A stretch of DNA of 64,000 nucleotides, taken from Carpediemonas membranifera BICM. Its lineage: Eukaryota > Protista > Fornicata. The notes under the pieces were generated by a model. The model was not told the DNA's origin and ran no database searches. It saw only the letters and a program-made list of their open reading frames with translations. The stretch is taken from contig JAHDYR010000038.1 of NCBI GenBank assembly GCA_019828565.1, forward strand, positions 698,735-762,734. The letters run 5' to 3'. Made by a program: the position numbers and the translations under genes. This document shows, piece by piece, positions 1-64,000 of the stretch (positions are counted from its first letter, which is position 1; every line of letters begins with the position of its first letter).

Positions 1-47
1 ATGTGGCCTCGAATCACGCGATATGTCACATTTACCTCTCAGTATAA

Positions 48-1694
48 TCAGTGCTCGCCGGCGAGCATGTCGGCGAGGTCGCCCTTGGCGTCCTTGTTGT
101 TCGTGGGCTTCAGGGCGAACTTGTCGGCCAGCACGGCGAGGGCGTCGGGGGTCAGGAAGCGGGGCAGCGAGGGGCCGAGGCGGATGTTGCGGATGCCCAG
201 GTGGAGCAGCGTCAGCAGCACGGCGACGGCCTTCTGCTCGAACCAGCTCACGCACAGCGAGAGCGGCAGGTCATTGACGGCGAGCCCGGTGGCCTCGGAA
301 AGGGCGACCGCGATCTTGATGGCGCTGAAGACGTCGTTGCACTGGCCGACGTCGAGCAGGCGCGGGATGCCCTCGATGTCGCCGTAGTCCTTGACCCGGT
401 TGATGCGGAAGCGACCGCAGGCGCCGGTCAGGATCAGGCAGTCGTCGGGGATGGCCTCGGCGAGGTCCGAGAAGTAGTTGCGGCCGGGCGTGCTGCCGTC
501 GCAGCCGCCGATGAAGAAGATGTGGCGCAGCTTGCCCGCGCCGATTAGCTCAAGGACCTTGCCCGCGTGGCTCAGCACCTCGGCGTGCATCGCGCCGACG
601 AGCAGGGGCGACTCGGCGTTGGCGGCCTCGACTTCGGCCTTGGTGTAGCCGGGCGCCTTGAGCGCGGCCGCGATGACGGGCTTGAACTCGCCGTTCGTGA
701 CGTGGGTCAGGCCCGGGAAGCCGACGCGGCCGGTCGTGAACACGCGGTGCTTGTAGTCCTCGCGCGGGGGCATGATGCAGTTCGTCGTGAAGAGCACGGG
801 GCCGGGGAAGAGCGGGAACTCCTTGCGCTGGTTGCGCCACGACGTGCCGTAGTTGCCGACGAGGCACTTGTACTTGCGCAGGGCGGGGTAGGCGTGGGCG
901 GGGATCATCTCGCCGTGGGTGAATACGTTCACGCCGCGCGCCTCGCACTGCTCGAGCAGCTTGTGGAGGTCGTCCATGTCGTGGCCCGTGATGAGGATGC
1001 ACTTGCCCTCGACGGGCCGGGTGTTGACGGGCGCGAAGCTGGGCTGGCCGAGCGCCGCGTTGTGCGCCTTGTCGAGCGCGGCCATGATGCCGAAGTTGGC
1101 CTCGCCGACCTTGAGCGTGAGGCCGAGGAGCGCGTCGACGGAGAGGTCGTCCTTGTTGAGCTCGGCCATCGCCTCGACGTTCATCCACGTCTCCTTGCGC
1201 ACGGGGTCGAGGCCCTCGAGCACGAAGACGTGGTCCGCGTAGGCGGCGGCGCCGCGGATGCCGTAGACAACGGTCTCGCGGAGGCCGGCGACGGTCTCGC
1301 CGAACTTGTGGATGCGGTGGGCGAGCCCGTAGTCCTTGAGGGTCGCGACGGCCTCAGCGGCGGACTTGTTGACGCCGTTGACGCCGAGGGCGGTCAGCTC
1401 GGCGGTGAGGTCCTCGGCGTAGCGCATGAGGGCGTCGTCGTCGAAGTTGACGTTGGTGAGCGTCGTGAACATCGCGCGGTTGAACAGAACGAGCTGTTCG
1501 TCGGTGACATTGGCGCGGTCCTGCACGGCTGCGTCCGCGAGCTGCATGCAGAGCCACGTGATGTGGTCCTGGATGGCGGTTGTTTCGGGGCTCTTGCTGC
1601 AGACGCCCTTGAACGTGTTGCAGCCGGGGCCGCGCGCTTGCTCGCACTGGTAGCAAGCGGATGCGTTGTTGTCGAGAAGCTTTTCGATCTCCAT
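48..1694 (-). CDS. hcp: Hybrid cluster protein (hydroxylamine/NO reductase, prismane), bacterial type
   Basis: N-terminal CYQCEQ-x5-C-x6-C cubane motif; ILITGHD, FTHGEMIPAHAYP, FTTNC, GGCDG, LLDVGQCND and SWFEQKAV motifs; 548 aa; very high GC3. Confidence 0.96.
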   Translation of the reverse strand: MEIEKLLDNNASACYQCEQARGPGCNTFKGVCSKSPETTAIQDHITWLCMQLADAAVQDRANVTDEQLVLFNRAMFTTLTNVNFDDDALMRYAEDLTAELTALGVNGVNKSAAEAVATLKDYGLAHRIHKFGETVAGLRETVVYGIRGAAAYADHVFVLEGLDPVRKETWMNVEAMAELNKDDLSVDALLGLTLKVGEANFGIMAALDKAHNAALGQPSFAPVNTRPVEGKCILITGHDMDDLHKLLEQCEARGVNVFTHGEMIPAHAYPALRKYKCLVGNYGTSWRNQRKEFPLFPGPVLFTTNCIMPPREDYKHRVFTTGRVGFPGLTHVTNGEFKPVIAAALKAPGYTKAEVEAANAESPLLVGAMHAEVLSHAGKVLELIGAGKLRHIFFIGGCDGSTPGRNYFSDLAEAIPDDCLILTGACGRFRINRVKDYGDIEGIPRLLDVGQCNDVFSAIKIAVALSEATGLAVNDLPLSLCVSWFEQKAVAVLLTLLHLGIRNIRLGPSLPRFLTPDALAVLADKFALKPTNNKDAKGDLADMLAGEH

Positions 1695-2176
1695 GAACTT
1701 TTTGTCTTCGTTCTACTGAGGGCAGTAGCAGATACGGCGACTTCGGGAGATTCAATCAGATCGGTTGTGGACCCTAATGCGCATCGGGTCGGCTACGGGT
1801 CAGGGGAGGCCAGCCGATCGCTCCAGAAGGTGCCCCAGAGGTCTGCTGGTGGCAACCGACCGCTCCTGTATGTGCCATCGCCATCGGCTGTCACCTCGCG
1901 TTGCCGCGACCCGCTTGCCCAGGCATGCCACAGAGCTTACTGACCGGCTCCAACGCCCGGAATGTGGGGCCACGAGCCCGTCAACGGTAGTCCGGAATGC
2001 CGGACGGCGTGGCGATGTCTTGTGGACTGCAGAGATGGGTCGGATCGGGGCAGCCGTCCAACGCGCTAGAAGGGCCACGATGGGTCGTCTTGCTGTGGTG
2101 GCAGCACTGTCACTCTCGGCTCGCGTCGGCGGTCGACGACTCGGCGACTGTGGCCACAAGAGGAGCGCCAGCTTGG

Positions 2177-3730
2177 ATGGGCAAAGCAGTGCCACAACAC
2201 GATTCCGTGGCATTGGGCGTTGAACAAGCGCTGAAATCCGCGTTCTGCGTTTCGACTGTCGCAACGTCCTCCATCCCCGGGGACATCCCCTCTCTGCTCC
2301 GCCACGCCTACTCCAGGCACTTCAACAAGGTCCTGCCGGTAGAGCTCGATGCAGAGATCACCAATGCATCAACAAGCAGCGCAGAGCTCGAATCCCTGCA
2401 AAATATGCTCTCGAGAAATCTATCTCTGAAACCAACCGCGCAAGTCTTCCTCGACCGCGCCCGCTCGTTCCTCGCAGACGGCCCCCCGCTCTCCATGAAC
2501 GTCGAGCTCGCGGAGGGGCAGGAGCTCCCGGTCGCCCTGCACACCCTGCTCCAGGGCACGCTGTGGGCCGTGATGATGGCGAGTGGAGCCAACCCCGACC
2601 TCGAGGACAGGGTGTTGGAGAAGGCCGTTGAAGAATATCCATACGACTGCGACATACACGACAAGATTCGCCAGAGACTCACCCCCGAGGCCAAGAGCCT
2701 CTGGTTCCTCTGCCGCAAGTTCTTCTTCACGCTGAACGTCGCCGAGAGGAATGGCCTAGACAAGTCATATTCACTTGGAAACACAACCCACCGCCATTTA
2801 CGGTATCAAGGCCGGCTGTTTACTAGCGAAACGTCCAACAGGAAGGGCCGACTTGTGCCTGCCATTCACGAAGAGCAGTTCGTCTGGATCCGCGTGCCCC
2901 CGTGTCTTACAATGCACACAGTGGCCGGTGAGGCCAACATGGCACTCACCCCGCGAGGCATTTATGTCTGGGGCGACAAGGATTACGCTTGCGTGCTCGG
3001 CGTCGGGAACGAAGAAGGCAAGGACGAGGAAGAGCATGAGCATGTGGATTCATACTCATTATCGGAGCTCTTTGATGAAGGCGAGGGGTGCTCCGACACC
3101 GACTCTGACGAGAGTTATGTCTGGGACGCGACAACCACGCTCATCAGCCCGACCCGCCTCACCTTCCCAGAGTGCCACGATGTCGCCGAGTACGAGGCCA
3201 GCCTGCCCCCATGGCACAAGGACAGACTGGCGATCAAGCTGACCATGGGCTTCGCCCGCACGTTCATACAAACTCCCCTGGGCCTGCTCATCGCCGGAAG
3301 CGACGCTGATAAGTTCAATGGCGGGTTGAGTGGCGCTCAGTTCCGGCACGTTCCCCTGCCAGAGGGGTTTGTACCTGACCATATTCACGCCTCCTCGCCC
3401 CTAGCTCTGCTTACGATGGGCGATCGGCAGCTGATCGGCGGAAGTAATCACTGCGGCCCGCTTGGTATCGGGACCACAGAAGATACGGTTAGATTCACTG
3501 AGATTCAGTTTAAGGTAGATTCTGTGATTTATAGTTCGCTTCGATTCACTCTGTTCTGGAGTGGAAACCGGATCCTGTTCGCTGGAGAGGTGCAGCGTGG
3601 GCTTCTGGATTATCTCCCCGGCTTGAATAGCAGCGACCTCTGCACCACGGCGACGCCGCTTAGTGTAGTCGATGGCACCGAACACCTGATAGCAGCATCG
3701 TTTTCCTTCGACGAATACAACAGAGGCTAG
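2177..3730 (+). CDS. Lineage-expanded family protein with degenerate RCC1/BLIP-II-like repeats (paralog of 12746..14464)
   Basis: Shares FLDRARS.L.DGPPLSMNVEL.EG.ELPVALHTL.QGTLWA...GANPDLEDRVLE and LWFLCRKFFFT with the 12.7 kb ORF; RCC1-like 'TPRGIYVWG' and 'GSNHCGPLGIG'; start codon uncertain (ORF open from 1997). Confidence 0.6.
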   Translation: MGKAVPQHDSVALGVEQALKSAFCVSTVATSSIPGDIPSLLRHAYSRHFNKVLPVELDAEITNASTSSAELESLQNMLSRNLSLKPTAQVFLDRARSFLADGPPLSMNVELAEGQELPVALHTLLQGTLWAVMMASGANPDLEDRVLEKAVEEYPYDCDIHDKIRQRLTPEAKSLWFLCRKFFFTLNVAERNGLDKSYSLGNTTHRHLRYQGRLFTSETSNRKGRLVPAIHEEQFVWIRVPPCLTMHTVAGEANMALTPRGIYVWGDKDYACVLGVGNEEGKDEEEHEHVDSYSLSELFDEGEGCSDTDSDESYVWDATTTLISPTRLTFPECHDVAEYEASLPPWHKDRLAIKLTMGFARTFIQTPLGLLIAGSDADKFNGGLSGAQFRHVPLPEGFVPDHIHASSPLALLTMGDRQLIGGSNHCGPLGIGTTEDTVRFTEIQFKVDSVIYSSLRFTLFWSGNRILFAGEVQRGLLDYLPGLNSSDLCTTATPLSVVDGTEHLIAASFSFDEYNRG

Positions 3731-4200
3731 ACGAGCGCTGCTTCTCAGGGACACCAGTCGACCCGATCTCCGGGCCCTGGGCAGGGGGGTCCAAGGTTTT
3801 ATCCCCGCTATATCCTCGACGTCTGGCGCACCCTGCACTCGCTTGAGGCTGCACGGGGTGACGAGCGGGAGAGAATCTGTGACGACCAGACCGTGAGGGT
3901 CGACAACCTGACCTCACCATACTTAAGCTGCTCGCCAACTCAACAACATCATGTTGGCACATCCCTTCTCGTGCTGTCGGCTAAACCTTACTCAGAGCCA
4001 TCGCTATGTAACAAACGGGCGAGCGACGTGATGCGAGACCACAGCCAAATGGACCCCATGGTGGGCTCGCCTGGACATGCGGCACTGGTAGGACGGTAAA
4101 TGGTTTGATGGTTTGATGGGCTGCTGGAATGTGGAGTGTCGCCCGCCACTGGGACCAGAGCAACAGCTGACACTGAATTTACGTCCAATCGAGCGCCCAG

Positions 4201-4941
4201 CTATTGCTGCTCGGGCCATGCCATACCAGGGAACTTAGCCCTGAGCTTCTTCATGCATATCCCGTTGCCATGACTCGGGTGCAGGATAGCCGCCCCCTCC
4301 TTGGCGAACGTCACCCAGTTCTCCCGCAACACAGCCTCGTCGTCTCCAAACAACGGCTTGAGTGGTGCGAAGGGCAGGTTAAAGCTGACGTCGCCCGTGA
4401 TGACGTGGTCCTCAACCATGAGCGACAGCCCTCCGCTCGTGTGGCCCGGCGTGTGCAGGATCTTGACGGGATACCCCATCGCCCGCAGCTGGTCAGCATC
4501 ACCGGACCAGGCCTGGATCTGTGGAATTGGGGGGATGCCCATCATCTTCTTGCCCATCCACGTGTCCTTCAGCGCGTTGAACATGGCCGCCTGCACTGCA
4601 GTGATTGCGGTGAGGCTGCGTGGGAACTCGAGGACGCCGTCGCGGATGAAGGGGACCTCGTCGCTGTGGGCAATGACGAGGGGTTTCACGCCAGCCTCTT
4701 CGAACTTGGCAAGGAGCTTCGCGGTGCCTTGAACATGGTCAGAGTGCCGATGAGTGAGGAAAATAACCTCAATCTGGTCGTATGAGACGCCTGAATCCTT
4801 CAGGAACTTCAGAACCTTCTTGTGGTCGCTGGCAAGGCCAACGTCGACGAGGATATAGCGAGAACGCTCCTCATTCGCAACAAGGAACACATTGGTGCCA
4901 CCAATAGACTTCTTTTCGAAAGGAATTGCAACCTTTGCCAT
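4201..4941 (-). CDS. Metallo-beta-lactamase-fold hydrolase (glyoxalase II-like, bacterial type)
   Basis: LVDVG, THRHSDH (HxHxDH), HTPGHT, TGD and PSHG motifs. Confidence 0.9.
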   Translation of the reverse strand: MAKVAIPFEKKSIGGTNVFLVANEERSRYILVDVGLASDHKKVLKFLKDSGVSYDQIEVIFLTHRHSDHVQGTAKLLAKFEEAGVKPLVIAHSDEVPFIRDGVLEFPRSLTAITAVQAAMFNALKDTWMGKKMMGIPPIPQIQAWSGDADQLRAMGYPVKILHTPGHTSGGLSLMVEDHVITGDVSFNLPFAPLKPLFGDDEAVLRENWVTFAKEGAAILHPSHGNGICMKKLRAKFPGMAWPEQQ

Positions 4942-5153
4942 CGAAATGTCAGGATGATTTGTGGATCTTCGGATGTCCTGGGATTCGAATTTCGGATCAC
5001 AGCCCGAATCAAATTCAAGAATGATTCAAGAATGATTCACAGCCAAACTCATGCTGTGACCAAACCTTTACGGAAGATTTGGCAACCAAGGCTTAGCATG
5101 GCTGAAAGGTCCGATGCAAAGCTTCAAAAGCCACGATGAGGCTGAGCTACCCA

Positions 5154-6611
5154 TCAAGCCAGCCTCTGGTACGGCTCCGCCTCCACAGCCCGCCTCCTGT
5201 TCAAATGCCACTCGAGTCCGACCAGGAAAGCACTGGCGGTAGATACGTAAAAGAAGCTGGCGTAGTTTGCCACGGCGAATGAAGTGATGGTAAAGTCTGC
5301 CCGGTCTGCCCCGCTGTACAGTGACTGGGCATACAGCACGCTAGGGACCACTACGGTGATCTGGGCGATGACGCTGCAGGCCAGGGTAAGGGTGGTATGG
5401 CCGGACCCGATGAAGAGCTGGCCCAGGACGTCCGAGGCCACATAGAAGACGTAGGACAGTGCCAATCTCTGCCAGTAGACCCAGGCAGTTGAGGCGGCGG
5501 GAGAGGAGCCGATGGCGTCGAGAGCTGAGGGGACGAACCATGGAGCGGCCACTTCGATCAGCAGGTCATAAGTAGCGGTGCAAGACACGGCCACAAGCAC
5601 GAGAACCACTGCACGACGCTTATAAGAAGTCCAGAAGTGGGAGACCCACACGGATGTCGCAGTGGCAAACCCGAGCACAGGATCGAGTAGCGCCCAGCGG
5701 ATCGTGTTGAAGAGGGAGTAGGCCACGGTGGTCACCTTGCCCGCCCCGTTGATGAACCGCATCTGTGCAAGATACAGTAGATTGCGGAGGGCAGATTCGG
5801 CGGCGCTGGGGAGGGACGGGATGAGGAGGAGGTAGAGCGAGCGGAGGGTCGTGCGCCAGTCAGTGACTAGGCTGATTGGATCTGAAAGAGATCGTGAGAT
5901 CATCAAAGATATGAGAACGGCGCAGCAGACCAGGAGGTCTGAGACCGCGCTGATTGCTCCAAAGGAGAGGACTATGGCGCTGTGGGACTTGACAATGCCC
6001 CAAGGTGAGATGAGCGTGACATCCAGTATGATCTGGCACACCTTGACCGCCGTTGCAATGGCCAAGACGACGTGGGAGCGGTCCAGAGCTTTCAACACAG
6101 TCGCCCCGGCCTGGGCGACTGTTCTGATCGGCAGGCTGAGTGCGATGATTCTTATAAATGCCGCTGTGACTGTCCTAGTCGACCCGTCCGTCCCCATTGT
6201 GTCGGAGAACCACAGAGGGACTGCGAGGAGGGCGAGAAAGAGAGGTAGCACGAGAATGAACTGGGCGACGAGGAGCAGGGTCACTGTGCGTGGTATGAGC
6301 GGGTGTGACTCCTCTCTGGGCAGGACTTTGGCCTTTCCGAGAACGGAGATGGCGCCAACAGGGAGGAATGCGTTGAAGACTTCGACCACGATCATGAGGT
6401 ATCTATAGGCCTCCCCAGTCTGTACACCATGCGCGTTTGTAAGGAATAGCTTAGTAAGTATGTCATATGCTGATGGAATAGCTTGTACACCGGTCAGCGA
6501 GAAGCCGCTGACGAGATACTGAAAGATAGAGGACTTATAGACAGTTTTGAGAGTGGGAATGACGCCTTTCCGCCTTAAAACTTCAACCGATTCATCGAAA
6601 TCGTCATTCAT
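5154..6611 (-). CDS. MATE-family (MOP superfamily) efflux transporter
   Basis: 485 aa with about 12 hydrophobic segments in two repeats; 'PSAAESALRNLLYL' and 'AYSLFNTIRWALL.P' resemble MATE_like family signatures. Confidence 0.7.
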   Translation of the reverse strand: MNDDFDESVEVLRRKGVIPTLKTVYKSSIFQYLVSGFSLTGVQAIPSAYDILTKLFLTNAHGVQTGEAYRYLMIVVEVFNAFLPVGAISVLGKAKVLPREESHPLIPRTVTLLLVAQFILVLPLFLALLAVPLWFSDTMGTDGSTRTVTAAFIRIIALSLPIRTVAQAGATVLKALDRSHVVLAIATAVKVCQIILDVTLISPWGIVKSHSAIVLSFGAISAVSDLLVCCAVLISLMISRSLSDPISLVTDWRTTLRSLYLLLIPSLPSAAESALRNLLYLAQMRFINGAGKVTTVAYSLFNTIRWALLDPVLGFATATSVWVSHFWTSYKRRAVVLVLVAVSCTATYDLLIEVAAPWFVPSALDAIGSSPAASTAWVYWQRLALSYVFYVASDVLGQLFIGSGHTTLTLACSVIAQITVVVPSVLYAQSLYSGADRADFTITSFAVANYASFFYVSTASAFLVGLEWHLNRRRAVEAEPYQRLA

Positions 6612-6728
6612 TGCACAAGCAGTACAACTTGTTCACAAATCTACACGACGGAACTAAAAGTGCACCATCATCACTTTACCATCACTTGCCGTATGCCGTA
6701 TCCCTTGTCCTCTAGACCCTGCTAGACA

Positions 6729-7496
6729 TCACACATGTCCCAACCAGTCGCCGTCGTCCGGCTCCAACAGCCACCGGGCCAGACCGACAACGACCCACAC
6801 GAGCAGCTTCAGCAGCTTCACATCCCACCGCCAGGCCGGTGTCCTGCGGGGTCGGGTCGAACCGGTCTGCCCGCCGCCTCTGTCCTCAGCGACAGCAGTA
6901 CCCCTGTCCCGCGGTGGTGAGTCCTCAACACGCTCGAAAGTCACCTCAAGAGACACATCATTTGATGAGTATGACTCGATTGACTCGAAGGTGATCTCGT
7001 TTGAATCATCAGGAGAGTCCTCGTCGAACGAAAAGGCCCCGACTGGGACAAGGAACAGTGTGTCCTCCCTGCTCCCCTCCTCCCCCGCCCCACTGCGCGG
7101 AGAACACACAACCGAGGACTCACGGGAAGGCGTGACCGACGAGAGGTCGACGTCGAACTCCATGGAATGGGCTCGAGTCACGTCATACTTGAACGAGGAG
7201 ATCTTGACCCCATAGCCATTCATGAAGCTTCCGACGGAGTCAACGTCTGTGGCACTGGCCGATGCGACGGAATTACGCGCTTGGCTTGAGACGAGTGCGG
7301 CATCTTGTAGCCGAGCGAGAAGATCGCCGCCGGCGGCTGTGTCTTGGGCAAGTAAGAGAAGGAATTTCACTTCGCGTTTCTTCAGTTGCAGTATTCCGGC
7401 AATGTCACTAACATCATGGCCTTTCCTGAAGAGCATCAGCACGATTTCGGTTCTTCCGACATTTTGGAGGTATTTCTCGATCTTCTTCCATCGCAT
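6729..7496 (-). CDS. Hypothetical protein: N-terminal HTH-like segment, acidic/Ser-rich middle, C-terminal hydrophobic anchor
   Basis: 'LFRKGHDVSDIAGILQLKKREVKFLL' HTH pattern; C-terminal LLKLLVWVVVGLARWLL. Confidence 0.5.
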   Translation of the reverse strand: MRWKKIEKYLQNVGRTEIVLMLFRKGHDVSDIAGILQLKKREVKFLLLLAQDTAAGGDLLARLQDAALVSSQARNSVASASATDVDSVGSFMNGYGVKISSFKYDVTRAHSMEFDVDLSSVTPSRESSVVCSPRSGAGEEGSREDTLFLVPVGAFSFDEDSPDDSNEITFESIESYSSNDVSLEVTFERVEDSPPRDRGTAVAEDRGGGQTGSTRPRRTPAWRWDVKLLKLLVWVVVGLARWLLEPDDGDWLGHV

Positions 7497-7924
7497 TCGG
7501 GCTTTTATGTCTCTGCCGTTCTCTGATTTCTTCTACACCTTTCGCGGCATGTCAAGACATCCTCGGAAATTGGTGAAATTGGTGTAACAAGCGTGTCAGC
7601 AAAACATCAACAACGGTCAAACAATCCACTCACTCGAGCATCAGGTGCTGATGTGTTCTTATGGTACGTGGCGTGTTTGCCTGGCTTGTCGCTCGGCAGC
7701 TCGAGTACTGGGCGAATTGACAAACACCAGGCCATGCAAAGGAGTTGGCTTGTGTTAATTTCTCAACAAAATGGGCTGATGTGACTCTGCGATGTTGAAG
7801 AGGGCAACCAAAAGGGCGATTCAATCCATAATAAAACGAGATCTGGCGAGATTCAATTTTTTTAAATTCGTGGTCCTCTGCGTGGCACGACTGAAGCTTG
7901 ATATCCCAGGAATTGGACAAGGAT

Positions 7925-10900
7925 ATGCAGCTTCCTTTCCTTTTCGTCCTTCTGCTTCTCTTTTCCGCTCGAGTTCACTCTCTTTCACCGCAGCGTTCAT
8001 CCGAACTCGACGCTTCTCACTCTGGCGCACACTTCGGCAGCGCTATAGCATATTCAAACGACTTAGCAGCAATTGGTTCTCCGAATTACACTGATTCTGA
8101 GAGCAACAGTGGTCTAGTAACCATCCTCGTCCCCTCGGGCCCGGATTGGACTGAGACGACGGCATTGGCCCCTTCCCCACCCACGGCGGAGGAGTACTTC
8201 GGCCACGAGGTGGCAATGATCGACTCGGACCTCATCGTGGGTGCACCTGGTTACTCGTCGTCTGCAGGCGCGGCATACCTGTACTCTATCACCATGGGTG
8301 CATTCACCCTGTCCAACGTCCTCGCAGACGGAACTGCAGGCGACAGATGCGGATCATCGGTCGCCTTAGACGGCACACGCGTGGTAGTCGGGTGCCCTGG
8401 CGCTTCCTCTGACACGGGCGCGGTCCTGCTCTACAGGGAGTCCAACGGCGGCTTCCAGTCGGTCATCCCCTCCCCCACCGCCACTGCGGGCGATCTATTC
8501 GGCTCCTCTCTCGCCATATGCACAACGCTCCTCTTTGTAGGCGCTCCTGGCGCCAACGCTGGCGAGGGATCCGTGGTCTCATTCTCCAGGACTGGGTGGG
8601 CATTCACTGTCAGTCAGACCGTCCAGGACCTCGCAGGAGAGTTCGGGTCTGCTGTCACGTGCACCGAAGACTGGATGGCCGCTGGGGCGCCCATGCATGC
8701 CTCGGGCGTTGGTGGGATGGCGGTTTACTCCATTGTCACAACACCGTCGTCGGCACTCACCCTCGACTCCATGAAGACCCCGGCCCAGCTCACGCCCGGC
8801 GCCATGTTTGGCAGTGCCCTCTCAATCATCGACACCTATCTCGTCGCCGGCGCCCCCGGCAATGCCTCTGGTGTTGGTGGGGCCGTTTGGTTTGAATTCG
8901 ACTCAGGGTGGGTCGAACAAGACGTGCTGCCCGCTAATACTTCTGACACCACAGCTGCCGCGGGCACAGCGGTCGGCGTGGCTCCATATTCCATTATTAT
9001 GGGTGCACCCGGCGTCGACACCGTCCTCGCAGTCACGGCAGAGTGCAGCCCAGACACATTTGCATCCTCCTTGGATGTAGCCGACTGTGCGTCATGCAGC
9101 CCTACCACGCCCTACTCTACTACATACGCCATGACGTGCACGGATCAGGTCGTATGTGACCCTGGTTGGTTCACGACTGATGGGCTAACCTGCGAAGAGG
9201 CTGAGGCCGGGTACTACGTCGACCCAGACGACCAAACTCAGCAGCTGGCGTGCGATGACGGCTCGTACCAGCCGGAGACAGGCCACAGTTCCTGTGCCAG
9301 GTGCGAGGCCGGGTACTTTGTGGAAGCTGATGGCCAGCCCCACGTCGATCAAGAGAGTTGCCCGGCCGGGACGTACCAGGAGGATGAGGGCCAGGCAGCC
9401 TGCATTGACGCGGGTATCGGCTACTACGTCGCCACGGTCGGGGTGACTGCCCAGGTCGAGTGCGAGTCGGGCAAGTTCCAGAACGAGACTGGCCAGACCA
9501 GCTGCTACATCGCTGAGGCCGGCTACTACGTGGCTGACTCCGACCACAGTGAACAGAAGCCATGCGACGGCGGTAGCTACCAACCGGCGACCGGCCAGAG
9601 CACTTGCGAGACGACAGAGGCCGGCAACTACACGCCAGCCGATAGCCAGCCGCACGCCGCCCAGCTCGTGTGCGACAGCGGTAAGTTCCAGGCCAGCGAG
9701 GGACAGGCCGCCTGCGACACCGCGGACGCCGGCTACCACGTCCCGGCCGACGGCGACGCGCACACTGTCCAGGTCGTCTGCGACAACGGCCACTACCAGC
9801 CCGCCCAGGGACAGGCGTCCTGCGTCGAGTCTGACGTCGGCTACTTCGTGCCAGACGACGGCCAGCCGCACACAGCGCAGACCGCCTGTGACTCTGGCAA
9901 GTTCGCCGTCGCCGGGTCCAGCAGCTGCGCGGCATCCCAGAAGGGCTTCCGCACCTCGCCTGACGGGTCGACCCAGATCCCCTGCAACGACGGCAAGTAC
10001 CAGCCCGAGGCCGGCCAGGACGTGTGCCTCGTTGCAGAGGCCGGCTTCTTCGTCCCAGCCGACGGATTGCCCCACGAGACGCAGACGGCATGCAGTGCGG
10101 GCTATTTCTCCTCAGCGGGCTCAGAAACATGCTCTGAGGCCAACCCCGGCTACTACATCAAGCCGATCGACCAGACCCAGGAGTTCCCGTGTCACAATGG
10201 GCAGTACCAGCCCAACCCCGGCCAGGCCAGCTGCCTCGCCGCAGACCCAGATTACTACGTCCCCAACGACGGTACGGGTCATATCGCCCAGACGCCGTGC
10301 CCTGTAGGGACCCACAGTCCGAGCAAGGCGGCCCAGTGCATCGTGATGAACTGTGCCCAGGGCCAGGAGCTCATACTGGGCGTGTGCACCGACTGCGGGT
10401 CGGGTGAGTGGGCTCCGTTCGCCGGGTCGTGCAGGGAGGCGAGCGAGGGGTACTACGTGGACGACGGCGACCACAGTCAGCAGCTGCCGTGCAACGGCGG
10501 GGAGTACAGCGATGACACTGGCCTGAGCCAGTGCAAGTTAGCCCCGCCAGGGTTCTACACGCCACCCACTGGCGCCATCACGGAGCCCATCAGGTGCCCC
10601 ACCGGGTCGTACGCCGCCTCTGGTCAGTCTGCCTGCACTGTCTCGGGGGCCGGGTACTACGTCAACAACGGCGACAGGACCCATCAAATCCCGTGTAACA
10701 GCGGCAAGTACCAGCCCGATGAGGGCGAGACTCACTGCATCGGCACCCCGCCCGGCACGTTCACCGGCCCGACCGGGCCCCACGCTGCTCCCATCGACTG
10801 TGGGGCGGGCGAGTGGGCGGGGGAGGGCCAGGACCACTGCAGCACAGCAGACCCCGGCTACTACGTCCCCGACGACGATAGGTCCGCCCAGCTGGCCTGC

Positions 10901-12463
10901 GACGACGGCTCCTTCAGCAACACCACCGGCAGCACCGAATGCACCGCCTGCCCCGCAGGGTACAGCACCCCGGGCGACGGCCAGCCCCACACTGCCTGCT
11001 CCAAGGCCACGGTCGACCCGGTCGACTCCACTTCAGTCGTGACTTTGAACGACTCCTCCCTGCCCGCCGCTGTCAGCACTGTGACCGTCGAGGGTGTGGC
11101 AGCTGCGACAATCCCAACTGATTCAAACACCCACATCGTTTTGGTCACATCCAACTCGACTGTATCTGCCGGAACTTACAAGGCGCTTGTTACCATGACA
11201 AACGGCAAGTCGGTCGAGGTCGAAGTCACGGTCGACTCCGACTACACCATCCCGGCGCCCTCCAATGTCATCGACGGGGCCGCGCTCTCAGCCCGGGCAT
11301 CCAGTGTCATATGCCCCACGACCATGGCCACACCACTGGGCGCGCTGGCCTTCGACTCGGCCTACTACGACAGTTCCAGCCAGGTCGTGTGCAAGTCTGC
11401 CCCGGCGACCATCGACCACACGGTCATCGCCACCCAGTTCCCCCCGAGTGTCAGATCAGGCTCTGGGCTATCACTCGGATATAACCGGGTCTGCGTGGGG
11501 CTCAGCGGCGCTGTCTTTGGCTCTACTGACCTTCTAAGCCTCTCTGTAGGCGGGGTTGACCTTTCCCTCGAGGTCGACGACGGTGCTGTCTGCGGCTCCT
11601 TCGTCCCTGGCATGCCGGCCTCCATGGCCGCCGCGGACTCTGCCACAGCTTTCCGTACCGTCCTCAGCTTCGACGGCAATTCCATCCTCTCGACCGACTT
11701 GACTCTGGCCGACTCGACTCTGACCCCGACAGCGTTGACAGTCGACGACTTGCTCGCCCAGTATCAGACGACCATCATTGTCGGTCTAGTCGTCGGCCTT
11801 TCCCTCGTCGTCACAGTGACCGCAGCATGCGTGGCATCTGTCACCATCAACGTCTTCAGCTGCCTCTGCTGCATCCTGCCCCGGCCCGTCACGGCTCTCA
11901 AGAGACGTCACAGAGGCAAGATGAGGGTCATCCCGATCTCTGAGTACCTGGCCAGCAAGGAAGAAGTCTCCCCCGAGGACTCGTCGACCGCCTCTGACGT
12001 GAGCTCTGACACGGAGAGGCCGATGGCGGCGACCCCATCTCTCGTGAAGATGAGCACGGTCAGTTTGATGAACGACTGTGTGATGATGGACCCCAGTGAC
12101 TCGGACCAGTCGATCGCCCAGAGTGAATCTGGGACAACCGGTCGTGATGTCGAAATGGTCACTTCAAAATCTGTATCTGCGGTGAGAAAGGCGGCGGTGC
12201 ACACCCCGCCGATCATCATTGACCGTGCAGACGAGCCATCCGCTTGCTCGTCGCCCCTTCGGACACCCTCACCTTCGCCCACTGCCCCTCTGAGGAACGA
12301 CTCGACCCACTCTTCGGTGGCAGTCAACGCCTCAGCTAGCACTCTGCTGAACAGCAGCCGTGGGACGAGGCGGTCCTCGAACAACCTGCGCATGGCGACC
12401 GTGCAGATGGCGATGGCCGAGATCAGGAGGTCCCGGCTCGCCCGCAGTGGAAACCTGTCATAA
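7925..12463 (+). CDS. Type I membrane surface protein: signal peptide, FG-GAP (integrin-alpha-like) propeller, many GCC2/GCC3 Cys-rich repeats, TM helix, Ser-rich tail
   Basis: MQLPFLFVLLLLFS signal peptide; repeated FG..VA....L.VGAPG; repeats C..G.YQ...GQ..C..A.AGYYV; TM segment IIVGLVVGLSLVVTVTAACVASV followed by a CLCC motif. Confidence 0.88.
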   Translation: MQLPFLFVLLLLFSARVHSLSPQRSSELDASHSGAHFGSAIAYSNDLAAIGSPNYTDSESNSGLVTILVPSGPDWTETTALAPSPPTAEEYFGHEVAMIDSDLIVGAPGYSSSAGAAYLYSITMGAFTLSNVLADGTAGDRCGSSVALDGTRVVVGCPGASSDTGAVLLYRESNGGFQSVIPSPTATAGDLFGSSLAICTTLLFVGAPGANAGEGSVVSFSRTGWAFTVSQTVQDLAGEFGSAVTCTEDWMAAGAPMHASGVGGMAVYSIVTTPSSALTLDSMKTPAQLTPGAMFGSALSIIDTYLVAGAPGNASGVGGAVWFEFDSGWVEQDVLPANTSDTTAAAGTAVGVAPYSIIMGAPGVDTVLAVTAECSPDTFASSLDVADCASCSPTTPYSTTYAMTCTDQVVCDPGWFTTDGLTCEEAEAGYYVDPDDQTQQLACDDGSYQPETGHSSCARCEAGYFVEADGQPHVDQESCPAGTYQEDEGQAACIDAGIGYYVATVGVTAQVECESGKFQNETGQTSCYIAEAGYYVADSDHSEQKPCDGGSYQPATGQSTCETTEAGNYTPADSQPHAAQLVCDSGKFQASEGQAACDTADAGYHVPADGDAHTVQVVCDNGHYQPAQGQASCVESDVGYFVPDDGQPHTAQTACDSGKFAVAGSSSCAASQKGFRTSPDGSTQIPCNDGKYQPEAGQDVCLVAEAGFFVPADGLPHETQTACSAGYFSSAGSETCSEANPGYYIKPIDQTQEFPCHNGQYQPNPGQASCLAADPDYYVPNDGTGHIAQTPCPVGTHSPSKAAQCIVMNCAQGQELILGVCTDCGSGEWAPFAGSCREASEGYYVDDGDHSQQLPCNGGEYSDDTGLSQCKLAPPGFYTPPTGAITEPIRCPTGSYAASGQSACTVSGAGYYVNNGDRTHQIPCNSGKYQPDEGETHCIGTPPGTFTGPTGPHAAPIDCGAGEWAGEGQDHCSTADPGYYVPDDDRSAQLACDDGSFSNTTGSTECTACPAGYSTPGDGQPHTACSKATVDPVDSTSVVTLNDSSLPAAVSTVTVEGVAAATIPTDSNTHIVLVTSNSTVSAGTYKALVTMTNGKSVEVEVTVDSDYTIPAPSNVIDGAALSARASSVICPTTMATPLGALAFDSAYYDSSSQVVCKSAPATIDHTVIATQFPPSVRSGSGLSLGYNRVCVGLSGAVFGSTDLLSLSVGGVDLSLEVDDGAVCGSFVPGMPASMAAADSATAFRTVLSFDGNSILSTDLTLADSTLTPTALTVDDLLAQYQTTIIVGLVVGLSLVVTVTAACVASVTINVFSCLCCILPRPVTALKRRHRGKMRVIPISEYLASKEEVSPEDSSTASDVSSDTERPMAATPSLVKMSTVSLMNDCVMMDPSDSDQSIAQSESGTTGRDVEMVTSKSVSAVRKAAVHTPPIIIDRADEPSACSSPLRTPSPSPTAPLRNDSTHSSVAVNASASTLLNSSRGTRRSSNNLRMATVQMAMAEIRRSRLARSGNLS

Positions 12464-12745
12464 TATGCTAGTAAACTTGTGCTATGTATTGTTGTTAGAA
12501 TCAGGGTGAAAGCCACCCAGGCCTGTCTCATTGAAGAGGGCCAGAGGCTCCATGGCGTGAGCCGACCAGTGCTCATGGTGTATGGGGTATGATAATCGGC
12601 GCGGTAGACTCTGTCGGTGCCTTTGGCTCCAGTCAACTGTCGACTCCAACTGTGGTTTCCCCCCAAATTTTTTTCCCCAACTGACAACATGGGCATCGAA
12701 TGTAGGAGGACAAAGGCAGCGCTGATTGCTGTGCATAGGGGCTCA

Positions 12746-14464
12746 ATGGCTAAAACAAGGGCAATTTCTGGCGATATTCCATCCCTCATCGCACTCGCTT
12801 ACCAACACCACTTCGGTTGTTGCATTCCACGAAGATCTGAGATGTTGACGGCGTTTACGACATATATTCATAATCTCACTGCTAAATACGAGCAACAAAC
12901 CGTCAAAGACATCGAATCTCTCTTATCCGTGATCAACAAAGTTCCTCCTCTTAAAGAGAGGGCGCAAACGTTCCTCGACCGCGCCCGCTCGATCCTCACA
13001 GACGGCCCCCCGCTCTCCATGAACGTCGAGCTCACGGAGGGCGAGGAGCTCCCAGTCGCATTGCACACGCTGAACCAGGGCACGCTGTGGGCGTGTCTGC
13101 TGGGTGGCGGGGCCAACCCCGACCTCGAGGACAGGGTGCTGGAGGAGGCTCAAGTGAAATATCCTTATCAAATCAACATACACATTGGGATTCGCCAAAG
13201 ATTTGCCCCTGAGGCCAAGTGCCTCTGGTTCCTCTGCCGCAAGTTCTTCTTCACGGCGAACATCGCCGAGAAGGACGGCGATACGCATCAGAATGTCAGC
13301 CACCTAAGCTTTTACACTCACCGCATGTACATGGGCCGCCTCTTCATGTTCGACCCCAGGTATCATGCCGCCTTCACCCGAGCCAGGATGCCCAGGGCCC
13401 TCGAGGTTGACACGTGCCCGGTAGCCTTCATAGCCAGGACGCCCAAGGGCCTGTGGGGCTGGGGGGACAACAGCAAGATGCTGCTTGGGGTATACACGCC
13501 AAGTGTCGGCCGTGAACACCGGTTCGAGTCCCCAACCCGCATCACCTTCGACAAGTGCCCCGAGGTCGCCGAGCTCGAGGCCAGTCTGCAACCCTGGGAG
13601 AAGCACAGGATGGTGCGCGACGTTTCAATGACACTCTGGCACACGTTCATACTCACCCCGGCGGGGACCGTTGTCGCAGGCGAGTTCTCTGGCGTTTTCT
13701 ACATTCCGAAAGGAGGTTATACTTCATTCTACTTCCAAGCAGTTCGCGTGCCGGATGGATTTGTCCCAGATCACATTGTCACGCATGGCAAGAACACAAC
13801 GGTTCTCTCCATGGGCGATCGGCAGGCGATAAGTGGGAGTAATGATCATGGCCAGCTGGGGCTCAACAAAGGGAGCTTCAAGCCCGGTTTGTTCGGATTT
13901 GAGGAGATTTCCTTCTCGGTCGATGATGTTCGATTGTCAGGCGCAGGAGTCAATATCTTCTTGAGCGGCGGCAAGCTGCTGTTCGCTGGCCACGTTTCCG
14001 AAATGATCGCCAAGTCGGGCCTGCTGCCTGGGTACAACGTGGGCGACAAGTGCCTCACACCCACCCCTCTCCGGTTCCCCGAGAGGGTCACGAGTATCGC
14101 GGGCGACCTGAATTTATGGCATTTATTAGCGTGGACGGGTGAGGAAAGGACGCACGTGACAAGTTTTGACGGCACTGGTGTGCCAAGTCATTACACGATC
14201 CCGTTCACGGTGACAGCTTTCGAGACTTTTCCCGACTCACACGCTCAGTTCCGCGACACGTCTGGCCGGTGGTTTAGGGTGAAAGGCATTACAGATGGCG
14301 TGGCAAAGATGGAGAAGGCCACGCGGGCGAGCTTTAATAGTGTGGACCTTATTGCGGTCGATATCGCGTGCAGCACCACACAGGCGAAGGACAGAAATGA
14401 TGAGATGCAAAGAGGCAATCACTTCAAGGGGACAAGAATACCGCACATGCGGCAAATGACTTGA
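12746..14464 (+). CDS. Lineage-expanded family protein with degenerate RCC1-like repeats (paralog of 2177..3730)
   Basis: Same conserved core as the 2 kb ORF; 'RTPKGLWGWGDN' and 'SGSNDHGQLGL' RCC1-like motifs; start uncertain. Confidence 0.65.
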   Translation: MAKTRAISGDIPSLIALAYQHHFGCCIPRRSEMLTAFTTYIHNLTAKYEQQTVKDIESLLSVINKVPPLKERAQTFLDRARSILTDGPPLSMNVELTEGEELPVALHTLNQGTLWACLLGGGANPDLEDRVLEEAQVKYPYQINIHIGIRQRFAPEAKCLWFLCRKFFFTANIAEKDGDTHQNVSHLSFYTHRMYMGRLFMFDPRYHAAFTRARMPRALEVDTCPVAFIARTPKGLWGWGDNSKMLLGVYTPSVGREHRFESPTRITFDKCPEVAELEASLQPWEKHRMVRDVSMTLWHTFILTPAGTVVAGEFSGVFYIPKGGYTSFYFQAVRVPDGFVPDHIVTHGKNTTVLSMGDRQAISGSNDHGQLGLNKGSFKPGLFGFEEISFSVDDVRLSGAGVNIFLSGGKLLFAGHVSEMIAKSGLLPGYNVGDKCLTPTPLRFPERVTSIAGDLNLWHLLAWTGEERTHVTSFDGTGVPSHYTIPFTVTAFETFPDSHAQFRDTSGRWFRVKGITDGVAKMEKATRASFNSVDLIAVDIACSTTQAKDRNDEMQRGNHFKGTRIPHMRQMT

Positions 14465-16324
14465 CTCATGCCACATGGGGAGAAGAGCAGCCTGCTGCAG
14501 CCGGGACACTTGGTGTTCTTCTTGACGCAGTTTGGTAGATCAATCACCTGGCGCGGCGCCATCTCGCACTCGCCGCCGTAGTGGGCCATGTGCTCTTCCT
14601 GGCTGGCCACACAGAGCAGGCACTTGTGGCAGAAGTCCTGGCGACACTTTGGACACGTTGACATCTTGCAGCTATCCAGGTCGCCCTCACGAGTTGTCAG
14701 CTCGCCGCACGCCGGGCAGCGGCGGTAGACGGGGACGTCCACGGCGGCGCCTCTGCCGAGCGTGACTAATTCGCACGTGCCGAGGATTTTGTTAGACTCT
14801 AGCAGAGTTGGGATGTCATCTTGCGTAAACCATGTCTTCCTGTCAATGGTGAAGAAAGACGCCGTTTGCCCCGGCACTACTGGGGTCGAATCAATGATGC
14901 CATCCGCCATAGCATCAGCGTTGGTAATGTTGGGCAGGTGGAGCTTGCCTGAGCAGTCGACCACTAGATGCCTGTGGTCGTGTAGGACAACGGGTGTTGA
15001 ACCACTGGGTAAATGATTGCCGAACACGTGGAAGGCGAAGCGGCGGTGCGTCTCGTCGTCCTCGAGCACGGCGCGGAGGGCGTCCTGCACGCCCTGGCTG
15101 TCCGCGGGGAAGCGCAGCGGGGCGAGCACAGCGTCGACCGTGAGCGGGTTGGGGCGCACGAGCAGGGCCCGCAGCTGGGCGGCCGTCAGTGCCCGAATCT
15201 TATCGGCAAAGCATGTATGAGCGGTCAGGCCGTTGTAGATCAGTCCCATATACCTGGCAAAGACACATTCCAGATTCTTACGGTACTCTGCCACATTCCC
15301 CCTGAAATCGTCAAGACTGTCATAAACTTCTTCAATTGGTTTTCTCAGGGCCTTGTCGACCTCGGGCATCAGTGCCCTCAGCTGCACGCGGCCGCCAGTG
15401 AGTGCGACGAACCAGGCGTCGCTTACCATGCCTGCCGGGATGCGGAGCCCGTGGAGCAGCATGAGCTGCAGCAACCGCCCCAAGCCGACGAGGATGGGCT
15501 GGAGCTCATCAATTCGCGAAGACAGTGTATCTAGTGTATCCTTGTTGAACATGAGAGAATCTTCACGGAATATTGGGGCAGAACAGATGTATGACCCAAT
15601 CTCATGTGTCAGGCTGATGTTTGGGAGATCCGAAATGATCTCAGCGATCTTCTCGGCGGGGGAATGCCCAGAAAGCGTGACTGAGTCGACAAAGAAGTCT
15701 GTTGTGCACCATGCAAGCTTAGTAACTACGGCTGCAGACGAAAGGGCGGGACTGTCGCCCTCTACCGTGATATCAATGCTTGGTCTCGAAAACATGCGGA
15801 AACACGCCTGCTCGACATCGGCCTTGAAGTTAAAGGCCCCCGCGAAGTGGTTGTTAGCAGCATGGAGGTCGAACTCGGGGTCAATGTCGCCGAGCTGTCC
15901 GGCGAAGAGGCCGTCGGCCAGGGCGCGGCGGACGGACCAGCGGGCCTCGGGGTGGGTGGCGAGCATGCCGGAGAGCACCTCGCGCAGGGCGTCGGGGACA
16001 GCGACGGTGGCGAGCAGGGCGGTGCAGAGCTGGTCGTCGTTGACGGTCGAAGCTGCTGCGAGGTCGCTAGTGATCAGGCTGAGAAGTCTATGGTTGAAGT
16101 CAAAGTAGTCCGGCGCCATGGACCCGAGCATTGTCAGGCCCGCGTGGTAGACGTCTGCGGCCTGCTGCTCGCGGTGGCTCAGCTTCTTCCCGGCCTTGCG
16201 GGCGGCGATCTCCTCGGGCGCGCTGAAGGCGAGCGTGCCGATGTTCACTCCGGTCGCGGTCGCGTTCACGGCGTCCATGTTCGAGGCCGTCTCGAAGTCG
16301 ACGAGCACGGGGTGGCCCTCGCGC

Positions 16325-16356
<32 letters not shown>

Positions 16357-18765
16357 ACAGACGCCCGCGCTGTGCAGGTCGTGGATCGCGGTGAGCAGGC
16401 CGCGGAGCAGTCTGCGCTGAGTGTCGGGCGAGTCGGCTGGGGCGTCGCGCAGGTGGCGCTCGAGGCGCTCCATGACGATCGCGCCGGTCTTCCTCTCAGG
16501 ATCAGAGAGGTCGACGAGGACGAAGTGCAGCCTGGGCACGGCGGGGCTGTGCGCCATGCGCGACAGGATGCCCGCCTCGCGGTCGCAGAGCTTGCGCTGG
16601 TGCGTGCTGTCGAGCTTGAAGGTCTTGGCGAAGTAGGTCTGGCCGTCGCGGGCCACGATCTGGCACAGCGCTCTGTTCTCGCTGACGGTCGACTCGACGG
16701 CGAAGTCGGACAGCGACAGGTCGGCGCGCATCTCGGGGAGGTCCATGAGGTGGGCCAGCCCCATCTCGCGCAGCTCGGCGAAGAGGCTGGCCGACGGCGC
16801 GGTGATGGCGCCCAGCTCGGGGCACAGGGCGAATAGATGCGGTGTGCAGTCAGCCAACAGCCCTTCTATCTCTGCGATGCGGCGCCTGACTCCAACGAGC
16901 TCAACCTCACTCTCCGCCACACGATCAATCGCCGCCTTTCGCATAGCAGTAATGGCCTCGTCCAGGTGGGCTGCCCGCGTCTTGAGGTGGTAGTAGTCGC
17001 CCCGCTTCTTGCACTGCTGGACTACATCCCGGGCCATCCTGTACTTATCGAGGCTCGCCTCCGCCTCCAACCGGCGTCCGTCAAAATCGGGCGTGCCGAG
17101 CTCCTCTTGGGAGAACTCCGCGAGCTGCTCCTCACACCGGGCTATCTCGAAGTCGAGCCTGCTGCGGCACGCGTGCTGATTACGGCCGCACATGGGGTCG
17201 ACCATGATGTCGCATCTCCTGATATTCTCGTATCTCGGATGGATTCTGATGCCAGGATCATCTTCTGGTGATACGTGAAGGAATGTACAGTTATCATGGA
17301 AACATCCATCGCCCAGAGGGCAGGGCTTTGTGGGGATATTCCAACCATCGGGGAGACTGTGGTCAAAGGTCAGCCTGTGAGTAATATCCTTCATCAAGCC
17401 GCACTGGGGCCCTTCTTGACACTTAGGGAGGTCCAAATGGACGAAGTTGCTCTTGTGGTCTGGATCATCCGACTCTGCGCAGTTTATGCCGAGCGGGCAG
17501 ACATGTCTGAATGAACGACAGTGGGTTGGGTCCTTCCGGGCGGTGCAGAGGTGTGGTCTCGAGCAAAAGGGGTGCGGGACGGGCGGGCATATCGAATGGT
17601 GTCTATATGCCATCGTATGAGCGGGGTCGTCTTCAAGGCCGCAGAAGCCGTCTTCCTCGCATTGTGGGGGTTGGGCGAACGCCCTGTTGTGGATGGCAGA
17701 GAAGTCCAAGCATTGCCCGCCCAGCTTGCACTGGGGCTGGGGGACATGAACGAACATGACGCAGTGCTCGCGGGCGGCAGGGGTGTCACTGCCGTGTAGA
17801 GGGCACTCGAGGCCGTCAGGGCAAGGTGTGGGGTGATAGAAGCACGATAAATGGGCCTGGTCGGCCTGTGCGCATGCCATGCCAAGGCTACAGAGTCGTC
17901 TAAGGCCAAATTTGTGGTCAAGTTTCTTCGACTCGGGCCTCTCAAGCTGTTTCGTGTCGATGATGTCTTTGAACGCGGCAATATCCCTCTCCCAGGGGAG
18001 TGCGATGGTTATGGACTTAAAATGCTGTCGATACAAGGGGAGCAACGATCTGATGACCCAGGCAGTATGGGTGTTTGGATTGCCATGGATCTCGCAGCCG
18101 AAGGCCGAAAGCACGAGGTGTTGCACGCTGTGACGTATCGCGGCTCTGAACATCAGGTGAAGATGCTCAGCAGTCTTCTTAGCGTCCGCTTCGTCCTTGA
18201 TGAAGCAGTTTTGGGTGTCCGACCCGACCAGGACGGTCTCCGGGTACATGGCGGGGGTGGTTGAAATTATCGTGCACGTCACGGGTCGGCACATGAGTCG
18301 GTAGTCATCCCTCATCGCGTGGCGGAAGATTGTGACATTTTCCGTGATAATCGCGTCACAGGGCCATGGATAGGCCGGGAATTCGGACTGGGTGGATCCA
18401 AATTCGGTTGTGCGCTCATCCAGGGCGAACGAAAGTGTGGTGCGGCGCATGATGTCGGCCTCCTGGTTTCGCTCTCCCCGCTCGTATCCCCTACCGACGT
18501 TAATGTCGTCAGCACTGCACAAACAGCCGATGCGCTCCCCAGGGTACATGTCACTGAGCATACTGGTGGCATCCAGGCTGTCCTTCTGGCACAGTGTGAC
18601 TGTGCCGAGCTCAAAGCCCTCTTTGAACGCCGCGAGAGTACCGCCCTTGGTAGTGGCGTCGGCAATGTTGTACGTGTGCGTCTTCATGCAGGCTGACAGG
18701 CTCTCTAGACCTGCAGCAGTCCGATACTCGCCGGCCCGGATGCACCCGAGGGTGTGGGCGACCAC
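14419..18765 (-). CDS. Macrodomain (bacterial-type PARG-like, degenerate) + about 8 PBZ/CCCH zinc fingers + coiled coil + protein kinase + HECT-like + IBR/RING2 fingers; probably the 3' part of a fusion with 18807..20300
   Basis: 'SADDINVGRGYERGERNQEADIMRRTTL' and 'LVLSAFGCEIHGNP' (PARG-type macro); C-x5-C-x6/7-H-x5-H repeats; HRDLKPEN/DFE/APEE kinase; 'VVDCSGKLHLP' HECT C-lobe-like; 'CPACG...CKMSTCPKCRQDFCHKC'. Starts at GTG; frame open back to about 19002. Confidence 0.8.
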
Positions 18766-18806
18766 GCCGGCCCGGTCAGCTACTGAGGGGCATGTTCTTC
18801 TAGCGC

Positions 18807-20300
18807 TTAATACAGCGGGGTAGAAGTCGGTGTGGATCGAGAAGAGGGGCGAGTTCCGGGGAACTTGGAAGGCGTCGAGGACACCCGGGGTGCGCGGACG
18901 AAACGGTTGTCTGGGGGCAGGTTTGAAGTTGATACCTTTACAGATGGGTGGCTGCGGCAGTTGAACGCGTGCAAGCTAGCACCCAGTGTGGGATCTGACG
19001 CATCACTGACGAGATTGCCCCGGTCATCCGAGAACACGGTGCAGGCGGGGTGGGACAGCCTCATCTCGAACGTCTTGGGCACGCCTGTGGTAAGGAAGTG
19101 GAGGAGGAGCGTGGCAAGATCGGAGAGGAAGGCGGGCGAGTCGTCGGACGGCAGGCTGATGTCCGCAGCAGCTGCGGATCGTGAACAGAGCTCGGAAAAC
19201 TCCGCGGTGAACGCCGCGGTCCGACCGATAGCCCATAGTTTCGCAGTCGAGTCATACGACCCGGTAACAAGCATGCAGCTGTTGGGCGAGTACGCCACAC
19301 TCTGCAGACCGCGCGTGTGCCCGCTCAGCGTCTGCACCCGCTGCCAGGTCGTCGTGTCCCAGATGACTGCCGTCCCATCGCCAGACCCAGAGGCCAGAGT
19401 CTTGCCGTCTGGGGCGAATGCGACGGATAAGACCTGGTGCGCGTGGCCTTTGAGCGTTTGCACGCATTGCCAGGTCTTGCTGTGCCAGATGTTGATAGTG
19501 CGGTCAATCGACCCAGAAGCTACAAGCGAACCGTCAGGTGAACACGCGACACTGCGGATATTCCCGACGTGACCCCGTAATTTGTGGTCAAGTCGACCTG
19601 TCGCAACGTCGTACACCCGGAGCACCTGGTCGCCGCCAGTAACCAGCTTCATGGAGTCGGCTGTGAACTCTACTGCATCGAAATAGCACGGAGGCATGCC
19701 TACCTTGACAATGCACTCACTGTGCATCACGTCATGAATATCCCAGACCTCCAGGGGGTGGAGGGCGCTCTTACCAAGAGCAAGCTTCGTCCCGTCTGGG
19801 GAAAACGCGAGAGCTTGTATCCCGCCGTCCTCGATCGCGAGTGAAGTGAGGAGCTCGCCGGTCGGCACGTGATACACATTGATGGGCCCCGAGGACTTAC
19901 ACAGTGCGACCATCGCCCAGTTCTTGGACATGGCGAAACAATGCACACGCGCCCCGTTGTTACATGTCCGTCTGCACTTGCCGGTCGGGTCCCAGAGCTT
20001 GAAGAGAGATTCGCTGTCCTTCATTGACAGATAGATAGGAGTTGTCACGACGGTATCACCGCTCATTGCTGCTACCACGTCGCCCGAATGGCCCTTCAGC
20101 GTCTGCACACAAGAACTGCCGCGCCTCGCGTTCCAAAGGGTGAGCAGACTGTCGACTTCGCTGAGCCCCGAGGCAAAAAGTTCGCCACGATTCATCCAAA
20201 TGACCAAGTTGGGCGTAGTGAGGTACATGCGGAACTCCTTGGGAAGAACCTTGGCCGCTAGGAGGTGGGCGAGGACCCGAGTGAAGTCGGCGACCCCCAT
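18807..20300 (-). CDS. WD40-repeat protein (HET-E-like repeats), N-terminal module of the family; possibly disrupted
   Basis: Repeats such as QTLKGHAHQVLSVAFAPDGKTLASGSGDGTAVIWD; homology to the N-terminus of 21164..26428 continues upstream through an in-frame TGA at 20352-20354. Confidence 0.82.
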   Translation of the reverse strand: MGVADFTRVLAHLLAAKVLPKEFRMYLTTPNLVIWMNRGELFASGLSEVDSLLTLWNARRGSSCVQTLKGHSGDVVAAMSGDTVVTTPIYLSMKDSESLFKLWDPTGKCRRTCNNGARVHCFAMSKNWAMVALCKSSGPINVYHVPTGELLTSLAIEDGGIQALAFSPDGTKLALGKSALHPLEVWDIHDVMHSECIVKVGMPPCYFDAVEFTADSMKLVTGGDQVLRVYDVATGRLDHKLRGHVGNIRSVACSPDGSLVASGSIDRTINIWHSKTWQCVQTLKGHAHQVLSVAFAPDGKTLASGSGDGTAVIWDTTTWQRVQTLSGHTRGLQSVAYSPNSCMLVTGSYDSTAKLWAIGRTAAFTAEFSELCSRSAAAADISLPSDDSPAFLSDLATLLLHFLTTGVPKTFEMRLSHPACTVFSDDRGNLVSDASDPTLGASLHAFNCRSHPSVKVSTSNLPPDNRFVRAPRVSSTPSKFPGTRPSSRSTPTSTPLY

Positions 20301-20725
20301 GGGGGCAGAACCAATGGCTTTCAGGTCGATACTATCACTAGGCGTGATATTTCACATCATTACTTCCTCAATGAGACGATCTGTGTCTCTACAGTCGCTG
20401 CTGCATGAGATACTGGAGAATAACGCACCATTGGGCCGGATAGCTGCATAACCAGACAGAATGCGAGGATGCTGCTTATAAATGCATTACCTCACTAGTA
20501 CAAACCATCTATATGAGCTATGAACACGTAAAAACATACTTTTTGCAGCGCCGCGTGACTGGTGAATCCACAGAACGGGGCTGCATCGCGAGCAAGAGAA
20601 AATTTAGCTTTAGTCATTTAAGACATTTAGCGGGGGAATCACGATGCAGCAAGCCGAGCATGAGTCCATTGTGAGCCATGTCCAGTCGGAATGACTCCAT
20701 GGTCTGGGTGCACAGCATCTTCTGC

Positions 20726-23216
20726 ACCTCAACAACTACAACCGGTCTGGGTTCGACATGCACGTCGAGGACGACGGGACCAAGGGCAAGAACAAGGCCA
20801 AGCGCCAGATACGTGAACAGTAAATGGCCACCTCTTTGTGACACAGAACTGAGTGAGGTCGGGATGGACAGTCCGTGGCGGTTGAGTCATATCATCCCTG
20901 GTCGAGGTTGACAGGCAAGGGTATCGACCGAACGCCCTGGGGCACCGGGAATCCGCAGATAAACGATGAGTGCGGTGCTTGGCCTTCTTGCACCAGGCGT
21001 GCACGCTGGGTCCAGGAACCTCGCGAGGGTGGTGCGGTCGACCCGGCTGCGGTTTGACGGGGAAGGAGGGCAGGGAGAGTAAACGGAGACGGCGACATGG
21101 AGCACGAGCTGGCAGGGTCAAGCTGCTCCGACCGAGCATCCATCGCACTGCTACAACAGACCTTTACTCATTCCACGTCTGGCCGCACCTGCACCTCATG
21201 TGCTGGCACCCGCCGTCCTTGTAGTAGCGCACGCCGCACCCGGGGCAGCGGCGATAGCCCAGTCGGTTCGCCAGCATCTCGTCGTAGTGCTCGCAGCTGC
21301 CGTCGTGGATGACGGGGTCGTCGTGGCCGAGGCAGACTGTGTTCCCGCACCCGCGGCACGCAAGCTGCCTCCGGTTCGCGCTGACCGTTGCCGAGCGATG
21401 GCAGTGGGGGCATGCGAACGTGCGCAGCCTGGCGACGCCCTCGGGCAGGTCGACTGTCTGGCGCGGCGCCATCTCGCACTCGCCGCCGTAGTGGGCCATG
21501 TGCTCTTCCTGGCTGGCCACGCAGAGCAGGCACTTGTGGCAGAAGTCCTGGCCGCACCGGCACGCCGACATCTTGCAGCTGTCCAGGTCGCCCTCGCGTG
21601 TTGTCAGCTCACCGCATGTGGGGCAGCGGCGGATGACGGGGACGTCCACGGCGGCGCCTCTGCCGAGCGTGACCAGGCGGCACGTCTGGAGGATGTCGTT
21701 CTGCTCGACCAGGGCGTCGATCTCGGCCCGCGAGTAGTGCACGCGGCGCGGGATGACGTAGAAGTCGGCTGCCGCGACTGCTGTGGCAGGGGCCGAGTCG
21801 AGCACCGCCTGGCGCATCTGGCCGGCGTCCTCCAGACGAGGGAGGCGGGCGCCCCCCGCGCAGTCGGAGTACACGCGGTGGTCGTCGTGGAGGGTCACGC
21901 CGACGGAGCCGGGCTGGGGGAGCTGGCCGCCGAACACGTGGAAGGCGAAGCGGCGGCGCGTCTCGTCGTCCTCGAGCACGGCGCGGAGGGCGTCCTGCAC
22001 GCCCTGGCTGTCCGCGGGGAAGCGCAGCGGGGCGAGCACAGCGTCGACCGTGAGCGGGTTGGGGCGCACAAGCAGGGCCCGCAGCTGGGCGGCCGTCAGC
22101 GCGAGGACCTTGGCGCTGAAGCGCGTCTTCGCGGCCATGCCGTTGCGGACGATCTGCATGCGCTCGGCGAAGCGGCGTCTCACCTCGTCGTCGCGCGCCT
22201 TGAGGTCGCCGTCGAAGCCCTCGAGCGGGCACGCGGCCGCAGCCTCCGCAACAGACCGCTGCAGCGCCCGGGCGACGATGGGCATCAGCGCTCCCAGGTC
22301 GACGCGGCCGCCCGTGAGCGCGACGAGCCAGGCGTCGCTAACCATGTCCGCGGGCAGGGTGATGCCGTCGAGCAGCATGAGCTGCAGCACGCGGCCGAGC
22401 CCCAGCAGGACCGGGCGCAGGTCGTCGAGCGGCATGCCGAGGGCGTCGGGCGAGAGGACCAGCGTGCCCTCGCGGAAGATGGGCACAGCGAACTCCATGC
22501 CCCCGACGGCCTGGCGGACGGCCACGCGCGGCAGCTCGACGACCAGGTCGGGCAGGGCCTTCGCGGAGTCGTCGCCCGAGAGCGTCGCGGGGATGGCGAA
22601 CAGGTCCTCCTCGCACGCGGCGATGGTGGCCAGGCTCGCCGAAACGGCGTCAGCGAGGGCGATGTCGATCGGCTCCTCGCGGAACATCTGCAGGCGCGCG
22701 CGGTCGATGTCGTCGACGAAGGCGTGGGCGCTCGCGAACCTGCTGCTCGCCGCGTTGAGGTCGACCTCGGGATCCAGCTCGTTGGCCGAGGCGGCGAAGA
22801 GGCCGTCGGCCAGGGCGCGGCGGACGGACCAGCGGGCCTCGGGGTGGGTGGCGAGCATGCCGGAGAGCACCTCGCGCAGGGCGTCGGGGACAGCGACGGT
22901 GGCGAGCAGGGCGGTGCAGAGCTGGTCGTCGTTGACGGTCGAAGCTGCTGCGAGGTCGCTAGTGATCAGGCTGAGAAGTCTATGGTTGAAGTCAAAGTAG
23001 TCCGGCGCCATGGCCCCGAGCATCGTCAGGCCCGCGTGGTAGACGTCTGCGGCCTGCTGCTCGCGGTGGCTCAGCTTCTTCCCGGCCTTGCGGGCGGCGA
23101 TCTCCTCGGGCGCGCTGAAGGCGAGCGTGCCGATGTTCACTCCGGTCGCGGTCGCGTTCACGGCGTCCATGTTCGAGGCCGTCTCGAAGTCGACGAGCAC
23201 GGGGTGGCCCTCGCGC

Positions 23217-23248
<32 letters not shown>

Positions 23249-26200
23249 ACAGACGCCCGCGCTGTGCAGGTCGTGGATCGCGTTGAGCAGGCCGCGGAGC
23301 AGTCTGCGCTGAGTGTCGGGCGAGTCGGCTGGGGCGTCGCGCAGGTGGCGCTCGAGGCGCTCCATGACGATCGCGCCGGTCTTCCTCTCAGGATCAGAGA
23401 GGTCGAGGAGGACGAAGTGCAGCCTGGGCACGGCGGGGCTGTGCGCCATGCGCGACAGGATGCCCGCCTCGCGGTCGCAGAGCTTGCGCTGGTGCGCGCT
23501 GTCGAGCTTGAAGGTCTTGGCGAAGTAGGTCTGGCCGTCGCGGGCCACGATCTGGCACAGCGCTCTGTTCTCGCTGACGGTCGACTCGACGGCGAAGTCG
23601 GACAGCGACAGGTCGGCGCGCATCTCGGGGAGGTCCATGAGGTGGGCCAGCCCCATCTCGCGCAGCTCGGCGAAGAGGCTGGCCGACGGCGCGGCGGACA
23701 CCTTCAGCTCGGGGCAGAGCCGGACGAGCTGCGGCGTGCGGCGGGCCAGGACGGCGTTAATCTCGGCGATGCTGGCGTTCACGGCCTCGAGCTCGGCCGC
23801 GACCTCGGCGGCCTGGGCGTGCCTGCGGCGGCGACGGAGGTAGCTGACATCGTCTTCGAGCTCCTCGGCCTTGCTCTTGAGGTGCTGGTAGTCGCCGAGC
23901 GTCTGGAGCTGCGCAGTGATGGCGTCGGCCTCGGCGAACCCAGCCAGGTGGACCTCAGCCTCGGCGGCCAGGCCAGTCAACCCGCGAATGGTGCGCTCCT
24001 CGGCGCTCGTGTCATCGCCAAGCTCCTTCCGACCGAGGGCCCACTGCCACGTCTCGCGGACGGCCTGCTGGAGGAAGGCGCGGAGCGTGGCGTACCTGGC
24101 CTGCAGCTCGGGCGCGAGGGTGGGGAAGCCGGCGACCTCGTTGTCAGCGGCCTTGAGCACGCGGGCCATCTCGTCGAGCGAGGGGAGAGACTCTGGCTCG
24201 AAGGCGGTGGCGCCGTCGACGATGGCCGAGGCCGCCTGGTAGTCAGCGCTGACAGCTGCGATCGTGGCCTCGAGCGCCTCGACCCCGGCCCTGGCCTGGG
24301 CGATGACCGCCTCGTACTCGGCGATGCGGGTCTCTGGCTGGCGTCTGGCATGGCCGAGTCGGCTGATGAGACCAGCGGGCGACGGGATGGGGCCAACGCC
24401 ATCGTGGGCCGGGATGGCGGCCGAGAGCAGGGGGTGGCCCTCGAGCATGGCGCTGATGTCCGCGGCGCGGTTGGCTTCGGTGAACCGGCCGGTCTGGGGC
24501 GAGGCGCAGAACGAGGCCAGGGTCGCCTTCAGGTCGGACAGCTCAGCTCTGAGCAGCCCCATGTTATGCTCCTGCTCGGCCATGGCTGTCTGAAGCATCA
24601 GCCGGAAGTTCCCATCAGAAAGGATCGCGTCGACCTCGAGGGCATGCCGGTCGGCGCTGAACAGGCCATCGGTCAGAGTGACGGTTGTGGCTGGGTCGGC
24701 GGTGGTGACAGTGAAGCTGCTCGGCACTGCGTGCGATGAGACGTGAGTCACGACCTGCCTCAGCTGGTCAACAGTCGCGTCGATCAGGAAAACGTCCGAG
24801 ACGGCTCCCGAGTAAAGATCGGAGACAACCTGGTCACGCAGGCTGGCGTTGAAGCATCTGACAAGCTTGGCAAGCCCGGCGTCCTCGGAGTCTGTCTTGG
24901 CGAACTTGTTCTCCAGCCAGACTCTGGCGGCGGGGCGGGTCAGCGTCATCGTGAAGGAGCGGGGCAGACCAGTGGCGAGGAAGTGGAGGAGGATGCGAGC
25001 GAGGTCGCAGGGGAGTGCTGCTGAGTCGCCAGGGTCGATGGCGATGTCGGCGTCGGGGGCGACTGGGCTGGAGCAGCGCTGGTTGACGGCCAGGAACTGG
25101 GGGATGCGGGGGAGTGTGCTCCAGAGCCTGACTGTATTGTCGCTGGACCCAGAGACGAGGATAGAGCCGTCTCGGGAGAAGACGACGCTCCTCACCACAT
25201 CACCATGCCCCGAGAGCGTCCTGATCAGTGCCCCGGTCGCGCCCCACTGCTTGATAGTTTTGTCTGCAGACCCAGCCACCAGAGTCCTGCCGTCGGGGGA
25301 GAAGGCGAGGCCAAACACAGAACTGGTGTGCCTGGTGTGCCCAAAGGGCGTGGCCGGCATGGCAAAACCCGCTCTGTTGCCGAATCCCCCGACCTGCGCA
25401 GTCTGCCCGAACGCGGACCTCGGTACATCCCTGCTGTGCCCAGCGAGGGTAATATGGGGAATAAGCTGGCCAGTTGCAGGGTCCCACAACTTGACGGCGT
25501 TATCGCTGCCGGATGCGACGATGGCCCCATCGGGTGACACGGCAATGCTGTAGACTTGTGCGCCATGGTTCATGGTCCTGATGCATGCGCCAGTGGCGGA
25601 GCTCCACTGCTTGATCGTGCTGTCAACACTTCCAGTGTAAATGGTCGAGCCATCAGGGGAGATGGCCACGCCATACACATGATGACCATGCCCTGTGAGT
25701 GTCAGCCTGCACTGCCCTCTCTCGACGTCCCAGACCTTGGCGGTCTTGTCAGCCGATCCGGAGACCAGGGTGCGGCCATCAGACGAGAATGCAAGGCGCC
25801 ACACAAATTCAGTGTGCCCACTGAGTGTCTGGGTCTGCTGGCCTGTGGCTGCGTCCCAGAGCTTGACGAGATTGTCCCGCCCCCCAGACGCGATGGTCGA
25901 CCCGTCCGGCGACACGGCAACGGCGTACACCTCACATTCATGCTTCATGGTCCTGATACACTGACCAGTGGCCGAGTCCCACTGTTTGACGGTGCCATCA
26001 GGTGACGCAGTGATGGTGCCGTCGGGGGAGGTGGCGACACCAAGCACCTGTTTGCCATGCCCTGTCAGTGTCTTAATGCACACACCAGCCATAGGCTCTG
26101 TGGACCGCGTGTTCCATGCTTCGAGCGCGAGCTCAACCGAGCCATCTTCATGGTCGGCCTCGAGTCTGCCATCCACCATCGTGACGGTAACGGCGGGCTC

Positions 26201-26745
26201 AGTGAGCTCCATCGTTAGCGTATCAGGTTCTATGCCCGCGCTGAGCAGGTACTGGACGACCTGCTCGAGGTCCTGGACGGTGATCGGCGTCTCGCCTCGC
26301 TTGCGGACCTGGATGCCCTCGGGGCCGGGGCGCTCGGAGATTGCGGTGCGGATCTGAGCGTCTACTGCTCTGCAGTCGTCGCTGCGTGAGAATGCAGCCT
26401 CGATACGTACCACTGGCTGTGTAATCATGGAATTTGCAGATCAAACGCGTCAGGCGTGCTGTGTGAGAGAATCGCGCTGCAGCCGTGTTGCTGCTGTTGT
26501 AACGCACCATCTGTGTGAGAATAGCTCCGTGATAGCGTACTTTCGGCAGCTTCGCGTCATCGAGAGTTTGTGTTGCTCGAATGTCGCGTGACGAAAATGG
26601 TCTAAACTCCGCTGCCTCCGCAATACCCCGCGCCGTCAGCATTTACCTGCGCCCGGGCGTCCTCCCCCTCATCAGGTCCCCGGCCGTGACCTTGGTCGAC
26701 TTCAGCACGCTCAGCGGCACCCTCCGCCCCGTAGTCGCCATCGCC
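20726..26745 (-). repeat. Copy A of a ~6 kb inverted segmental duplication (partner 45318..51115)
   Basis: Reverse complement matches 45318..51115 almost base for base, from 'ggcgatgg..actacggggcggagg' to 'gtagttgttgaggt'. Confidence 0.95.
21164..26428 (-). CDS. WD40 propeller + coiled coil + protein kinase + HECT-like + IBR/RING2 (RBR) multidomain protein, intact copy (1754 aa)
   Basis: About 7 WD repeats; YFAK/DREAG/HRDLKPEN/DFE/APEE kinase; HECT-like LGRVLQLML...LTAAQLRALL...RRRFAFHVFG...YSDCAGGARLP; terminal RRCPGCG..YYKDGGCQHMRCRCG (RBR RING2 signature). Confidence 0.88.
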
Positions 26746-28634
26746 GCCGGCGTCATGAGCGGCAGTTGTCCGTCCCTCACGAACGGCGTGACCGAGGGCA
26801 TGTTCTCCCCCCTGGGCGGGGCGGGTGTGCAGGGCTTGGGCGTCCTGACCCGTCCCGGCGTCCTCGGCAGGGCGAATGAGTGCTCCAGGGACCTGCAGAT
26901 CGTGTCCTCCCGCACCTCGAAGCTCATGCTGTTGGCGAACGAGGGCGACACGCTCGCCGTGATCGTAAATATGTCCTGGCCAGAACCAGCTCTGGGGGAT
27001 CCCGCGGGGTCGACGGCCAGCGCAGGGTCCGGCATGGCAGCCATATCGACCAGATCGCCGACAGACCCGGGGACGGCGGGCTGGTCATCCAGCTCAGAGT
27101 AGGTCAGGCCGGCCTCCTCCAGCAGCGCGTCGAGGTCGGGGGTGGATAGGTCGGCGCTGTCGATGCTGTCGAGGAAGGCGGCCTCGTCGAAGGTCCAGAT
27201 CGCGTTGTCGGACTCGGCTGCGATGATTCGCTCGCAGAAGTCGACTGTGGCCCGTGTAATCGGCGTGAAAACCAGCGGCGTCGCCTTGAGGCCGACCGTG
27301 ACCGACGGGGCGAAGTCGGCGAGCTTGGCGTGCAGGTCGACGGGCTCATTGTCATCCTCACCTGACTCTATGGGGACCTCACGCGCGGGCTCGGCAGGGG
27401 TGGGATGGAGAGCAGGCCTCGGCTCCACCAGCCCAGGCGTCCGGTGGTCGACATGTCGCGTGGCGGTCGCAGGTTTGGGTGTCTGGAGTGTGGCCTTGGG
27501 CGGGGCCGTCTCGGGCTTCCTGAGGCTGCTGACCGTGGCGTGTTCCCTGGGCTCCGGTCTGGGAGCCGGCTGGAGGGAGATGGTCGGGCTGTCCTTCGGC
27601 ATGTTCAGCGTCGGCGTGTCCTTCTCGACAAACGACACGCGCCGGGGCAGCTCCCGCGAGGCCTCCTGCTCTACATCGGGCTCACTCTCCGGCGGCGGGG
27701 GCTGGAACACGACCTTCTTCCACTTCCGCTTGCTCTGGCCCCGGTTCTTGGCGGCCTCCCACTCGTCCGCCCTGGCGATGAAGACCTCGGGCAGCGACTG
27801 CTCCGGCCCTGACCCACCAGCCATGAACTTCTCGATGGGATAGGCGAGCTGGCCGGGCCGCTCGATCTGCCACGGCCATGTCTTCCCGAAGTTGAGCTTG
27901 ACCCGCAGCAGAGTGCCGGTCGGGTCGTCGACGACGGTGAACGAAGGGGCGGGGTCACTCGGCTTCTTCCGAACCGCCCGCTGCTTCTGCTTGGGGGACT
28001 GCTTGGGCTCGAGCTTCGGCGCGGCTTTGGGTGCGGGTTTGGCGCGAGTCTCCTCGAAGGCCGCGCGGATGTCGGCCACGTCGACCGTGCGGCGGGGAGG
28101 CTGGGCGGTGGGGTGGGTCGTGTCGACATTGGGTGGAGTCATGCTCTCCAGCGACTGCCGCAGCTTCTCGAGCTCCTTGGCCCTGAAGGCGTCTAGGGCA
28201 GTGTCGTCGAGTCGCTGCGACAGGCGCTCAAGACCCATACGAGCGACGGCGGCGGCCGAGGGCAGATCGTCTGCGGCGATGAAGCCGCCGATACGGCGTA
28301 GGATGAGGTTGCTGCTGAGTGGCGCGACGTGCTTGTCCTCGGCATACAGATAGACGAGCTCGGGATCGACGAACTTCGCTAGCATGAGCAAAAGGCCGGA
28401 GAAGCGGGGATCTTGGCGCGCCTCCGCATCGTCGCTGAACTCATCGAGGGTCATGGTGAGGAATTCCACAACAAGCGACGCTGGGCAAGCCTCCTCGTCT
28501 TCAGTGCCGAATTTGTCGTATGCCTCCTTCGCTACGATGATGAATGCCCGTAGCTCATCGTCTGGGTTCTGCTCTAAGAGCGCACTCAACTTTTCGTCGA
28601 GAACCTCCATTCTGTCTCCAAAGGCCGACTTCAT
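26643..28634 (-). CDS. Divergent Bub1/Mad3 (MadBub)-like checkpoint protein without kinase domain
   Basis: TPR-like N-terminus 'FSDDAEARQDPRF...DPELVYLYAEDKHVA...AAAVARMGLER'; GLEBS-like 'YPIEKFMAGGSGPEQSLPEVFIAR'; ABBA-like 'FTVVDD'; many TP sites; start at ATG 28634 or 28610. Confidence 0.6.
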   Translation of the reverse strand: MKSAFGDRMEVLDEKLSALLEQNPDDELRAFIIVAKEAYDKFGTEDEEACPASLVVEFLTMTLDEFSDDAEARQDPRFSGLLLMLAKFVDPELVYLYAEDKHVAPLSSNLILRRIGGFIAADDLPSAAAVARMGLERLSQRLDDTALDAFRAKELEKLRQSLESMTPPNVDTTHPTAQPPRRTVDVADIRAAFEETRAKPAPKAAPKLEPKQSPKQKQRAVRKKPSDPAPSFTVVDDPTGTLLRVKLNFGKTWPWQIERPGQLAYPIEKFMAGGSGPEQSLPEVFIARADEWEAAKNRGQSKRKWKKVVFQPPPPESEPDVEQEASRELPRRVSFVEKDTPTLNMPKDSPTISLQPAPRPEPREHATVSSLRKPETAPPKATLQTPKPATATRHVDHRTPGLVEPRPALHPTPAEPAREVPIESGEDDNEPVDLHAKLADFAPSVTVGLKATPLVFTPITRATVDFCERIIAAESDNAIWTFDEAAFLDSIDSADLSTPDLDALLEEAGLTYSELDDQPAVPGSVGDLVDMAAMPDPALAVDPAGSPRAGSGQDIFTITASVSPSFANSMSFEVREDTICRSLEHSFALPRTPGRVRTPKPCTPAPPRGENMPSVTPFVRDGQLPLMTPAAMATTGRRVPLSVLKSTKVTAGDLMRGRTPGRR

Positions 28635-28844
28635 TGGAGTCGTGCCGGCCACACAGCTCGGGCCAACCTCCTCAGTGGTGCGTGTGTCTTGTATTAGTAT
28701 GATTGCTTCGCGCTGACCCGGGAGCTTCGCTCTCAACCGACGCCCCGTATTAATAGAGAGCAATCAACGGGAATTGAGGGATAATATGGCCATAAACGGA
28801 TCGATAATCGGGGATAATAGGGTTAATTTACTCATATACGGCAC

Positions 28845-28878
28845 TGTGCCGCGCAGGATTAGAATTGTTGAGTCCAAA
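28845..28878. repeat. Direct repeat copy at the 3' end of the Fanzor cassette (putative guide)
   Basis: TGTGCCGCGCAGGATTAGAATTGTT(g)AGTC(c)AAA; 25 bp identical, 32/34 matching to 31020..31053. Confidence 0.95.
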
Positions 28879-28990
28879 ACACACAGTGATCCGAGCAGCA
28901 TCAGGATCGCAGTGTGGTTCATCATTCTCTATCAATCGTGCGCAGCATATCACGCGCCGCTGTAGCGCGTGCTTGCTCAACTTTGCAAGT
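28845..28990 (-). ncRNA. Putative Fanzor omega-RNA (scaffold hairpins followed by guide)
   Basis: Directly downstream of the Fanzor stop: stem CACGCGC/GCGCGTG (28951-28971, extendable to 28944-28977) and stem CACAC..GATCC/GGATC..GTGTG (28880-28916), abutting the repeat; 5' end unknown. Confidence 0.6.
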
Positions 28991-30690
28991 TAATGATAGC
29001 GAGGAAGAGCACCTCTCTGGGAGTCGTAGTGGAAAGGAGATTGCTCTATCTGATCTGAAGTTGCATCATAGGTGCACCAAAGGATGTTCTCGCTGGCGCT
29101 CTTATCTCGGTGAGAGAGATTGAGAAGTATGTCTCTCTGCTCGGGATGCCGACGAAGCCGTTCAACGCGCTATGGAGCTCCCTCGCACGCGGGATTCTGG
29201 CAGAGCATGGTGCGGTGTGTGTGCACCACACGTCTGAAGTGTGCTTTGCAGTGTGGGCACACGATGGAAGTGCGAAATTCGGAGACCATCGTGACAGTCA
29301 CGACGACGTTGTGCCGGAGCATGATGCCAGGGAGAGCTCGAGCAAAGTGGCGGTACGGAGCACAGGAGGGAGTGCCGGCGGAACCGAACAGTGCAGCCCC
29401 ATACGCGACTTCGAGATGAATGGGCTCCGGGGGGCGCCCGCCGAGATCATCCAGGAGTTAACGTCCAGCCCGGGCGAAGTGCTTCAGGCGCAGACAGTGA
29501 TTGGCAAAACTCGCACGGCGGAAACACTTTCTCGTCCCCTCGTTGATGATGTTCTCATGGACAAACCTAATCGACTGTTTGAGAGCCTCTAGACTTGTCG
29601 TTTTGAACGATGCTGCGCTCATATTCACGCGGAAAGAGGGGGTGGCAGTGTAGCCACACTTAGCGAGTACGCCAGATACACTCTGCCCGTCTGGGCGGCG
29701 GATCGTGTAGCCGCCCAGCGACCGAGCACCAGGGTCGAAGCCCATGAGAGCTTGAATGTCCGGGGCAGGAGTAGCCTCGGCGTCATCCTGACCGAGCCGA
29801 GCCCGCTTGTTATTGCTACCCTTTTTGTACGTGGGCCGGTCAGCCACCCGACCGCCACGGTATTTCTCGCGACCCACCCAAACCGTCACAGCAACAGAGA
29901 CCCCGTCAGTCTTCACAGAGAGCACTCTGCGGAGCTTGGTGATGTCGCCGTGATCACGCTCGTATCTATCAACCTGCTCAGTGGTCAAGTTCTTAGTTGC
30001 TGACCAATTCACGTGCACACGCAGGCGCCTCTTCATCGCTGGGGTGAGCGACATATAACCGTACTCGATGGTCATGAACCCAGGCCTGACCGGTGCCATC
30101 GGCACGAACGGAACGAGCTTCGGCTCTGGCAGGGCCTGACTGAGCTCGAGGTTCACGGCACGAGTGAGTGTGACCAGCTTGGTCACTGCAGCACTCATGC
30201 GCGTGACGCACGACAGCACGCCGACGAGGGCCTCAGCCACGGTACCAGTGCGACCCACCCGTTGCCCCTCGGGCAATGCATGCATTTGACGATGATGCAT
30301 GCCATGATCGGCGGCTATGGCGGCAACCTCAGTGTCGAGCTCGCCTATGGTGTCGAGACAATCCTGTCGAACACCTGGCCGATCATGGAGGAGCGGACGC
30401 ACCCGTTCTAATCCAGCACGAAGACGGGTCAGGTACCCGGGTGACGCGCGCGAGAGCCAGACCCGGGTGGCTGTGGAGTACTCGCCCAACCAGGTGTCAA
30501 ATGGCTTGCACAAGCCAATGTAGCTATAAGCCGTGACGAAGTCCTGGACGAGTGGGGTTATGTCAGGGTCCCTCCACATCGCCATGTCGCCAATCCACCT
30601 GCACCGATCCGCTGCCTTTGCCTTCGACACCTTTTGCTGAGCAATGACGATCTGCTTAAGGTAAGGTAAGGTACCTTACCTTACGATCAT
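28990..30690 (-). pseudogene. Fanzor1 (TnpB-derived) RNA-guided endonuclease, about 550 aa, interrupted by two in-frame stops
   Basis: One frame: 'SVKTDGVSVAV'; RuvC-I 'LMGFDPG' (Asp 29734-29736); TAA 29458-29460; 'VAYGAALFG...P'; RuvC-II 'MVSEFRTSIVCPHC' (Glu 29278-29280); 'CQNPAC'; TAG 29170-29172; RuvC-III 'HRDKSASENI' (Asp 29104-29106); final TAA 28990-28992. Confidence 0.9.
30661..30684. repeat. Perfect 24-bp palindrome GTAAGGTAAGGT/ACCTTACCTTAC
   Basis: Read directly from the sequence. Confidence 0.95.
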
Positions 30691-30808
30691 TTCTTTTCAG
30701 GGTTCATCAGCTAGCAGCATCCCTCAAAACACAAGAAACCAGCATCATACAACACAAAGCGTCTTTACTACTGCTACAACCGCTTTCCACCACTTGTGTC
30801 TCTCACAA

Positions 30809-30992
30809 CAGACTAAGATGACGAAGACGACACGAGCTTCAGACGCCGGCAATGGACGACAGATGAGCGCGTAACAGACGAGCACAGACGCGAAAGAAGA
30901 CAGCAGCGTTCGACACAGATGATGGACGACAGACGACGCATCTTTTCGTGCAGACCGACGACTGAAAGCACGAAAGCCAGATGGTACAGACG
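30809..30992 (+). repeat. Subterminal array of 10 CAGAY(G) motifs at the 5' end of the Fanzor cassette
   Basis: CAGAY at 30809, 30840, 30860, 30875, 30885, 30916, 30930, 30951, 30978, 30987; ATGGACGACAGA duplicated at 30852 and 30922. Confidence 0.7.
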
Positions 30993-31019
30993 AGGGCTGA
31001 AGTGGGTGAGTGGAGGTAG

Positions 31020-31053
31020 TGTGCCGCGCAGGATTAGAATTGTTCAGTCTAAA
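31020..31053. repeat. Direct repeat copy at the 5' end of the Fanzor cassette (putative target or target-site duplication)
   Basis: TGTGCCGCGCAGGATTAGAATTGTT(c)AGTC(t)AAA. Confidence 0.95.
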
Positions 31054-31301
31054 TAAAAAAGATCCCGCCCAGAACCGTCGCTCTTACCATCGCCGACGCC
31101 CTCATGTCCGCTACCCTTCTGGTGTACGACAGGTGGGCCGTCAGACTGAACCTGTTCAGTCCTCTGGAGTTCATCCCAGGGGGGTCGACAGCCTAAGTCA
31201 CCTTTACATGAATCCTCCACATAAACCCTCTAAACATAAACCCTCTAAATACCACAGGCACTCGGCGCTAACCTGCACCACAACAACCCGAGCGAAATTC
31301 C

Positions 31302-34300
31302 ATGGTCATTCTCACTGACTGTGATCTCCAGATCACAGTAGGCGACGTTGAGAGGAAGAAAGCTCGCGAGCGTGCCCGTATTCAGGCCGAAAAGCGCAAG
31401 AAGGAGGAAGAACACGCTGCCGAGAAGAAACGGCGCGAGGAGGCAAGGAGAAAGGAAGCTACCCAGCGTTTCCAGGACAAATTGATGGAAATACAATCCG
31501 AGGTGAAGAGTTCAGCGCACAAGAACCTTGATCGCAAGGCCAAGCGCGAGGCCACCCTGCATCGCAACATGGACGCACTCCTCAAGGCCGGGAAGAACCC
31601 ATACGAGGTCTTCAGACAGCGCGACGTCGAGAAGGAGAAGACACGCCTCCTGAAGGAACGTGATGAGCGGCTTCAGTCAAACCAGGAGGCCGTGGAGCAG
31701 TGGGTCAGGGAGGACGGGGAGCGGATCAAGAGACTCGAGGCCGCAGACAGAGCGAGGAAGGACCAGGAGCGTACTGTGCCGAACTTGGAGCAGATCAGGG
31801 CGGAGCGGGTGGTGGAGCGGCTGTCCTCCGGTGTCGACGGGATCCCCACTCACTCGTTCGGGAGCGGGAAGGCCACCCAGGACATCGTGCTGCGTGCCGA
31901 GAAGGAGCTCAAGCGCATGGCTCGCAAGGCTGGCATGAACCACCGCGAGTTGCTCCAGCCGATCGCCCAAGCCACAGAAACTGCCGCAATCGCCCAGAGA
32001 TCGATGTTCAAGGACGGCGACTTCGAGGACACCAGCGACAACATCGTCCTGGACACCGCGAGCAAGCCCAAGCCCGGGTTCAAGCCCACCACACGCATGC
32101 AGGCGAGGGGCGTCACCCGGGGCATGAACTACACGGCCAGACCACAGGTGACGGCGGGGCGGGTGTTCGAAGGCGCCAGTTACACACCGTCGCCCGCAGT
32201 GGTCGAGTTCACAGACTACTCTCCCGGCAAGTCGTATAAGTTCAAGCTGACACTGACGAACTCGAGTCTGACCCGATCCAGCTTCGTCATCGCAGACCTG
32301 CCCCCGGACGCCGCCAGGGTGTTTGACGTGGAGTACAAGAAGCCCGGCCTGCTTGGAGCTGGTCTGTCGGTGCCCGTCCTGCTCACATTCACCCCGAACA
32401 CACCCAATGACCTCGACGCGGAGCTGGAAGTGCGGTGCGACACGGGCATCCTATACGTCCCTATCAGATGCCGCGGCCGTAAGATCGACCTCCAGCTGTC
32501 CGAGCCCGCCATCGTGTTTCCCCCGGCCTACGTCGGGTCGACCACTCACCGCCTGGTGACGCTGACAAACCACGGTGCCCTTGACGCCGTGTGTCTGGTC
32601 GAGTGGTTCGAGCCGAAGGAGGAGGTTTACGGCAATGCCACACCCACGGCTGCACTCAACCCGCCGAGCCGACTCGGGGCCCGACCTGCACCAGGGAGCT
32701 CCGTGGCCGAGTTCGTATCGGACGTGGCCTCGACCAAGGCGACTCTGGCCCCGGTGGACACGCCCATCGTCGCCTCTCTGGTCCAGGAGATGTCGGGTGA
32801 CGCCCCCGCAGAGGACGACTCCGACGACGAGGAGGGTCTGGGCAATATGGACGACGCCCTCATGCACTCCAAAACCAGCCGCATATTCAGCGTCCCAGCT
32901 CGGTCAGCAACCTCATTCATCGTCGCGTTCAAACCGAAGACGGATGACGAGCTCCACACGATGCTCGCCATCCGGTACAAACCCCAGCTCAGGTCCACTC
33001 TCACGGCGGAGATCGGCGCCTTTGCCCAGCTCAAGAAGCTCCAGGAGATCATGGCCGACCAGGAAGCCCAGGAGACCCGGACAGACAAGGAGGTCGGCAC
33101 CGCTCTGGGCGCTCCTACGGTGCTGTCGATGGTCAGTGAGTCCGCCGAGGTCCAGAAGTCGTTGAAGTACGAGTCGGCGCACTATGGGTCCGTCGACCTG
33201 CACATCAGGGCGGCGGGTGAACCGAATCCGATCTCCGCGGTTGAAGATACAGTCGATTTCCAGACTGTGATCTCCGGTGACACTTATCGGCAGATTGTGA
33301 CATTGCAGAACTCATCACACGTCACTCTGTCGTTCACGGCAAAGATCCCCGCCGACGTGGCCCGGACCGGACTCATTGCTTGCACCCCCAAGTCCGCCTG
33401 GGTCCAGCGGGAATCGACGATGGGCATCGCAGTGAAGCTGACGCCGGACTATGGCAAGACCCAGCAGATAGCCGCGGCACACCCGGACTGGGTTGACGGT
33501 AGCGGCGTTATGAGGGTGCCGATGTCGGTGGCGGTGCCCGGCCAGCCGCTCAAGGTCAGAATTGGCCTTAAACTGCGGGTGACTGAGACGACTGTGCTCG
33601 TGAAGCAACGGGTAGAGACTGTCGTACAGGAGCAGCCTGTGGCGTCGGAAGCAGACGAAGAAAAGCCCGCCGACAACAGCGAGGCCGAGGCCAAGGATGC
33701 CGAAGCCGAGGCTGACCCCGAGGTTGTCGAGGCCGACTCCCCCGCCCCGTCGATCGCCCACACGGGCACGCCCCGCTCCCGCCTGGACTTCGGCACAGTG
33801 TACATCGGGCAGTCCCGGTCTATGGTGGTCGATGTCACGAACACAGCGTTGGTCGAGCAGATTATCAGATTCACTAAGGTGCCACCGGATCTCCGGATTG
33901 TCCCCAATGACGGCATCTTCGCCATACCCGCGCAGACGACCCTGCCGGTCACCTTTGTGTTCATGCCCCGTGCGGTTGCCCCACTTAGCTCAGCTGTCAA
34001 GGTCCAAACAGACCTCGGGTTCGAGACTACAGTTTTTATCGCCGGCAAGTGCATCACACCACCTCTTGTACCCAGACCTCAGCTGCTACTGCTGCCCGCC
34101 GTAGCCTGGGACGACAACGTCGAGACGACGCTCACCCTGACGAATGACGGCAACGCCCCCCGCTGGTTCGACCTCGCCCTCCCCGCGGCCGACTGCCCCT
34201 TGAGCTTCACACCGCGGGCCGGTAACATTCCCGCGAAGTCCTCGCTGAAGGTGATCGTCAAGTTCAGGCCCAAGCGGGGCCACTTCGACCCCGACGCCCT

Positions 34301-35633
34301 TGCCCAGTGGGCGACCTTCATGGCCCACGGGTCATACAAATTCGTCCGGATTGACGACCGGCCCCGGCCCAAGGGCGAGCCGGTCGGCCCAGCCCTGACG
34401 TTCTCCATCCCACTGTTCGCGTCAGACCCCATCGACATGGCCACAGCTGGGGCCACACTCGCAGCAAACCCCGCCTGCTCGGCACAAGCCCAGCTCATCC
34501 AGCTCGAGACAATCGTGGTCGAGCCGCCTCTCTTCGCCCAACTGCCCGACCAGGCGGTGGGGGACGGGCAGGCTCAGATCACACTCGACTTCGGGGACGT
34601 AGCCATCGGAAGGAAGGTCGTGCGGTCGTTCCTGCTGAGTACAAACGGAAACGCCATGGTGTCTCTCAATACCGAGCACCCCCACGCTTCTGGTATTTTC
34701 GAGGTGCTCAACTCCATATGGAGCAGGAATGTGACGTCCCAGCAGTCGCTTGAAGTCCGAGTGCAGTTTTCGCCCCACGAAGCTGTGGAGGAGCTCGGCC
34801 AGCTCATGGTACGCTCCTCTGACGGCCACGGCGTCACTGCCAACCTCAGGGGCCGTGGCGCCCTGCCGCGCCTGGTGGTCGACCCCGAGGTGACCTTCAT
34901 CGCTTTCCCAGGCTCCATGCCGTTGTCTGAGTCGACCCGCACGATCAAGCTGAAGAACATTACCAGCCTGACGTGCACACTGAAGGCTGAGGTGGTCGAC
35001 CCCTCGTGCATCGACCCCACTGGCCCCGTGTTCATCGCCCAGCCGGGTGAGACGGAGGTCGGGCCGCACGAGGAGGTCGAGGTGACGCTGCTCGCGTCGG
35101 CCCGGACGGCGGGGATCTACACGGCAGCCGTGCGTCTCATAGTAGACGAGATCCACCTCGTCAAGGAGATCCCGCTCGCCCTGCATGTGCACAACAAGCC
35201 CCTGGTGCTCTCATCGAACCTGCTCGAGAGCGCGGAGGACATTGCAGCGCTACGGGCCTCAGCCAAGCTCGGCGGCCGGTGCCCTGTCATCCTGTTCGAC
35301 GACAACTTCAAGGACGAGACGGCCAATGGCGAGTCGACCCGCACTGTCCTCATCCGCAACGGGGCGGCTCCAGCGAAGTCGACCTCGTCATGGGAGATCG
35401 AGGCGCCCACCCTCGAGGGGCTGACCATTGCCCCGCTCAAGGGCACGCTCGACTCCGGGGCGACGGCCACAGTCACGATGAAGTTCAAGCCGCCCGCCCT
35501 GAACCCCGAGTCCGCTGAGTACCATCTGAAGGCAGACCATTGGGCGACGTCCAAGGTGAGCGTGATGCTGACCCATACGGCCGACGACGTCGAGCGGCGC
35601 GTCGTCAATGTTCGGGCGTTCCTGGGCCGGTGA
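31302..35633 (+). CDS. CFAP74: Cilia- and flagella-associated protein 74-like (N-terminal coiled coil + multiple ASH domains)
   Basis: 'LLKAGKNPYEVFR' and 'PSPAVVEFTDYSPGKSYKFKLTLTNSS'; repeated LDFG.V..G......N ASH domains; true 5' end may involve small introns. Confidence 0.75.
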   Translation: MVILTDCDLQITVGDVERKKARERARIQAEKRKKEEEHAAEKKRREEARRKEATQRFQDKLMEIQSEVKSSAHKNLDRKAKREATLHRNMDALLKAGKNPYEVFRQRDVEKEKTRLLKERDERLQSNQEAVEQWVREDGERIKRLEAADRARKDQERTVPNLEQIRAERVVERLSSGVDGIPTHSFGSGKATQDIVLRAEKELKRMARKAGMNHRELLQPIAQATETAAIAQRSMFKDGDFEDTSDNIVLDTASKPKPGFKPTTRMQARGVTRGMNYTARPQVTAGRVFEGASYTPSPAVVEFTDYSPGKSYKFKLTLTNSSLTRSSFVIADLPPDAARVFDVEYKKPGLLGAGLSVPVLLTFTPNTPNDLDAELEVRCDTGILYVPIRCRGRKIDLQLSEPAIVFPPAYVGSTTHRLVTLTNHGALDAVCLVEWFEPKEEVYGNATPTAALNPPSRLGARPAPGSSVAEFVSDVASTKATLAPVDTPIVASLVQEMSGDAPAEDDSDDEEGLGNMDDALMHSKTSRIFSVPARSATSFIVAFKPKTDDELHTMLAIRYKPQLRSTLTAEIGAFAQLKKLQEIMADQEAQETRTDKEVGTALGAPTVLSMVSESAEVQKSLKYESAHYGSVDLHIRAAGEPNPISAVEDTVDFQTVISGDTYRQIVTLQNSSHVTLSFTAKIPADVARTGLIACTPKSAWVQRESTMGIAVKLTPDYGKTQQIAAAHPDWVDGSGVMRVPMSVAVPGQPLKVRIGLKLRVTETTVLVKQRVETVVQEQPVASEADEEKPADNSEAEAKDAEAEADPEVVEADSPAPSIAHTGTPRSRLDFGTVYIGQSRSMVVDVTNTALVEQIIRFTKVPPDLRIVPNDGIFAIPAQTTLPVTFVFMPRAVAPLSSAVKVQTDLGFETTVFIAGKCITPPLVPRPQLLLLPAVAWDDNVETTLTLTNDGNAPRWFDLALPAADCPLSFTPRAGNIPAKSSLKVIVKFRPKRGHFDPDALAQWATFMAHGSYKFVRIDDRPRPKGEPVGPALTFSIPLFASDPIDMATAGATLAANPACSAQAQLIQLETIVVEPPLFAQLPDQAVGDGQAQITLDFGDVAIGRKVVRSFLLSTNGNAMVSLNTEHPHASGIFEVLNSIWSRNVTSQQSLEVRVQFSPHEAVEELGQLMVRSSDGHGVTANLRGRGALPRLVVDPEVTFIAFPGSMPLSESTRTIKLKNITSLTCTLKAEVVDPSCIDPTGPVFIAQPGETEVGPHEEVEVTLLASARTAGIYTAAVRLIVDEIHLVKEIPLALHVHNKPLVLSSNLLESAEDIAALRASAKLGGRCPVILFDDNFKDETANGESTRTVLIRNGAAPAKSTSSWEIEAPTLEGLTIAPLKGTLDSGATATVTMKFKPPALNPESAEYHLKADHWATSKVSVMLTHTADDVERRVVNVRAFLGR

Positions 35634-35779
35634 GGTAGGGGGTGTATGTATGTTAAAGTTCGTGCCATGTAATTCTGGTTCAGACGTGTATATAGTCTCC
35701 AACAGTCATCAGCACCGATCAGACAGGCGACTATCTCCTTTATTACAATGGGGTGAGCTACGATGACAGGCCCCCTCGT

Positions 35780-36943
35780 CTACTTGGGCAGCGCCAGACA
35801 CTCGGCGAACCCGGCCAGCTCCATCTGCACCTGGCCCTGCGCCGCCTCGAACATCGCCCGCACCTTGGCGCTGCGGGCCTCATAAAACTCAGCGAGCTTG
35901 GCCATCTCGGCCTTGAGCTCCTCGATTTCCCGCTGCAGCCGCTGGCGTGACTCCCGCAAGCTCTCCTCCTTCCGCTGCTCGTCCGCATCGCCAGACCCGC
36001 CGGTCCCACTGACGACGGCGGCCTTGAGGGCGTCCAGCTGCTTGTTGAGCTGCTCTATAGTCTTCTGCCGGACCTTCACCGTCGCCTGGTGCGACGTGAG
36101 CTCCTGCATCCCCGAGTCGAGCGTCTGGGTGAGCTCATGGATGTCGTGGTCGAGCTCCTCCACGGTGTCCACCCGCTCCTCGATCAGCAGGCCCTGTACA
36201 CGGTTCAGGGTCTCGTTGAACTGCATCAGCTCAACCTCACCCTGCTGCAGCTCGGTGCGGAGCCGCCTCAGTTGCTCCCGGACAGCCTTCTGGTTGGCCT
36301 CGAGCTCGGTATTCGATGCCCGGAGCTCTTCTGGGTCCATTACGAGAAGGTCGTGCTTCTCGCCGAGCTGCTGCCTCACCGCCTCGTCCTCTTGGATGCA
36401 CCGCTCGACTGCCTCCTGTCTCTGCCGCTCGCTGGTGACCTTGCGTCTCTCCTGCTCGAGCTCGCGGCTGACCTCCTCGTCTTTGATGGCAGCCCGCTCC
36501 TGGTTCTCGCGGAGTTCGTCCCGTCTGGCCTGGGCGTCTGAGATGACCTGATTCACAGAGTCGTGCTGCACTGCCACCTTCACCACAAGCTCACGCGCTG
36601 CTAGGTAACCGAAGATCTGGCTCAAGGCCTCTTCGAAGCTCTCGCCTTTGTAAAACATTGGGCGGTGGAGCGCGCGGTCCTTGGATTGTTCGGCGCTGCC
36701 TGTGGTGAAGCCTAACTTGGTCATAAGCGTAGAGAAGTTCATGAATTGAACATGTAAGCTTGGAGACATGTCCTCATTGCCTTGAGACACCAGAAGGTTG
36801 CCCAAACACGCAAGAATGTCCCTTTTGTCAACGATGGTGAGGGATGAGAGCGCACAGTCATACCGGCCCATGAATGTTTCGGATATTCTTAGCCTTAGAT
36901 CATCAGCTGATAACTTAGGGAACTTCATTCGCCCTGTGCTCAT
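35780..36943 (-). CDS. Candidate highly divergent Nuf2 (Ndc80 complex subunit)
   Basis: N-terminal FPKLSADDL (Nuf2 FP.L...EI); 'ALSQIFGYLAARE' (LS..INF..FRE); coiled coil broken by 'LVMDPEELR' (IV.SPE.L); 387 aa. Confidence 0.55.
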   Translation of the reverse strand: MSTGRMKFPKLSADDLRLRISETFMGRYDCALSSLTIVDKRDILACLGNLLVSQGNEDMSPSLHVQFMNFSTLMTKLGFTTGSAEQSKDRALHRPMFYKGESFEEALSQIFGYLAARELVVKVAVQHDSVNQVISDAQARRDELRENQERAAIKDEEVSRELEQERRKVTSERQRQEAVERCIQEDEAVRQQLGEKHDLLVMDPEELRASNTELEANQKAVREQLRRLRTELQQGEVELMQFNETLNRVQGLLIEERVDTVEELDHDIHELTQTLDSGMQELTSHQATVKVRQKTIEQLNKQLDALKAAVVSGTGGSGDADEQRKEESLRESRQRLQREIEELKAEMAKLAEFYEARSAKVRAMFEAAQGQVQMELAGFAECLALPK

Positions 36944-37093
36944 ACTTTTGGCTTTGGCGCTTTTCTGGCAAAACTTTTCTGCTCCGAGCCATCAGCCAGG
37001 CTTTATGGTGTGCTTCCGACCTGGGAGGAGCATGGACGTGCGCTGGTAGACGTTTCAAAAATTCGCACTTTAGAGCTCGAAACGACCGCGAGG

Positions 37094-38002
37094 ATGGATA
37101 AGTCCAACGAGGACCCATTCAAACCAACCGAATTATTGAAGAGACTCCGTTCATCTAGTATAGCTTCTCGGAATACATCGCCGACGCGTTCAAACTTTGG
37201 CGGGCACGCTGGTGATCGGTCCGATGTTCAGAGCATGTACGCACAGTCTTTCCGTCAAAGTAGGAGTGTCCTGTATACACAAGGCGATTTTAGATCTGGA
37301 CGCGGAATTTCACGGCATGAGCTTGCCAGGCTGGAGGGTTCAATCGAAACCAACACGAGCGAGCTTGAAATCGTCCGCAGAGCGCATGAAGACACCCGGA
37401 AGGAGATGTCTCGCATCCGCACGGAGATTGCTAGCATGCAGCACAAGATCACCGAGACGCAGGACACCGTCCGCGCCCAGACGTCCCGAGTGGCCGTGCT
37501 CGACGCCGACAACAAGAAGTTGCAGCAAGAGGCCATCCAACTCCGCGAGCTGATCCCCAAGAAGATCGAGGAGCTTGTCGGGGTGGCCGAGTCTACCGTC
37601 GAGCAGCTGATGGAGGTCAGGGCCGCCGCCCGCACCCCCTGCCCCGATCCCTCTCCAATCCTCCCCACAGCATGGGAGAGCGAGCCCGCCTACCCCCCAG
37701 CGTCCCAGGGCTCGGGCCAGTGGAGCACAGCCGACCCCCAGCCCTCCATGACCCTGGGGCCTGAGGGGGTGGGGCGGACTGGAGCACCGGGTTCTGGTGG
37801 CGGATACGAGTTATCGTCCACACAGAAGTTCGTACTGCCCCCGTACGGGAATCGGGGCGGCGAGTCGGGCACCAGGCGAGCACCGAAGAGCGCGAGTCCT
37901 CAGAAGCGGCTCCGGTCACCGCCCAAGAGGATGATGCCGCCGCCGAGCTACGAGAGCACGAACAGGGTGCCGACGTCGAACCTGACGCTGACCCTGGTCT
38001 GA
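37094..38002 (+). CDS. Hypothetical coiled-coil protein with Pro/Ser-rich tail
   Basis: Long ORF with heptad segment; host-like codon usage. Confidence 0.6.
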   Translation: MDKSNEDPFKPTELLKRLRSSSIASRNTSPTRSNFGGHAGDRSDVQSMYAQSFRQSRSVLYTQGDFRSGRGISRHELARLEGSIETNTSELEIVRRAHEDTRKEMSRIRTEIASMQHKITETQDTVRAQTSRVAVLDADNKKLQQEAIQLRELIPKKIEELVGVAESTVEQLMEVRAAARTPCPDPSPILPTAWESEPAYPPASQGSGQWSTADPQPSMTLGPEGVGRTGAPGSGGGYELSSTQKFVLPPYGNRGGESGTRRAPKSASPQKRLRSPPKRMMPPPSYESTNRVPTSNLTLTLV

Positions 38003-38443
38003 GCAGGGGCTGACTCATTGGACAAGGTTTGGTGGGGTTTGGGTTTGATTGGTGGTTACATCGAGACATGTTTACTGTAAACCCAGTTTCCTGTCTGTGG
38101 CGTTGGTGTGTCTCGGTGTCTGCTGCTGTCTGCTGGATGACTGATGGCATGTTCGTACATCCGGTGGTGTGGGGCGGTCAGTGCAGCATGGGGAGTAGTG
38201 AGCTGTTGGATAATACTGATGGTATTGAATAGAGGTTGATAGCTCTGATTCTACAATGGCAAGTCGACCTGTATTGACAATTATTGTCTGGCAGTCGCGA
38301 TTGGAAGCAACAAAGACGCCCAGAACTCTCTCAAGCCAGTACGATGGGTCTCATTGCGCGGAAATGGTGGCTTCATCTCGATTTACGCGTATACATTATG
38401 GCTTTGATAATTCTGCACAGCAGTCAAACGAACATCAGGCAAT

Positions 38444-39223
38444 ATGGACTTGCCTGGCTATTCGTCCCTCTCTCACCAGCCCATACCGACCACTGAACAT
38501 CAACCACCAGTTGAGGCCCCATCATTAGCGCCAGCAATCGGAGATGAGGCGGCAGCAAGCAGCAGCATTCAAACACACTTCTATCTATGGAACTGGCCCG
38601 ATAAGAAGATGTATTTGCGGAAAATGAAAGACGATACGATCAATCGTCTTGATCTTCTGTGGGCGAATGGAGACTGGAGCCATAGGAAAGACCATGATAA
38701 GATCAAGCAATGCAAGATCTGCCAGTCCTACTTCGCCCCCGGGACATCCACGGTGCAGCTCATGGCACATGTTACTAAGTGCCAGCAGCGTACGAACCTC
38801 GGGCCGCAGCCACTGGATGAGTTCAAGCCACCCTTTGTCCCACCAGCCCGCCTCGCCGTGTCGGACGTGCCCTCGGTCCCCCCAGTGGTGGCGGACATCC
38901 CCTATAGGATCTCCGCACACGAGCTGAACGCGCACATCGAGGAGGACTGTCTGTGCCCGCTCCAGGCGAGGCTGGCGGACCTATCACGGAAGGAGCAGGA
39001 GCTCAATGAAATCCTCATGAGCCTGATGTACTCGGGCTCAGAAACCGGGTTCAAGCGCACGCTCATGGTCTACCAGGCCATCCAGTACGCTGTGAACGAC
39101 GTTTCGCTCAGGATCAGGCGGCTCGAGGACGCCGACACGCACGTCAGGATACCGCCCGACGACCCGATGCCTGGTGCCCTGCCGCTGCCTCCCGTTGTGA
39201 CGGGCAATAAGTCCGTGCTGTAG
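38444..39223 (+). CDS. BED-like zinc finger protein
   Basis: W-x11-CKIC-x7-TST..LMAHVTKC (C2HC, BED-like). Confidence 0.55.
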   Translation: MDLPGYSSLSHQPIPTTEHQPPVEAPSLAPAIGDEAAASSSIQTHFYLWNWPDKKMYLRKMKDDTINRLDLLWANGDWSHRKDHDKIKQCKICQSYFAPGTSTVQLMAHVTKCQQRTNLGPQPLDEFKPPFVPPARLAVSDVPSVPPVVADIPYRISAHELNAHIEEDCLCPLQARLADLSRKEQELNEILMSLMYSGSETGFKRTLMVYQAIQYAVNDVSLRIRRLEDADTHVRIPPDDPMPGALPLPPVVTGNKSVL

Positions 39224-39338
39224 TTTGCCGTAAATTTTCTTGAATCTCTGTGGATTGAGCCTTTTGTGTCCTTCTGGTCTCTTTGCGGATTTGTCAGTTT
39301 TGGCACAGTTTTTGGTTAGTGACGAGCTTGCAGCAACG

Positions 39339-40679
39339 ATGAGCCCAGCTGGCAATTCTAGTCAGCGAAGACCTCCACGGCATCCTGATGATGGCGAATC
39401 GATGTCTGTTAAGAAGTCCGAGATGAAAGCTCTGTTGAAATTTGTCGAGGACTCCAGAGCCGGCTTGAAAAGGTCCAAGATAGAATACGCAGCATTGAAA
39501 GAGGAAAATAGAGAGCTTAAAAAACGATCGCGGGACCTACAGTCGAACAACGACGAGGCCGTCCAGGGACTCCGCAAGGATTTGGCCTCGATAGAGCGCG
39601 AAAAGGCCGCAGTCGGCGATGATCTGAGAGATAAGACGAAATCACTGGGCGAGGTTACCTTAGAGAGGGATGATCTCCGCCGCAAGCTCGCCGACCGTGA
39701 GAGACTGGTCGTGAGGCTCGAGTCGATGGTCGAGAAGAACACTCATGGGCAAATGGACGCGAGCCAGCTGGCATCTCGGCTTGAACGGGAAGTGAAGCTT
39801 CTGAAGGATCATATAGCAGACCTTGAGGGGCGACACGCCGAGCTTGCCGAGGCCGAGGAGCCCGTGGCGGTGTTACGGAGCCAACTGGCCGCATCTGAGA
39901 GAGAAAGAAAGGCGACAGAAAGCGCGTTACGACATCTCCAGGCCGAGCATGAGGAACTGACCGAGACTTCGATGACATACTACAACGCGACTCATGCCAG
40001 GTATAGGAAGCTCAGCGCCGAGTACGAAGACGCCATGCAAGAGAGCACGGCAAAGCTGGAGGTCGCCAAGGCTAAGATCATCGAGCAGCGCGAGGAGATC
40101 GCGAGTCTGCGGGAACTCGGACAGCGGTGGAGGAGCATTCATGCCGAGCTGGAGGCCCGGGCGTCGCGGGCAGAGTCGGAGTTGAAGTCAAGCCGGAGTC
40201 GAGTCGAGGAGCTCGAGTCAAATGTCGAGGAGCTTAGCGAAGACCATGACGAGCTCGAGGGCCTCGTGAGCCGGTACAGAGCAGAGAGGGATGCCGCTAG
40301 AGACGAGCTGGACGGGGTGAAGGAGTCCGTAGGCCTCGCACAGACCAACATTGACAGGTACAACGAGGAGAAGAAGAAGCTGAAGGAGAAGGCGGACGCA
40401 CTACAGAGTCAGGTCGGGCAGCTGACTTCGGACCTCGAGGCGAGTCGGGGGGAGGCGGATGAGGCGACAAGGGAGGTGTCGCTGCTGCTGGAGAGGGTGG
40501 AGACCGCGGAGGGCAGGGCTAATGCAGCTGAGGCGGTCTCATCACAGCTCAAGAAGGCGCTGGACGAGGCCAAGGCCCGGCAGCTCGAGGCGGAGGGCCG
40601 TGTGGCCGGGCTGGAGACGGAGCTCGAGCAGGGTCGGGCCCGATGGAGCCAGGTGCAGGCCCTGGTCGGCGGGCGGTGA
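39339..40679 (+). CDS. Long coiled-coil protein (cytoskeletal or basal-body-like)
   Basis: About 400 aa of continuous E/K/R/L heptads. Confidence 0.7.
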   Translation: MSPAGNSSQRRPPRHPDDGESMSVKKSEMKALLKFVEDSRAGLKRSKIEYAALKEENRELKKRSRDLQSNNDEAVQGLRKDLASIEREKAAVGDDLRDKTKSLGEVTLERDDLRRKLADRERLVVRLESMVEKNTHGQMDASQLASRLEREVKLLKDHIADLEGRHAELAEAEEPVAVLRSQLAASERERKATESALRHLQAEHEELTETSMTYYNATHARYRKLSAEYEDAMQESTAKLEVAKAKIIEQREEIASLRELGQRWRSIHAELEARASRAESELKSSRSRVEELESNVEELSEDHDELEGLVSRYRAERDAARDELDGVKESVGLAQTNIDRYNEEKKKLKEKADALQSQVGQLTSDLEASRGEADEATREVSLLLERVETAEGRANAAEAVSSQLKKALDEAKARQLEAEGRVAGLETELEQGRARWSQVQALVGGR

Positions 40680-40894
40680 AGGGGGAGGGGGCGCCGCTAT
40701 GTTACTATGTTACTCACTAAAGGATGGACTGTCGCACGGTGACCCGACCCAGTGTGGAGTCGGGGTCTGTCTGACGAAATGGGTATGACACTTGAGGGGC
40801 ATTGGAGATCTGTCCGATGCTTAGAGCCCTCCAGAGCCACCCTATACGACGAAATCATCGCTAGGCCTTAAAATGCACAAGAAGAACATTCGGC

Positions 40895-41252
40895 ATGAAC
40901 GACGCTACTTTCGTTACTGAGGAGGTCAGCAGCATTGTGAAAGATGTTTGTACACGGATATATGCCCATTCTCACACAGACTATTGAAGAGATCCTCGGC
41001 AATTCGCCATACCAGCATGCCATGGTCGAAGAGTGGTCCAACACCATCCTTGAGGCTGTAACGAAGAAGCTTGTGGCGATGAACAAGCCTTACAAGTATA
41101 TGTCCACCTGTGTCATCAGCCAGAAGGTCGGTGCCGGTCTTCACGTCTCAAATTCCTGCTACTGGGATTCGGGCTCGGACGGCCTTGCTGCAGTCACTTG
41201 GGAGAGCAAGAGCATGTACTGCGTCATCACGGTTTTCGGGTTGGCCATTTAA
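40895..41252 (+). CDS. DYNLT1: Dynein light chain Tctex-1; exons 40895..40945 and 40980..41252 (34-nt intron)
   Basis: Spliced product MNDATFVTEEVSSIVKD|TIEEILGNSPYQH...KPYKYMSTCVISQKVGAGLHVSNSCYWD...CVITVFGLAI; intron GTTTG...CTCACACAG. Confidence 0.93.
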
Positions 41253-41567
41253 GCGTCTCCGGCCGTTCTGTAAATACAAATCGAGAGACAGCGCCGGAAA
41301 GCAAGAAAATGCCCAGGGTGCGGTGATACTGAAGCAATGTGTGTGCCAGTCAGTGTGCAGTCAAGTTCTAGACTTAGTCTGGGAAGACCCCCCCCATCCT
41401 GCTGTCGGCATCGATTCGACTGACCACCACAAATTTTTTATTCGGCGGCCAAGCATGCCTAGGACATGAAGGTACACTTCCCCAACCGCGCTATCAACCG
41501 TCCGGGTCCTCTGAGCGGTTGCTGGAATTTTGACTTGCCATTGAGTTGCACAGCAAACTGAGGCCAT

Positions 41568-44500
41568 ATGAGCGACGAATCCGGCACCAGGGCCGGTATG
41601 GGCGTCATGACATACAGTGATGGCACCAAATACGACGGCCAGTGGCACAGCGGGAAGCGTTGGGGCAAGGGCGTCTGCTACTACGGCAATGGCGACATAT
41701 ACGACGGCAACTGGTCCCGAGACGTGAAAAACTTCAACGGAACGATGAAATACGCCGATGGACGCGTCTTTGAGGGCTATTGGCAAGACGACGAGCCGCA
41801 CGGCCACGGCAGCCTCACCTGGCCAAACTGCGACGTCTTCCAGGGCTCCTTCTTCAAGGGAACCATCGAGGGCCCCGGCACCATGGAACTAGCGACAGGA
41901 GAGGTCTACACAGGCATGTTTGCGAAGGGCCAGCGCTCGGGCGAGGGCGAGTGCAAGTATGCCAACGGCGACGTCTACAAGGGTCGGTGGCGGGACGGTA
42001 AGCGCTCGGGCCACGGCAACATGGCCTACGCCAACGGCGACCAGTACGACGGCGAGTGGGTTGACGGCAAACGGGAGGGAACGGGCACGTTTACCGCCGC
42101 CGACGGGTCCAGCTTCGAGGGCCAGTGGAATGCCGGCCAGAAGCACGGCCAGGGAGCCGAGGACGGCGCCGGGGAGAAGTACGAGGGCACTTTTGTGTCA
42201 GGCAAGCGTCATGGAACCGGCACGCTCACGACCGCGCGGTATACCCTCACCGGCGGCTTCGAGGACGGCATCCCCACAGGCCCAGCCCGCGTGGAGTACA
42301 CAGAGGGCGGGTCGTTCAAGGGCAAGTTCAAGCACGGCCAGCCCGACGGCCCCAACGGCATCCGGGTCTACCCTGACGGGTCGAGGTACACGGGCGACTG
42401 GCAGGCCGGCGTCAGGTCGGGCAGCGGCCTGATGCAGTACGCCGACGGCGGGGAGTACATCGGCACGTGGAAGGCGGACCAGCGCGAGGGCGAGGGGGAG
42501 ATGCAGTACCCCAATGGGGACGCCTACTCGGGCCTGTGGAAGGCAGACCGCCGCTCCCAGACGGGCCGGTGCGTGTTCGCAGACGGTGGCACGTTCCTCG
42601 GGGGCTGGCTGGATGATGTCATGGAGGGCGACGGCGAGTACACCAGTGCGGAGGGCGACACGTACAAGGGTACGTGGGTCGGCGGCAACAAGACCGGCAT
42701 CGGCGTCGTCACCCTCGCAGACGGGTCGACCTCCTTCTCTATCGAGTGGCAGGCTGAGAACATTGGCACGGTCCAGTATGCCGACGGGGCGACCTACCAC
42801 GGCAGCTTCGAGTGGATCAGACGCCAGGGGGCAGGCGAGATGACGTACGCCGACGGGTCCGTCTACCGTGGCACATTTGACAACGACCTCCGCGAGGGCT
42901 CGGGCGTGCTGACGTTCAAGACGCTCGTCGAGGACCCGAAGACGTCCGACGCCGCAGTCAAGTACGACGGCGACTGGGTCCAGGACCTCATGCACGGGTC
43001 GGGCCGTATCACGCTCACCAACGGGTACTACGAGGGCACATTCGACTCTGGTCGCCGCGTCGGAGCCGGTCTCCGCGTGTGGACGGACGACGGGCAGTTT
43101 AAGCGATACGAGGGCGAGTTCGACGACCTCCCGCACGGCGTCGGCACCGCTATCATGGCTGACGGGACCAAGATCACGGGGGAGTTCGCCGAGGGCCTGC
43201 CCCATGGCCAGTGTGTCGCAGAGCTCGGAGACGGGGGACGGTACGAAGGGGCTTACCGGCTCGGCCACCGCCACGGCCCGGGCCACCTCGTGCAAGCCCA
43301 CGGGGACGTCATCGACGGCACGTTTGAGGCCGATGAGCCGTGCGGCCACGTGACGATCGACTACGCCAACGGCGACTACTACGAAGGGGCCTACCGCAAG
43401 GGCAGGAACGGCAACGGATACGGTTCGTCGGCCGCGGAGGACTGGAAGTACGAGGGTGACTGGGCCAACGACCTCCGCCACGGCAAGGGCGTCTGCGTCG
43501 AGTCTGACGGCGAGAAGTACGACGGCGCCTTCCGCCAGGGTCAGCGCCACGGTCACGGCTCGGTGCTCTACCCCGACCAGCGGTCGTACCAGGGCGACTG
43601 GGTGAAGGGCGCCATCGAGGGCGACGGCACTATGCTCTTCCCCAACGGCGACGTCTACACGGGGTCATGGAAGGCGGGCCTCATGGAGGGCAGCGGCAGG
43701 CTCCTCTTCCACGAGACAGACGGCGAGGACGAGGCCGGCACCCATACCTACGAGGGCGAGTTCAAGCAGGGTCGCCGGGAGGGCGCGGGGTCCTGCACCT
43801 ACGCCAACGGCGACGTGTACAAGGGCCAGTGGGTCGCGGACCACCCCCACGGCGAGGGCACGATGTCGTATGCCTCTGGGGCGAAGTACACAGGATCCTG
43901 GCAGGCCGGCGCCCCCCACGGCATCGGGGTGCGGTCGGATGAGGACGGCGACGTGTACGAGGGCGAGTGGGAAGACGGCAAGCAGCACGGCCACGGCAAG
44001 CTTTCCCGGGCCTGCGGTGACGTCTATGACGGCCCCTGGGTGCGGGGCCTCAAGCACGGACCCGACGGCACGTGCACGTTCGCCGGGAGCGCGGACTACA
44101 CCGGTGAGTGGGCCGACGACCTCCCCCACGGCCGGGGCGTCTGCCAGTTCGTCTCGGGCGACCTATACGAAGGTCAGTACGACGCCGGTGTCCGCAGCGG
44201 ACTGGGTGTCATGCGGTACGTGTCGGGCGACGTGTACGACGGCGAGTGGGCGGACGACAAGCCCCACGGCCACGGCGTCTGCAGCTACGCCAACGGCGAC
44301 TCGTACGACGGCGTCTGGGCAGCGGGCGACCGTGCCGGATACGGCGTGCTCACGACGAGCACGGGCGTGCGGTACGAGGGCCCCTGGACTGACGACGCGC
44401 TACACGGGGCGTGCAAGATCGTCTACCCCGACGGCGCGGTGTACAGCGGGCCATGGGATCACGGCATGATGTGCGGCACGGGCCACTACGCCGCAGCGGC

Positions 44501-45290
44501 GGACGGGCTGTCGTTCGAGATCGAGTGGCGGACAAGCGAGGTGGAAGGCGTGGCGACGTTCAGCGACGGGTCCATCTACGAGGGCGAGTTCTCTGGTCCC
44601 AAGCGGTACGGGCACGGCAGCATGCAGTTCGCCGACGGGACCAAGTACAGCGGCGACTGGGAGTCCGACAAGCGCAACGGCACGGGCACCGCGGTCTACG
44701 TCTCGGGTGAGATTTACAACGGCGAGTGGGCCGACGATGAGCGGGACGGCGAGGGCCAGCTGACGTATGCAAACGGCGACGTCTACGTCGGCCAATGGTC
44801 GGCCGGCAAGAGGCACGGCCAGGGCCGGTTGGATCAGATCAGCGGGCAGGCGTACGACGGCGAGTGGGTGGACGACAAGGTGTGCGGCATGGGCACGATC
44901 ACCGAGCCCAGCGGGGACCTGTACGAGGGCTGCTTCGAAGACGGCGAGAGGCACGGCTTCGGCACGTGCCGATACGCCAACGGCGACATCTACGACGGCC
45001 CCTGGGTCCGAGGCCGCCGCGACGGGCCCGACGGCCGCATCGTCTTCGGCAACGGCGAGGAGTACCAGGGCCAGTGGACCGACGACGAGCGCACCGGCCG
45101 TGGGGTCGCCCGGTACAGCAACCGGGACGTGTACGAGGGCGAATGGCTCCACGGCCGGCGCCACGGCATGGGCACGCAGCGCTATGCCACGGGCGACATG
45201 TACATCGGCGAGTGGCGGGATAACAAGAAGTGCGGCCACGGCAAGTGCGTGTATGCGGACGGCAACGTCTACGAGGGCGAGTTCGGCTAG
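41568..45290 (+). CDS. Large MORN-repeat protein (about 50 repeats)
   Basis: Tandem Y.G.W..G.R.G.G...Y.NGD repeats over 1240 aa; no kinase domain. Confidence 0.95.
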   Translation: MSDESGTRAGMGVMTYSDGTKYDGQWHSGKRWGKGVCYYGNGDIYDGNWSRDVKNFNGTMKYADGRVFEGYWQDDEPHGHGSLTWPNCDVFQGSFFKGTIEGPGTMELATGEVYTGMFAKGQRSGEGECKYANGDVYKGRWRDGKRSGHGNMAYANGDQYDGEWVDGKREGTGTFTAADGSSFEGQWNAGQKHGQGAEDGAGEKYEGTFVSGKRHGTGTLTTARYTLTGGFEDGIPTGPARVEYTEGGSFKGKFKHGQPDGPNGIRVYPDGSRYTGDWQAGVRSGSGLMQYADGGEYIGTWKADQREGEGEMQYPNGDAYSGLWKADRRSQTGRCVFADGGTFLGGWLDDVMEGDGEYTSAEGDTYKGTWVGGNKTGIGVVTLADGSTSFSIEWQAENIGTVQYADGATYHGSFEWIRRQGAGEMTYADGSVYRGTFDNDLREGSGVLTFKTLVEDPKTSDAAVKYDGDWVQDLMHGSGRITLTNGYYEGTFDSGRRVGAGLRVWTDDGQFKRYEGEFDDLPHGVGTAIMADGTKITGEFAEGLPHGQCVAELGDGGRYEGAYRLGHRHGPGHLVQAHGDVIDGTFEADEPCGHVTIDYANGDYYEGAYRKGRNGNGYGSSAAEDWKYEGDWANDLRHGKGVCVESDGEKYDGAFRQGQRHGHGSVLYPDQRSYQGDWVKGAIEGDGTMLFPNGDVYTGSWKAGLMEGSGRLLFHETDGEDEAGTHTYEGEFKQGRREGAGSCTYANGDVYKGQWVADHPHGEGTMSYASGAKYTGSWQAGAPHGIGVRSDEDGDVYEGEWEDGKQHGHGKLSRACGDVYDGPWVRGLKHGPDGTCTFAGSADYTGEWADDLPHGRGVCQFVSGDLYEGQYDAGVRSGLGVMRYVSGDVYDGEWADDKPHGHGVCSYANGDSYDGVWAAGDRAGYGVLTTSTGVRYEGPWTDDALHGACKIVYPDGAVYSGPWDHGMMCGTGHYAAAADGLSFEIEWRTSEVEGVATFSDGSIYEGEFSGPKRYGHGSMQFADGTKYSGDWESDKRNGTGTAVYVSGEIYNGEWADDERDGEGQLTYANGDVYVGQWSAGKRHGQGRLDQISGQAYDGEWVDDKVCGMGTITEPSGDLYEGCFEDGERHGFGTCRYANGDIYDGPWVRGRRDGPDGRIVFGNGEEYQGQWTDDERTGRGVARYSNRDVYEGEWLHGRRHGMGTQRYATGDMYIGEWRDNKKCGHGKCVYADGNVYEGEFG

Positions 45291-45317
45291 CCCCATTTGT
45301 AAACCTAGCATTGTGCT

Positions 45318-48300
45318 GGCGATGGACTACGGGGCGGAGGGTGCCGCTGAGCGTGCTGAAGTCGACCAAGGTCACGGCCGGGGACCTGATGAGGGGGAGG
45401 ACGCCCGGGCGCAGGTAAATGCTGACGGCGCGGGGTGTTGCGGAGGCAGCGGAGTTTAGACCATTTTCGTCACGCGACATTCGAGCAACACACAAACTCT
45501 CGATGACGCGAAGCTGCCGAAAGTACGCTATCCCGGAGCTATTCTCACACAGATGGTGCGTTACAACAGCAGCAACACGGCTGCAGCGCGATTCTCTCAC
45601 ACAGCACGCCTGACGCGTTTGATCTGCAAATTCCATGATTACACAGCCAGTGGTACGTATCGAGGCTGCATTCTCACGCAGCGACGACTGCAGAGCAGTA
45701 GACGCTCAGATCCGCACCGCAATCTCCGAGCGCCCCGGCCCCGAGGGCATCCAGGTCCGCAAGCGAGGCGAGACGCCGATCACCGTCCAGGACCTCGAGC
45801 AGGTCGTCCAGTACCTGCTCAGCGCGGGCATAGAACCTGATACGCTAACGATGGAGCTCACTGAGCCCGCCGTTACCGTCACGATGGTGGATGGCAGACT
45901 CGAGGCCGACCATGAAGATGGATCGGTTGAGCTCGCGCTCGAAGCGTGGAACACGCGGTTCACAGAGCCTATGGCTGGTATGTGCCTTAAGACACTGACA
46001 GGGCATGGCAAACAGGTGCTTGGTGTCGCCACCTCCCCCGACGGCACCATCATCACTGCATCACCTGACGGCACCGTCAAGCAGTGGGACTCGGCCACTG
46101 GTCAGTGTATCAGGACCATGACGCATGGAGGCCAAGTGTACGCCGTTGCCGTGTCGCCGGACGGGTCGACCATCGCGTCTGGGGGGCGGGACAATCTCGT
46201 CAAGCTCTGGGACGCAGCCACAGGCCAGCAGACCCAGACACTCAGTGGGCACACTGGATTTGTGTGGCGCCTTGCATTCTCGTCTGATGGCCGCACCCTG
46301 GTCTCCGGATCGGATGACACGACCGCCAAGGTCTGGGACGTCGAGAGAGGGCAGTGCAGGCTGACACTCACAGGGCATGGCCATCATGTGCGTGGCGTGG
46401 CCATCTCCCCTGATGGCTCGACCATTTACACTGGAAGTATTGACAGCACGATCAAGCAGTGGAGCTCCGCCACTGGCGCATGCATCAGGACCATGAACCA
46501 TGGCGCACAAGTCTACAGCATTGCCGTGTCACCCGATGGGGCCATCGTCGCATCAGGTGGCAGCGATGGTTCCGTCAAGTTCTGGGACACCGCAACTGGC
46601 CAGCTGACTCGGACCCTTGATGGGCACACCAATTTTGTGTGCAGCCTCGCCTTCTCCCCCGACGGCAGGACTCTGGCGTCTGGGTCTGCAGACAAGACCA
46701 TCAAGCAGTGGGACGTTGCCACCGGGGCACTGATCAGGACGCTCTCGGGGCACGATGGCACGGTGCAGAGCGTCGCATTCTCCAGAGCCAACTCTACCAT
46801 CGTGTCTGGGTCTGACGATAGAACTGCCAAGGTCTGGAGCACACTCCCCCGCATCCCCCAGTTCCTGGCCACCGTCAACCAGCGCTGCTCCAGCCCAGTT
46901 GCCCCCGACGCAGACATCGCCATCGACCCTGGCGACTCAGCAGCACTCACCTGCGATCTCGCTCGCATCCTCCTCCACTTCCTCGCCACTGGTCTGCCCC
47001 GCTCCTTCACGATGACGCTGACCCACCCCGCCGCCAGAGTCTGGCTGGAGAACAAGTTCGCCGAGACAGACTCCGAGGACGCCGGGCTTGCCAAGATTAT
47101 CAGAAGCTTCAACGCCAGCCTGCGTGACCAGGTTGTCTCCGATCTTTGCTCGGGAGCCGTCTCGGACGTTTTCCTGATCGACGCGACTGTTGACCAGCTG
47201 AGGCAGGTCGTGACTCACGTCTCATCGCACGCAGTGCCGAGCAGCTTCACTGTCACCACCGCCGACCCAGCCACAACCGTCACTCTGACCGATGGCCTGT
47301 TCAGCGCCGACCGGCATGCCCTCGAGGTCGACGCGATCCTTTCTGATGGGAACTTCCGGCTGATGCTTCAGACAGCCATGGCCGAGCAGGAGCATAACAT
47401 GGGGCTGCTCAGAGCTGAGCTGTCCGACCTAAAGGCGACCCTGGCCTCGTTCTGCGCCTCGCCCCAGACCGGCCGGTTCACCGAAGCCAACCGCGCCGCG
47501 GACATCAGCGCCATGCTCGAGGGCCACCCCCTGCTCTCGGCCGCCATCCCGGCCCACGATGGCGTTGGCCCCATCCCGTCGCCCGCTGGTCTCATCAGCC
47601 GACTCGGCCATGCCAGACGCCAGCCAGAGACCCGCATCGCCGAGTACGAGGCGGTCATCGCCCAGGCCAGGGCCGGGGTCGAGGCGCTCGAGGCCACGAT
47701 CGCAGCTGTCAGCGCTGACTACCAGGCGGCCTCGGCCATCGTCGACGGCGCCACCGCCTTCGAGCCAGTCTCTCCCCTCGCTCGACGAGATGGCCCGCGT
47801 GCTCAAGGCCGCTGACAACGAGGTCGTCGGCTTCCCCACCCTCGCGCCCGAGCTGCAGGCCAGGTACGCCACGCTCCGCGCCTTCCTCCAGCAGGCCGTC
47901 CGCGAGACGTGGCAGTGGGCCCTCGGTCGGAAGGAGCTTGGCGATGACACGAGCGCCGAGGAGCGCACCATTCGCGAGTTGACTGGCCTGGCCGCCGAGG
48001 CTGAGGTCCACGTGGCTGGGTTCGCCGAGGCCGACGCCATCACTGCGCAGCTCCAGACGCTCGGCGACTACCAGCACCTCAAGAGCAAGGCCGAGGAGCT
48101 CGAAGACGATGTCAGCTACCTCCGTCGCCGCCGCAGGCACGCCCAGGCCGCCGAGGTCGCGGCCGAGCTCGAGGCCGTGAACGCCAGCATCGCCGAGATT
48201 AACGCCGTCCTGGCCCGCCGCACGCCGCAGCTCGTCCGGCTCTGCCCCGAGCTGAAGGTGTCCGCCGCGCCGTCGGCCAGCCTCTTCGCCGAGCTGCGCG

Positions 48301-48710
48301 AGATGGGGCTGGCCCACCTCATGGACCTCCCCGAGATGCGCGCCGACCAGTCGCTGTCCGACTTCGCCGTCGAGTCGACCGTCAGCGAGAACAGAGCGCT
48401 GTGCCAGATCGTGGCCCGCGACGGCCAGACCTACTTCGCCAAGACATTCAAGCTCGACAGCGCGCACCAGCGCAAGCTCTGTGACCGCGAGGCGGGCATC
48501 CTGTCGCGCATGGCGCACAGCCCCGCCGTGCCCAGGCTGCACTTCGTCCTCCTCGACCTCTCTGATCATGAGAGGAAGACCGGCGCGATCGTCATGGAGC
48601 GCCTCGAGCGCCACCTGCGCGACGCCCCAGCCGACTCGCCCGACACTCAGCGCAGACTGCTCCGCGGCCTGCTCACCGCGATCCACGACCTGCACAGCGC
48701 GGGCGTCTGT

Positions 48711-48742
<32 letters not shown>

Positions 48743-51115
48743 GCGCGAGGGCCACCCCGTGCTCGTCGACTTCGAGACGGCCTCGAACATGGACGCCGTG
48801 AACGCGACCGCGACCGGAGTGAACATCGGCACGCTCGCCTTCAGCGCGCCCGAGGAGATCGCCGCCCGCAAGGCCGGGAAGAAGCTGAGCCACCGCGAGC
48901 AGCAGGCCGCAGACGTCTACCACGCGGGCCTGACGACGCTCGGGGCCATGGCGCCGGACTACTTTGACTTCAACCATAGACTTCTCAGCCTGATCACTAG
49001 CGACCTCGCAGCAGCTTCGACCGTCAACGACGACCAGCTCTGCACCGCCCTGCTCGCCGCCGTCGCCGTCCCCGACGCCCTGCGCGAGGTGCTCTCCGGC
49101 ATGCTCGCCACCCACCCCGAGGCCCGCTGGTCCGTCCGCCGCGCCCTGGCCGACGGCCTCTTCACCGCCTCGGCCAACGAGCTGGACCCCGAGGTCGACC
49201 TCAACGCGGCGAGCAGCAGGTTCGCGAGCGCCCACGCCTTCGTCGACGACATCGACCGCGCGCGTCTGCAGATGTTCCGCGAGGAGCCGATCGACATCGC
49301 CCTCGCTGACGACGTTTCGGCGAGCCTGGCCAGCATCGCCGCGTGCGAGGAGGACCTGTTCGCCATCCCCGCGACGCTCTCGGGCGACGACTCCGCGAAG
49401 GCCCTGCCCGACCTGGTCGTCGAGCTGCGCCCGGTCCTGCTGGGGCTCGGCCGCGTGCTGCAGCTCATGCTGCTCGACGGCATCACCCTGCCCGCGGACA
49501 TGGTTAGCGACGCCTGGCTCGTCGCGCTCACGGGCGGCCGCGTCGACCTGGGAGCGCTGATGCCCATCGTCGCCCGGGCGCTGCAGCGGTCTGTTGCGGA
49601 GGCTGCGGCCGCGTGCCCGCTCGAGGGCTTCGAGGGCGACCTCAAGGCGCGCGGCGACGAGGTGAGACGCCGCTTCGCCGAGCGCATGCAGATCGTCCGC
49701 AACGGCATGGCCGCGAAGACGCGCTTCAGCGCCAAGGTCCTCGCGCTGACGGCCGCCCAGCTGCGGGCCCTGCTTGTGCGCCCCAACCCGCTCACGGTCG
49801 CCGCCGTGCTCGCCCCGCTGCGCTTCCCCGCGGACAGCCAGGGCGTGCAGGACGCCCTCCGCGCCGTGCTCGAGGACGACGAGACGCGCCGCCGCTTCGC
49901 CTTCCACGTGTTCGGCGGCCAGCTCCCCCAGCCCGCCTCCGTCGGCGTGACCCTCCACGACGACCACCGCGTGTACGCCGACTGCGCGGGCGGCGCCCAC
50001 CTCCCTCGTCTGGAGGACGCCGACCAGATGCGCCAGGCGGTGCTCGACTCGGCCCCTGCCACAGCAGTCGCGGCAGCCGACTTCTACGTCATCCCGCGCC
50101 GCGTGCCCTACTCGCGGGCCGAGATCGACACCCTGGCCGAGCAGAACGACATCCTCCAGACGTGCCGCCTGGTCACGCTCGGCAGAGGCGCCGCCGTGGA
50201 CGTCCCCGTCATCCGCCGCTGCCCCACATGCGGCGAGCTGACAACGCGCGAGGGCGACCTGGACAGCTGCAAGATGTCGGCGTGCCCGTGCGGCCAGGAC
50301 TTCTGCCACAAGTGCCTGCTCTGTGTGGCCAGCCAGGAAGAGCACATGGCCCACTACGGCGGCGAGTGCGAGATGGCGCCGCGCCAGACAGTCGACCTGC
50401 CCGAGGGCGTCGCCAGGCTGCGCACGTTCGCGTGCCCCCACTGCCATCGCTCGGCCACGGTCAGCGCGAACCGGAGGCAGCTTGCGTGCCGCGGGTGCGG
50501 GAACACAGTCTGCCTCGGCCACGACGACCCCGTCATCCACGACGGCAGCTGCGAGCACTACGACGAGATGCTGGCGAACCGACTGGGCTATCGCCGCTGC
50601 CCCGGGTGCGGCGTGCGCTACTACAAGGACGGCGGGTGCCAGCACATGAGGTGCAGGTGCGGCCATACGTGGAATGAGTAAAGGTCTGTTGTAGCAGTGC
50701 GATGGATGCTCGGAGCAGCTTGACCCTGCCAGCTCGTGCTCCATGTCGCCGTCTCCGTTTACTCTCCCTGCCCTCCTTCCCCGTCAAACCGCAGCCGGGT
50801 CGACCGCACCACCCTCGCGAGGTTCCTGGACCCAGCGTGCACGCCTGGTTCAAGAAGGCCAAGCACCGCACTCATCGTTTATCTGCGGATTCCCGGTGCC
50901 CCAGGGCGTTCGGTCGATACCCTTGCCTGTCAACCTCGACCAGGGATGATATGACTCAACCGCCACGGACTGTCCATCCCGACCTCACTCAGTTCTGTGT
51001 CACAAAGAGGTGGCCATTTACTGTTCACGTATCTGGCGCTTGGCCTTGTTCTTGCCCTTGGTCCCGTCGTCCTCGACGTGCATGTCGAACCCAGACCGGT
51101 TGTAGTTGTTGAGGT
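45318..51115 (+). repeat. Copy B of the inverted duplication; includes the last ~30 codons of the Bub1/Mad3-like gene
   Basis: Matches the reverse complement of 20726..26745. Confidence 0.95.
45635..50681 (+). pseudogene. Frameshifted paralog of the WD40-kinase-HECT-RBR gene
   Basis: 2-nt deletion near 47767 (gagccagtctc vs gagccagagtctc) splits it into ORFs 45635..47815 and 47559..50681; also a 114-bp in-frame deletion at about 49425. The frameshift could be an assembly error. Confidence 0.75.
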
Positions 51116-51189
51116 CGTCCTTGAGCACCTTCCTAATAAACGAGTCATACTAAAGCCATCCATGGCTGGGCAATAATAATGACTATTTA

Positions 51190-54100
51190 TCACCTCTTCT
51201 CGCCCCGCGTCGCCGCGGCTTTCCGCTTGGCCGCCAGTGTAAAGGGGTTGCGCCCCTTGGGCACGGGCGTCTTCTCCTTCCCCCGGGCGGGTGTCGCCTT
51301 CACCTGCTTCACCACAGGCGTCTCGGGCTCGTCGACCTCCGTCTCCTCATCCACCTCGGTGGCGTCCTCGTCGAGGTCCTCGGCAACCATGTGTCGCCTG
51401 CCGACCGCCCCCTTGGTCTCGGCCTTCTTCTCAACAGGTGCCTGCTTGACATCCCCCTGGGCGATCGCGTCCTCCATCGCCACGTCCACATGCGCCCTTA
51501 CTGCCCCGACGATGGTCTCCTGAAGCCCGGACTGCAGCTCCCCGACCGCCTCGGTAATCAACTGATACGCGTCGAGCTGCCGTGTCGCCAGGGCACTCGA
51601 GAGCGGGTGGGCAGTCGGCTCAGCGTCCCTCGGCGGTGCGTCAAGCCTGCTTGTGTAGCGGAGCTCGACCTCGCCCTGCTCGTTAGTGTCTTGGCCGAAC
51701 ACCGTCTTGAACAGGCGGATGAGCTCGTTTAGGTTGTACCTTTGGTGTGCGGACATCTCCTGGCCGTCGTCCTTGGCGTCACGGATCGCCTGGTTGGCGT
51801 ACTGGGCGCCCTGGGCGGTGAGCATGGTCGACGCGACGATACGAGCCCGATCGAAGGACCCGACCCGGGCGAACATGCGGGTCAGCCTCATCACAGCGGC
51901 GTCGTGCAGGTCATTGACCTTCTCAACCTCATCCCGCTGCCCGACCCGCTCCATGTGCGTGGCCATTAGCCTGCACCGCTGGAGGTCTCTCACGGCCGCG
52001 GCGACCTGCCTGTCACCCGAGCCCTGGCCCTGGACGACGCCGAGGGGGGCAAGCAGCGGGTAATTGGCCACGTGAAGGTGCTCAGCCAGCCCGTCGGGGT
52101 GCATGCCGGGCTTGGGCAAGTCGATGCCCCGCAGACTGATGGTCACGCCGCCGTCGGCCGCAGACGCCTTGATCGGCCGGCCACCACGTGTCCCTATCTG
52201 CTTCTGCTCTGCAGTACGGCCGATGGTCACTCTCACGGCGATAGGCCAAACGTAGTGTGACGTGTCCTTGGCCGGTACATGGACGGTCCTCCACGCGGGA
52301 CACCTCGTGGTGGTCAGCATGCGGGCTATACCCCTCGAGTCGACCGTGACCAGCTGTCCGAAGGCGCTCAGGCCAGTCCAGAAGAGGCGGGAGGCGGGGG
52401 ACACAGGCGTGTCTACCTGCAGCAGCACCGGGTCCCTAGAGGCCGAGTCGACGAGCAGGGTCGCGAGGTTGGGTCTGCTCTCCTCTGTCGCCCAGCCGAC
52501 CTGGCATGTCACCGCGAAGAGGTCGTTGAGTGCGCTCACAGTGACGGGCTTGCCGGGGAGGGAGATGACGTCGAGGGCGTGGAGCCCGTCCAGCGTCAGC
52601 AGGCAGAGGTCGTTCGTCACCAGGGCCACGGCGGCGCAGCTCTTGCCGACAGCCACGGCGATGATGTCGTCAGTGGTCGAGACGACGGTCTCCTCGTGCC
52701 CGCCGTCGGCCAGGAAACGGCGGAGGAGGATCTCAGCGCTGCCGCCGTTCTCCTCGTCCGCAGTGGCAGCGAGCATGAGAGCGTCGTCGCTGAGGGCGGC
52801 CATCTGGTACATGCGGTGCACCGTAAAGGCCGGCTGGACCCGCTTGGTGTGCTCGGCCCGGATGGTGAAGCTCGTGGCGACTGAGTTCTCGACCCTGAGC
52901 TGCGACGACACCTTGCCGCACCCCGTCCACGTCAGGATGTTGTCCCCGCTCTCGCCGTAGGGCGTCGACCCGGGCTGGAAGGGAAGTTGGACGGCCTCCT
53001 CCTCGTCCTCGATGCCCAGCCGGCTCTTCTCCCGGGAGCGGACCTCGGGCAGGGCGATGGCGTTACGCTCGACGCCGCCGGCCTTCTTCTTCTCCTTCGA
53101 CAGACCCTTCATTGCTTGGGCCCGACCCTCTGCCTCGAGCACCTCGGCCATGTCCACCGTCTCGGGGGCGGCCCGAGTCCACGCCTTGGCCTGCTCCCCG
53201 AAGAGGTTGGCGAATATGGCACCCGTGGCGGCCTGCGAGTCGGCCAGGGCCAGTCGGTCAGCCCTTGGGTCGATGGCGACGGTGTCGGCGATGAGGTCGA
53301 CCACGCCCTCCCTGTCGTTGCCGTACAGCAGCATGGACTCTGTCACAAGGTCCTCATCACCCACGAACAGCGGGCTCAGGTCCCACGTGGTGACGACGCA
53401 CGTCCGGTCGAGTGTGTAGACGACCGCGACAGAGTTCCCGCGGGGGGTGAAGACGGCGTGGGTGACCGTGCGGGTCTTTCCGCTGTTGGCCCGGTAGTGG
53501 GAGGCGCCCTCGATGATGTCCCCGAGATTGTGTCTGACGGCAGCGCTGGGGTTCGGTCCGTCGTCGCCCTTGAGCTTCCGCATGTCAACGAGGATGATGC
53601 TCTCGCCATCCATGTGGGGCGCGACTAGGCGATCGCCGGCGTGGTTGAACGAGAATGTCCTGCGGGAGCGGGCCACGGACTTCATGTCCTCGGCGTGCTT
53701 CAGGTCGTCCGCGGTGATGCGGTCCGTGGTGACGTCCGCGACGGTGTACACCTGCTCCTCACCCTTCTGTCTGTATATGCGGATTTCACCGCGGACGGAG
53801 TCGAACGCCGCGAGATGGGCGTTGTAGTCGGAGAACTCCACCTGGAGCACGGGTCCAGAGCCAGCAGGGGCGGCGAACTCCTTCTTCGGAGTGGCCTTGC
53901 TGTGGTTCTTTGCCGCAGAACGCAGGTCGGGCAGGCTGAAGCGGAGTACCCGGCCGTCGAGCAGACCCACGGCAACGTCCTGGCCGTTTAGGTCGAAAGC
54001 AACAGAGCAGGGCACCATGTCGTTGCGGTAGAAGTCGATCTTGGCCGGGCTCGGGCTGATGGTGGGAGATTCGTCGAAGAGCCAGAGTGAGCCTTCGCCT

Positions 54101-54354
54101 TTGGCACTGATGCTCGCGATGATGTATGTGACGAGAGCAGAGGTGCTGCGGTACGTGGCCATATCTAGCGCCATCCCGAAGTCTGTGTCGCTCTTATCTT
54201 CCGCACGGACCTTCACAGCCTCGCCGGAGAGGGTAGCCGTCGAGAAAAGGCCGTCGCTGCCAATGATCGCCAGAGAGTTGTCCAGACCATGATAGTTCAC
54301 ACTTTTCCAGCCAGAAACGCCGGCTTTGAAGGTTGTAATCTGCCTTTCAGCCAT
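51190..54354 (-). CDS. WDHD1: Ctf4/And-1/Mcl1 replisome hub (N-terminal WD40 + SepB domain)
   Basis: 'PFQPGSTP...ILTWTGCGKV', 'LFWTGLSAFGQLVTVDSRG' and 'YVWPIAV' SepB signatures; C-terminal 'NPF..KRK'. Confidence 0.82.
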   Translation of the reverse strand: MAERQITTFKAGVSGWKSVNYHGLDNSLAIIGSDGLFSTATLSGEAVKVRAEDKSDTDFGMALDMATYRSTSALVTYIIASISAKGEGSLWLFDESPTISPSPAKIDFYRNDMVPCSVAFDLNGQDVAVGLLDGRVLRFSLPDLRSAAKNHSKATPKKEFAAPAGSGPVLQVEFSDYNAHLAAFDSVRGEIRIYRQKGEEQVYTVADVTTDRITADDLKHAEDMKSVARSRRTFSFNHAGDRLVAPHMDGESIILVDMRKLKGDDGPNPSAAVRHNLGDIIEGASHYRANSGKTRTVTHAVFTPRGNSVAVVYTLDRTCVVTTWDLSPLFVGDEDLVTESMLLYGNDREGVVDLIADTVAIDPRADRLALADSQAATGAIFANLFGEQAKAWTRAAPETVDMAEVLEAEGRAQAMKGLSKEKKKAGGVERNAIALPEVRSREKSRLGIEDEEEAVQLPFQPGSTPYGESGDNILTWTGCGKVSSQLRVENSVATSFTIRAEHTKRVQPAFTVHRMYQMAALSDDALMLAATADEENGGSAEILLRRFLADGGHEETVVSTTDDIIAVAVGKSCAAVALVTNDLCLLTLDGLHALDVISLPGKPVTVSALNDLFAVTCQVGWATEESRPNLATLLVDSASRDPVLLQVDTPVSPASRLFWTGLSAFGQLVTVDSRGIARMLTTTRCPAWRTVHVPAKDTSHYVWPIAVRVTIGRTAEQKQIGTRGGRPIKASAADGGVTISLRGIDLPKPGMHPDGLAEHLHVANYPLLAPLGVVQGQGSGDRQVAAAVRDLQRCRLMATHMERVGQRDEVEKVNDLHDAAVMRLTRMFARVGSFDRARIVASTMLTAQGAQYANQAIRDAKDDGQEMSAHQRYNLNELIRLFKTVFGQDTNEQGEVELRYTSRLDAPPRDAEPTAHPLSSALATRQLDAYQLITEAVGELQSGLQETIVGAVRAHVDVAMEDAIAQGDVKQAPVEKKAETKGAVGRRHMVAEDLDEDATEVDEETEVDEPETPVVKQVKATPARGKEKTPVPKGRNPFTLAAKRKAAATRGEKR

Positions 54355-54637
54355 TGCGCGCGTTGTGAAGTTCCCGCAGTTTTGTGAGAGTCGAAATGAC
54401 TCCAGCGTGTAGGGAAGGTATTTCGACTGCTATGCGGTCGTATGATAGGGTGGATCGGGTCTGGCCTCTGGATGAAGTCAGCCAGGCCGCCCGAAAGAGC
54501 CCGGGCTGGTTTCGACGCATCTACCCATAACAGTCATGTTGGATCCGTTCTTAGACGTGCCCGCACGGCTCTACCCCACCACATATGCCGGAATTGGCTC
54601 CGCCGCACTTTTGCGCGAAAAATCTCTGTCGCGAGCG

Positions 54638-56035
54638 ATGAGCGGGGAAGAAGAGACTTGGGACCAAGATAAAGTGCTCGTAACGCTCGGAGAGACTTCT
54701 ATTCCTCCAGCTGTCCCTCCAGCTCCCGAGGATCAGCTCGAAATGGTCACAAAAGCGGGTCCATCGCCAGTTCCAAACAGAAAACGTCCTACTAAGCGCC
54801 GCGTACCCGAATCCGAAGAGAAGAAGTCTGAAATACCCCCAGCAGTACCTAAGGACCGTTTTCCGTTCAACCCCTCGCAGGAGCAGTCTCACACCCTCCG
54901 CCTCAAGAATTTGGAGGAGGAAAACGAGCTCCTGAAGCAGGAGAACAGGACGCTCAAGCAGGAGAACCGAGAGCTCCAGACGAAGCTTGCCCACCGTGAC
55001 CGGGACCGGACTGAAAGGGAGACGTACCCAATGCGGAAGACAGACATCAAGACGGAGGTGTTCTGGAGGGGGAAGGTGTCGAACCTGGAGAAGGCGCTGC
55101 TGGAGGCGAACAACAAGCTCGAGGCCGGGGAACAGCAGATGGAGGTGGCCCAGGAGGCGTTTGAGCGGGCAAAGCGACTCCGCAAGTCCCTGGACGAGCG
55201 GGAGAAGGACCTCGAGAGACGGATAGCAGCCCTGGCCGCCCAGCAGAACACCCAGCCCGCTGTAGACACCAGCAAGCTCGACTCATTGGCCAAGGAGAAC
55301 GGGGAGCTGCACCACAAGCTGGGAGCCCTGCAGGAGAAGGCGCGGGGCCTGGCGACGGTGAATGATGGCCTGGTAGAGAAGAACACGGTGCTGAAGGCCA
55401 GGGTGGCTGAGCTGCAGAGGCTGAACGCAGAGGCCAACCAGGCCGTGACCGAGCAGACTAAGCTGACCCACGAGGCGGAAGAGAACGCGCGGCAGCTCAA
55501 GGAGCACTACCAGGGTCGGGTCAAGGCTGCGAAGGAGAACATCGAGAAGGCCGGCGGCATCGAGAAGAAGTTCAACGCTGTGATACACGGACTCAAGGAC
55601 AAGCTCGACAAGGCTGCCCGGGACGGTGAGGCAGCGGTTGAGCGGGCCAAGGAGAAGGCGTGGGCGGAACGGGAGCAGGCTGTGGCAAAGGTCCAGTTCA
55701 AGCTCGAGGCCGCCCTGAACAAGCTGTCCGAGGCGGAACGGGGCCGGGGAGAGGCCGAGCTCGCCCTGAGGACGCTGAGGAACACACCACATGCCAGGAA
55801 CGAGGCGGACATCGCCACCACGCTGGATCATGTGGTGAAGCGGCAGAACGCGCACGACGTCATGATCCTCGCCGACGCCGAGCAGGAGGTCGAACGGGTC
55901 CGGGCTGAGCTCGCTAAGGTCGTGGAGCACAGCGGCGTCTTTATGAGGGAGGCCATGGACAAGATGGCGGACCTTGAGGCGTGGGGTACGAACGTTCATG
56001 CGTACTCCCGTCAGCTCGGAGAGGGGTTGACTTGA
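54638..56035 (+). CDS. Hypothetical coiled-coil protein
   Basis: Long heptad-rich ORF with N-terminal basic NLS-like RKRPTKRR; start could be 54536. Confidence 0.65.
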   Translation: MSGEEETWDQDKVLVTLGETSIPPAVPPAPEDQLEMVTKAGPSPVPNRKRPTKRRVPESEEKKSEIPPAVPKDRFPFNPSQEQSHTLRLKNLEEENELLKQENRTLKQENRELQTKLAHRDRDRTERETYPMRKTDIKTEVFWRGKVSNLEKALLEANNKLEAGEQQMEVAQEAFERAKRLRKSLDEREKDLERRIAALAAQQNTQPAVDTSKLDSLAKENGELHHKLGALQEKARGLATVNDGLVEKNTVLKARVAELQRLNAEANQAVTEQTKLTHEAEENARQLKEHYQGRVKAAKENIEKAGGIEKKFNAVIHGLKDKLDKAARDGEAAVERAKEKAWAEREQAVAKVQFKLEAALNKLSEAERGRGEAELALRTLRNTPHARNEADIATTLDHVVKRQNAHDVMILADAEQEVERVRAELAKVVEHSGVFMREAMDKMADLEAWGTNVHAYSRQLGEGLT

Positions 56036-56116
56036 CTCGGTTCAGAGTCATGATGGTATGTATAATGTAGATATACGCGTGGGATTTACCATAAACATAG
56101 GGCCGCATGTTAATAC

Positions 56117-56812
56117 TCACTTCATGCCCTTTCTCCCCTCCTTGCACCACAGTCGGGCGGGGCAGATGTCGCACTTGGGCTTCCGGGGCTGGCACACTGT
56201 CTGGCCGTACCCCACGAGGAGCGGGTTGATCTCAGCCCAGCAGTCCTTAGGCAACCAGTCCTCGAGGTCCTTCATGGTCTCGATGGGTGTCTTCGTCTTA
56301 ACCCAGCCTAGTCGGTTCGTGATCCGGTGGACGTGCGTGTCGACCGACACACCTACTGTGATGTTGTGACAGATCTGCAGGGCCAGGTGAGCCATCTTGG
56401 GGCCAACTCCGGGGAATGCTATGAGTTCCCGCAGCGTGTCTGGGACCTTGCCGTCGTGCTGTGTCGCCAGGAGCTCCGCCGTCTGCTTGATATGCTTGGC
56501 CTTCGTGCGGTGGAAGCCGACCTTCTTGATCTTCTCGTCGAGTTCCTCCTCAGTCCACTTGCGGACGACCTCGAGCGTCAGGCCGTCGGGTGCGCTCTTT
56601 AACTCGGTCATCACGGCACTGTTGGTGATGTCCTTCGTCTGTGATGAGAGCATAAGGCTGAAAAGCGTCTGGAAGTCCTGCTCGTCCTTGGGGGCCTTTG
56701 CATCCGCTGCTGTGTGCACGCCCATGGAGTCCACGGCCGCCTTGTGCTCCTCGCGGTACTTGCTGATCGCTTCCCATGCATCGTAGAAGCCTGATGGCAG
56801 TTTCTTGCTCAT
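56117..56812 (-). CDS. NTH1: Endonuclease III-like DNA glycosylase/AP lyase
   Basis: LMLSSQTKD, HhH FPGVGPKMA, VDTHVHRI, 4Fe-4S motif C-x6-C-x2-C-x5-C. Confidence 0.96.
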   Translation of the reverse strand: MSKKLPSGFYDAWEAISKYREEHKAAVDSMGVHTAADAKAPKDEQDFQTLFSLMLSSQTKDITNSAVMTELKSAPDGLTLEVVRKWTEEELDEKIKKVGFHRTKAKHIKQTAELLATQHDGKVPDTLRELIAFPGVGPKMAHLALQICHNITVGVSVDTHVHRITNRLGWVKTKTPIETMKDLEDWLPKDCWAEINPLLVGYGQTVCQPRKPKCDICPARLWCKEGRKGMK

Positions 56813-56959
56813 TGCTGTTTTGATTTGTCCACGGCAACGGTGGTGCCTTGCAGGTGCCGTTGGAAAATGACGCGATCATATCTGGCGCTCGAGGCCACCC
56901 AAACCGCCACACCACCCACCGCCCGACTAATAGCAAGTATTTAAACCGCACTGGTTACC

Positions 56960-57933
56960 CTAGACGTCCTCTTTCTTCTCGGACACGGCCGCAGCGGGAG
57001 GCGGGGAGAGAGCCTGCTGCTGCATCTTGATCTTGATGTAGCTGTACGAGAAGATGCCGCCCAGTGTCAGCATGATGCCGACCACAACCTTCCACGTGAG
57101 AGGATCGCCAAAGACGATGAACGCGACGCAGTAGTTGAGGACGGTCTTGACGTGGGACGCGACATTGTACGTGACAGCGTTGGTCCGGCCGATGATGAGG
57201 AAGATGGTGATGTTCACAGCGAACGAGAGGCAGCAGGACAGGAGCAGCATGGACCCCGACGTGGCGTCGAGACCGGTCATGACAATGTCCTTGGGTGAGT
57301 CGAACAGAGGGAAGATGAAGAGCAGGATGAACATGGACATGGGTACCTGGTACAGCAGGAGCTGGGAGGAGGAGGCCTGGAGGGATTTCTGGCGGACACC
57401 CGACCAGACCTGGTAAAACGACGTCGAGATGACAGCAGACACTCCGGCAATGACGCCAATCGGGTTCATCTGGATAGAGTCGACGGTGCAGATACCGATG
57501 CCGAGGCATATGGCGCCGAGGCAGTACCACATGGAGGCTGTGAGCTTCTTCTTGTAGATGAAGACCTCAATGATGGCAACGGTTGGTGTGACCATGATCT
57601 TCATCGTCTGGTAGAACCCCACCTGGTTGTACTGCAGCGACAGGTTGTTGAGCACCACGTAGCCGCAGAAGGCGAGGCTGAGCGGGAGCACGGCGAGCAT
57701 GCTGAGCTTCTTCGGGTGGAACAGGCCCACTTTGGCACACAGGGCTAGGCCACTGAATGTGAATATGAAGTGGAGGAAGGTGATGAATGTCGGGAAGGGG
57801 AAGGCGTTGAATACTGCGTGAGAGTGCTGGATCTCAACAGACCTACCTTGTTCACGGCAATAATCAGCACAGAACTGAATGTGTTGGCAGCAATAAAGCT
57901 AAGCGTCACTGCATTCTTCTGCAGGACGTCCAT
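56960..57933 (-). CDS. Nucleotide-sugar transporter (TPT/UXT/SLC35E3-like); exons 57843..57933 and 56960..57813 (29-nt intron)
   Basis: Spliced NKVVFNAFPFPTFITFLHF; NLSLQYNQVGFYQ..K, QLLLYQ and TYNVASHVKT motifs. Confidence 0.88.
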
Positions 57934-58123
57934 TGCTCGAGTTTCGGTAACTGGAATCGTCTCCAACTTTCGTCAGACGAATCCGGATCTGGGGTCGAGA
58001 GGCAGCGGGGAGCATTGCCCAGGGTCACTAGCCGGGAGACAGGCATACAGACACTGAGAGAGATCTTTATAATCAGTACCGACCGACCAAACGGTCATAT
58101 CTACATCATCTACAGCTACACAA

Positions 58124-59995
58124 CTACGTCGGCAACCCGTGGGCACCCACCGCGTCGTCCAGCCCTATGCCCCGCACGAGGGTAGCCAGCCCTCCCTTGA
58201 ACCCCCGCATGAACGCCGCGGTCAGGTCGGACGTCTCCCCGCCGGCCTTCTCCTTCTTCTCCTTCTCCTTGGTCTTTTCCTTGGTCTTGGCGGGTTCTGC
58301 GGTGCTGGGCTCAGCGAACCTCACTGTGCCCGGCGTCGTCTCCCCCGGCTTGGTCCGGGCCGACTTCAGTGCGGACTTGAGGGGGGCGGGGGTGGGCTTG
58401 AGGGCGATCGGTGGGACCTTGGGGGTGATGGTGGCGGCCTTAGGGGTGATGGAAACAGCTTTGGGCGTAATCACAGCGGCCTTGGGTGTAATAACCGCTG
58501 CTTTAGGTGTTATGGATGCCGTCTTTGGTGTGATCACTGCCTTGGGCGTTATGGCCACGGGTTTCGGTGTTATCGCCGACTTCGCAGGGATCGCCGACTT
58601 TGGCGTGACCGTCGGCTTCAGCTTCGGGTTCACCGGCGCTTTCTTCGGATTCACCTTCGGAGTCGCCAGCTTCGCCTTGGGCTGGGTCTTCGCCTGCTCC
58701 CGAGCAAGCCGCACGGCCTCCAGCGCCTTGTCCACACTGCTGACGACCGGCTTGGCTGGGGTCCGGCGGACTGTCGGCGTCGGGGCGGGCTCGGGGGCAG
58801 ACTCCTGGGTGCCGTCATCCTCAGGCTTGTCCCCGATAGTCGGCTCCACGGGTGCCCGCCGTGCCCGCACCTTGGGCGTCGCCGCCTTCACTTCATCATC
58901 CCGCTTCTGCCGCGCTGCCGCCGCCCGCGCCAAGATGTCTGTCGACTTCAGCAGCTCGGCGGCGGTGGGGACACGCTGGGGTGACCTATTGCGCGTCACT
59001 GCAGGGGTGGTAGGCTCAGCATCGCCATAGTCGGGCCGCCTCGACTCGGTGACTTTGACCATCAACTCGAGTGGAGTCAGATCCGGGTCGGACCCTAGTT
59101 TCCGGCAAATTGCCCCTTTGTCACTGCCAGCGAGCAGGCTGGCTGCTCCCAGCATCAGCGGGGCCGGCTCCGCACGCTTGGCCTCCGCCTCTGCCTCGCC
59201 TCTGGGCACCAGCAGCGCCTCCTTGCCCGCCCCAATGGCCTCCAGCAGCCCCACCACCGCCTCGATGATGACGCGGCCCTGTTCGAGGGTCGGTCGCCGC
59301 ACGGTCTCGCCGACGACACTGAGGACAACTGCTCTGGGCACATGCAGGGTCTGGCCCATGAAGGAGACCGCGAGGACAGGGCCCGGGGCCACGGTGCAGC
59401 CTAGTCGACCCCACTTGTCAGCGACGGCCTCGGCGTCCTCGTCGGATTTCCCGATGACGGTGGCCCGGCCCAGGGGTGTGACGAAGACCTGATCCATCGA
59501 CCTGACCCTGCCCTGCGTGGTGTACTGGGCGATATGTGGCGCTACTTCTATCTGAACGACGCCCGTGCCGTCGGGGGAGAACCCGAGCTCGAATGCAGGC
59601 GACCTCGTCGTTCCCGCTGCTAGCGGCGTGTAGATGAAGCCGACGGTGGACTTCCTAAGGCCTCTAGAGGAGATGAACTCAACTGCCGCCGCCTCTATGA
59701 CCGTGGCCAGGTGCTGGCCGGCCAACTCGGACGCCTGGGATGAGGAAGAGAGCTCGATATGCACTACGGCTAGTTTCTTCAGCAGGGCCGTGTGCTTTGG
59801 CTTGGTTAGCTTTGGGGATAGCGCGCATATGCCTGAAGTGGTCCCGATGATACCAATGAAGCCGCTCAAGGCTAGTATGTCCCTTCCACCGGTGAGTTCG
59901 CGCTCAGCATCGTCCTCTTCTCCATACCAGACAAACTCGTACTCATAGAACTGCGATGAGACGTGGTACGCCGTCACTTGGCTCATCCACGTCAC
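58124..59995 (-). CDS. Hypothetical protein with C-terminal tandem xxITPK repeats; 5' end probably extends via an intron at about 60091..60124
   Basis: ORF open back to 60103 without an upstream ATG; 8 ITPK units in a Lys/Pro/Ala-rich tail. Confidence 0.6.
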   Translation of the reverse strand: MTWMSQVTAYHVSSQFYEYEFVWYGEEDDAERELTGGRDILALSGFIGIIGTTSGICALSPKLTKPKHTALLKKLAVVHIELSSSSQASELAGQHLATVIEAAAVEFISSRGLRKSTVGFIYTPLAAGTTRSPAFELGFSPDGTGVVQIEVAPHIAQYTTQGRVRSMDQVFVTPLGRATVIGKSDEDAEAVADKWGRLGCTVAPGPVLAVSFMGQTLHVPRAVVLSVVGETVRRPTLEQGRVIIEAVVGLLEAIGAGKEALLVPRGEAEAEAKRAEPAPLMLGAASLLAGSDKGAICRKLGSDPDLTPLELMVKVTESRRPDYGDAEPTTPAVTRNRSPQRVPTAAELLKSTDILARAAAARQKRDDEVKAATPKVRARRAPVEPTIGDKPEDDGTQESAPEPAPTPTVRRTPAKPVVSSVDKALEAVRLAREQAKTQPKAKLATPKVNPKKAPVNPKLKPTVTPKSAIPAKSAITPKPVAITPKAVITPKTASITPKAAVITPKAAVITPKAVSITPKAATITPKVPPIALKPTPAPLKSALKSARTKPGETTPGTVRFAEPSTAEPAKTKEKTKEKEKKEKAGGETSDLTAAFMRGFKGGLATLVRGIGLDDAVGAHGLPT

Positions 59996-60279
59996 CGCCG
60001 GCCTGCTGGGTCGGTCGGGCAGTTTAGCGCTGGTGCCGCCCCACTGGCCATGGACTGCGACATGATAGTCAATACTACATGACGGCCAATCTGGTCTGGT
60101 TTTCTAAAGGGCAGTAGTTGTTACCTTGTCTTGGACGCGAGCTAATCGGTCGCGCCATAATAACAATTAGCGCCAAGGCTGCATCATACGACACCATCGC
60201 CCCTACCCCACCCCCTTCCGTCCTCTGGTTTTGTCGTCCAATTTTTCTTGCAAAAAAGTTTTCAGCGAGGATCATCAGC

Positions 60280-60948
60280 ATGCAGCTCACTGACCTTAAG
60301 GCTATCAACGAGTTCCTCACCGAGAACTCCTTCTTCGGCAAGTCTGTTGTCCCCAACAGTGACGATGTCAAGCTTTTCCACACCCTCGCTCGTTGCGCCC
60401 ACGAGTACGCTCAGTACCCCGCTCTCGTACGCTGGATGAAGGCCATGACTGCTCTTTCCATGGAGGAGATCCACTTCGTCGCCACTGCCGAGAAGTCCGT
60501 CTTCGAGACCGAGAAGAAGGTCGAGGCTGAGGCCGAGGAGGAGGAGGACAGCGACATGGATCTGTTCGGCTCCGACTCCGAGGATTCCGAGGCTGAGCGC
60601 CTGTTTGAGGAGCGCGCCAAGGCTGCCCAGGCCCGCATCGATGCCCGTAACGCCGCCAAGGGCAAGGACTCTGTCGCCAAGTCCATGATCATCCTCAAGA
60701 TCGCCCCCTACGAGGCTGACTGCGACCTCAACGTTCTCGTCGAGCAGATCAAGGAGAAGATCACCAAGGAGGGCTGCGTCTGGGGTGAGCACAAGCTCGA
60801 GGACGTCGCGTTCGGTGTCAAGAACATCGTCCTGCCCGCGACCATTGTCGATGATCTCGTCGGGACGGACGAGCTTTGTGAGGAAATTGAGGATGCCTTT
60901 GAAGATGACGTTCAGTCTGCTACCGTCATCGCTTTCAACAAGCTCTAA
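60280..60948 (+). CDS. EEF1B: Translation elongation factor 1-beta/delta
   Basis: DMDLFGSDSED acidic motif; 'AKSMIILKIAPYE', 'VAFGVK' and terminal 'VQSATVIAFNKL'. Confidence 0.95.
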   Translation: MQLTDLKAINEFLTENSFFGKSVVPNSDDVKLFHTLARCAHEYAQYPALVRWMKAMTALSMEEIHFVATAEKSVFETEKKVEAEAEEEEDSDMDLFGSDSEDSEAERLFEERAKAAQARIDARNAAKGKDSVAKSMIILKIAPYEADCDLNVLVEQIKEKITKEGCVWGEHKLEDVAFGVKNIVLPATIVDDLVGTDELCEEIEDAFEDDVQSATVIAFNKL

Positions 60949-61058
60949 GTAAAGGGAGCGCACGTGCAGTTTATGTCAAATCTCAGTCACCCCACATCAG
61001 CTGTTATCCCTCATCCCAAGGCTCCCAACCCCACTACCCATCAGTGTTTATATACGCA

Positions 61059-61985
61059 TTAGTGCTTGGACATGGCCGGGGTACTAACCGCGGCCGACCT
61101 GGGTTTCCTGACCATGAAGAACATCTTCGGGGCCATCTTCAGTCCAAGCACGCGCCGTGCCCCGTTAGGGACCAGTTCAAACCCGAAGCGGCCGTAGAAT
61201 GAGGTAAGCCCCTTGTTGGTCGCCTCGAGGTAGCAGGGGACATTGAGCCCGTCCGCCTGCTCGGTTATCGCCCGCATCAGGGCTGATCCGACGCCTTTCC
61301 CCCGGCACGCGCTGCTGGCGGCCACCATGACGATGTAAAGGTGCTCGGTATCCCCCATGATCTCGTCATGCTGCTCGGCCAGCCACTCGTTGACGTGCAT
61401 GTTAGCACCGTATCTGGCGAGCAGGGGCCGGTGCTTCCGGTTGAACAAACCGCTGAGGAAAAGCCGGTAGAAGGGCCAGACGTTCCTCCACCGGTACAGC
61501 TCGTGGTTGCGGGCCTCGGCCTGCTCGCTGTGGAGGTATGTTAGGGAGCCGATGAGCTTGCGGGTCTTGTTGTCGATCACGGTGATGACGTTGCCGGTGG
61601 CATCCATCGTCCGCTCCTCGACGTCGACCACGGCCTCTAAGAGGGCCCTCGTGGTCTCGGTAGACGGCTCGTTGTCTGACTCGTTGCCAGACGAGTCGGA
61701 AAGCTCCACGGACGAATCTGAAGTTTCGCCTGGAGAGGGTGCGTTGCCGGACCGACCAGAGCGGTTATCGGACGAGCCCACGGCTTTGCCTGATGAAGAA
61801 GCATCCTCATCAGGCGAGTTGGTATTTCGTTCCTCGATTTTATCGGGAGAAACCTCATCAACTTCCGAGTTTGCGAGGAAATTATAGAACGCGTCACTTT
61901 GGAACTCATCAACAATGAGTTGCTTCTGCGCCTCTCTCTGCTTTTCGTTTGCGATGTTGAAAATTAAGCTAAATTCTGAAGGCAT
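61059..61985 (-). CDS. GNAT-family N-acetyltransferase with Ser/acidic insertion
   Basis: 'CRGKGVGSALM', 'PCYLEAT' and 'FYGRFGF' motifs. Confidence 0.8.
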   Translation of the reverse strand: MPSEFSLIFNIANEKQREAQKQLIVDEFQSDAFYNFLANSEVDEVSPDKIEERNTNSPDEDASSSGKAVGSSDNRSGRSGNAPSPGETSDSSVELSDSSGNESDNEPSTETTRALLEAVVDVEERTMDATGNVITVIDNKTRKLIGSLTYLHSEQAEARNHELYRWRNVWPFYRLFLSGLFNRKHRPLLARYGANMHVNEWLAEQHDEIMGDTEHLYIVMVAASSACRGKGVGSALMRAITEQADGLNVPCYLEATNKGLTSFYGRFGFELVPNGARRVLGLKMAPKMFFMVRKPRSAAVSTPAMSKH

Positions 61986-62089
61986 GATCGAATGTCGGTG
62001 GTTTGCTGTTTTTGAAACGAATGTTTCCGTTCGTACAATCAGTTGATTAGATTGATTTGATTGAATCATTTTTCTCAGATTTACTGAAT

Positions 62090-62548
62090 CTAGTTCAGGA
62101 TTGAGGCGGCGGCGGAGGCGTTGAAGGACTTGTAGTAGACCGCCATCTCGGCCTCGCGTTGATTCATACCACAGCGCTCGTAGAAGCCGACGTTCTTGTC
62201 GCTGCAGGCGAGGATGGTTTTGTAGCAGCCCATCTCACGGCCGATTTCGATGAGGGTCTTAACGATGACCTTACCCAGACCACGACCGCGGAAGGCGGTG
62301 TCGACGACGATGTCCTCGATGTGGCCGACGAGGGAGCCGCCACGGATAAGCTTGGGTTCCGCGAAGATGGTGCCAGAAGCGACGACCTTGCCGGTGATGG
62401 TGGACTCGACCACGAGGACGGCGTGAAGGGGGTTCGTCTCGGACCAGTGAAGGAAGTGGTAGTATCGCTCGAACGTCATCTCGGGGGCATCAGTGAGCTG
62501 GGCAAGGAGCTGCGTGTGGTCCTTGTAGAAGTCCTGCTGGGAGGCCAT
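62090..62548 (-). CDS. GNA1: Glucosamine-6-phosphate N-acetyltransferase
   Basis: LLAQLT, EPKLIRGGSLVGHIEDIVV, RGRGLG, GCYKTILAC, NVGFYERCG. Confidence 0.95.
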   Translation of the reverse strand: MASQQDFYKDHTQLLAQLTDAPEMTFERYYHFLHWSETNPLHAVLVVESTITGKVVASGTIFAEPKLIRGGSLVGHIEDIVVDTAFRGRGLGKVIVKTLIEIGREMGCYKTILACSDKNVGFYERCGMNQREAEMAVYYKSFNASAAASILN

Positions 62549-62898
62549 GCGGATTATCAGATCCGTGCCCAGATTCTGCGTGAAATCGTACGTGAAATGA
62601 GCGCTTTCGAACTGGCGCGTCGTTTCGCTAATGAAATGGGAGTTTTCGGTTTGCATTGCTATTCTTTGCTATTGTTGCTGAGTTGTGAGTGGCGTTACGA
62701 TGTCACTGCTTGAGAGTACGTAGTGAAGATGTCACAAGGGGCATTTGCCGTAAAATGCACCGCGAATTCCGGGCCATGCGGCTGCCCCACGCCATGGTAG
62801 GGCTGGCTGGCCTTCCTTCAGATCCAGCAGACATACAGCTATCCGAAATTATTTTTACAATCTGCGAGATATCGGGCGAATCAGCGATATACAGTAAA

Positions 62899-64000
62899 TC
62901 ACTGCCGCGGGCTATACGTAGTGTGGAGCAGCTCGTGGGCCTCGTGACTGCCGGGGGCGCCACCAAGCATGGACGCGTACAGCCGCTGGAGAGTGTCGTT
63001 CTCCTGGGACTTGCGGTGGCCCTTGGACCTGTCGATGCTGTAGAGGCCCTCGGCCCGCTTCGGAACGTTCTTCTTGAAGGCCTTGCCCTTGGGCATCCCG
63101 CCGCCGCCGACACAGCCGCCGGGGCAGGCCATGACTTCAACAAAGTCGAACTTATCGCCAGCCTTGATGCGCTTGATGAGCTTGGCGATGTTGTCGCCGC
63201 CGCTGACGACCGCGACCTTCAGCTCCTTGCCGTCGAGCGCCACCGTCGCCTCCTTGATGCCGGCCTTTCCAGGGCGGACGGCTCCGTCAAACTCTACGTT
63301 GGGGGCGGGCTTGCCAGTGGCAGCCTCGTGAGCGAAACGGAGAGCAGCCTCCATCACGCCACCGGACGCGCCGAAGATGTCACCGCCGCCGGTCGACTCG
63401 CCGAAGAACTCGTCAAAGTCTGCTGCCGGGAGGGCCTTGAGGTCGACCTTCTCGGCAGTGAGCATGCGGCCGAACTCGCGAACGGTGCAGACCTCATCGA
63501 TGTCGCCAGAGAGCTGCTCGCGCTTGATCTCGTCCTTCTTGGCGGTGCAAGGCATGAATGAGACAAGGTAAATGTCCTCGGGCTTGACACCGAGCACCTG
63601 GCTGAACTTGTGGCGAATAACAGCGCCAGCCATGCCTTGGGGCGAGCGACAGGAGGAGAGGTTGGGGATGAGCTCCGGGTAGACCTTCTCGACCATGTTG
63701 ACCCAGCCGGGGCAGCAGCTAGTAAACATCGTGCCCTGGCCCAGCCGGGAGAGCAGCTCGGTGCCCTCCTCCATGATGGTCAGGTCGGCACCGGTGTTGG
63801 TGTCGAAGACATAGTCGAATCCGAAGGCCTTGAGGGCGGCTACCATCTGGCCGGTTGAGTCGGTGCCCGCGGGGAGGTCGGCCTCCTCGGAGATGCCGAC
63901 GCGGACGGATGGGGCGGTGATGGCGACACAGATCTTGCCGTTCTTGTTCTTGTTCTTGAGGGTCTCGAGGACTGTCTTGGAGGCGTCCTTCTCGTAGAGG
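62899..64000 (-). CDS. hydA: [FeFe]-hydrogenase H-domain (5' end beyond window)
   Basis: APSVR, ADLTIMEEGTEL, L1 FTSCCPGW, L2 MPCTAKKDE, L3 EVMACPGGCVGGGG; frame open to the window edge. Confidence 0.95.
   Translation of the reverse strand, partial: LYEKDASKTVLETLKNKNKNGKICVAITAPSVRVGISEEADLPAGTDSTGQMVAALKAFGFDYVFDTNTGADLTIMEEGTELLSRLGQGTMFTSCCPGWVNMVEKVYPELIPNLSSCRSPQGMAGAVIRHKFSQVLGVKPEDIYLVSFMPCTAKKDEIKREQLSGDIDEVCTVREFGRMLTAEKVDLKALPAADFDEFFGESTGGGDIFGASGGVMEAALRFAHEAATGKPAPNVEFDGAVRPGKAGIKEATVALDGKELKVAVVSGGDNIAKLIKRIKAGDKFDFVEVMACPGGCVGGGGMPKGKAFKKNVPKRAEGLYSIDRSKGHRKSQENDTLQRLYASMLGGAPGSHEAHELLHTTYSPRQ

Follow-up and report, generated by a model that had tools for sequence, protein, structure and literature searches.

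We consider it probable, though far from certain, that the three loci A, B and C in the window analysed here (a stretch of 64,000 nucleotides) are members of a family of giant modular enzymes that is specific to the lineage of the free-living protist Carpediemonas membranifera and has expanded greatly there, each enzyme joining a recognition part to an effector part. The loci (A, 14419-20300; B, 21164-26428; C, 45635-50681) have in common a block made up of a helical spacer, a kinase, a domain of ~340 aa and zinc fingers. Every sequence feature named in a first-pass annotation of the window was found where it had been placed, and the window is Carpediemonas membranifera DNA. The annotation's central proposal also stands: a kinase, a HECT fold and RBR-type IBR/RING2 fingers occur on one polypeptide, and each ligase part keeps a candidate catalytic cysteine. 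We found no description in the literature of a WD40 propeller, a kinase and two kinds of cysteine-dependent ubiquitin-ligase module in a single protein.

Anatomy of the loci and the kinase

Locus B is the intact member. Its protein begins with a module of ~55 aa, followed by the WD40 propeller, two further ~55-aa modules, the helical spacer, the kinase, the HECT-like domain, an IBR finger, an IBR-like finger and half of a RING2. The features of the three loci are as follows.

21164..26428, minus strand: locus B, one intact ORF of 1754 aa (ORF list, translation, Pfam)
25094..26098, minus strand: B, WD40 propeller of seven blades, residues 111-445 (Pfam WD40, E 3.8e-72)
23639..24628, minus strand: B, Ala/Glu-rich helical spacer, residues 601-930 (composition)
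22784..23596, minus strand: B, kinase domain, residues 945-1215 (Pfam Pkinase)
21785..22756, minus strand: B, predicted divergent internal HECT domain with N- and C-lobes, residues 1225-1548 (AF2, Foldseek, VIA-align, hhalign, Atlas)
21860..21862, minus strand: B, codon of Cys1523, candidate HECT thioester cysteine, motif YSDCAGGARLP (hhalign)
21479..21625, minus strand: B, zinc finger 1 of IBR type, residues 1602-1650 (Pfam IBR, 27.1 bits)
21293..21412, minus strand: B, zinc finger 2, residues 1673-1712, an IBR-like finger with two sites, formed by extension of a CxxC...CxxC ribbon
21167..21247, minus strand: B, half RING2 (Rcat), residues 1728-1754 (phmmer to ARIH1 RING2)
18807..20300, minus strand: A, first ORF of 497 aa, with a ~55-aa module, WD40 (Pfam E 1.7e-40) and a ~55-aa module
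14419..18765, minus strand: A, second ORF of 1448 aa, with macrodomain, helical spacer, kinase, HECT-like domain, and IBR with truncated ribbon
18322-18753, minus strand: A, PARG-type macrodomain (Pfam PARG_cat_microb, 28.5 bits; cut-off 23.5)
15913-16653, minus strand: A, kinase (Pfam Pkinase, E 4.6e-20)
14827-15864, minus strand: A, HECT-like domain, Cys codon at 14953-14955
14422-14841, minus strand: A, IBR and truncated ribbon (Pfam IBR, 17.7-19.2 bits, below cut-off)
45635..50681, plus strand: locus C, overlapping ORFs 45635..47815 and 47559..50681 (Pfam, DNA alignment to B)

The two ORFs of locus A lie in different frames, and their open frames overlap by ~170 nt; the split may come from a frameshift or an assembly error, or the ORFs may be separate genes. 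The second ORF lacks the half RING2. Locus C is a near-copy of B (~99% DNA identity, except in WD40 blades 5-7, with a 36-codon FG-rich insertion in B relative to C at ~residues 330-365). It is probably a pseudogene: compared with B, 2 nt are missing near 47766, which breaks the reading frame, and an in-frame deletion of 114 nt at 49424/49425 removes 38 conserved residues of the HECT N-lobe. The HECT cysteine and the half RING2 are retained in C. The motif KDGGCQHM, which had been assigned to the two WD40 copies, is indeed carried by B and C, but a WD40 ORF also lies immediately upstream of the second ORF of A. The coiled coil of the earlier annotation appears as the helical spacer; its basis is composition and weak matches to coiled-coil families (in B, DUF3450 at E 1.3e-4, and HAP1_N), and no P-loop was found in the B spacer.

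The kinase bears out its earlier description in full. Pfam Pkinase matches all three loci (E 4e-20), with profile positions 21-260 matched in B, so that the region of the Gly-rich loop is unmatched; the loop is absent from A, B and C. The other motifs of B are K971, the alphaC glutamate E987, HRDLKPEN (1061-1068), DFE in place of DFG (1080-1082) and APE (1106-1108). Members of the core subfamily retain the catalytic residues of the kinase together with the HECT cysteine and the Rcat Cys-x-His. Given the missing loop and the DFE motif, kinase activity is uncertain, and best PDB matches to Rad53, PDK1 and TTK at ~1e-10 point to no clear kinase subfamily.

Two ligase-like parts on one polypeptide

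That the region after the kinase has a HECT fold is supported mainly by structure prediction. The AF2 model of B residues 1225-1548, built from 17 paralogs only, has a pLDDT of 81.7 and a pTM of 0.76, and HECT domains account for all of the best 50 Foldseek matches listed from the PDB (lowest E 5.9e-8). VIA-align superposes both lobes (Z 14), placing model residues 3-324 on WWP1 544-913, and Cys1523 has the same offset from the domain end as C890 of WWP1. An ESM Atlas fold search and a language-model search returned HECT clusters only. Alignment with four canonical Carpediemonas HECT domains (hhalign) gave E 1.4e-5, placed Cys1523 on the canonical AHTC cysteine and aligned the N-lobe G-x-x-L-x-L and "DL...P" motifs. 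Counting against the assignment, it depends on this predicted structure and on an hhalign probability of 80%, while sequence profiles see nothing: there is no Pfam HECT (PF00632) match even at E<=1, and hmmsearch against PDB sequences gave no match.

Compared with canonical HECT E3s (NEDD4/WWP/Smurf, HUWE1, E6AP, UBR5), the predicted bilobal fold extends over the whole family domain at Z ~14, the N-lobe alone superposes with an rmsd of ~4 A over ~210 residues, and the cysteine sits in the same C-lobe loop, followed by an LP motif; this motif and the C-lobe framework are conserved within the family. The family domain differs in its ~12-14% identity, which escapes both PF00632 and HMM search, in its fusion to a kinase and in the 140-230 aa of zinc fingers that come after it. 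A canonical HECT domain ends its protein, and its tail takes part in ligation; the internal position here counts against an active enzyme. The retained HECT cysteine of the annotation holds for 12 of the 17 long paralogs, but four or five divergent ones have lost it, and among these several have lost kinase residues too.

The second ligase-like part resembles RBR E3s (ARIH1/HHARI, Parkin, HOIL-1, RNF216, HOIP). Pfam IBR exceeds its cut-off of 24.3 bits in B (27.1) and C (28.8), with A below it at 19.2. Finger 1 of B aligns weakly to the ARIH1 IBR, with its ligand cysteines invariant in the finger alignment, and finger 2 has a Zn-ribbon-type Pfam match and RBR-like fold matches; most paralogs end after the first site of finger 2. 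In a phmmer alignment (E 0.0038) the KDGGCQHM finger lies on the RING2 of ARIH1, catalytic C357 and H359 included, and reproduces the active-site pattern CP.C......K.GGC.HM.C with ligands C1728, C1731, C1746 and C1748 and candidate catalytic C1741 and H1743; its Pfam IBR_1 score of 18.3 bits is below cut-off. For the finger region, the AF2 model (pLDDT 71) finds RBR ligases in 48 of the 49 matches listed, at 22-28% identity to IBR-RING2, although E<=0.001 is reached in one listed row only (best E 8e-4). Zinc ligands are invariant across the family finger alignment.

This part is incomplete. RING1, through which RBR ligases bind the E2, is absent; an extra IBR-like finger is present; and the B protein terminates ahead of the second RING2 zinc site, with no continuation in any frame downstream. 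The half RING2 is confined to the contig-26 subfamily and is missing from most paralogs, and two members have a RhoGEF at the C-terminus in place of the fingers. The proposal of two kinds of thioester-forming E3 is borne out for the HECT fold and the IBR/RING2 fingers, with the RBR side short of RING1 and of the second half of RING2.

Expansion and divergence of the family

The annotation would have been contradicted by a small, invariant family; the genome instead holds ~53 variable loci, many of them broken. About 17 retain long open frames (1365-2321 aa, in a GC-rich genome), and roughly two thirds are fragments, frameshifted or stop-containing. Between 713 kb and 822 kb, contig 26 carries six loci, long or partial, with two fragments elsewhere on it; contig 2 carries eight loci, and one fragment sits within a chromodomain protein (P0021). 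A profile search of 1.84 billion representative proteins returned a sole relative outside C. membranifera, P0019 of the related assembly GCA_002919055.1, which is 27% identical to B over ~1060 residues; the housekeeping gene that adjoins P0019, TrmB, shares 71% identity with that of Carpediemonas. The order kinase-HECT-IBR-half-RING2 is the same in P0019; the whole spacer-kinase-HECT-finger unit is conserved in its species, truncated RING2 end included, and both the HECT cysteine and the Rcat Cys-x-His are present as in B-type copies.

The two halves of these genes have evolved differently. Within the same gene pairs, dS is 1-2 in the WD40 heads vs 0.03-0.3 in the kinase and HECT regions; A and B are 98-100% identical across the kinase, after which identity drops abruptly to 54-61%, and A contains a gene-conversion tract from B (~15970-16805). 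Gene conversion homogenises the effector halves, and the WD40 heads are anciently diverged. Overall omega is 0.3-0.9, and 0.33-0.45 at framework codons. In a set of five close paralogs, every one of the 21 top-face hotspot codons defined a priori is variable vs 72 of the 193 remaining blade codons (p 6e-9), and hotspot pN is 2.2-5.2 times framework pS. By this rough test (uncorrected proportions, non-independent pairs, a recombining family), amino-acid change is in excess on the propeller face that is predicted to bind, which lends support to the likeness to HET-E WD repeats.

Proposed function and alternatives

In the mechanism we favour, the variable WD40 face would capture a protein or ligand and the helical spacer would gather molecules; the kinase would mark the bound target, or autophosphorylation would switch on the ligase part. 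An E2 would then load ubiquitin, or a ubiquitin-like protein, onto Cys1523 of the HECT domain, from where it would pass to the target directly or via the neighbouring Rcat Cys1741. A kinase works with a cysteine-dependent ligase in PINK1/Parkin, where, unlike here, the two modules are not fused, and in the RCR ligase MYCBP2 two cysteines could pass ubiquitin in series; for the present family, a relay from the HECT to the Rcat cysteine is offered only as a hypothesis. If the proposal is true, the family provides a diversified set of recognition heads that all act through one effector of combined phosphorylation and ubiquitination.

Partial parallels exist elsewhere. KEG (RING-kinase-ankyrin-HERC2-like) unites an E3-type domain, a kinase and a repeat propeller. 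The plant RING-kinase-WD40 protein PhWD2/UPPER likewise has these three on one polypeptide (PMC10286513). Both differ in their reversed domain order, in their adaptor-type RING rather than thioester-forming HECT/Rcat, and in belonging to small conserved families. Highly divergent HECT domains together with protein kinase domains were described in GL-Bikonta (Naegleria gruberi, Ectocarpus siliculosus), and a divergent HECT alongside zinc fingers responsible for the ligase activity in G2E3 (Grau-Bove et al. 2013, PMC3673628). The pairing of a kinase with a divergent HECT had thus been noted earlier. GL-Bikonta and G2E3, compared here by description only, are absent from the matches of the family profile search; their HECT is found with the Pfam model, unlike that of the C. 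membranifera family, and neither a WD40 head nor IBR/RING2 fingers nor a large expansion has been reported in their case (PMC3673628).

The ligase-like parts might instead be catalytically dead scaffolds, the proteins acting as WD40-targeted kinases or adaptors that bind ubiquitin, E2s or partners without thioesters. The divergence and internal position of the HECT-like domain, its persistence in paralogs that have lost the cysteine, and the missing RING1 and the RING2 that is halved in B and lost in most paralogs all fit this, and the divergent, reportedly non-functional HECT of G2E3 and G2E3-like families offers a precedent (PMC3673628). We nevertheless think it rather unlikely: B-type copies and P0019, at 27% identity, keep both the HECT cysteine and the Rcat Cys-x-His, and the LP motif, C-lobe framework and zinc ligands are conserved. 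That most of the family is DNA in decay or under selfish amplification, without organismal function, the long ORFs being recent duplicates not yet broken, is very improbable. The abundance of broken loci (C, and perhaps A, among them), the fairly high overall omega and the fragment inside P0021 would suit it; against it stand the ~17 long open frames, framework omega below 1, an architecture conserved in a second species, and substitutions that fall on the binding face and not evenly.

An innate-immune repertoire like the fungal HNWD/NLR-like genes, its WD40 heads sensing molecules from microbes, viruses or altered self and its kinase/E3 part triggering defence or death, had been inferred in the annotation, and we rate it as doubtful as the dead scaffolds. 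It draws on the clustered, lineage-specific expansion with its many pseudogene fragments, on the contrast between diverged sensor and homogenised effector halves, on the nonsynonymous excess at the predicted ligand face and on the PARG-type macrodomain of one member, a domain class common in conflict systems. The regular WD repeats (SPDG...SGS.D.T.K.WD), of a type that occurs in HET-E-like proteins too, add to the likeness, as do variation at the top face and ectopic recombination. The same evolutionary pattern, however, fits any family that tracks fast-changing partners, and related protists have large diversifying kinase families, such as the NEK kinases of Giardia, that are not known to have an immune role. 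Kinship with NLR or HNWD genes fails: with no NACHT, NB-ARC or Walker A motif, and so no P-loop oligomerisation module, these are not NLR/STAND/HNWD proteins; HET and other known death or defence effector domains are absent, the sensor is N-terminal rather than C-terminal, and the WD repeats do not show the internal homogenisation at the DNA level that marks fungal HNWD genes. The idea of NLR-like, swappable sensors is thus only partly supported: A adds a macrodomain, but 14 of the 17 long members have a WD40 head, A has its WD40 ORF upstream, and the C-terminus varies too.

Loci, neighbourhood and family census

Carpediemonas membranifera is a free-living anaerobic flagellate and a metamonad. 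Its genome assembly consists of 24.2 Mb in 69 contigs, and the window (contig 26, 698735-762734) is nuclear DNA. The database copies of its encoded proteins bear the Carpediemonas membranifera name, its genes are long uninterrupted open reading frames (ORFs), tightly packed on both strands, and their neighbours are typical eukaryotic genes (CFAP65/74-like, MORN, EF-1 beta, Mcl1, and hybrid-cluster protein). Loci A, B and C encode members of one family, in which an N-terminal head precedes an effector block of helical spacer, kinase, HECT-like domain and zinc fingers; residue numbers below are those of the B protein.

Features of loci A, B and C (window coordinates)
21164..26428, minus strand: locus B, single intact ORF, 1754 aa
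18807..20300: locus A, ORF 1, with a WD40 propeller between two ~55-aa modules
14419..18765: locus A, ORF 2, with a PARG-type macrodomain, helical spacer, kinase, post-kinase domain and zinc fingers
18322-18753, minus strand: PARG catalytic macrodomain, microbial-type (PF10021; 28.5 bits, cut-off 23.5), opening the second ORF of A
45635..50681: locus C, ~99% DNA identity to B (87-89% in WD40 blades 5-7)

The two ORFs of locus A lie in different frames, their open frames overlapping by ~170 nt within a low-complexity linker; they may be separate genes, or one gene interrupted by a frameshift or by an error of assembly. In locus C the ORF is split by a 2-nt deletion near 47766, and 38 residues of the post-kinase domain, invariant positions among them, are lost to an in-frame deletion of 114 nt at 49424/49425. 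Locus C is probably a pseudogene, and its apparent frameshift could be an assembly error.

Next to A and B lie a gene for a weak RCC1-like propeller protein (12617-14464, plus strand) and a 706-aa ORF (26643-28763, minus strand) that matches no Pfam family; neither gene is a family member. The ~55-aa module has the pattern L..vv..l...g.P..Ft..lt.Pa..V and no Pfam match. One copy precedes the WD40 propeller of B and two follow it (26114-26296 and 24629-25042, minus strand), and in the WD40 ORF of A (18960-20300) the module flanks the propeller on both sides. The macrodomain of A occupies the place of the third such module in other paralogs, and no PBZ finger accompanies it (Pfam, E<=0.01). A Gly/Phe-rich insertion of 36 codons within a WD40 blade (~25333-25440, minus strand) is present in B and its sister copy L031, and is missing from C and from two other genomic copies, L032 and L035.

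Searched in six frames with the C-terminal half of B, the genome returned 82 matching pieces, which by our own grouping represent ~53 loci. Long open frames (1365-2321 aa) are present in ~17; the others are truncated, split between frames or interrupted by stops. The family has expanded, with many broken copies. Eight loci lie on contig 26: A, B, C and three others within 713-822 kb, and two, both fragments, elsewhere; contig 2 also carries eight, and contig 54 five fragment loci, three within ~6 kb. WD40 is the N-terminal head in 14 of the 17 long members; the others are A (macrodomain, with the WD40 ORF just upstream), one that shows a weak Ras-like piece, and one without a recognisable head.

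Two further kinds of family fragment were observed. On contig 54, four short pieces of the finger region that are nearly identical (G000:C54:795879-796383, 845625-846129, 848554-849064 and 851492-851997, G000 being the Carpediemonas genome), each with an in-frame TGA, three within ~6 kb and the fourth ~50 kb off, look like a repeated pseudogene piece. The chromodomain-annotated Carpediemonas protein P0021 (KAG9394562.1, 412 aa) contains a family HECT C-lobe fragment at residues 305-397, and may be a family fragment captured beside a retroelement-type gene.

Kinase, HECT-like domain and zinc fingers

The kinase scores 72.8 bits with the Pfam Pkinase model (PF00069), above the cut-off of 31.7; A, B and C all match at E ~4e-20, starting at profile position 21. 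The B protein retains K971, E987, HRDLKPEN (1061-1068, with D1063 and N1068), DFE (1080-1082, with D1080) and APE (1106-1108), DFE being the counterpart of DFG (DYE in P0019, a relative described below), and it has no GxGxxG, the Gly-rich ATP-binding loop, upstream of K971. These features are exactly those given for the kinase in the first-pass annotation (Lys, Glu, HRDLKPEN, DFE, and no Gly-rich loop). The best PDB relatives are scattered among Rad53, PDK1, TTK and CaMKK (1e-10 to 1e-8), and hence no kinase subfamily can be named.

The region of ~340 aa that follows the kinase is missed by sequence models. Pfam HECT (PF00632) gave no match at E<=1 in the post-kinase region of A, B or C, and its genome-wide scan found four other genes only, all canonical HECT; two family profiles (A1 and A2) searched against PDB sequences with hmmsearch gave only a chance match, to an isoprenoid synthase. 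The region is recognised by structure and by profile-profile comparison, and for that reason the HECT call of the first pass was right. The AlphaFold2 model of B residues 1225-1565, built from a shallow alignment of 17 paralogs, has a pLDDT of 81.7 and a pTM of 0.76. The best 50 matches listed by Foldseek against the PDB are all HECT domains (~380 aligned columns, best E 5.9e-8); VIA-align equates model residues 3-324 with WWP1 544-913 at Z ~14 (N-lobe alone, rmsd ~4 A across ~210 residues); and an ESM Atlas fold search and a language-model search returned HECT clusters only. Comparison by hhalign with the four canonical Carpediemonas HECT domains (probability 80%, E 1.4e-5, 197 columns) matches the N-lobe motif LGRVLQLMLLDGI to the canonical one and pairs the C-lobe motif F..FGG.LP with F..FVTG...P, and places Cys1523 on the catalytic cysteine of the canonical AHTC motif. 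As modelled, the post-kinase domain is a HECT domain with the bilobal fold and a candidate catalytic cysteine, Cys1523, lying far outside the Pfam model of canonical HECT domains; whole HECT families in this way escape Pfam-based surveys of HECT ligases.

The HECT cysteine is present in 12 of the 17 long paralogs and in P0019, and missing in 4-5 divergent paralogs whose kinase motifs are mostly degraded too. Whereas canonical HECT domains occupy the extreme C-terminus of the protein, the family domain is internal in 15/17 long members, with zinc fingers (140-230 aa) or a RhoGEF behind it; it forms the C-terminal end in two long members only, both Cys-less. The RhoGEF (DH) domain replaces the zinc fingers in two divergent members, L041 (G000:C7:324500-334499) and L044 (G000:C13:960800-968500), both without the HECT cysteine at the aligned position.

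Zinc fingers of the B protein (residues)
1602-1650: finger 1, IBR (PF01485; 27.1 bits in B and 28.8 in C, cut-off 24.3; 19.2 in A, below cut-off)
1673-1712: finger 2, a CxxC...CxxC ribbon extended to a second Cys/His site
1728-1754: finger 3, RING2-like (half RING2, an Rcat finger with the first zinc site alone)

The zinc ligands of the IBR are invariant in the family alignment. Over 24 residues, finger 3 aligns with ARIH1 RING2 (E 0.0038), the catalytic residues C357 and H359 of the latter corresponding to C1741 and H1743. An AlphaFold2 model of the fingers (B residues 1561-1754, pLDDT 71, shallow paralog alignment) matches almost only RBR ligases (HOIL-1, RNF216, Parkin, HOIP, and HHARI; 22-28% identity, E 8e-4 to 0.1). 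RING1, the E2-binding part of RBR (RING1-IBR-RING2) ligases, has no counterpart here, as judged by RING-type Pfam matches and by Cys/His clusters in the stretch from the HECT-like domain to the IBR. RING2 lacks its second zinc site because the B ORF stops six residues past the fourth ligand of the first site; this stop is conserved in L031, C and P0019, which argues that the truncated end is real. Within Carpediemonas the half RING2 is found only in the B-type copies of contig 26, and most long members end after the first site of finger 2. A continuation of RING2 past the stop was sought and found in no frame, a 17-nt GT...AG stretch there being too short for an intron.

Relatives and evolution of the family

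A profile search of 1.84 billion representative proteins yielded 20 matches at E<=0.001; the source was looked up for ten, four more bear the Carpediemonas name, and the other six are short or fragmentary. All convincing matches of established source are from Carpediemonas, except P0019 and P0026, both encoded in assembly GCA_002919055.1; the remaining weak matches are repetitive mollusc and trypanosome proteins, each matching in 7-12 short stretches. Word-based protein searches with the C-terminal halves of B and P0019 returned only Carpediemonas proteins or the query itself. P0019 is encoded on a compact eukaryotic contig of ~58% GC. The adjoining TrmB gene is 71% identical to that of Carpediemonas, and it is by this gene only that the source organism is shown to be a relative. 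The TrmB-like gene matches two places in the Carpediemonas assembly (G000:C6:1427152-1427986 and G000:C42:51258-52077) with equal scores and the same two-piece, intron-like structure, which suggests a duplicated segment or an uncollapsed haplotype.

P0019 finds its best match in the Carpediemonas genome in B (27% identity over ~1060 residues) and has the same order: helical region, kinase with HRDLKPEN and DYE, HECT-like domain with its cysteine, IBR, IBR-like finger, and half RING2 (Cys-x-His). The two proteins also end at the same point (...F-N-Y-stop and ...W-N-E-stop). The effector unit is conserved, candidate catalytic residues included, in two species, and this common order and end indicate that the truncated RING2 is a real conserved feature, that the B-type architecture is ancestral, and that selection acts on the effector block as a whole. 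Upstream of the kinase-HECT-RBR ORF of P0026, and ending 68 nt before it, is a 371-aa ORF (L052:2-1117, also in L053; GCA_002919055.1). It includes a coiled-coil-like tail and a ~57-aa unit that is repeated twice. Pfam recognises no domain in it, nor does it resemble the Carpediemonas heads; it may belong to the kinase-HECT-RBR gene as its N-terminal portion.

Within Carpediemonas, the two halves of these proteins differ in their history. In the same gene pairs, dS is 1-2 (saturated) in the WD40 head as against 0.03-0.3 in kinase and HECT. The DNA of A and B is 98-100% identical over ~840 nt within the kinase; in the HECT N-lobe identity drops sharply to 54-61%, and elsewhere there are patches of 77-88%. 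Among the near-identical B, L031 and C, differences are patchy, and synonymous and nonsynonymous changes rise together. Taken together, these are the marks of ectopic recombination and gene conversion, by which the effector half is homogenised.

Domain-wide dN/dS is 0.3-0.9, nowhere convincingly above 1, and across the WD40 region it is 0.3-0.6 with dS saturated; a signal appears only in a position-specific test. That test, which is rough and ignores recombination and shared ancestry, covered seven blades in five close paralogs, with top-face hotspots fixed beforehand from general WD40 knowledge (GH histidine +3 and +5, and the residue before the turn Asp). By this rough, kinship-blind measure 21/21 hotspot columns are variable among the five paralogs versus 72/193 others (p 6e-9), and among three nearly identical copies 10/21 versus 26/193 (p 5e-4). 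The nonsynonymous proportion at hotspots is 0.55-0.60 against a synonymous proportion of 0.23-0.26 at framework codons, a pN/pS ratio of 2.2-2.4 (p 1e-5 to 4e-4) that reaches 5.2 in the youngest pair; omega in the framework is 0.33-0.45. The WD surface positions, to which the first-pass annotation had directed attention for dN/dS, show a hotspot excess in the rough test, one that suggests that the predicted binding face is under diversifying selection. The family is a clear case of a repertoire with a diversifying binding face and an effector held uniform by gene conversion.

Novelty, proposed function and competing readings

HECT and RBR are the two main E3 classes that bear ubiquitin on a cysteine of their own, and they are treated as separate inventions. 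To our knowledge, no protein is reported to have both, to carry IBR/RING2 fingers after an internal HECT, or to possess a RING2 with one zinc. A limited literature search found none of the three described, and found no report linking Carpediemonas and HECT. The first-pass annotation had not recognised any polypeptide joining a kinase to two kinds of thioester-forming E3. A 2013 HECT survey notes divergent-HECT proteins with kinase domains of unknown function in Naegleria and Ectocarpus (PMC3673628), so that kinase plus HECT is not entirely new. A RING-kinase-WD40 protein is known from plants (PMC10286513).

We infer a way of working in which the variable WD40 face would bind a target, the helical spacer would bring molecules together, and the kinase would modify the target, or the ligase part, by phosphorylation; Cys1523 of the HECT domain would take ubiquitin, or a ubiquitin-like protein, from an E2, and would pass it on directly or via Cys1741 of the Rcat. 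Alternatively, the ligase modules may be inactive scaffolds, as the same survey reports for the HECT of G2E3 (PMC3673628). In favour of that reading are a HECT domain that is not C-terminal, the lack of RING1 and a RING2 of half length, and the retention of both cysteines at 27% overall identity speaks against it; on balance we think it rather unlikely. A natural HECT and RBR protein fused to a kinase could show whether two such cysteines cooperate, whether HECT works when it is not C-terminal, and whether a half RING2 with a single zinc site suffices for catalysis.

As to what the proteins might recognise, an NLR-like repertoire for immunity or non-self recognition would agree with the evolutionary pattern, and hypervariable positions on the propeller binding face (rough test) are also a feature of NLR, STAND and fungal HNWD proteins. 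The likeness to HNWD and NLR-like genes put forward in the first pass survives in that face-focused variability and is weakened by two results: the NTPase that defines NLR-like proteins is missing, with no NACHT or NB-ARC Pfam match in any family segment and no Walker A motif in B, and, unlike those of fungal HNWD genes, the WD repeats lack the DNA-level homogenisation of concerted evolution, Tandem Repeats Finder having detected no array in the WD40 regions. We regard an immune role as possible but doubtful. The proposal that unites both lines, a kinase-gated two-cysteine ubiquitin relay in one polypeptide (E2 to Cys1523 to the one-zinc Rcat Cys1741) combined with dozens of diversifying WD40 faces into a P-loop-free repertoire for non-self or damage, is a long shot; if true, relay and repertoire would constitute a kind of eukaryotic immune receptor, and a kind of E3 ligase, not described before. 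The family belongs to a free-living metamonad, a group of whose self/non-self biology very little is known, and it provides a testable entry point, with named cysteines, lysine and aspartates as targets for mutation.

Follow-up and report, generated by a model that had tools for sequence, protein, structure and literature searches.

A Fanzor-like nuclease family on a retroelement-like carrier in Carpediemonas membranifera

What kind of mobile element carries the decayed Fanzor-like gene found in Carpediemonas membranifera, and how does it spread? The host is a metamonad reported to lack parts of the canonical replication and repair machinery. The locus lies in a 64,000-nucleotide stretch of contig JAHDYR010000038.1 (the window), in a divergent intergenic gap between a minus-strand gene and the CFAP74 gene. 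The original prediction, made from the letters alone, described a complete and compact Fanzor1 cassette at 28845-31053 that was hidden by in-frame stops. Published Fanzor carriers are DNA transposons, and retrotransposons are said not to carry Fanzors (PMC13565253).

A decayed copy and its intact relative

The 390-aa ORF (30630..29458, minus strand), the motifs and both in-frame stops lie where they had been placed. Reading the same frame past the TAA that closes the ORF and past a second stop, TAG, gives 546 codons to a final TAA (28992-28990), in agreement with the predicted length of about 550 aa. Along this frame are TDGVS (29896-29910), GFDPG (29728-29742), EFRTS (29266-29280), a CxxC...CxxxxC finger and RDKSASENI (29083-29109; Table 1).

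Table 1. Features of the inserted unit and its target site (window coordinates)
Feature	Position	Strand	Remarks
Left 5-bp target-site duplication, GGCAC	28840..28844	+	identical to 31257-31261
Outer 34-bp repeat, left end of unit, starts TG	28845..28878	+	its minus strand is the putative omega-RNA 3' end
Putative omega-RNA scaffold, ~145 nt after stop	28845..28989	-	fold z = -3.3
Fanzor pseudogene frame, 546 codons	28990..30630	-	two internal stops, N-terminus deleted
RuvC-III Asp, RD motif	29104..29106	-	D597 of intact copy
Private nonsense change TGG>TAG	29170..29172	-	TGG in 29 other copies
C4 zinc finger, CxxC-x15-CxxxxC	29185..29259	-	PF07282 sub-threshold, E 0.006
RuvC-II Glu, six residues before finger	29278..29280	-	E539 of intact copy
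Private nonsense change CAA>TAA	29458..29460	-	stop absent from 29 other copies
RuvC-I Asp in DPG	29734..29736	-	D384 of intact copy
Palindromic scar (22 nt) replacing 245 bp of 5' coding sequence	30662..30683	.	common to copies L002-L004
Polypurine-tract-like stretch, 17/21 purines, ends GGTAG	30999..31019	+	abuts inner repeat
Inner 34-bp repeat	31020..31053	+
5'-truncated 3' end of RLE-type non-LTR retrotransposon	31059..31249	+	ORF end, stop 31194-31196
Terminal heptamer TACCACA, right end of unit, ends CA	31250..31256	+
Right 5-bp target-site duplication	31257..31261	+
Host target motif, GCAnnTTA(T/A)G type	31267..31278	-	10 nt from right end of unit, before CFAP74 gene

The window copy is one member of a young multi-copy family. 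A search of the assembly (24.2 Mb, 69 contigs) gave 255 candidates, and the 40 long matches that were scored are 92-98% identical. Many cassettes are internally deleted. In the copy comparison neither window stop occurs in any of 29 other copies, and 245 bp of N-terminal coding sequence are gone. Thus, the window copy is not a complete cassette merely hidden by stops but a pseudogene, defined by its private stops and its N-terminal deletion. Stop read-through or an alternative code is ruled out because both stops are private; the host code is standard here, so neither is needed to explain the frame. The palindrome at 30662-30683 was considered as an intron and rejected, since it is a deletion scar.

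A genome search, which had been suggested for finding intact copies, yielded one. The full frame is present in 1 of 30 copies (L006, contig C18; L006:1648-3549, minus) and encodes 634 aa, the ordinary length of a Fanzor1, so "compact" does not describe the family. This natural protein can be assayed directly, without repairing the window copy. Logan contigs from public runs also cover the element; they come from other copies, and an RNA origin for them is a guess. One public gene model of the family (P0001) is labelled "cytosine deaminase", probably a mis-annotation. Proteins P0004, P0034, P0039, P0041 and P0044 and loci L028 and L029 hint at a third Fanzor subfamily and at chimeras between subfamilies.

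The intact protein matches the Fanzor/TnpB motif of Bao and Jurka (PMC3627910), applied as D-x(125,275)-[TS][TS]-xx-C4 finger-x(5,50)-RD, with D384, TS at 542-543, the finger at 546-570 and RD at 596-597. It also carries the Fanzor signature of Yoon et al. (PMC10711439), DPG at RuvC-I and a shifted Glu, as D384 and, six residues before the finger, E539. A strict pro-Fanzor expression (a second CxxC with Asp 4-8 residues later) does not match, as the finger ends in CxxxxC with a 26-residue spacer to RD. That expression was built for TnpB relatives, so its failure lowers only the Fanzor2 or pro-Fanzor reading. The D/E/D triad is kept both in this family (family 1) and in a second one (family 2) that is 40-50% identical to it. 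Giant-virus proteins of 625-707 aa form its language-model (ESM) neighbours at 0.98, and a Cas12f1-like TNB domain is present in many of them.

Sequence searches of Pfam, NCBIfam and PDB with the protein gave nothing above threshold, the PF07282 match over the finger region being sub-threshold. Two named HMMER searches returned Carpediemonas proteins only and no outside homologue, and 31 further unnamed hits appear to belong to the same Carpediemonas families. The structure models are of low confidence (pLDDT 42 and 34). Searching with a low-confidence model, Foldseek listed Fanzor1 or Cas12f in seven of the first eight PDB rows (best SpuFz, E 0.018), and a viral fold search found a Cas12f1-like TNB protein at E 4e-4; a wide fold search gave nothing above threshold, with the VIA search taken up by a helical bundle. 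The motifs, the language-model neighbours and the weak fold hits make it very likely that the family-1 protein is a Fanzor, and as such it is a very divergent one and probably, by prediction, an RNA-guided nuclease. The Fanzor signature in the original prediction therefore holds, and its assignment to the Fanzor1 branch is suggested by length and language-model neighbours, not by a tree. A full-text literature search found no paper naming Fanzor and Carpediemonas together.

The carrier unit and its right end

The coordinates first proposed correctly mark the repeat-bounded cassette, but the inserted unit extends from 28845 to 31256. That account did not describe a carrier with retroelement-like features, a LINE tail, a target motif or an intact copy. 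On the plus strand the unit reads: target duplication, 34-bp repeat (TG), Fanzor gene backwards, purine tract, repeat, LINE piece, heptamer (CA), target duplication. Of the 18 copies that could be evaluated, 15 have a perfect 5-bp duplication around the whole unit. The 34-bp repeat has 205 genomic matches (control, 0), and the purine tract precedes the inner repeat in 27 family-1 copies. Solo units of repeat plus tail are also present, each with its own target duplication. The repeats are not themselves a long target duplication, because they are constant across copies and the variable 5-bp duplication lies outside them. There are no terminal inverted repeats beyond 4 bp.

Several of these features are those of LTR elements: TG...CA ends with a target duplication of 4-6 bp, and a polypurine tract abutting the 3' repeat. 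Two identical full LTRs are not present. The outer repeat lacks the heptamer, and a LINE piece usually interrupts the inner repeat. No primer-binding site after the 5' repeat was evident by eye. As the carrier does not have two identical LTRs, we do not file it as a non-autonomous LTR element, despite its appearing to work like one.

The LINE piece derives from a non-LTR retrotransposon in which a CCHC knuckle is followed by PD-(D/E)xK-type RLE motifs (read from locus L041). Its atlas neighbours carry zf-RVT (0.93), and a Pfam search with it gave no hit. In the window the tail has a short 3' UTR with a slippage duplication. Such tails occur in most family-1 right ends, with a fixed 3' side and 19 entry points in 22 junctions, and with 0-8 extra bases at every junction except one. 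Uninterrupted ends of repeat plus heptamer are rare (about 5-8 genome-wide, against about 115 tail candidates). On the tree of Fanzor bodies, the two variants of the tail do not group together (6 changes, against a shuffled mean of 5.2, with three chimeric or partial rows left out), which argues that tails are gained or swapped at each insertion. Judging from this tree, LINE tail and nuclease gene are inherited separately. One copy of the LINE stands alone inside another Ty3 LTR, without the heptamer (L041, compared with empty L047/L049). It duplicates a different, TAAAC-containing word of 5-7 bp that resembles the TCTAAA word bracketing the tails of Fanzor units. No full-length LINE of the tail subfamily was found in the assembly, where its longest piece has 279 codons; frames of 1391-1505 codons hold only 36%-identical relatives. 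A LINE 3' fragment is also present in each of two tandem arrays, with periods of about 1.68 and 2.08 kb (C8:148108-156685 and C8:931046-935637).

Family 2, which like its Ty3 counterpart was characterised from coordinates, short pattern matches and individual loci, has the same paired-repeat layout and likewise a purine tract before the repeat. Its repeat occurs 230 times and brackets family-2 ORFs. In most family-2 units no LINE piece is seen. The right end of family 2 includes about 30 nt that also occur, unchanged, at the end of a Ty3/gypsy element of 4.55 kb encoding integrase and chromodomain; 11 pairs of these ends are spaced 4551-4555 bp. In the Ty3 element of locus L035, the purine tract before the LTR ends like the family-1 tract. 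No Ty3-sized pairs with a family-1 right end were found. This Ty3 element may supply the family-2 end; it does not explain targeting. The target motif is present at none of 11 flank-side Ty3 ends, compared with 26 of 78 other ends among those listed (Fisher p = 0.03).

The genome is very rich in reverse transcriptases (1519 RVT_1 candidates in 24 Mb), and those sampled are Ty3/gypsy. One Ty3 family has a very short LTR of about 110 bp that contains the same motif, GCAGTTTATG (L049:1610-1730, minus; L041:1528-2530), and is followed, where a primer site would be expected, by a perfect 12-nt palindrome, possibly for self-priming. Solo ends of family 2, 43 bp long, lie at a family-1 target site or inside the outer repeat with shared 5-bp duplications (L008:760-850, minus; L012:3296, minus). 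Elsewhere in the window, a WD40-kinase-RING/IBR-like gene (about 1750 aa) is present in two inverted copies, 21164-26428 (minus) and 45635-51115 (plus), that are 97-98% identical, and 14548-16827 contains additional partial copies.

Target motif, putative omega-RNA and guide

GCAnnTTA(T/A)G lies 10 nt past the right end of family-1 units, always in a single orientation. A motif of this kind also accompanies family 2, at 11 nt in 37 of 40 matches, among the matches listed. Insertions are often just upstream of host start codons. Of 29 omega-side flanks, 12 open an ATG frame of at least 100 codons no more than 60 nt away, compared with 19% at random (p = 0.005), and thus a host gene in the same orientation tends to follow closely on the Fanzor. 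The right ends of several copies (L003/4, L007, L015, L020, L024 and L029) are ragged at the same motif-defined spot. In the window, the CFAP74 orthologue (31302-35633, plus; 1443 aa) starts 46 nt past the right end of the element. As a general core promoter the motif fared poorly, preceding 1 of about 50 long ORFs in the window; since it is rare there, only its enrichment at insertion sites stands. The 34-bp repeat also contains a match to the motif (28853-28862 and 31028-31037), and the family-2 repeat a near match.

The 145 nt after the stop fold better than expected (none of 200 shuffles was equally good) and end sharply at the boundary of family conservation, as an omega-RNA should. We therefore regard this region as a putative omega-RNA. 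Neither compensatory pairs nor covariation was found in its 13 near-identical copies. The putative guide would be the flank beyond 28845, that is, the target duplication plus the host 5' flank, and would match the empty allele. Across 14 sites, neither a TAM nor any other base is conserved beside the putative guide position, which does not agree with restorative homing in its described form. The idea that the Fanzor picks its insertion site by a fixed guide was also rejected: published cut positions (PMC10432273) do not agree with the 10-11 nt that separate motif and end. No guide matching the target site was seen in the loci examined.

Routes of spread and the role of the nuclease

The anatomy of the unit, its copy number, its target duplication, its target motif and its LINE tails are established. 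How it spreads must be argued from them, and we consider an RNA intermediate likely when Ty3-type and LINE-driven copying are taken together. The best explanation, about evenly balanced in our judgment, is a decayed non-autonomous LTR-like retroelement with an antisense Fanzor and its putative omega-RNA as sole cargo, copied and integrated in Ty3 fashion. The carrier RNA would extend between the two repeats, outer to inner. A resident Ty3/gypsy element would provide the reverse transcriptase that copies it and the integrase that inserts it, by way of the purine tract and the TG...CA ends. The right end would be supplied in trans, as suggested by family 2, whose right end recurs in a Ty3 LTR. 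At nearly every family-1 insertion, a LINE 3' end with the TCTAAA-like word would be captured between repeat and heptamer, either through a detour of the first strand transfer or through LINE insertion into the right end; LINE RNA ends would be taken up owing to their mimicry of the repeat's end. By binding the motif, a host factor would place the insert just before host genes, which would leave the Fanzor co-oriented with the host gene and make that gene's 5' flank the guide.

Some observations stand against Ty3-type copying. With an outer repeat that lacks the heptamer and no identified primer-binding site, the unit is not a canonical LTR element. The one Ty3 family tested lacks the target motif, and no Ty3-sized pair has the family-1 right end. 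Ragged right ends are not predicted from an integrase; their occurrence at one spot favours LINE activity or break repair. We think it unlikely, however, that the unit is simply a chimera like MINE, made when an RLE LINE nicks the motif-defined site, begins target-primed reverse transcription on its own RNA and then switches template to the antisense Fanzor RNA at its 3' end, with no integrase involved. Such a route would account for LINE pieces that are anchored at the 3' side, enter at many 5' points and have 0-8 extra bases, the slippage duplications, tails inherited apart from Fanzor bodies, the ragged ends, and the one-sided motif with fixed orientation, and WEIRD-MGL in Magnaporthe provides a precedent (PMC2104539). 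It explains neither the purine tract nor the fixed 5-bp duplication, nor why the right end of family 2 is identical to a Ty3 end. Moreover, the stand-alone LINE has another end and another duplication, its subfamily has no full-length member in the assembly (longest piece, 279 codons), and most family-2 units have no LINE piece.

Spread at the DNA level, by a cut-and-paste or copy-paste transposase encoded elsewhere or by templated repair of Fanzor-made breaks, with LINE pieces as later hot-spot insertions in the right end, seems quite unlikely to us, even though every Fanzor carrier published so far is a DNA transposon (PMC13565253) and Chlamydomonas Fanzor-Helitrons combine one fixed end with duplications (PMC3627910). 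The numerous internally deleted cassettes would suit it, and TG...CA ends with a 5-bp duplication would suit an unseen transposase. Yet inverted repeats stop at 4 bp, no transposase was seen in 30 loci, the purine tract and the Ty3-identical end are left unexplained, and the variable part is anchored distally, the opposite of Replitron fuzzy ends (PMC10288648). On any of these carriers, the protein might not be a working RNA-guided nuclease at all, and could be a Fanzor-derived promoter binder or regulator or an unrelated zinc-finger protein. The null results of the Pfam, NCBIfam, PDB and named HMMER searches beyond Carpediemonas, the poor models, and guides that would match host 5' flanks with no conserved TAM all lean that way. 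We regard it as improbable given the full published Fanzor motif, the triad conserved across two families, the TNB domains of the ESM neighbours and the Cas12f1-like viral fold hit.

If the carrier spreads by Ty3-type copying, what would the nuclease contribute? Our best guess, though slightly on the doubtful side, is that it benefits the unit by non-restorative homing at a subset of sites, in which an empty allele would be cut and then repaired from the filled one. Alternatively, it may be a decaying passenger or act by binding promoters. The frame is intact in just 1 of 30 copies and no TAM is conserved beside the guide, both of which weigh against the best explanation. As a whole, the picture of a three-part retro-parasite (Ty3-type ends, LINE tail and antisense Fanzor) that targets host promoters and uses the host 5' flank to guide homing into the empty allele is speculative, and we would not expect all of it to hold.

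Known systems resemble the unit in part. Like Fanzor1 (SpuFz1, GtFz1, PpFz1 and the giant-virus Fanzors), the protein has DPG at RuvC-I, Glu six residues before a C4 finger and an RD motif in about 630 aa, with a predicted structured RNA between stop and element end. Unlike them, it has no detected sequence homologue outside the species, its finger has CxxxxC as second half and a 26-residue spacer to RD, its carrier has direct repeats and a purine tract in place of TIRs, and its target duplication has no consensus able to serve as a TAM. TRIM/LARD-type elements and Ty3/gypsy chromoviruses share the TG...CA ends, the purine tract before the 3' repeat, the 5-bp duplication and solo ends, and Ty3/gypsy also shares the family-2 end through a resident LTR. 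In contrast, the Carpediemonas unit has asymmetric repeats, no primer-binding site that was found, an antisense nuclease as cargo, LINE pieces within its right end and a target motif not shared by the Ty3 family tested.

MINE (WEIRD-MGL, Magnaporthe) and U6-L1 chimeras likewise join a fixed 5' passenger to a variably truncated LINE 3' end within one target duplication (PMC2104539). Their duplications are 10-20 bp, whereas that of the Carpediemonas unit is fixed at 5 bp, and the passenger here encodes an opposite-strand nuclease and has its own repeats and purine tract. Replitrons and the Chlamydomonas Helitrons CRe-1/2/3 also have short direct repeats or one fixed end, orientation-specific insertion and extra sequence at one end (PMC10288648, PMC3627910). 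However, no HUH gene was seen in the Carpediemonas unit, its duplication length is fixed, and its extra sequence consists of a LINE 3' end, anchored on the far side, not of parental flank. Penelope/Chlamys was considered as a precedent and is not supported, as the paper does not mention Fanzor.

With the catalytic triad preserved in two families whose carrier bears retroelement hallmarks, the published carrier model can be tested directly. If the proposed reading is true, this would be the first Fanzor shown to travel on a retroelement and to home with no excision step.

Follow-up and report, generated by a model that had tools for sequence, protein, structure and literature searches.

A candidate gene for a highly divergent Nuf2 in Carpediemonas membranifera, a lineage reported to lack the Ndc80 complex

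Introduction

The Ndc80 complex is a set of four proteins that ties chromosomes to spindle microtubules. Its Nuf2 subunit, which measures 464 amino acids in human and 451 in yeast, consists of a calponin-homology (CH) head, a coiled coil that pairs with that of Ndc80 and a C-terminal part at which it joins Spc24/Spc25. Mad1, Mad2, MadBub, Bub3, Aurora and CenpA normally act at an outer kinetochore. CH heads of the NN type occur in Ndc80 itself and in IFT81 (PF18383), IFT54, IFT57, CLUAP1, HAUS6/7 and CCDC22/93; IFT81 comprises about 650-700 amino acids and has long, IFT74-binding coiled coils. These NN-CH heads form a divergent CH subfamily that is thought to be specialised for the binding of microtubules or tubulin (PMC6601020).

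The genome of Carpediemonas membranifera has a size of 24.2 Mb in 69 contigs and a GC content of 57.1% (Table 1 of PMC8516963). The four Ndc80-complex proteins were all described as absent, and Carpediemonas as the only such lineage besides the kinetoplastids (PMC8516963). Correspondingly, the cells for Ndc80, Nuf2, Spc24 and Spc25 are empty for both C. membranifera and C. frisia in Supplementary Data 4 of that paper. The searches behind this result were HMM-based and drew on Pfam, eggNOG, kinetochore HMMs from earlier publications and profiles enriched in metamonad sequences; neither HHpred nor Phyre is mentioned in the supplement (PMC8516963). The authors asked how chromosomes of Carpediemonas attach to microtubules at all (PMC8516963). 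According to a paper from 2024 the loss of the complex still appears to hold, and our literature search found no later paper that revises it. The first-pass annotation of the locus described here had noted that the complex, including Nuf2, was reported as undetectable in C. membranifera, and the published statement and the empty Nuf2 cell bear this out.

The same table lists Nuf2, Spc24 and Spc25 in all three Giardia columns, in which the Ndc80 cell is empty (Supplementary Data 4, PMC8516963). This indicates that HMM detection of the complex is already incomplete in other fornicates. In addition, C. membranifera retains Mad1, Mad2, MadBub, Bub3, BugZ, Aurora, INCENP and a CenpA candidate (PMC8516963). 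The gap in Giardia and the retention of these kinetochore and checkpoint proteins raise the prior probability of hidden subunits in Carpediemonas. Subunits of the complex in Plasmodium and Toxoplasma, which HMM surveys had reported as lost, proved to be extremely divergent but conventional in proteomics, profile-profile searches and AlphaFold2 (AF2) analyses (PMC11633173). These subunits and the missing Ndc80 of Giardia resemble the case of Carpediemonas in that HMM surveys reported a loss. The apicomplexan subunits have experimental support, whereas the protein described in the following is known from sequence and models.

Results

A single-copy gene between a ciliary and a coiled-coil neighbor

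The window analyzed here is a stretch of 64,000 nucleotides at positions 698735-762734 of contig C26. Genome-wide searches covered the whole assembly of 24,237,836 bases in 69 contigs. The first-pass annotation had raised Carpediemonas as a possible host, and the DNA is almost certainly that of C. membranifera; a candidate Nuf2 had been placed by the annotation at 35780-36943. An uninterrupted open reading frame of 387 amino acids from ATG to stop was found at exactly this position (35780..36943, minus strand; stop codon at 35780-35782) and represents a single-exon gene in the frame with the best codon usage. Its codon-usage score of 0.385 is the highest of the six frames, with the runner-up at 0.069, and its GC contents at the three codon positions (0.66/0.36/0.79) are in line with those of the neighboring genes. 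The long open reading frame on the opposite strand encodes Ser/Cys-rich junk. If translation began instead at Met6, whose ATG is at 36926-36928 (minus strand), the product would comprise 382 amino acids, and an identical product starting from Met6, also of 382 residues, is present in a public protein collection as a singleton on a contig of 1,374,264 bases. No paralogue was detected in a search across the genome. The only other genomic match, located on contig C65 with an E value of 0.07, was treated as noise. The candidate is a real, coding, single-copy gene. An AATAAA hexamer is located at window positions 35739-35744 (minus strand), 36-41 nucleotides 3' of the stop codon, and may represent a poly(A) signal.

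The gene is arranged tail-to-tail with a gene for a CFAP74-like ciliary protein and head-to-head with an uncharacterized coiled-coil open reading frame. The CFAP74-like protein (1443 amino acids; window 31302-35633, plus strand) contains ASH, Ig_CFAP74 and Ig_CFAP65 domains, which were identified with Pfam at E values of about 1e-24. This gene is convergent with the candidate, and 146 bases separate the two stop codons. The divergent neighbor (330 amino acids; window 37010-38002, plus strand) harbors a short coiled coil and a DUF7491 match below threshold (E 2e-5, 25 bits, cut-off 30). As its listed GTG start lies 67 bases from the ATG of the candidate, the promoter region common to the two genes would be very short. 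Elsewhere in the window, an open reading frame of 706 amino acids (26643-28763, minus strand) shows a weak match to Mad3_BUB1_I (E 0.036, 14.4 bits, cut-off 31.4). A single MadBub, J8273_3529, is recorded for C. membranifera in the genome paper (PMC8516963).

Protein layout and sequence motifs

In the predicted protein, an N-terminal head is followed by a shaft that is kinked once and measures about 190 residues; a flexible hinge connects this shaft to the last helix, which is about 65 residues long. The globular head, a candidate NN-type CH domain, spans residues 1 to about 125 (36569..36943, minus strand); it is non-repetitive and near-neutral (pI 7.8), and no disordered basic tail precedes it. 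The coiled coil that follows comprises about 260 residues and is broken twice. Its first segment, covering about residues 126-194 (36362..36568, minus strand), is highly charged according to the heptad and charge profile. The second segment, residues 204-312 (36008..36334, minus strand), and the C-terminal helix, residues 319-383 (35795..35989, minus strand), were delimited by the sequence profile and the AF2 model, in which the Gly-rich linker GTGGSG between them (residues 313-318; 35990..36007, minus strand) is non-helical. Overall confidence of the full-length AF2 model is low, with the helices 103-194, 204-312 and 319-383 at pLDDT 70-85 and the first of them at 70-80. With its head at the extreme N-terminus and a coiled coil of about 250-300 residues behind it, the protein has the layout of Nuf2, and the position of the C-terminal helix appears to be the one at which Nuf2 would join Spc24/Spc25. 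The combination of a head and a broken coiled coil fits Nuf2, but it is also a generic shape.

Three short motifs that the first-pass annotation had named were found in the order given there. The motif FPKL (residues 8-11; 36911..36922, minus strand) is located near the N-terminus. The motif LSQIFGYLAARE (residues 107-118; 36590..36625, minus strand) belongs to the last helix of the head, which runs on into the coiled coil; the AF2 model is helical from residue 103 onward and includes this motif. VMDPEEL (residues 201-207; 36323..36343, minus strand) is a proline-containing break of the coiled coil, and in the AF2 model residues 195-203 are non-helical, with pLDDT values below 50 for residues 193-202. 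The numbers of occurrences expected in 387 residues from the composition of the protein itself amount to 0.018 for the FPKL type, 9e-6 for the LSQIFGYLAARE type and 6e-4 for the VMDPEEL type, figures that do not constitute a test statistic because the patterns were drawn up only once the motifs had been seen. The three motifs are not artefacts of composition.

The same annotation had regarded these motifs as landmarks of Nuf2. The human and yeast proteins agree with this assignment. The putative counterparts are ...SFPRY..., LSGIINFIHFRE and IVDSPEKL in human Nuf2 and ...VFPIL... and LSAVVNYARFRE in the yeast protein, and FPKL would thus resemble the N-terminus of Nuf2. In the Nuf2 motif LS..xNF..FRE, the conserved N and F are replaced by G and A in the candidate. 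Database comparisons did not confirm the assignment: the Pfam Nuf2 profile matched none of the fragments carrying the three motifs, and no Nuf2 chain in the PDB matched the FPKL or the LSQIFGYLAARE fragment. For the LSQIFGYLAARE fragment, Pfam returned only a weak, F-box-like noise match.

Sequence, profile and fold searches

The Pfam profile for Nuf2 (PF03800) gave no match at E<=10 to the whole protein, to residues 1-140, to ten fragments of it or to the six-frame translation of the genome. Such a negative result concerns detection by sequence profile and leaves room for a relative at the level of the fold. Pfam searches with the entire sequence, its head and the ten fragments returned coiled-coil or noise matches alone, and no match of PF18595 stood out from coiled-coil noise. 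A phmmer search of the PDB sequences with the whole protein, residues 1-140 and the FPKL and LSQIFGYLAARE fragments recovered no Nuf2 chain and nothing else of relevance. In a word search of 5.8 billion clustered proteins, both the whole protein and the region 1-140 matched only the protein itself. With the head as query, an exhaustive phmmer search of 1.84 billion representatives, among which the Nuf2 proteins of Giardia and Kipferlia are presumably included, recovered only the protein itself and one bacterial tandem-repeat protein; the latter was rejected as spurious, since eight repeats add up to its score. A scan of metagenome contigs for the locus recovered no relative, and a look-up of encoding contigs was blank as well. 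Thus, protein clusters, representatives and metagenome contigs provided no relative on which orthology could be based by alignment, tree or reciprocal matches.

Six-frame searches of the genome with the Pfam profiles Nuf2 and Ndc80_HEC produced zero candidates, and those with Spc25, Spc24, Nuf2_DHR10-like, NDC80_loop and DUF5595 produced nothing or coiled-coil noise. A weak match to Spc24 (E 0.004, below the cut-off) in a coiled-coil open reading frame of 522 amino acids on contig C24 was rejected, as neither its size nor its layout is that of Spc24. This open reading frame (1012-2580 of the local stretch, minus strand) probably encodes an axonemal coiled-coil protein. The same procedure recovered IFT57 (C4:242884-243735, E 1e-30) and Cluap1 (C1:1056884-1057648, E 1e-33), which indicates that six-frame Pfam searches work on this genome. 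The profiles IFT81_CH (PF18383) and MIP-T3, which represents the head of IFT54, matched nothing in the genome of this flagellate. The CH heads of IFT81 and IFT54 have therefore either been lost or diverged beyond the reach of HMMs.

Since no relative and hence no alignment was available, AF2 was run on the single sequence. The head alone was modelled with beta strands at a pLDDT of 50.8, whereas within the full-length model it was all-helical with a pLDDT below 50, so that the two models disagree. With pLDDT values below 51, fold searches with these head models are meaningless and returned only noise.

Comparison of language-model features

The protein was compared with the 7.7 million clusters of the ESM Atlas by means of 256 features. 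With the complete sequence as query, Nuf2 (PF03800) accounted for 26 of the 30 nearest clusters, with a top score of 0.95 and 197 of the 256 features in common. The Nuf2 clusters reached 0.94-0.95, compared to 0.85-0.86 for Ndc80 and 0.84 for IFT81_CH, the other nearest families. The matched Nuf2 clusters are 399-464 amino acids long and thus close in length to the 387 residues of the candidate. When residues 1-140 were used without the coiled coil, Nuf2 clusters occupied ranks 1-5 and 7 with a score of 0.90 and 173 common features; the calibration of such scores covers whole proteins. The next families were IFT81_CH (0.86) and Ndc80 (0.82), and every family listed has an NN-CH head.

The Atlas holds a model of the candidate with a mean pLDDT of 0.61. 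Its sole structural match in the N-terminal part is to a Nuf2 cluster, in which 118 residues were aligned with residues 6-134 of the candidate at a TM score of 0.53, normalised by the model of the matched cluster. This cluster is also the nearest one by the features of the head. In calibrations of the Atlas comparison, a score of 0.95 was reached by about 1 shuffled protein in 100, and at least 170 features were common to about nine tenths of true family members as against 1-2 in 10 chance hits. Shuffled proteins reached 0.9 in 4-10% of the searches, and a third of them obtained ten top matches from the same family. Features and models derived from ESM belong to one family of methods; they were counted as a single source, and all positive evidence for Nuf2 comes from this source.

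Discussion

Comparison of the candidate with Nuf2 (PF03800; human NUF2, yeast Nuf2p) reveals several common traits. In both, a head at the very N-terminus, which is CH-like in Nuf2 and putatively so in the candidate, leads directly into a long coiled coil that is broken at a proline, and a helix forms the C-terminal part. The candidate is close in length to the Nuf2 clusters, and by its features Nuf2 ranks nearest, both for the entire protein and for the head. The location of the head at the extreme N-terminus, where no basic tail precedes it, is shared with Nuf2 and differs from Ndc80. On the other hand, the candidate lacks detectable sequence or profile similarity to Nuf2 and is shorter than the human or the yeast protein. 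Other NN-CH proteins share with it the likeness of the head, with IFT81_CH and Ndc80 next in rank, but they differ in their lower feature scores, their lengths and their domain layouts.

Based on these results, the gene is best regarded as encoding a very divergent Nuf2 orthologue, a reading to which we assign a probability of roughly 0.55. The assignment of the head to the NN-CH domains is firmer and probably correct. The homology proposed in the first-pass annotation is supported by the language-model features and the Atlas model only; the HMM and phmmer searches do not support it. That annotation had also asked whether the head fits another NN-CH family better, and on this point the result mildly favors Nuf2 over IFT81 and Ndc80. 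Because the search with the PF03800 profile returned no match and the AF2 pLDDT of the head stayed below 51, the protein is not filed as a confirmed member of PF03800.

Two other explanations have to be weighed against a divergent Nuf2. The candidate could be a protein that combines an NN-CH head with a coiled coil and is not an orthologue of Nuf2, for example a lineage-specific microtubule binder of cilia, basal bodies or centrosomes that is related to the IFT81 or IFT54 heads or resembles HAUS or CCDC22/93 proteins. Binding of such a protein to tubulin or microtubules would then occur away from the kinetochore. The second rank of IFT81_CH for the head alone is in favor of this explanation, as is the finding that the CH heads of IFT81 and IFT54 are unaccounted for in the genome, whereas the features of the whole protein place Nuf2 ahead of IFT81. 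A head split off from IFT81 would hardly be expected to look like a protein of 387 residues with a coiled coil of 260 residues of its own, given that IFT81 is much longer; neither the protein nor the genome matched PF18383, and the scores of IFT81 stayed behind those of Nuf2 for the head and for the whole protein. IFT57 and Cluap1 are encoded by separate genes elsewhere in the genome, and HAUS, CCDC22/93 and FAM98 are absent from the families listed in the two Atlas searches. The adjoining CFAP74-like gene might hint at a ciliary function, but adjacency means little in a eukaryote. Altogether, an NN-CH protein other than Nuf2 appears rather unlikely.

The candidate could also be an orphan coiled-coil protein that is unrelated to Nuf2, in which case the likeness would result from its general shape and from short motifs selected post hoc. 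The sequence and profile searches, which produced no statistically significant match to any family, agree with an orphan, and AF2 recognized no fold in the head. Many open reading frames were scanned at the outset, which entails a large look-elsewhere effect, and the calibration with shuffled proteins shows how often high scores and uniform top matches arise by chance. An orphan is harder to reconcile with the behavior of the head, which even without the coiled coil lands only on NN-CH families among the 7.7 million clusters. A score of 0.95 with 197 common features lies in the range reported for true family members, and one and the same Nuf2 cluster is nearest whether head features or the shape of the Atlas model are compared. 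We therefore consider an unrelated orphan unlikely.

For a divergent Nuf2, we infer a CH fold, orthology, partners within the complex and a role at the kinetochore. The protein most likely works like Nuf2, as one half of a pair of CH heads on a coiled-coil rod. By analogy with the known complex, the head of about 125 residues would adopt the fold of an NN-type CH domain and pack onto the corresponding domain of an Ndc80 that has diverged just as far, and this pair of heads would sit at the microtubule-binding tip. The coiled coil of about 190 residues would pair in parallel with that of Ndc80 and be interrupted at the proline of VMDPEEL. Beyond the Gly-rich hinge, the last helix would join Spc24/Spc25-like RWD proteins, which in turn would fasten the rod at the inner kinetochore. 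It is possible, and we propose it only tentatively, that Carpediemonas keeps a complete set of extremely diverged Ndc80-complex subunits which includes the candidate Nuf2 and is invisible to HMM searches.

A concrete candidate for Nuf2 makes the question of how chromosomes of Carpediemonas attach to microtubules testable. If the candidate is a Nuf2 orthologue, the reported loss of the Ndc80 complex reflects a limit in the sensitivity of HMM-based surveys, and the same caution would apply to the losses of ORC/Cdc6 that were reported alongside. If a complete, diverged set of subunits is present, the kinetoplastids would again stand alone among eukaryotes in lacking a conventional microtubule coupler, and the Carpediemonas lineage would represent an extreme case of sequence drift in the kinetochore.
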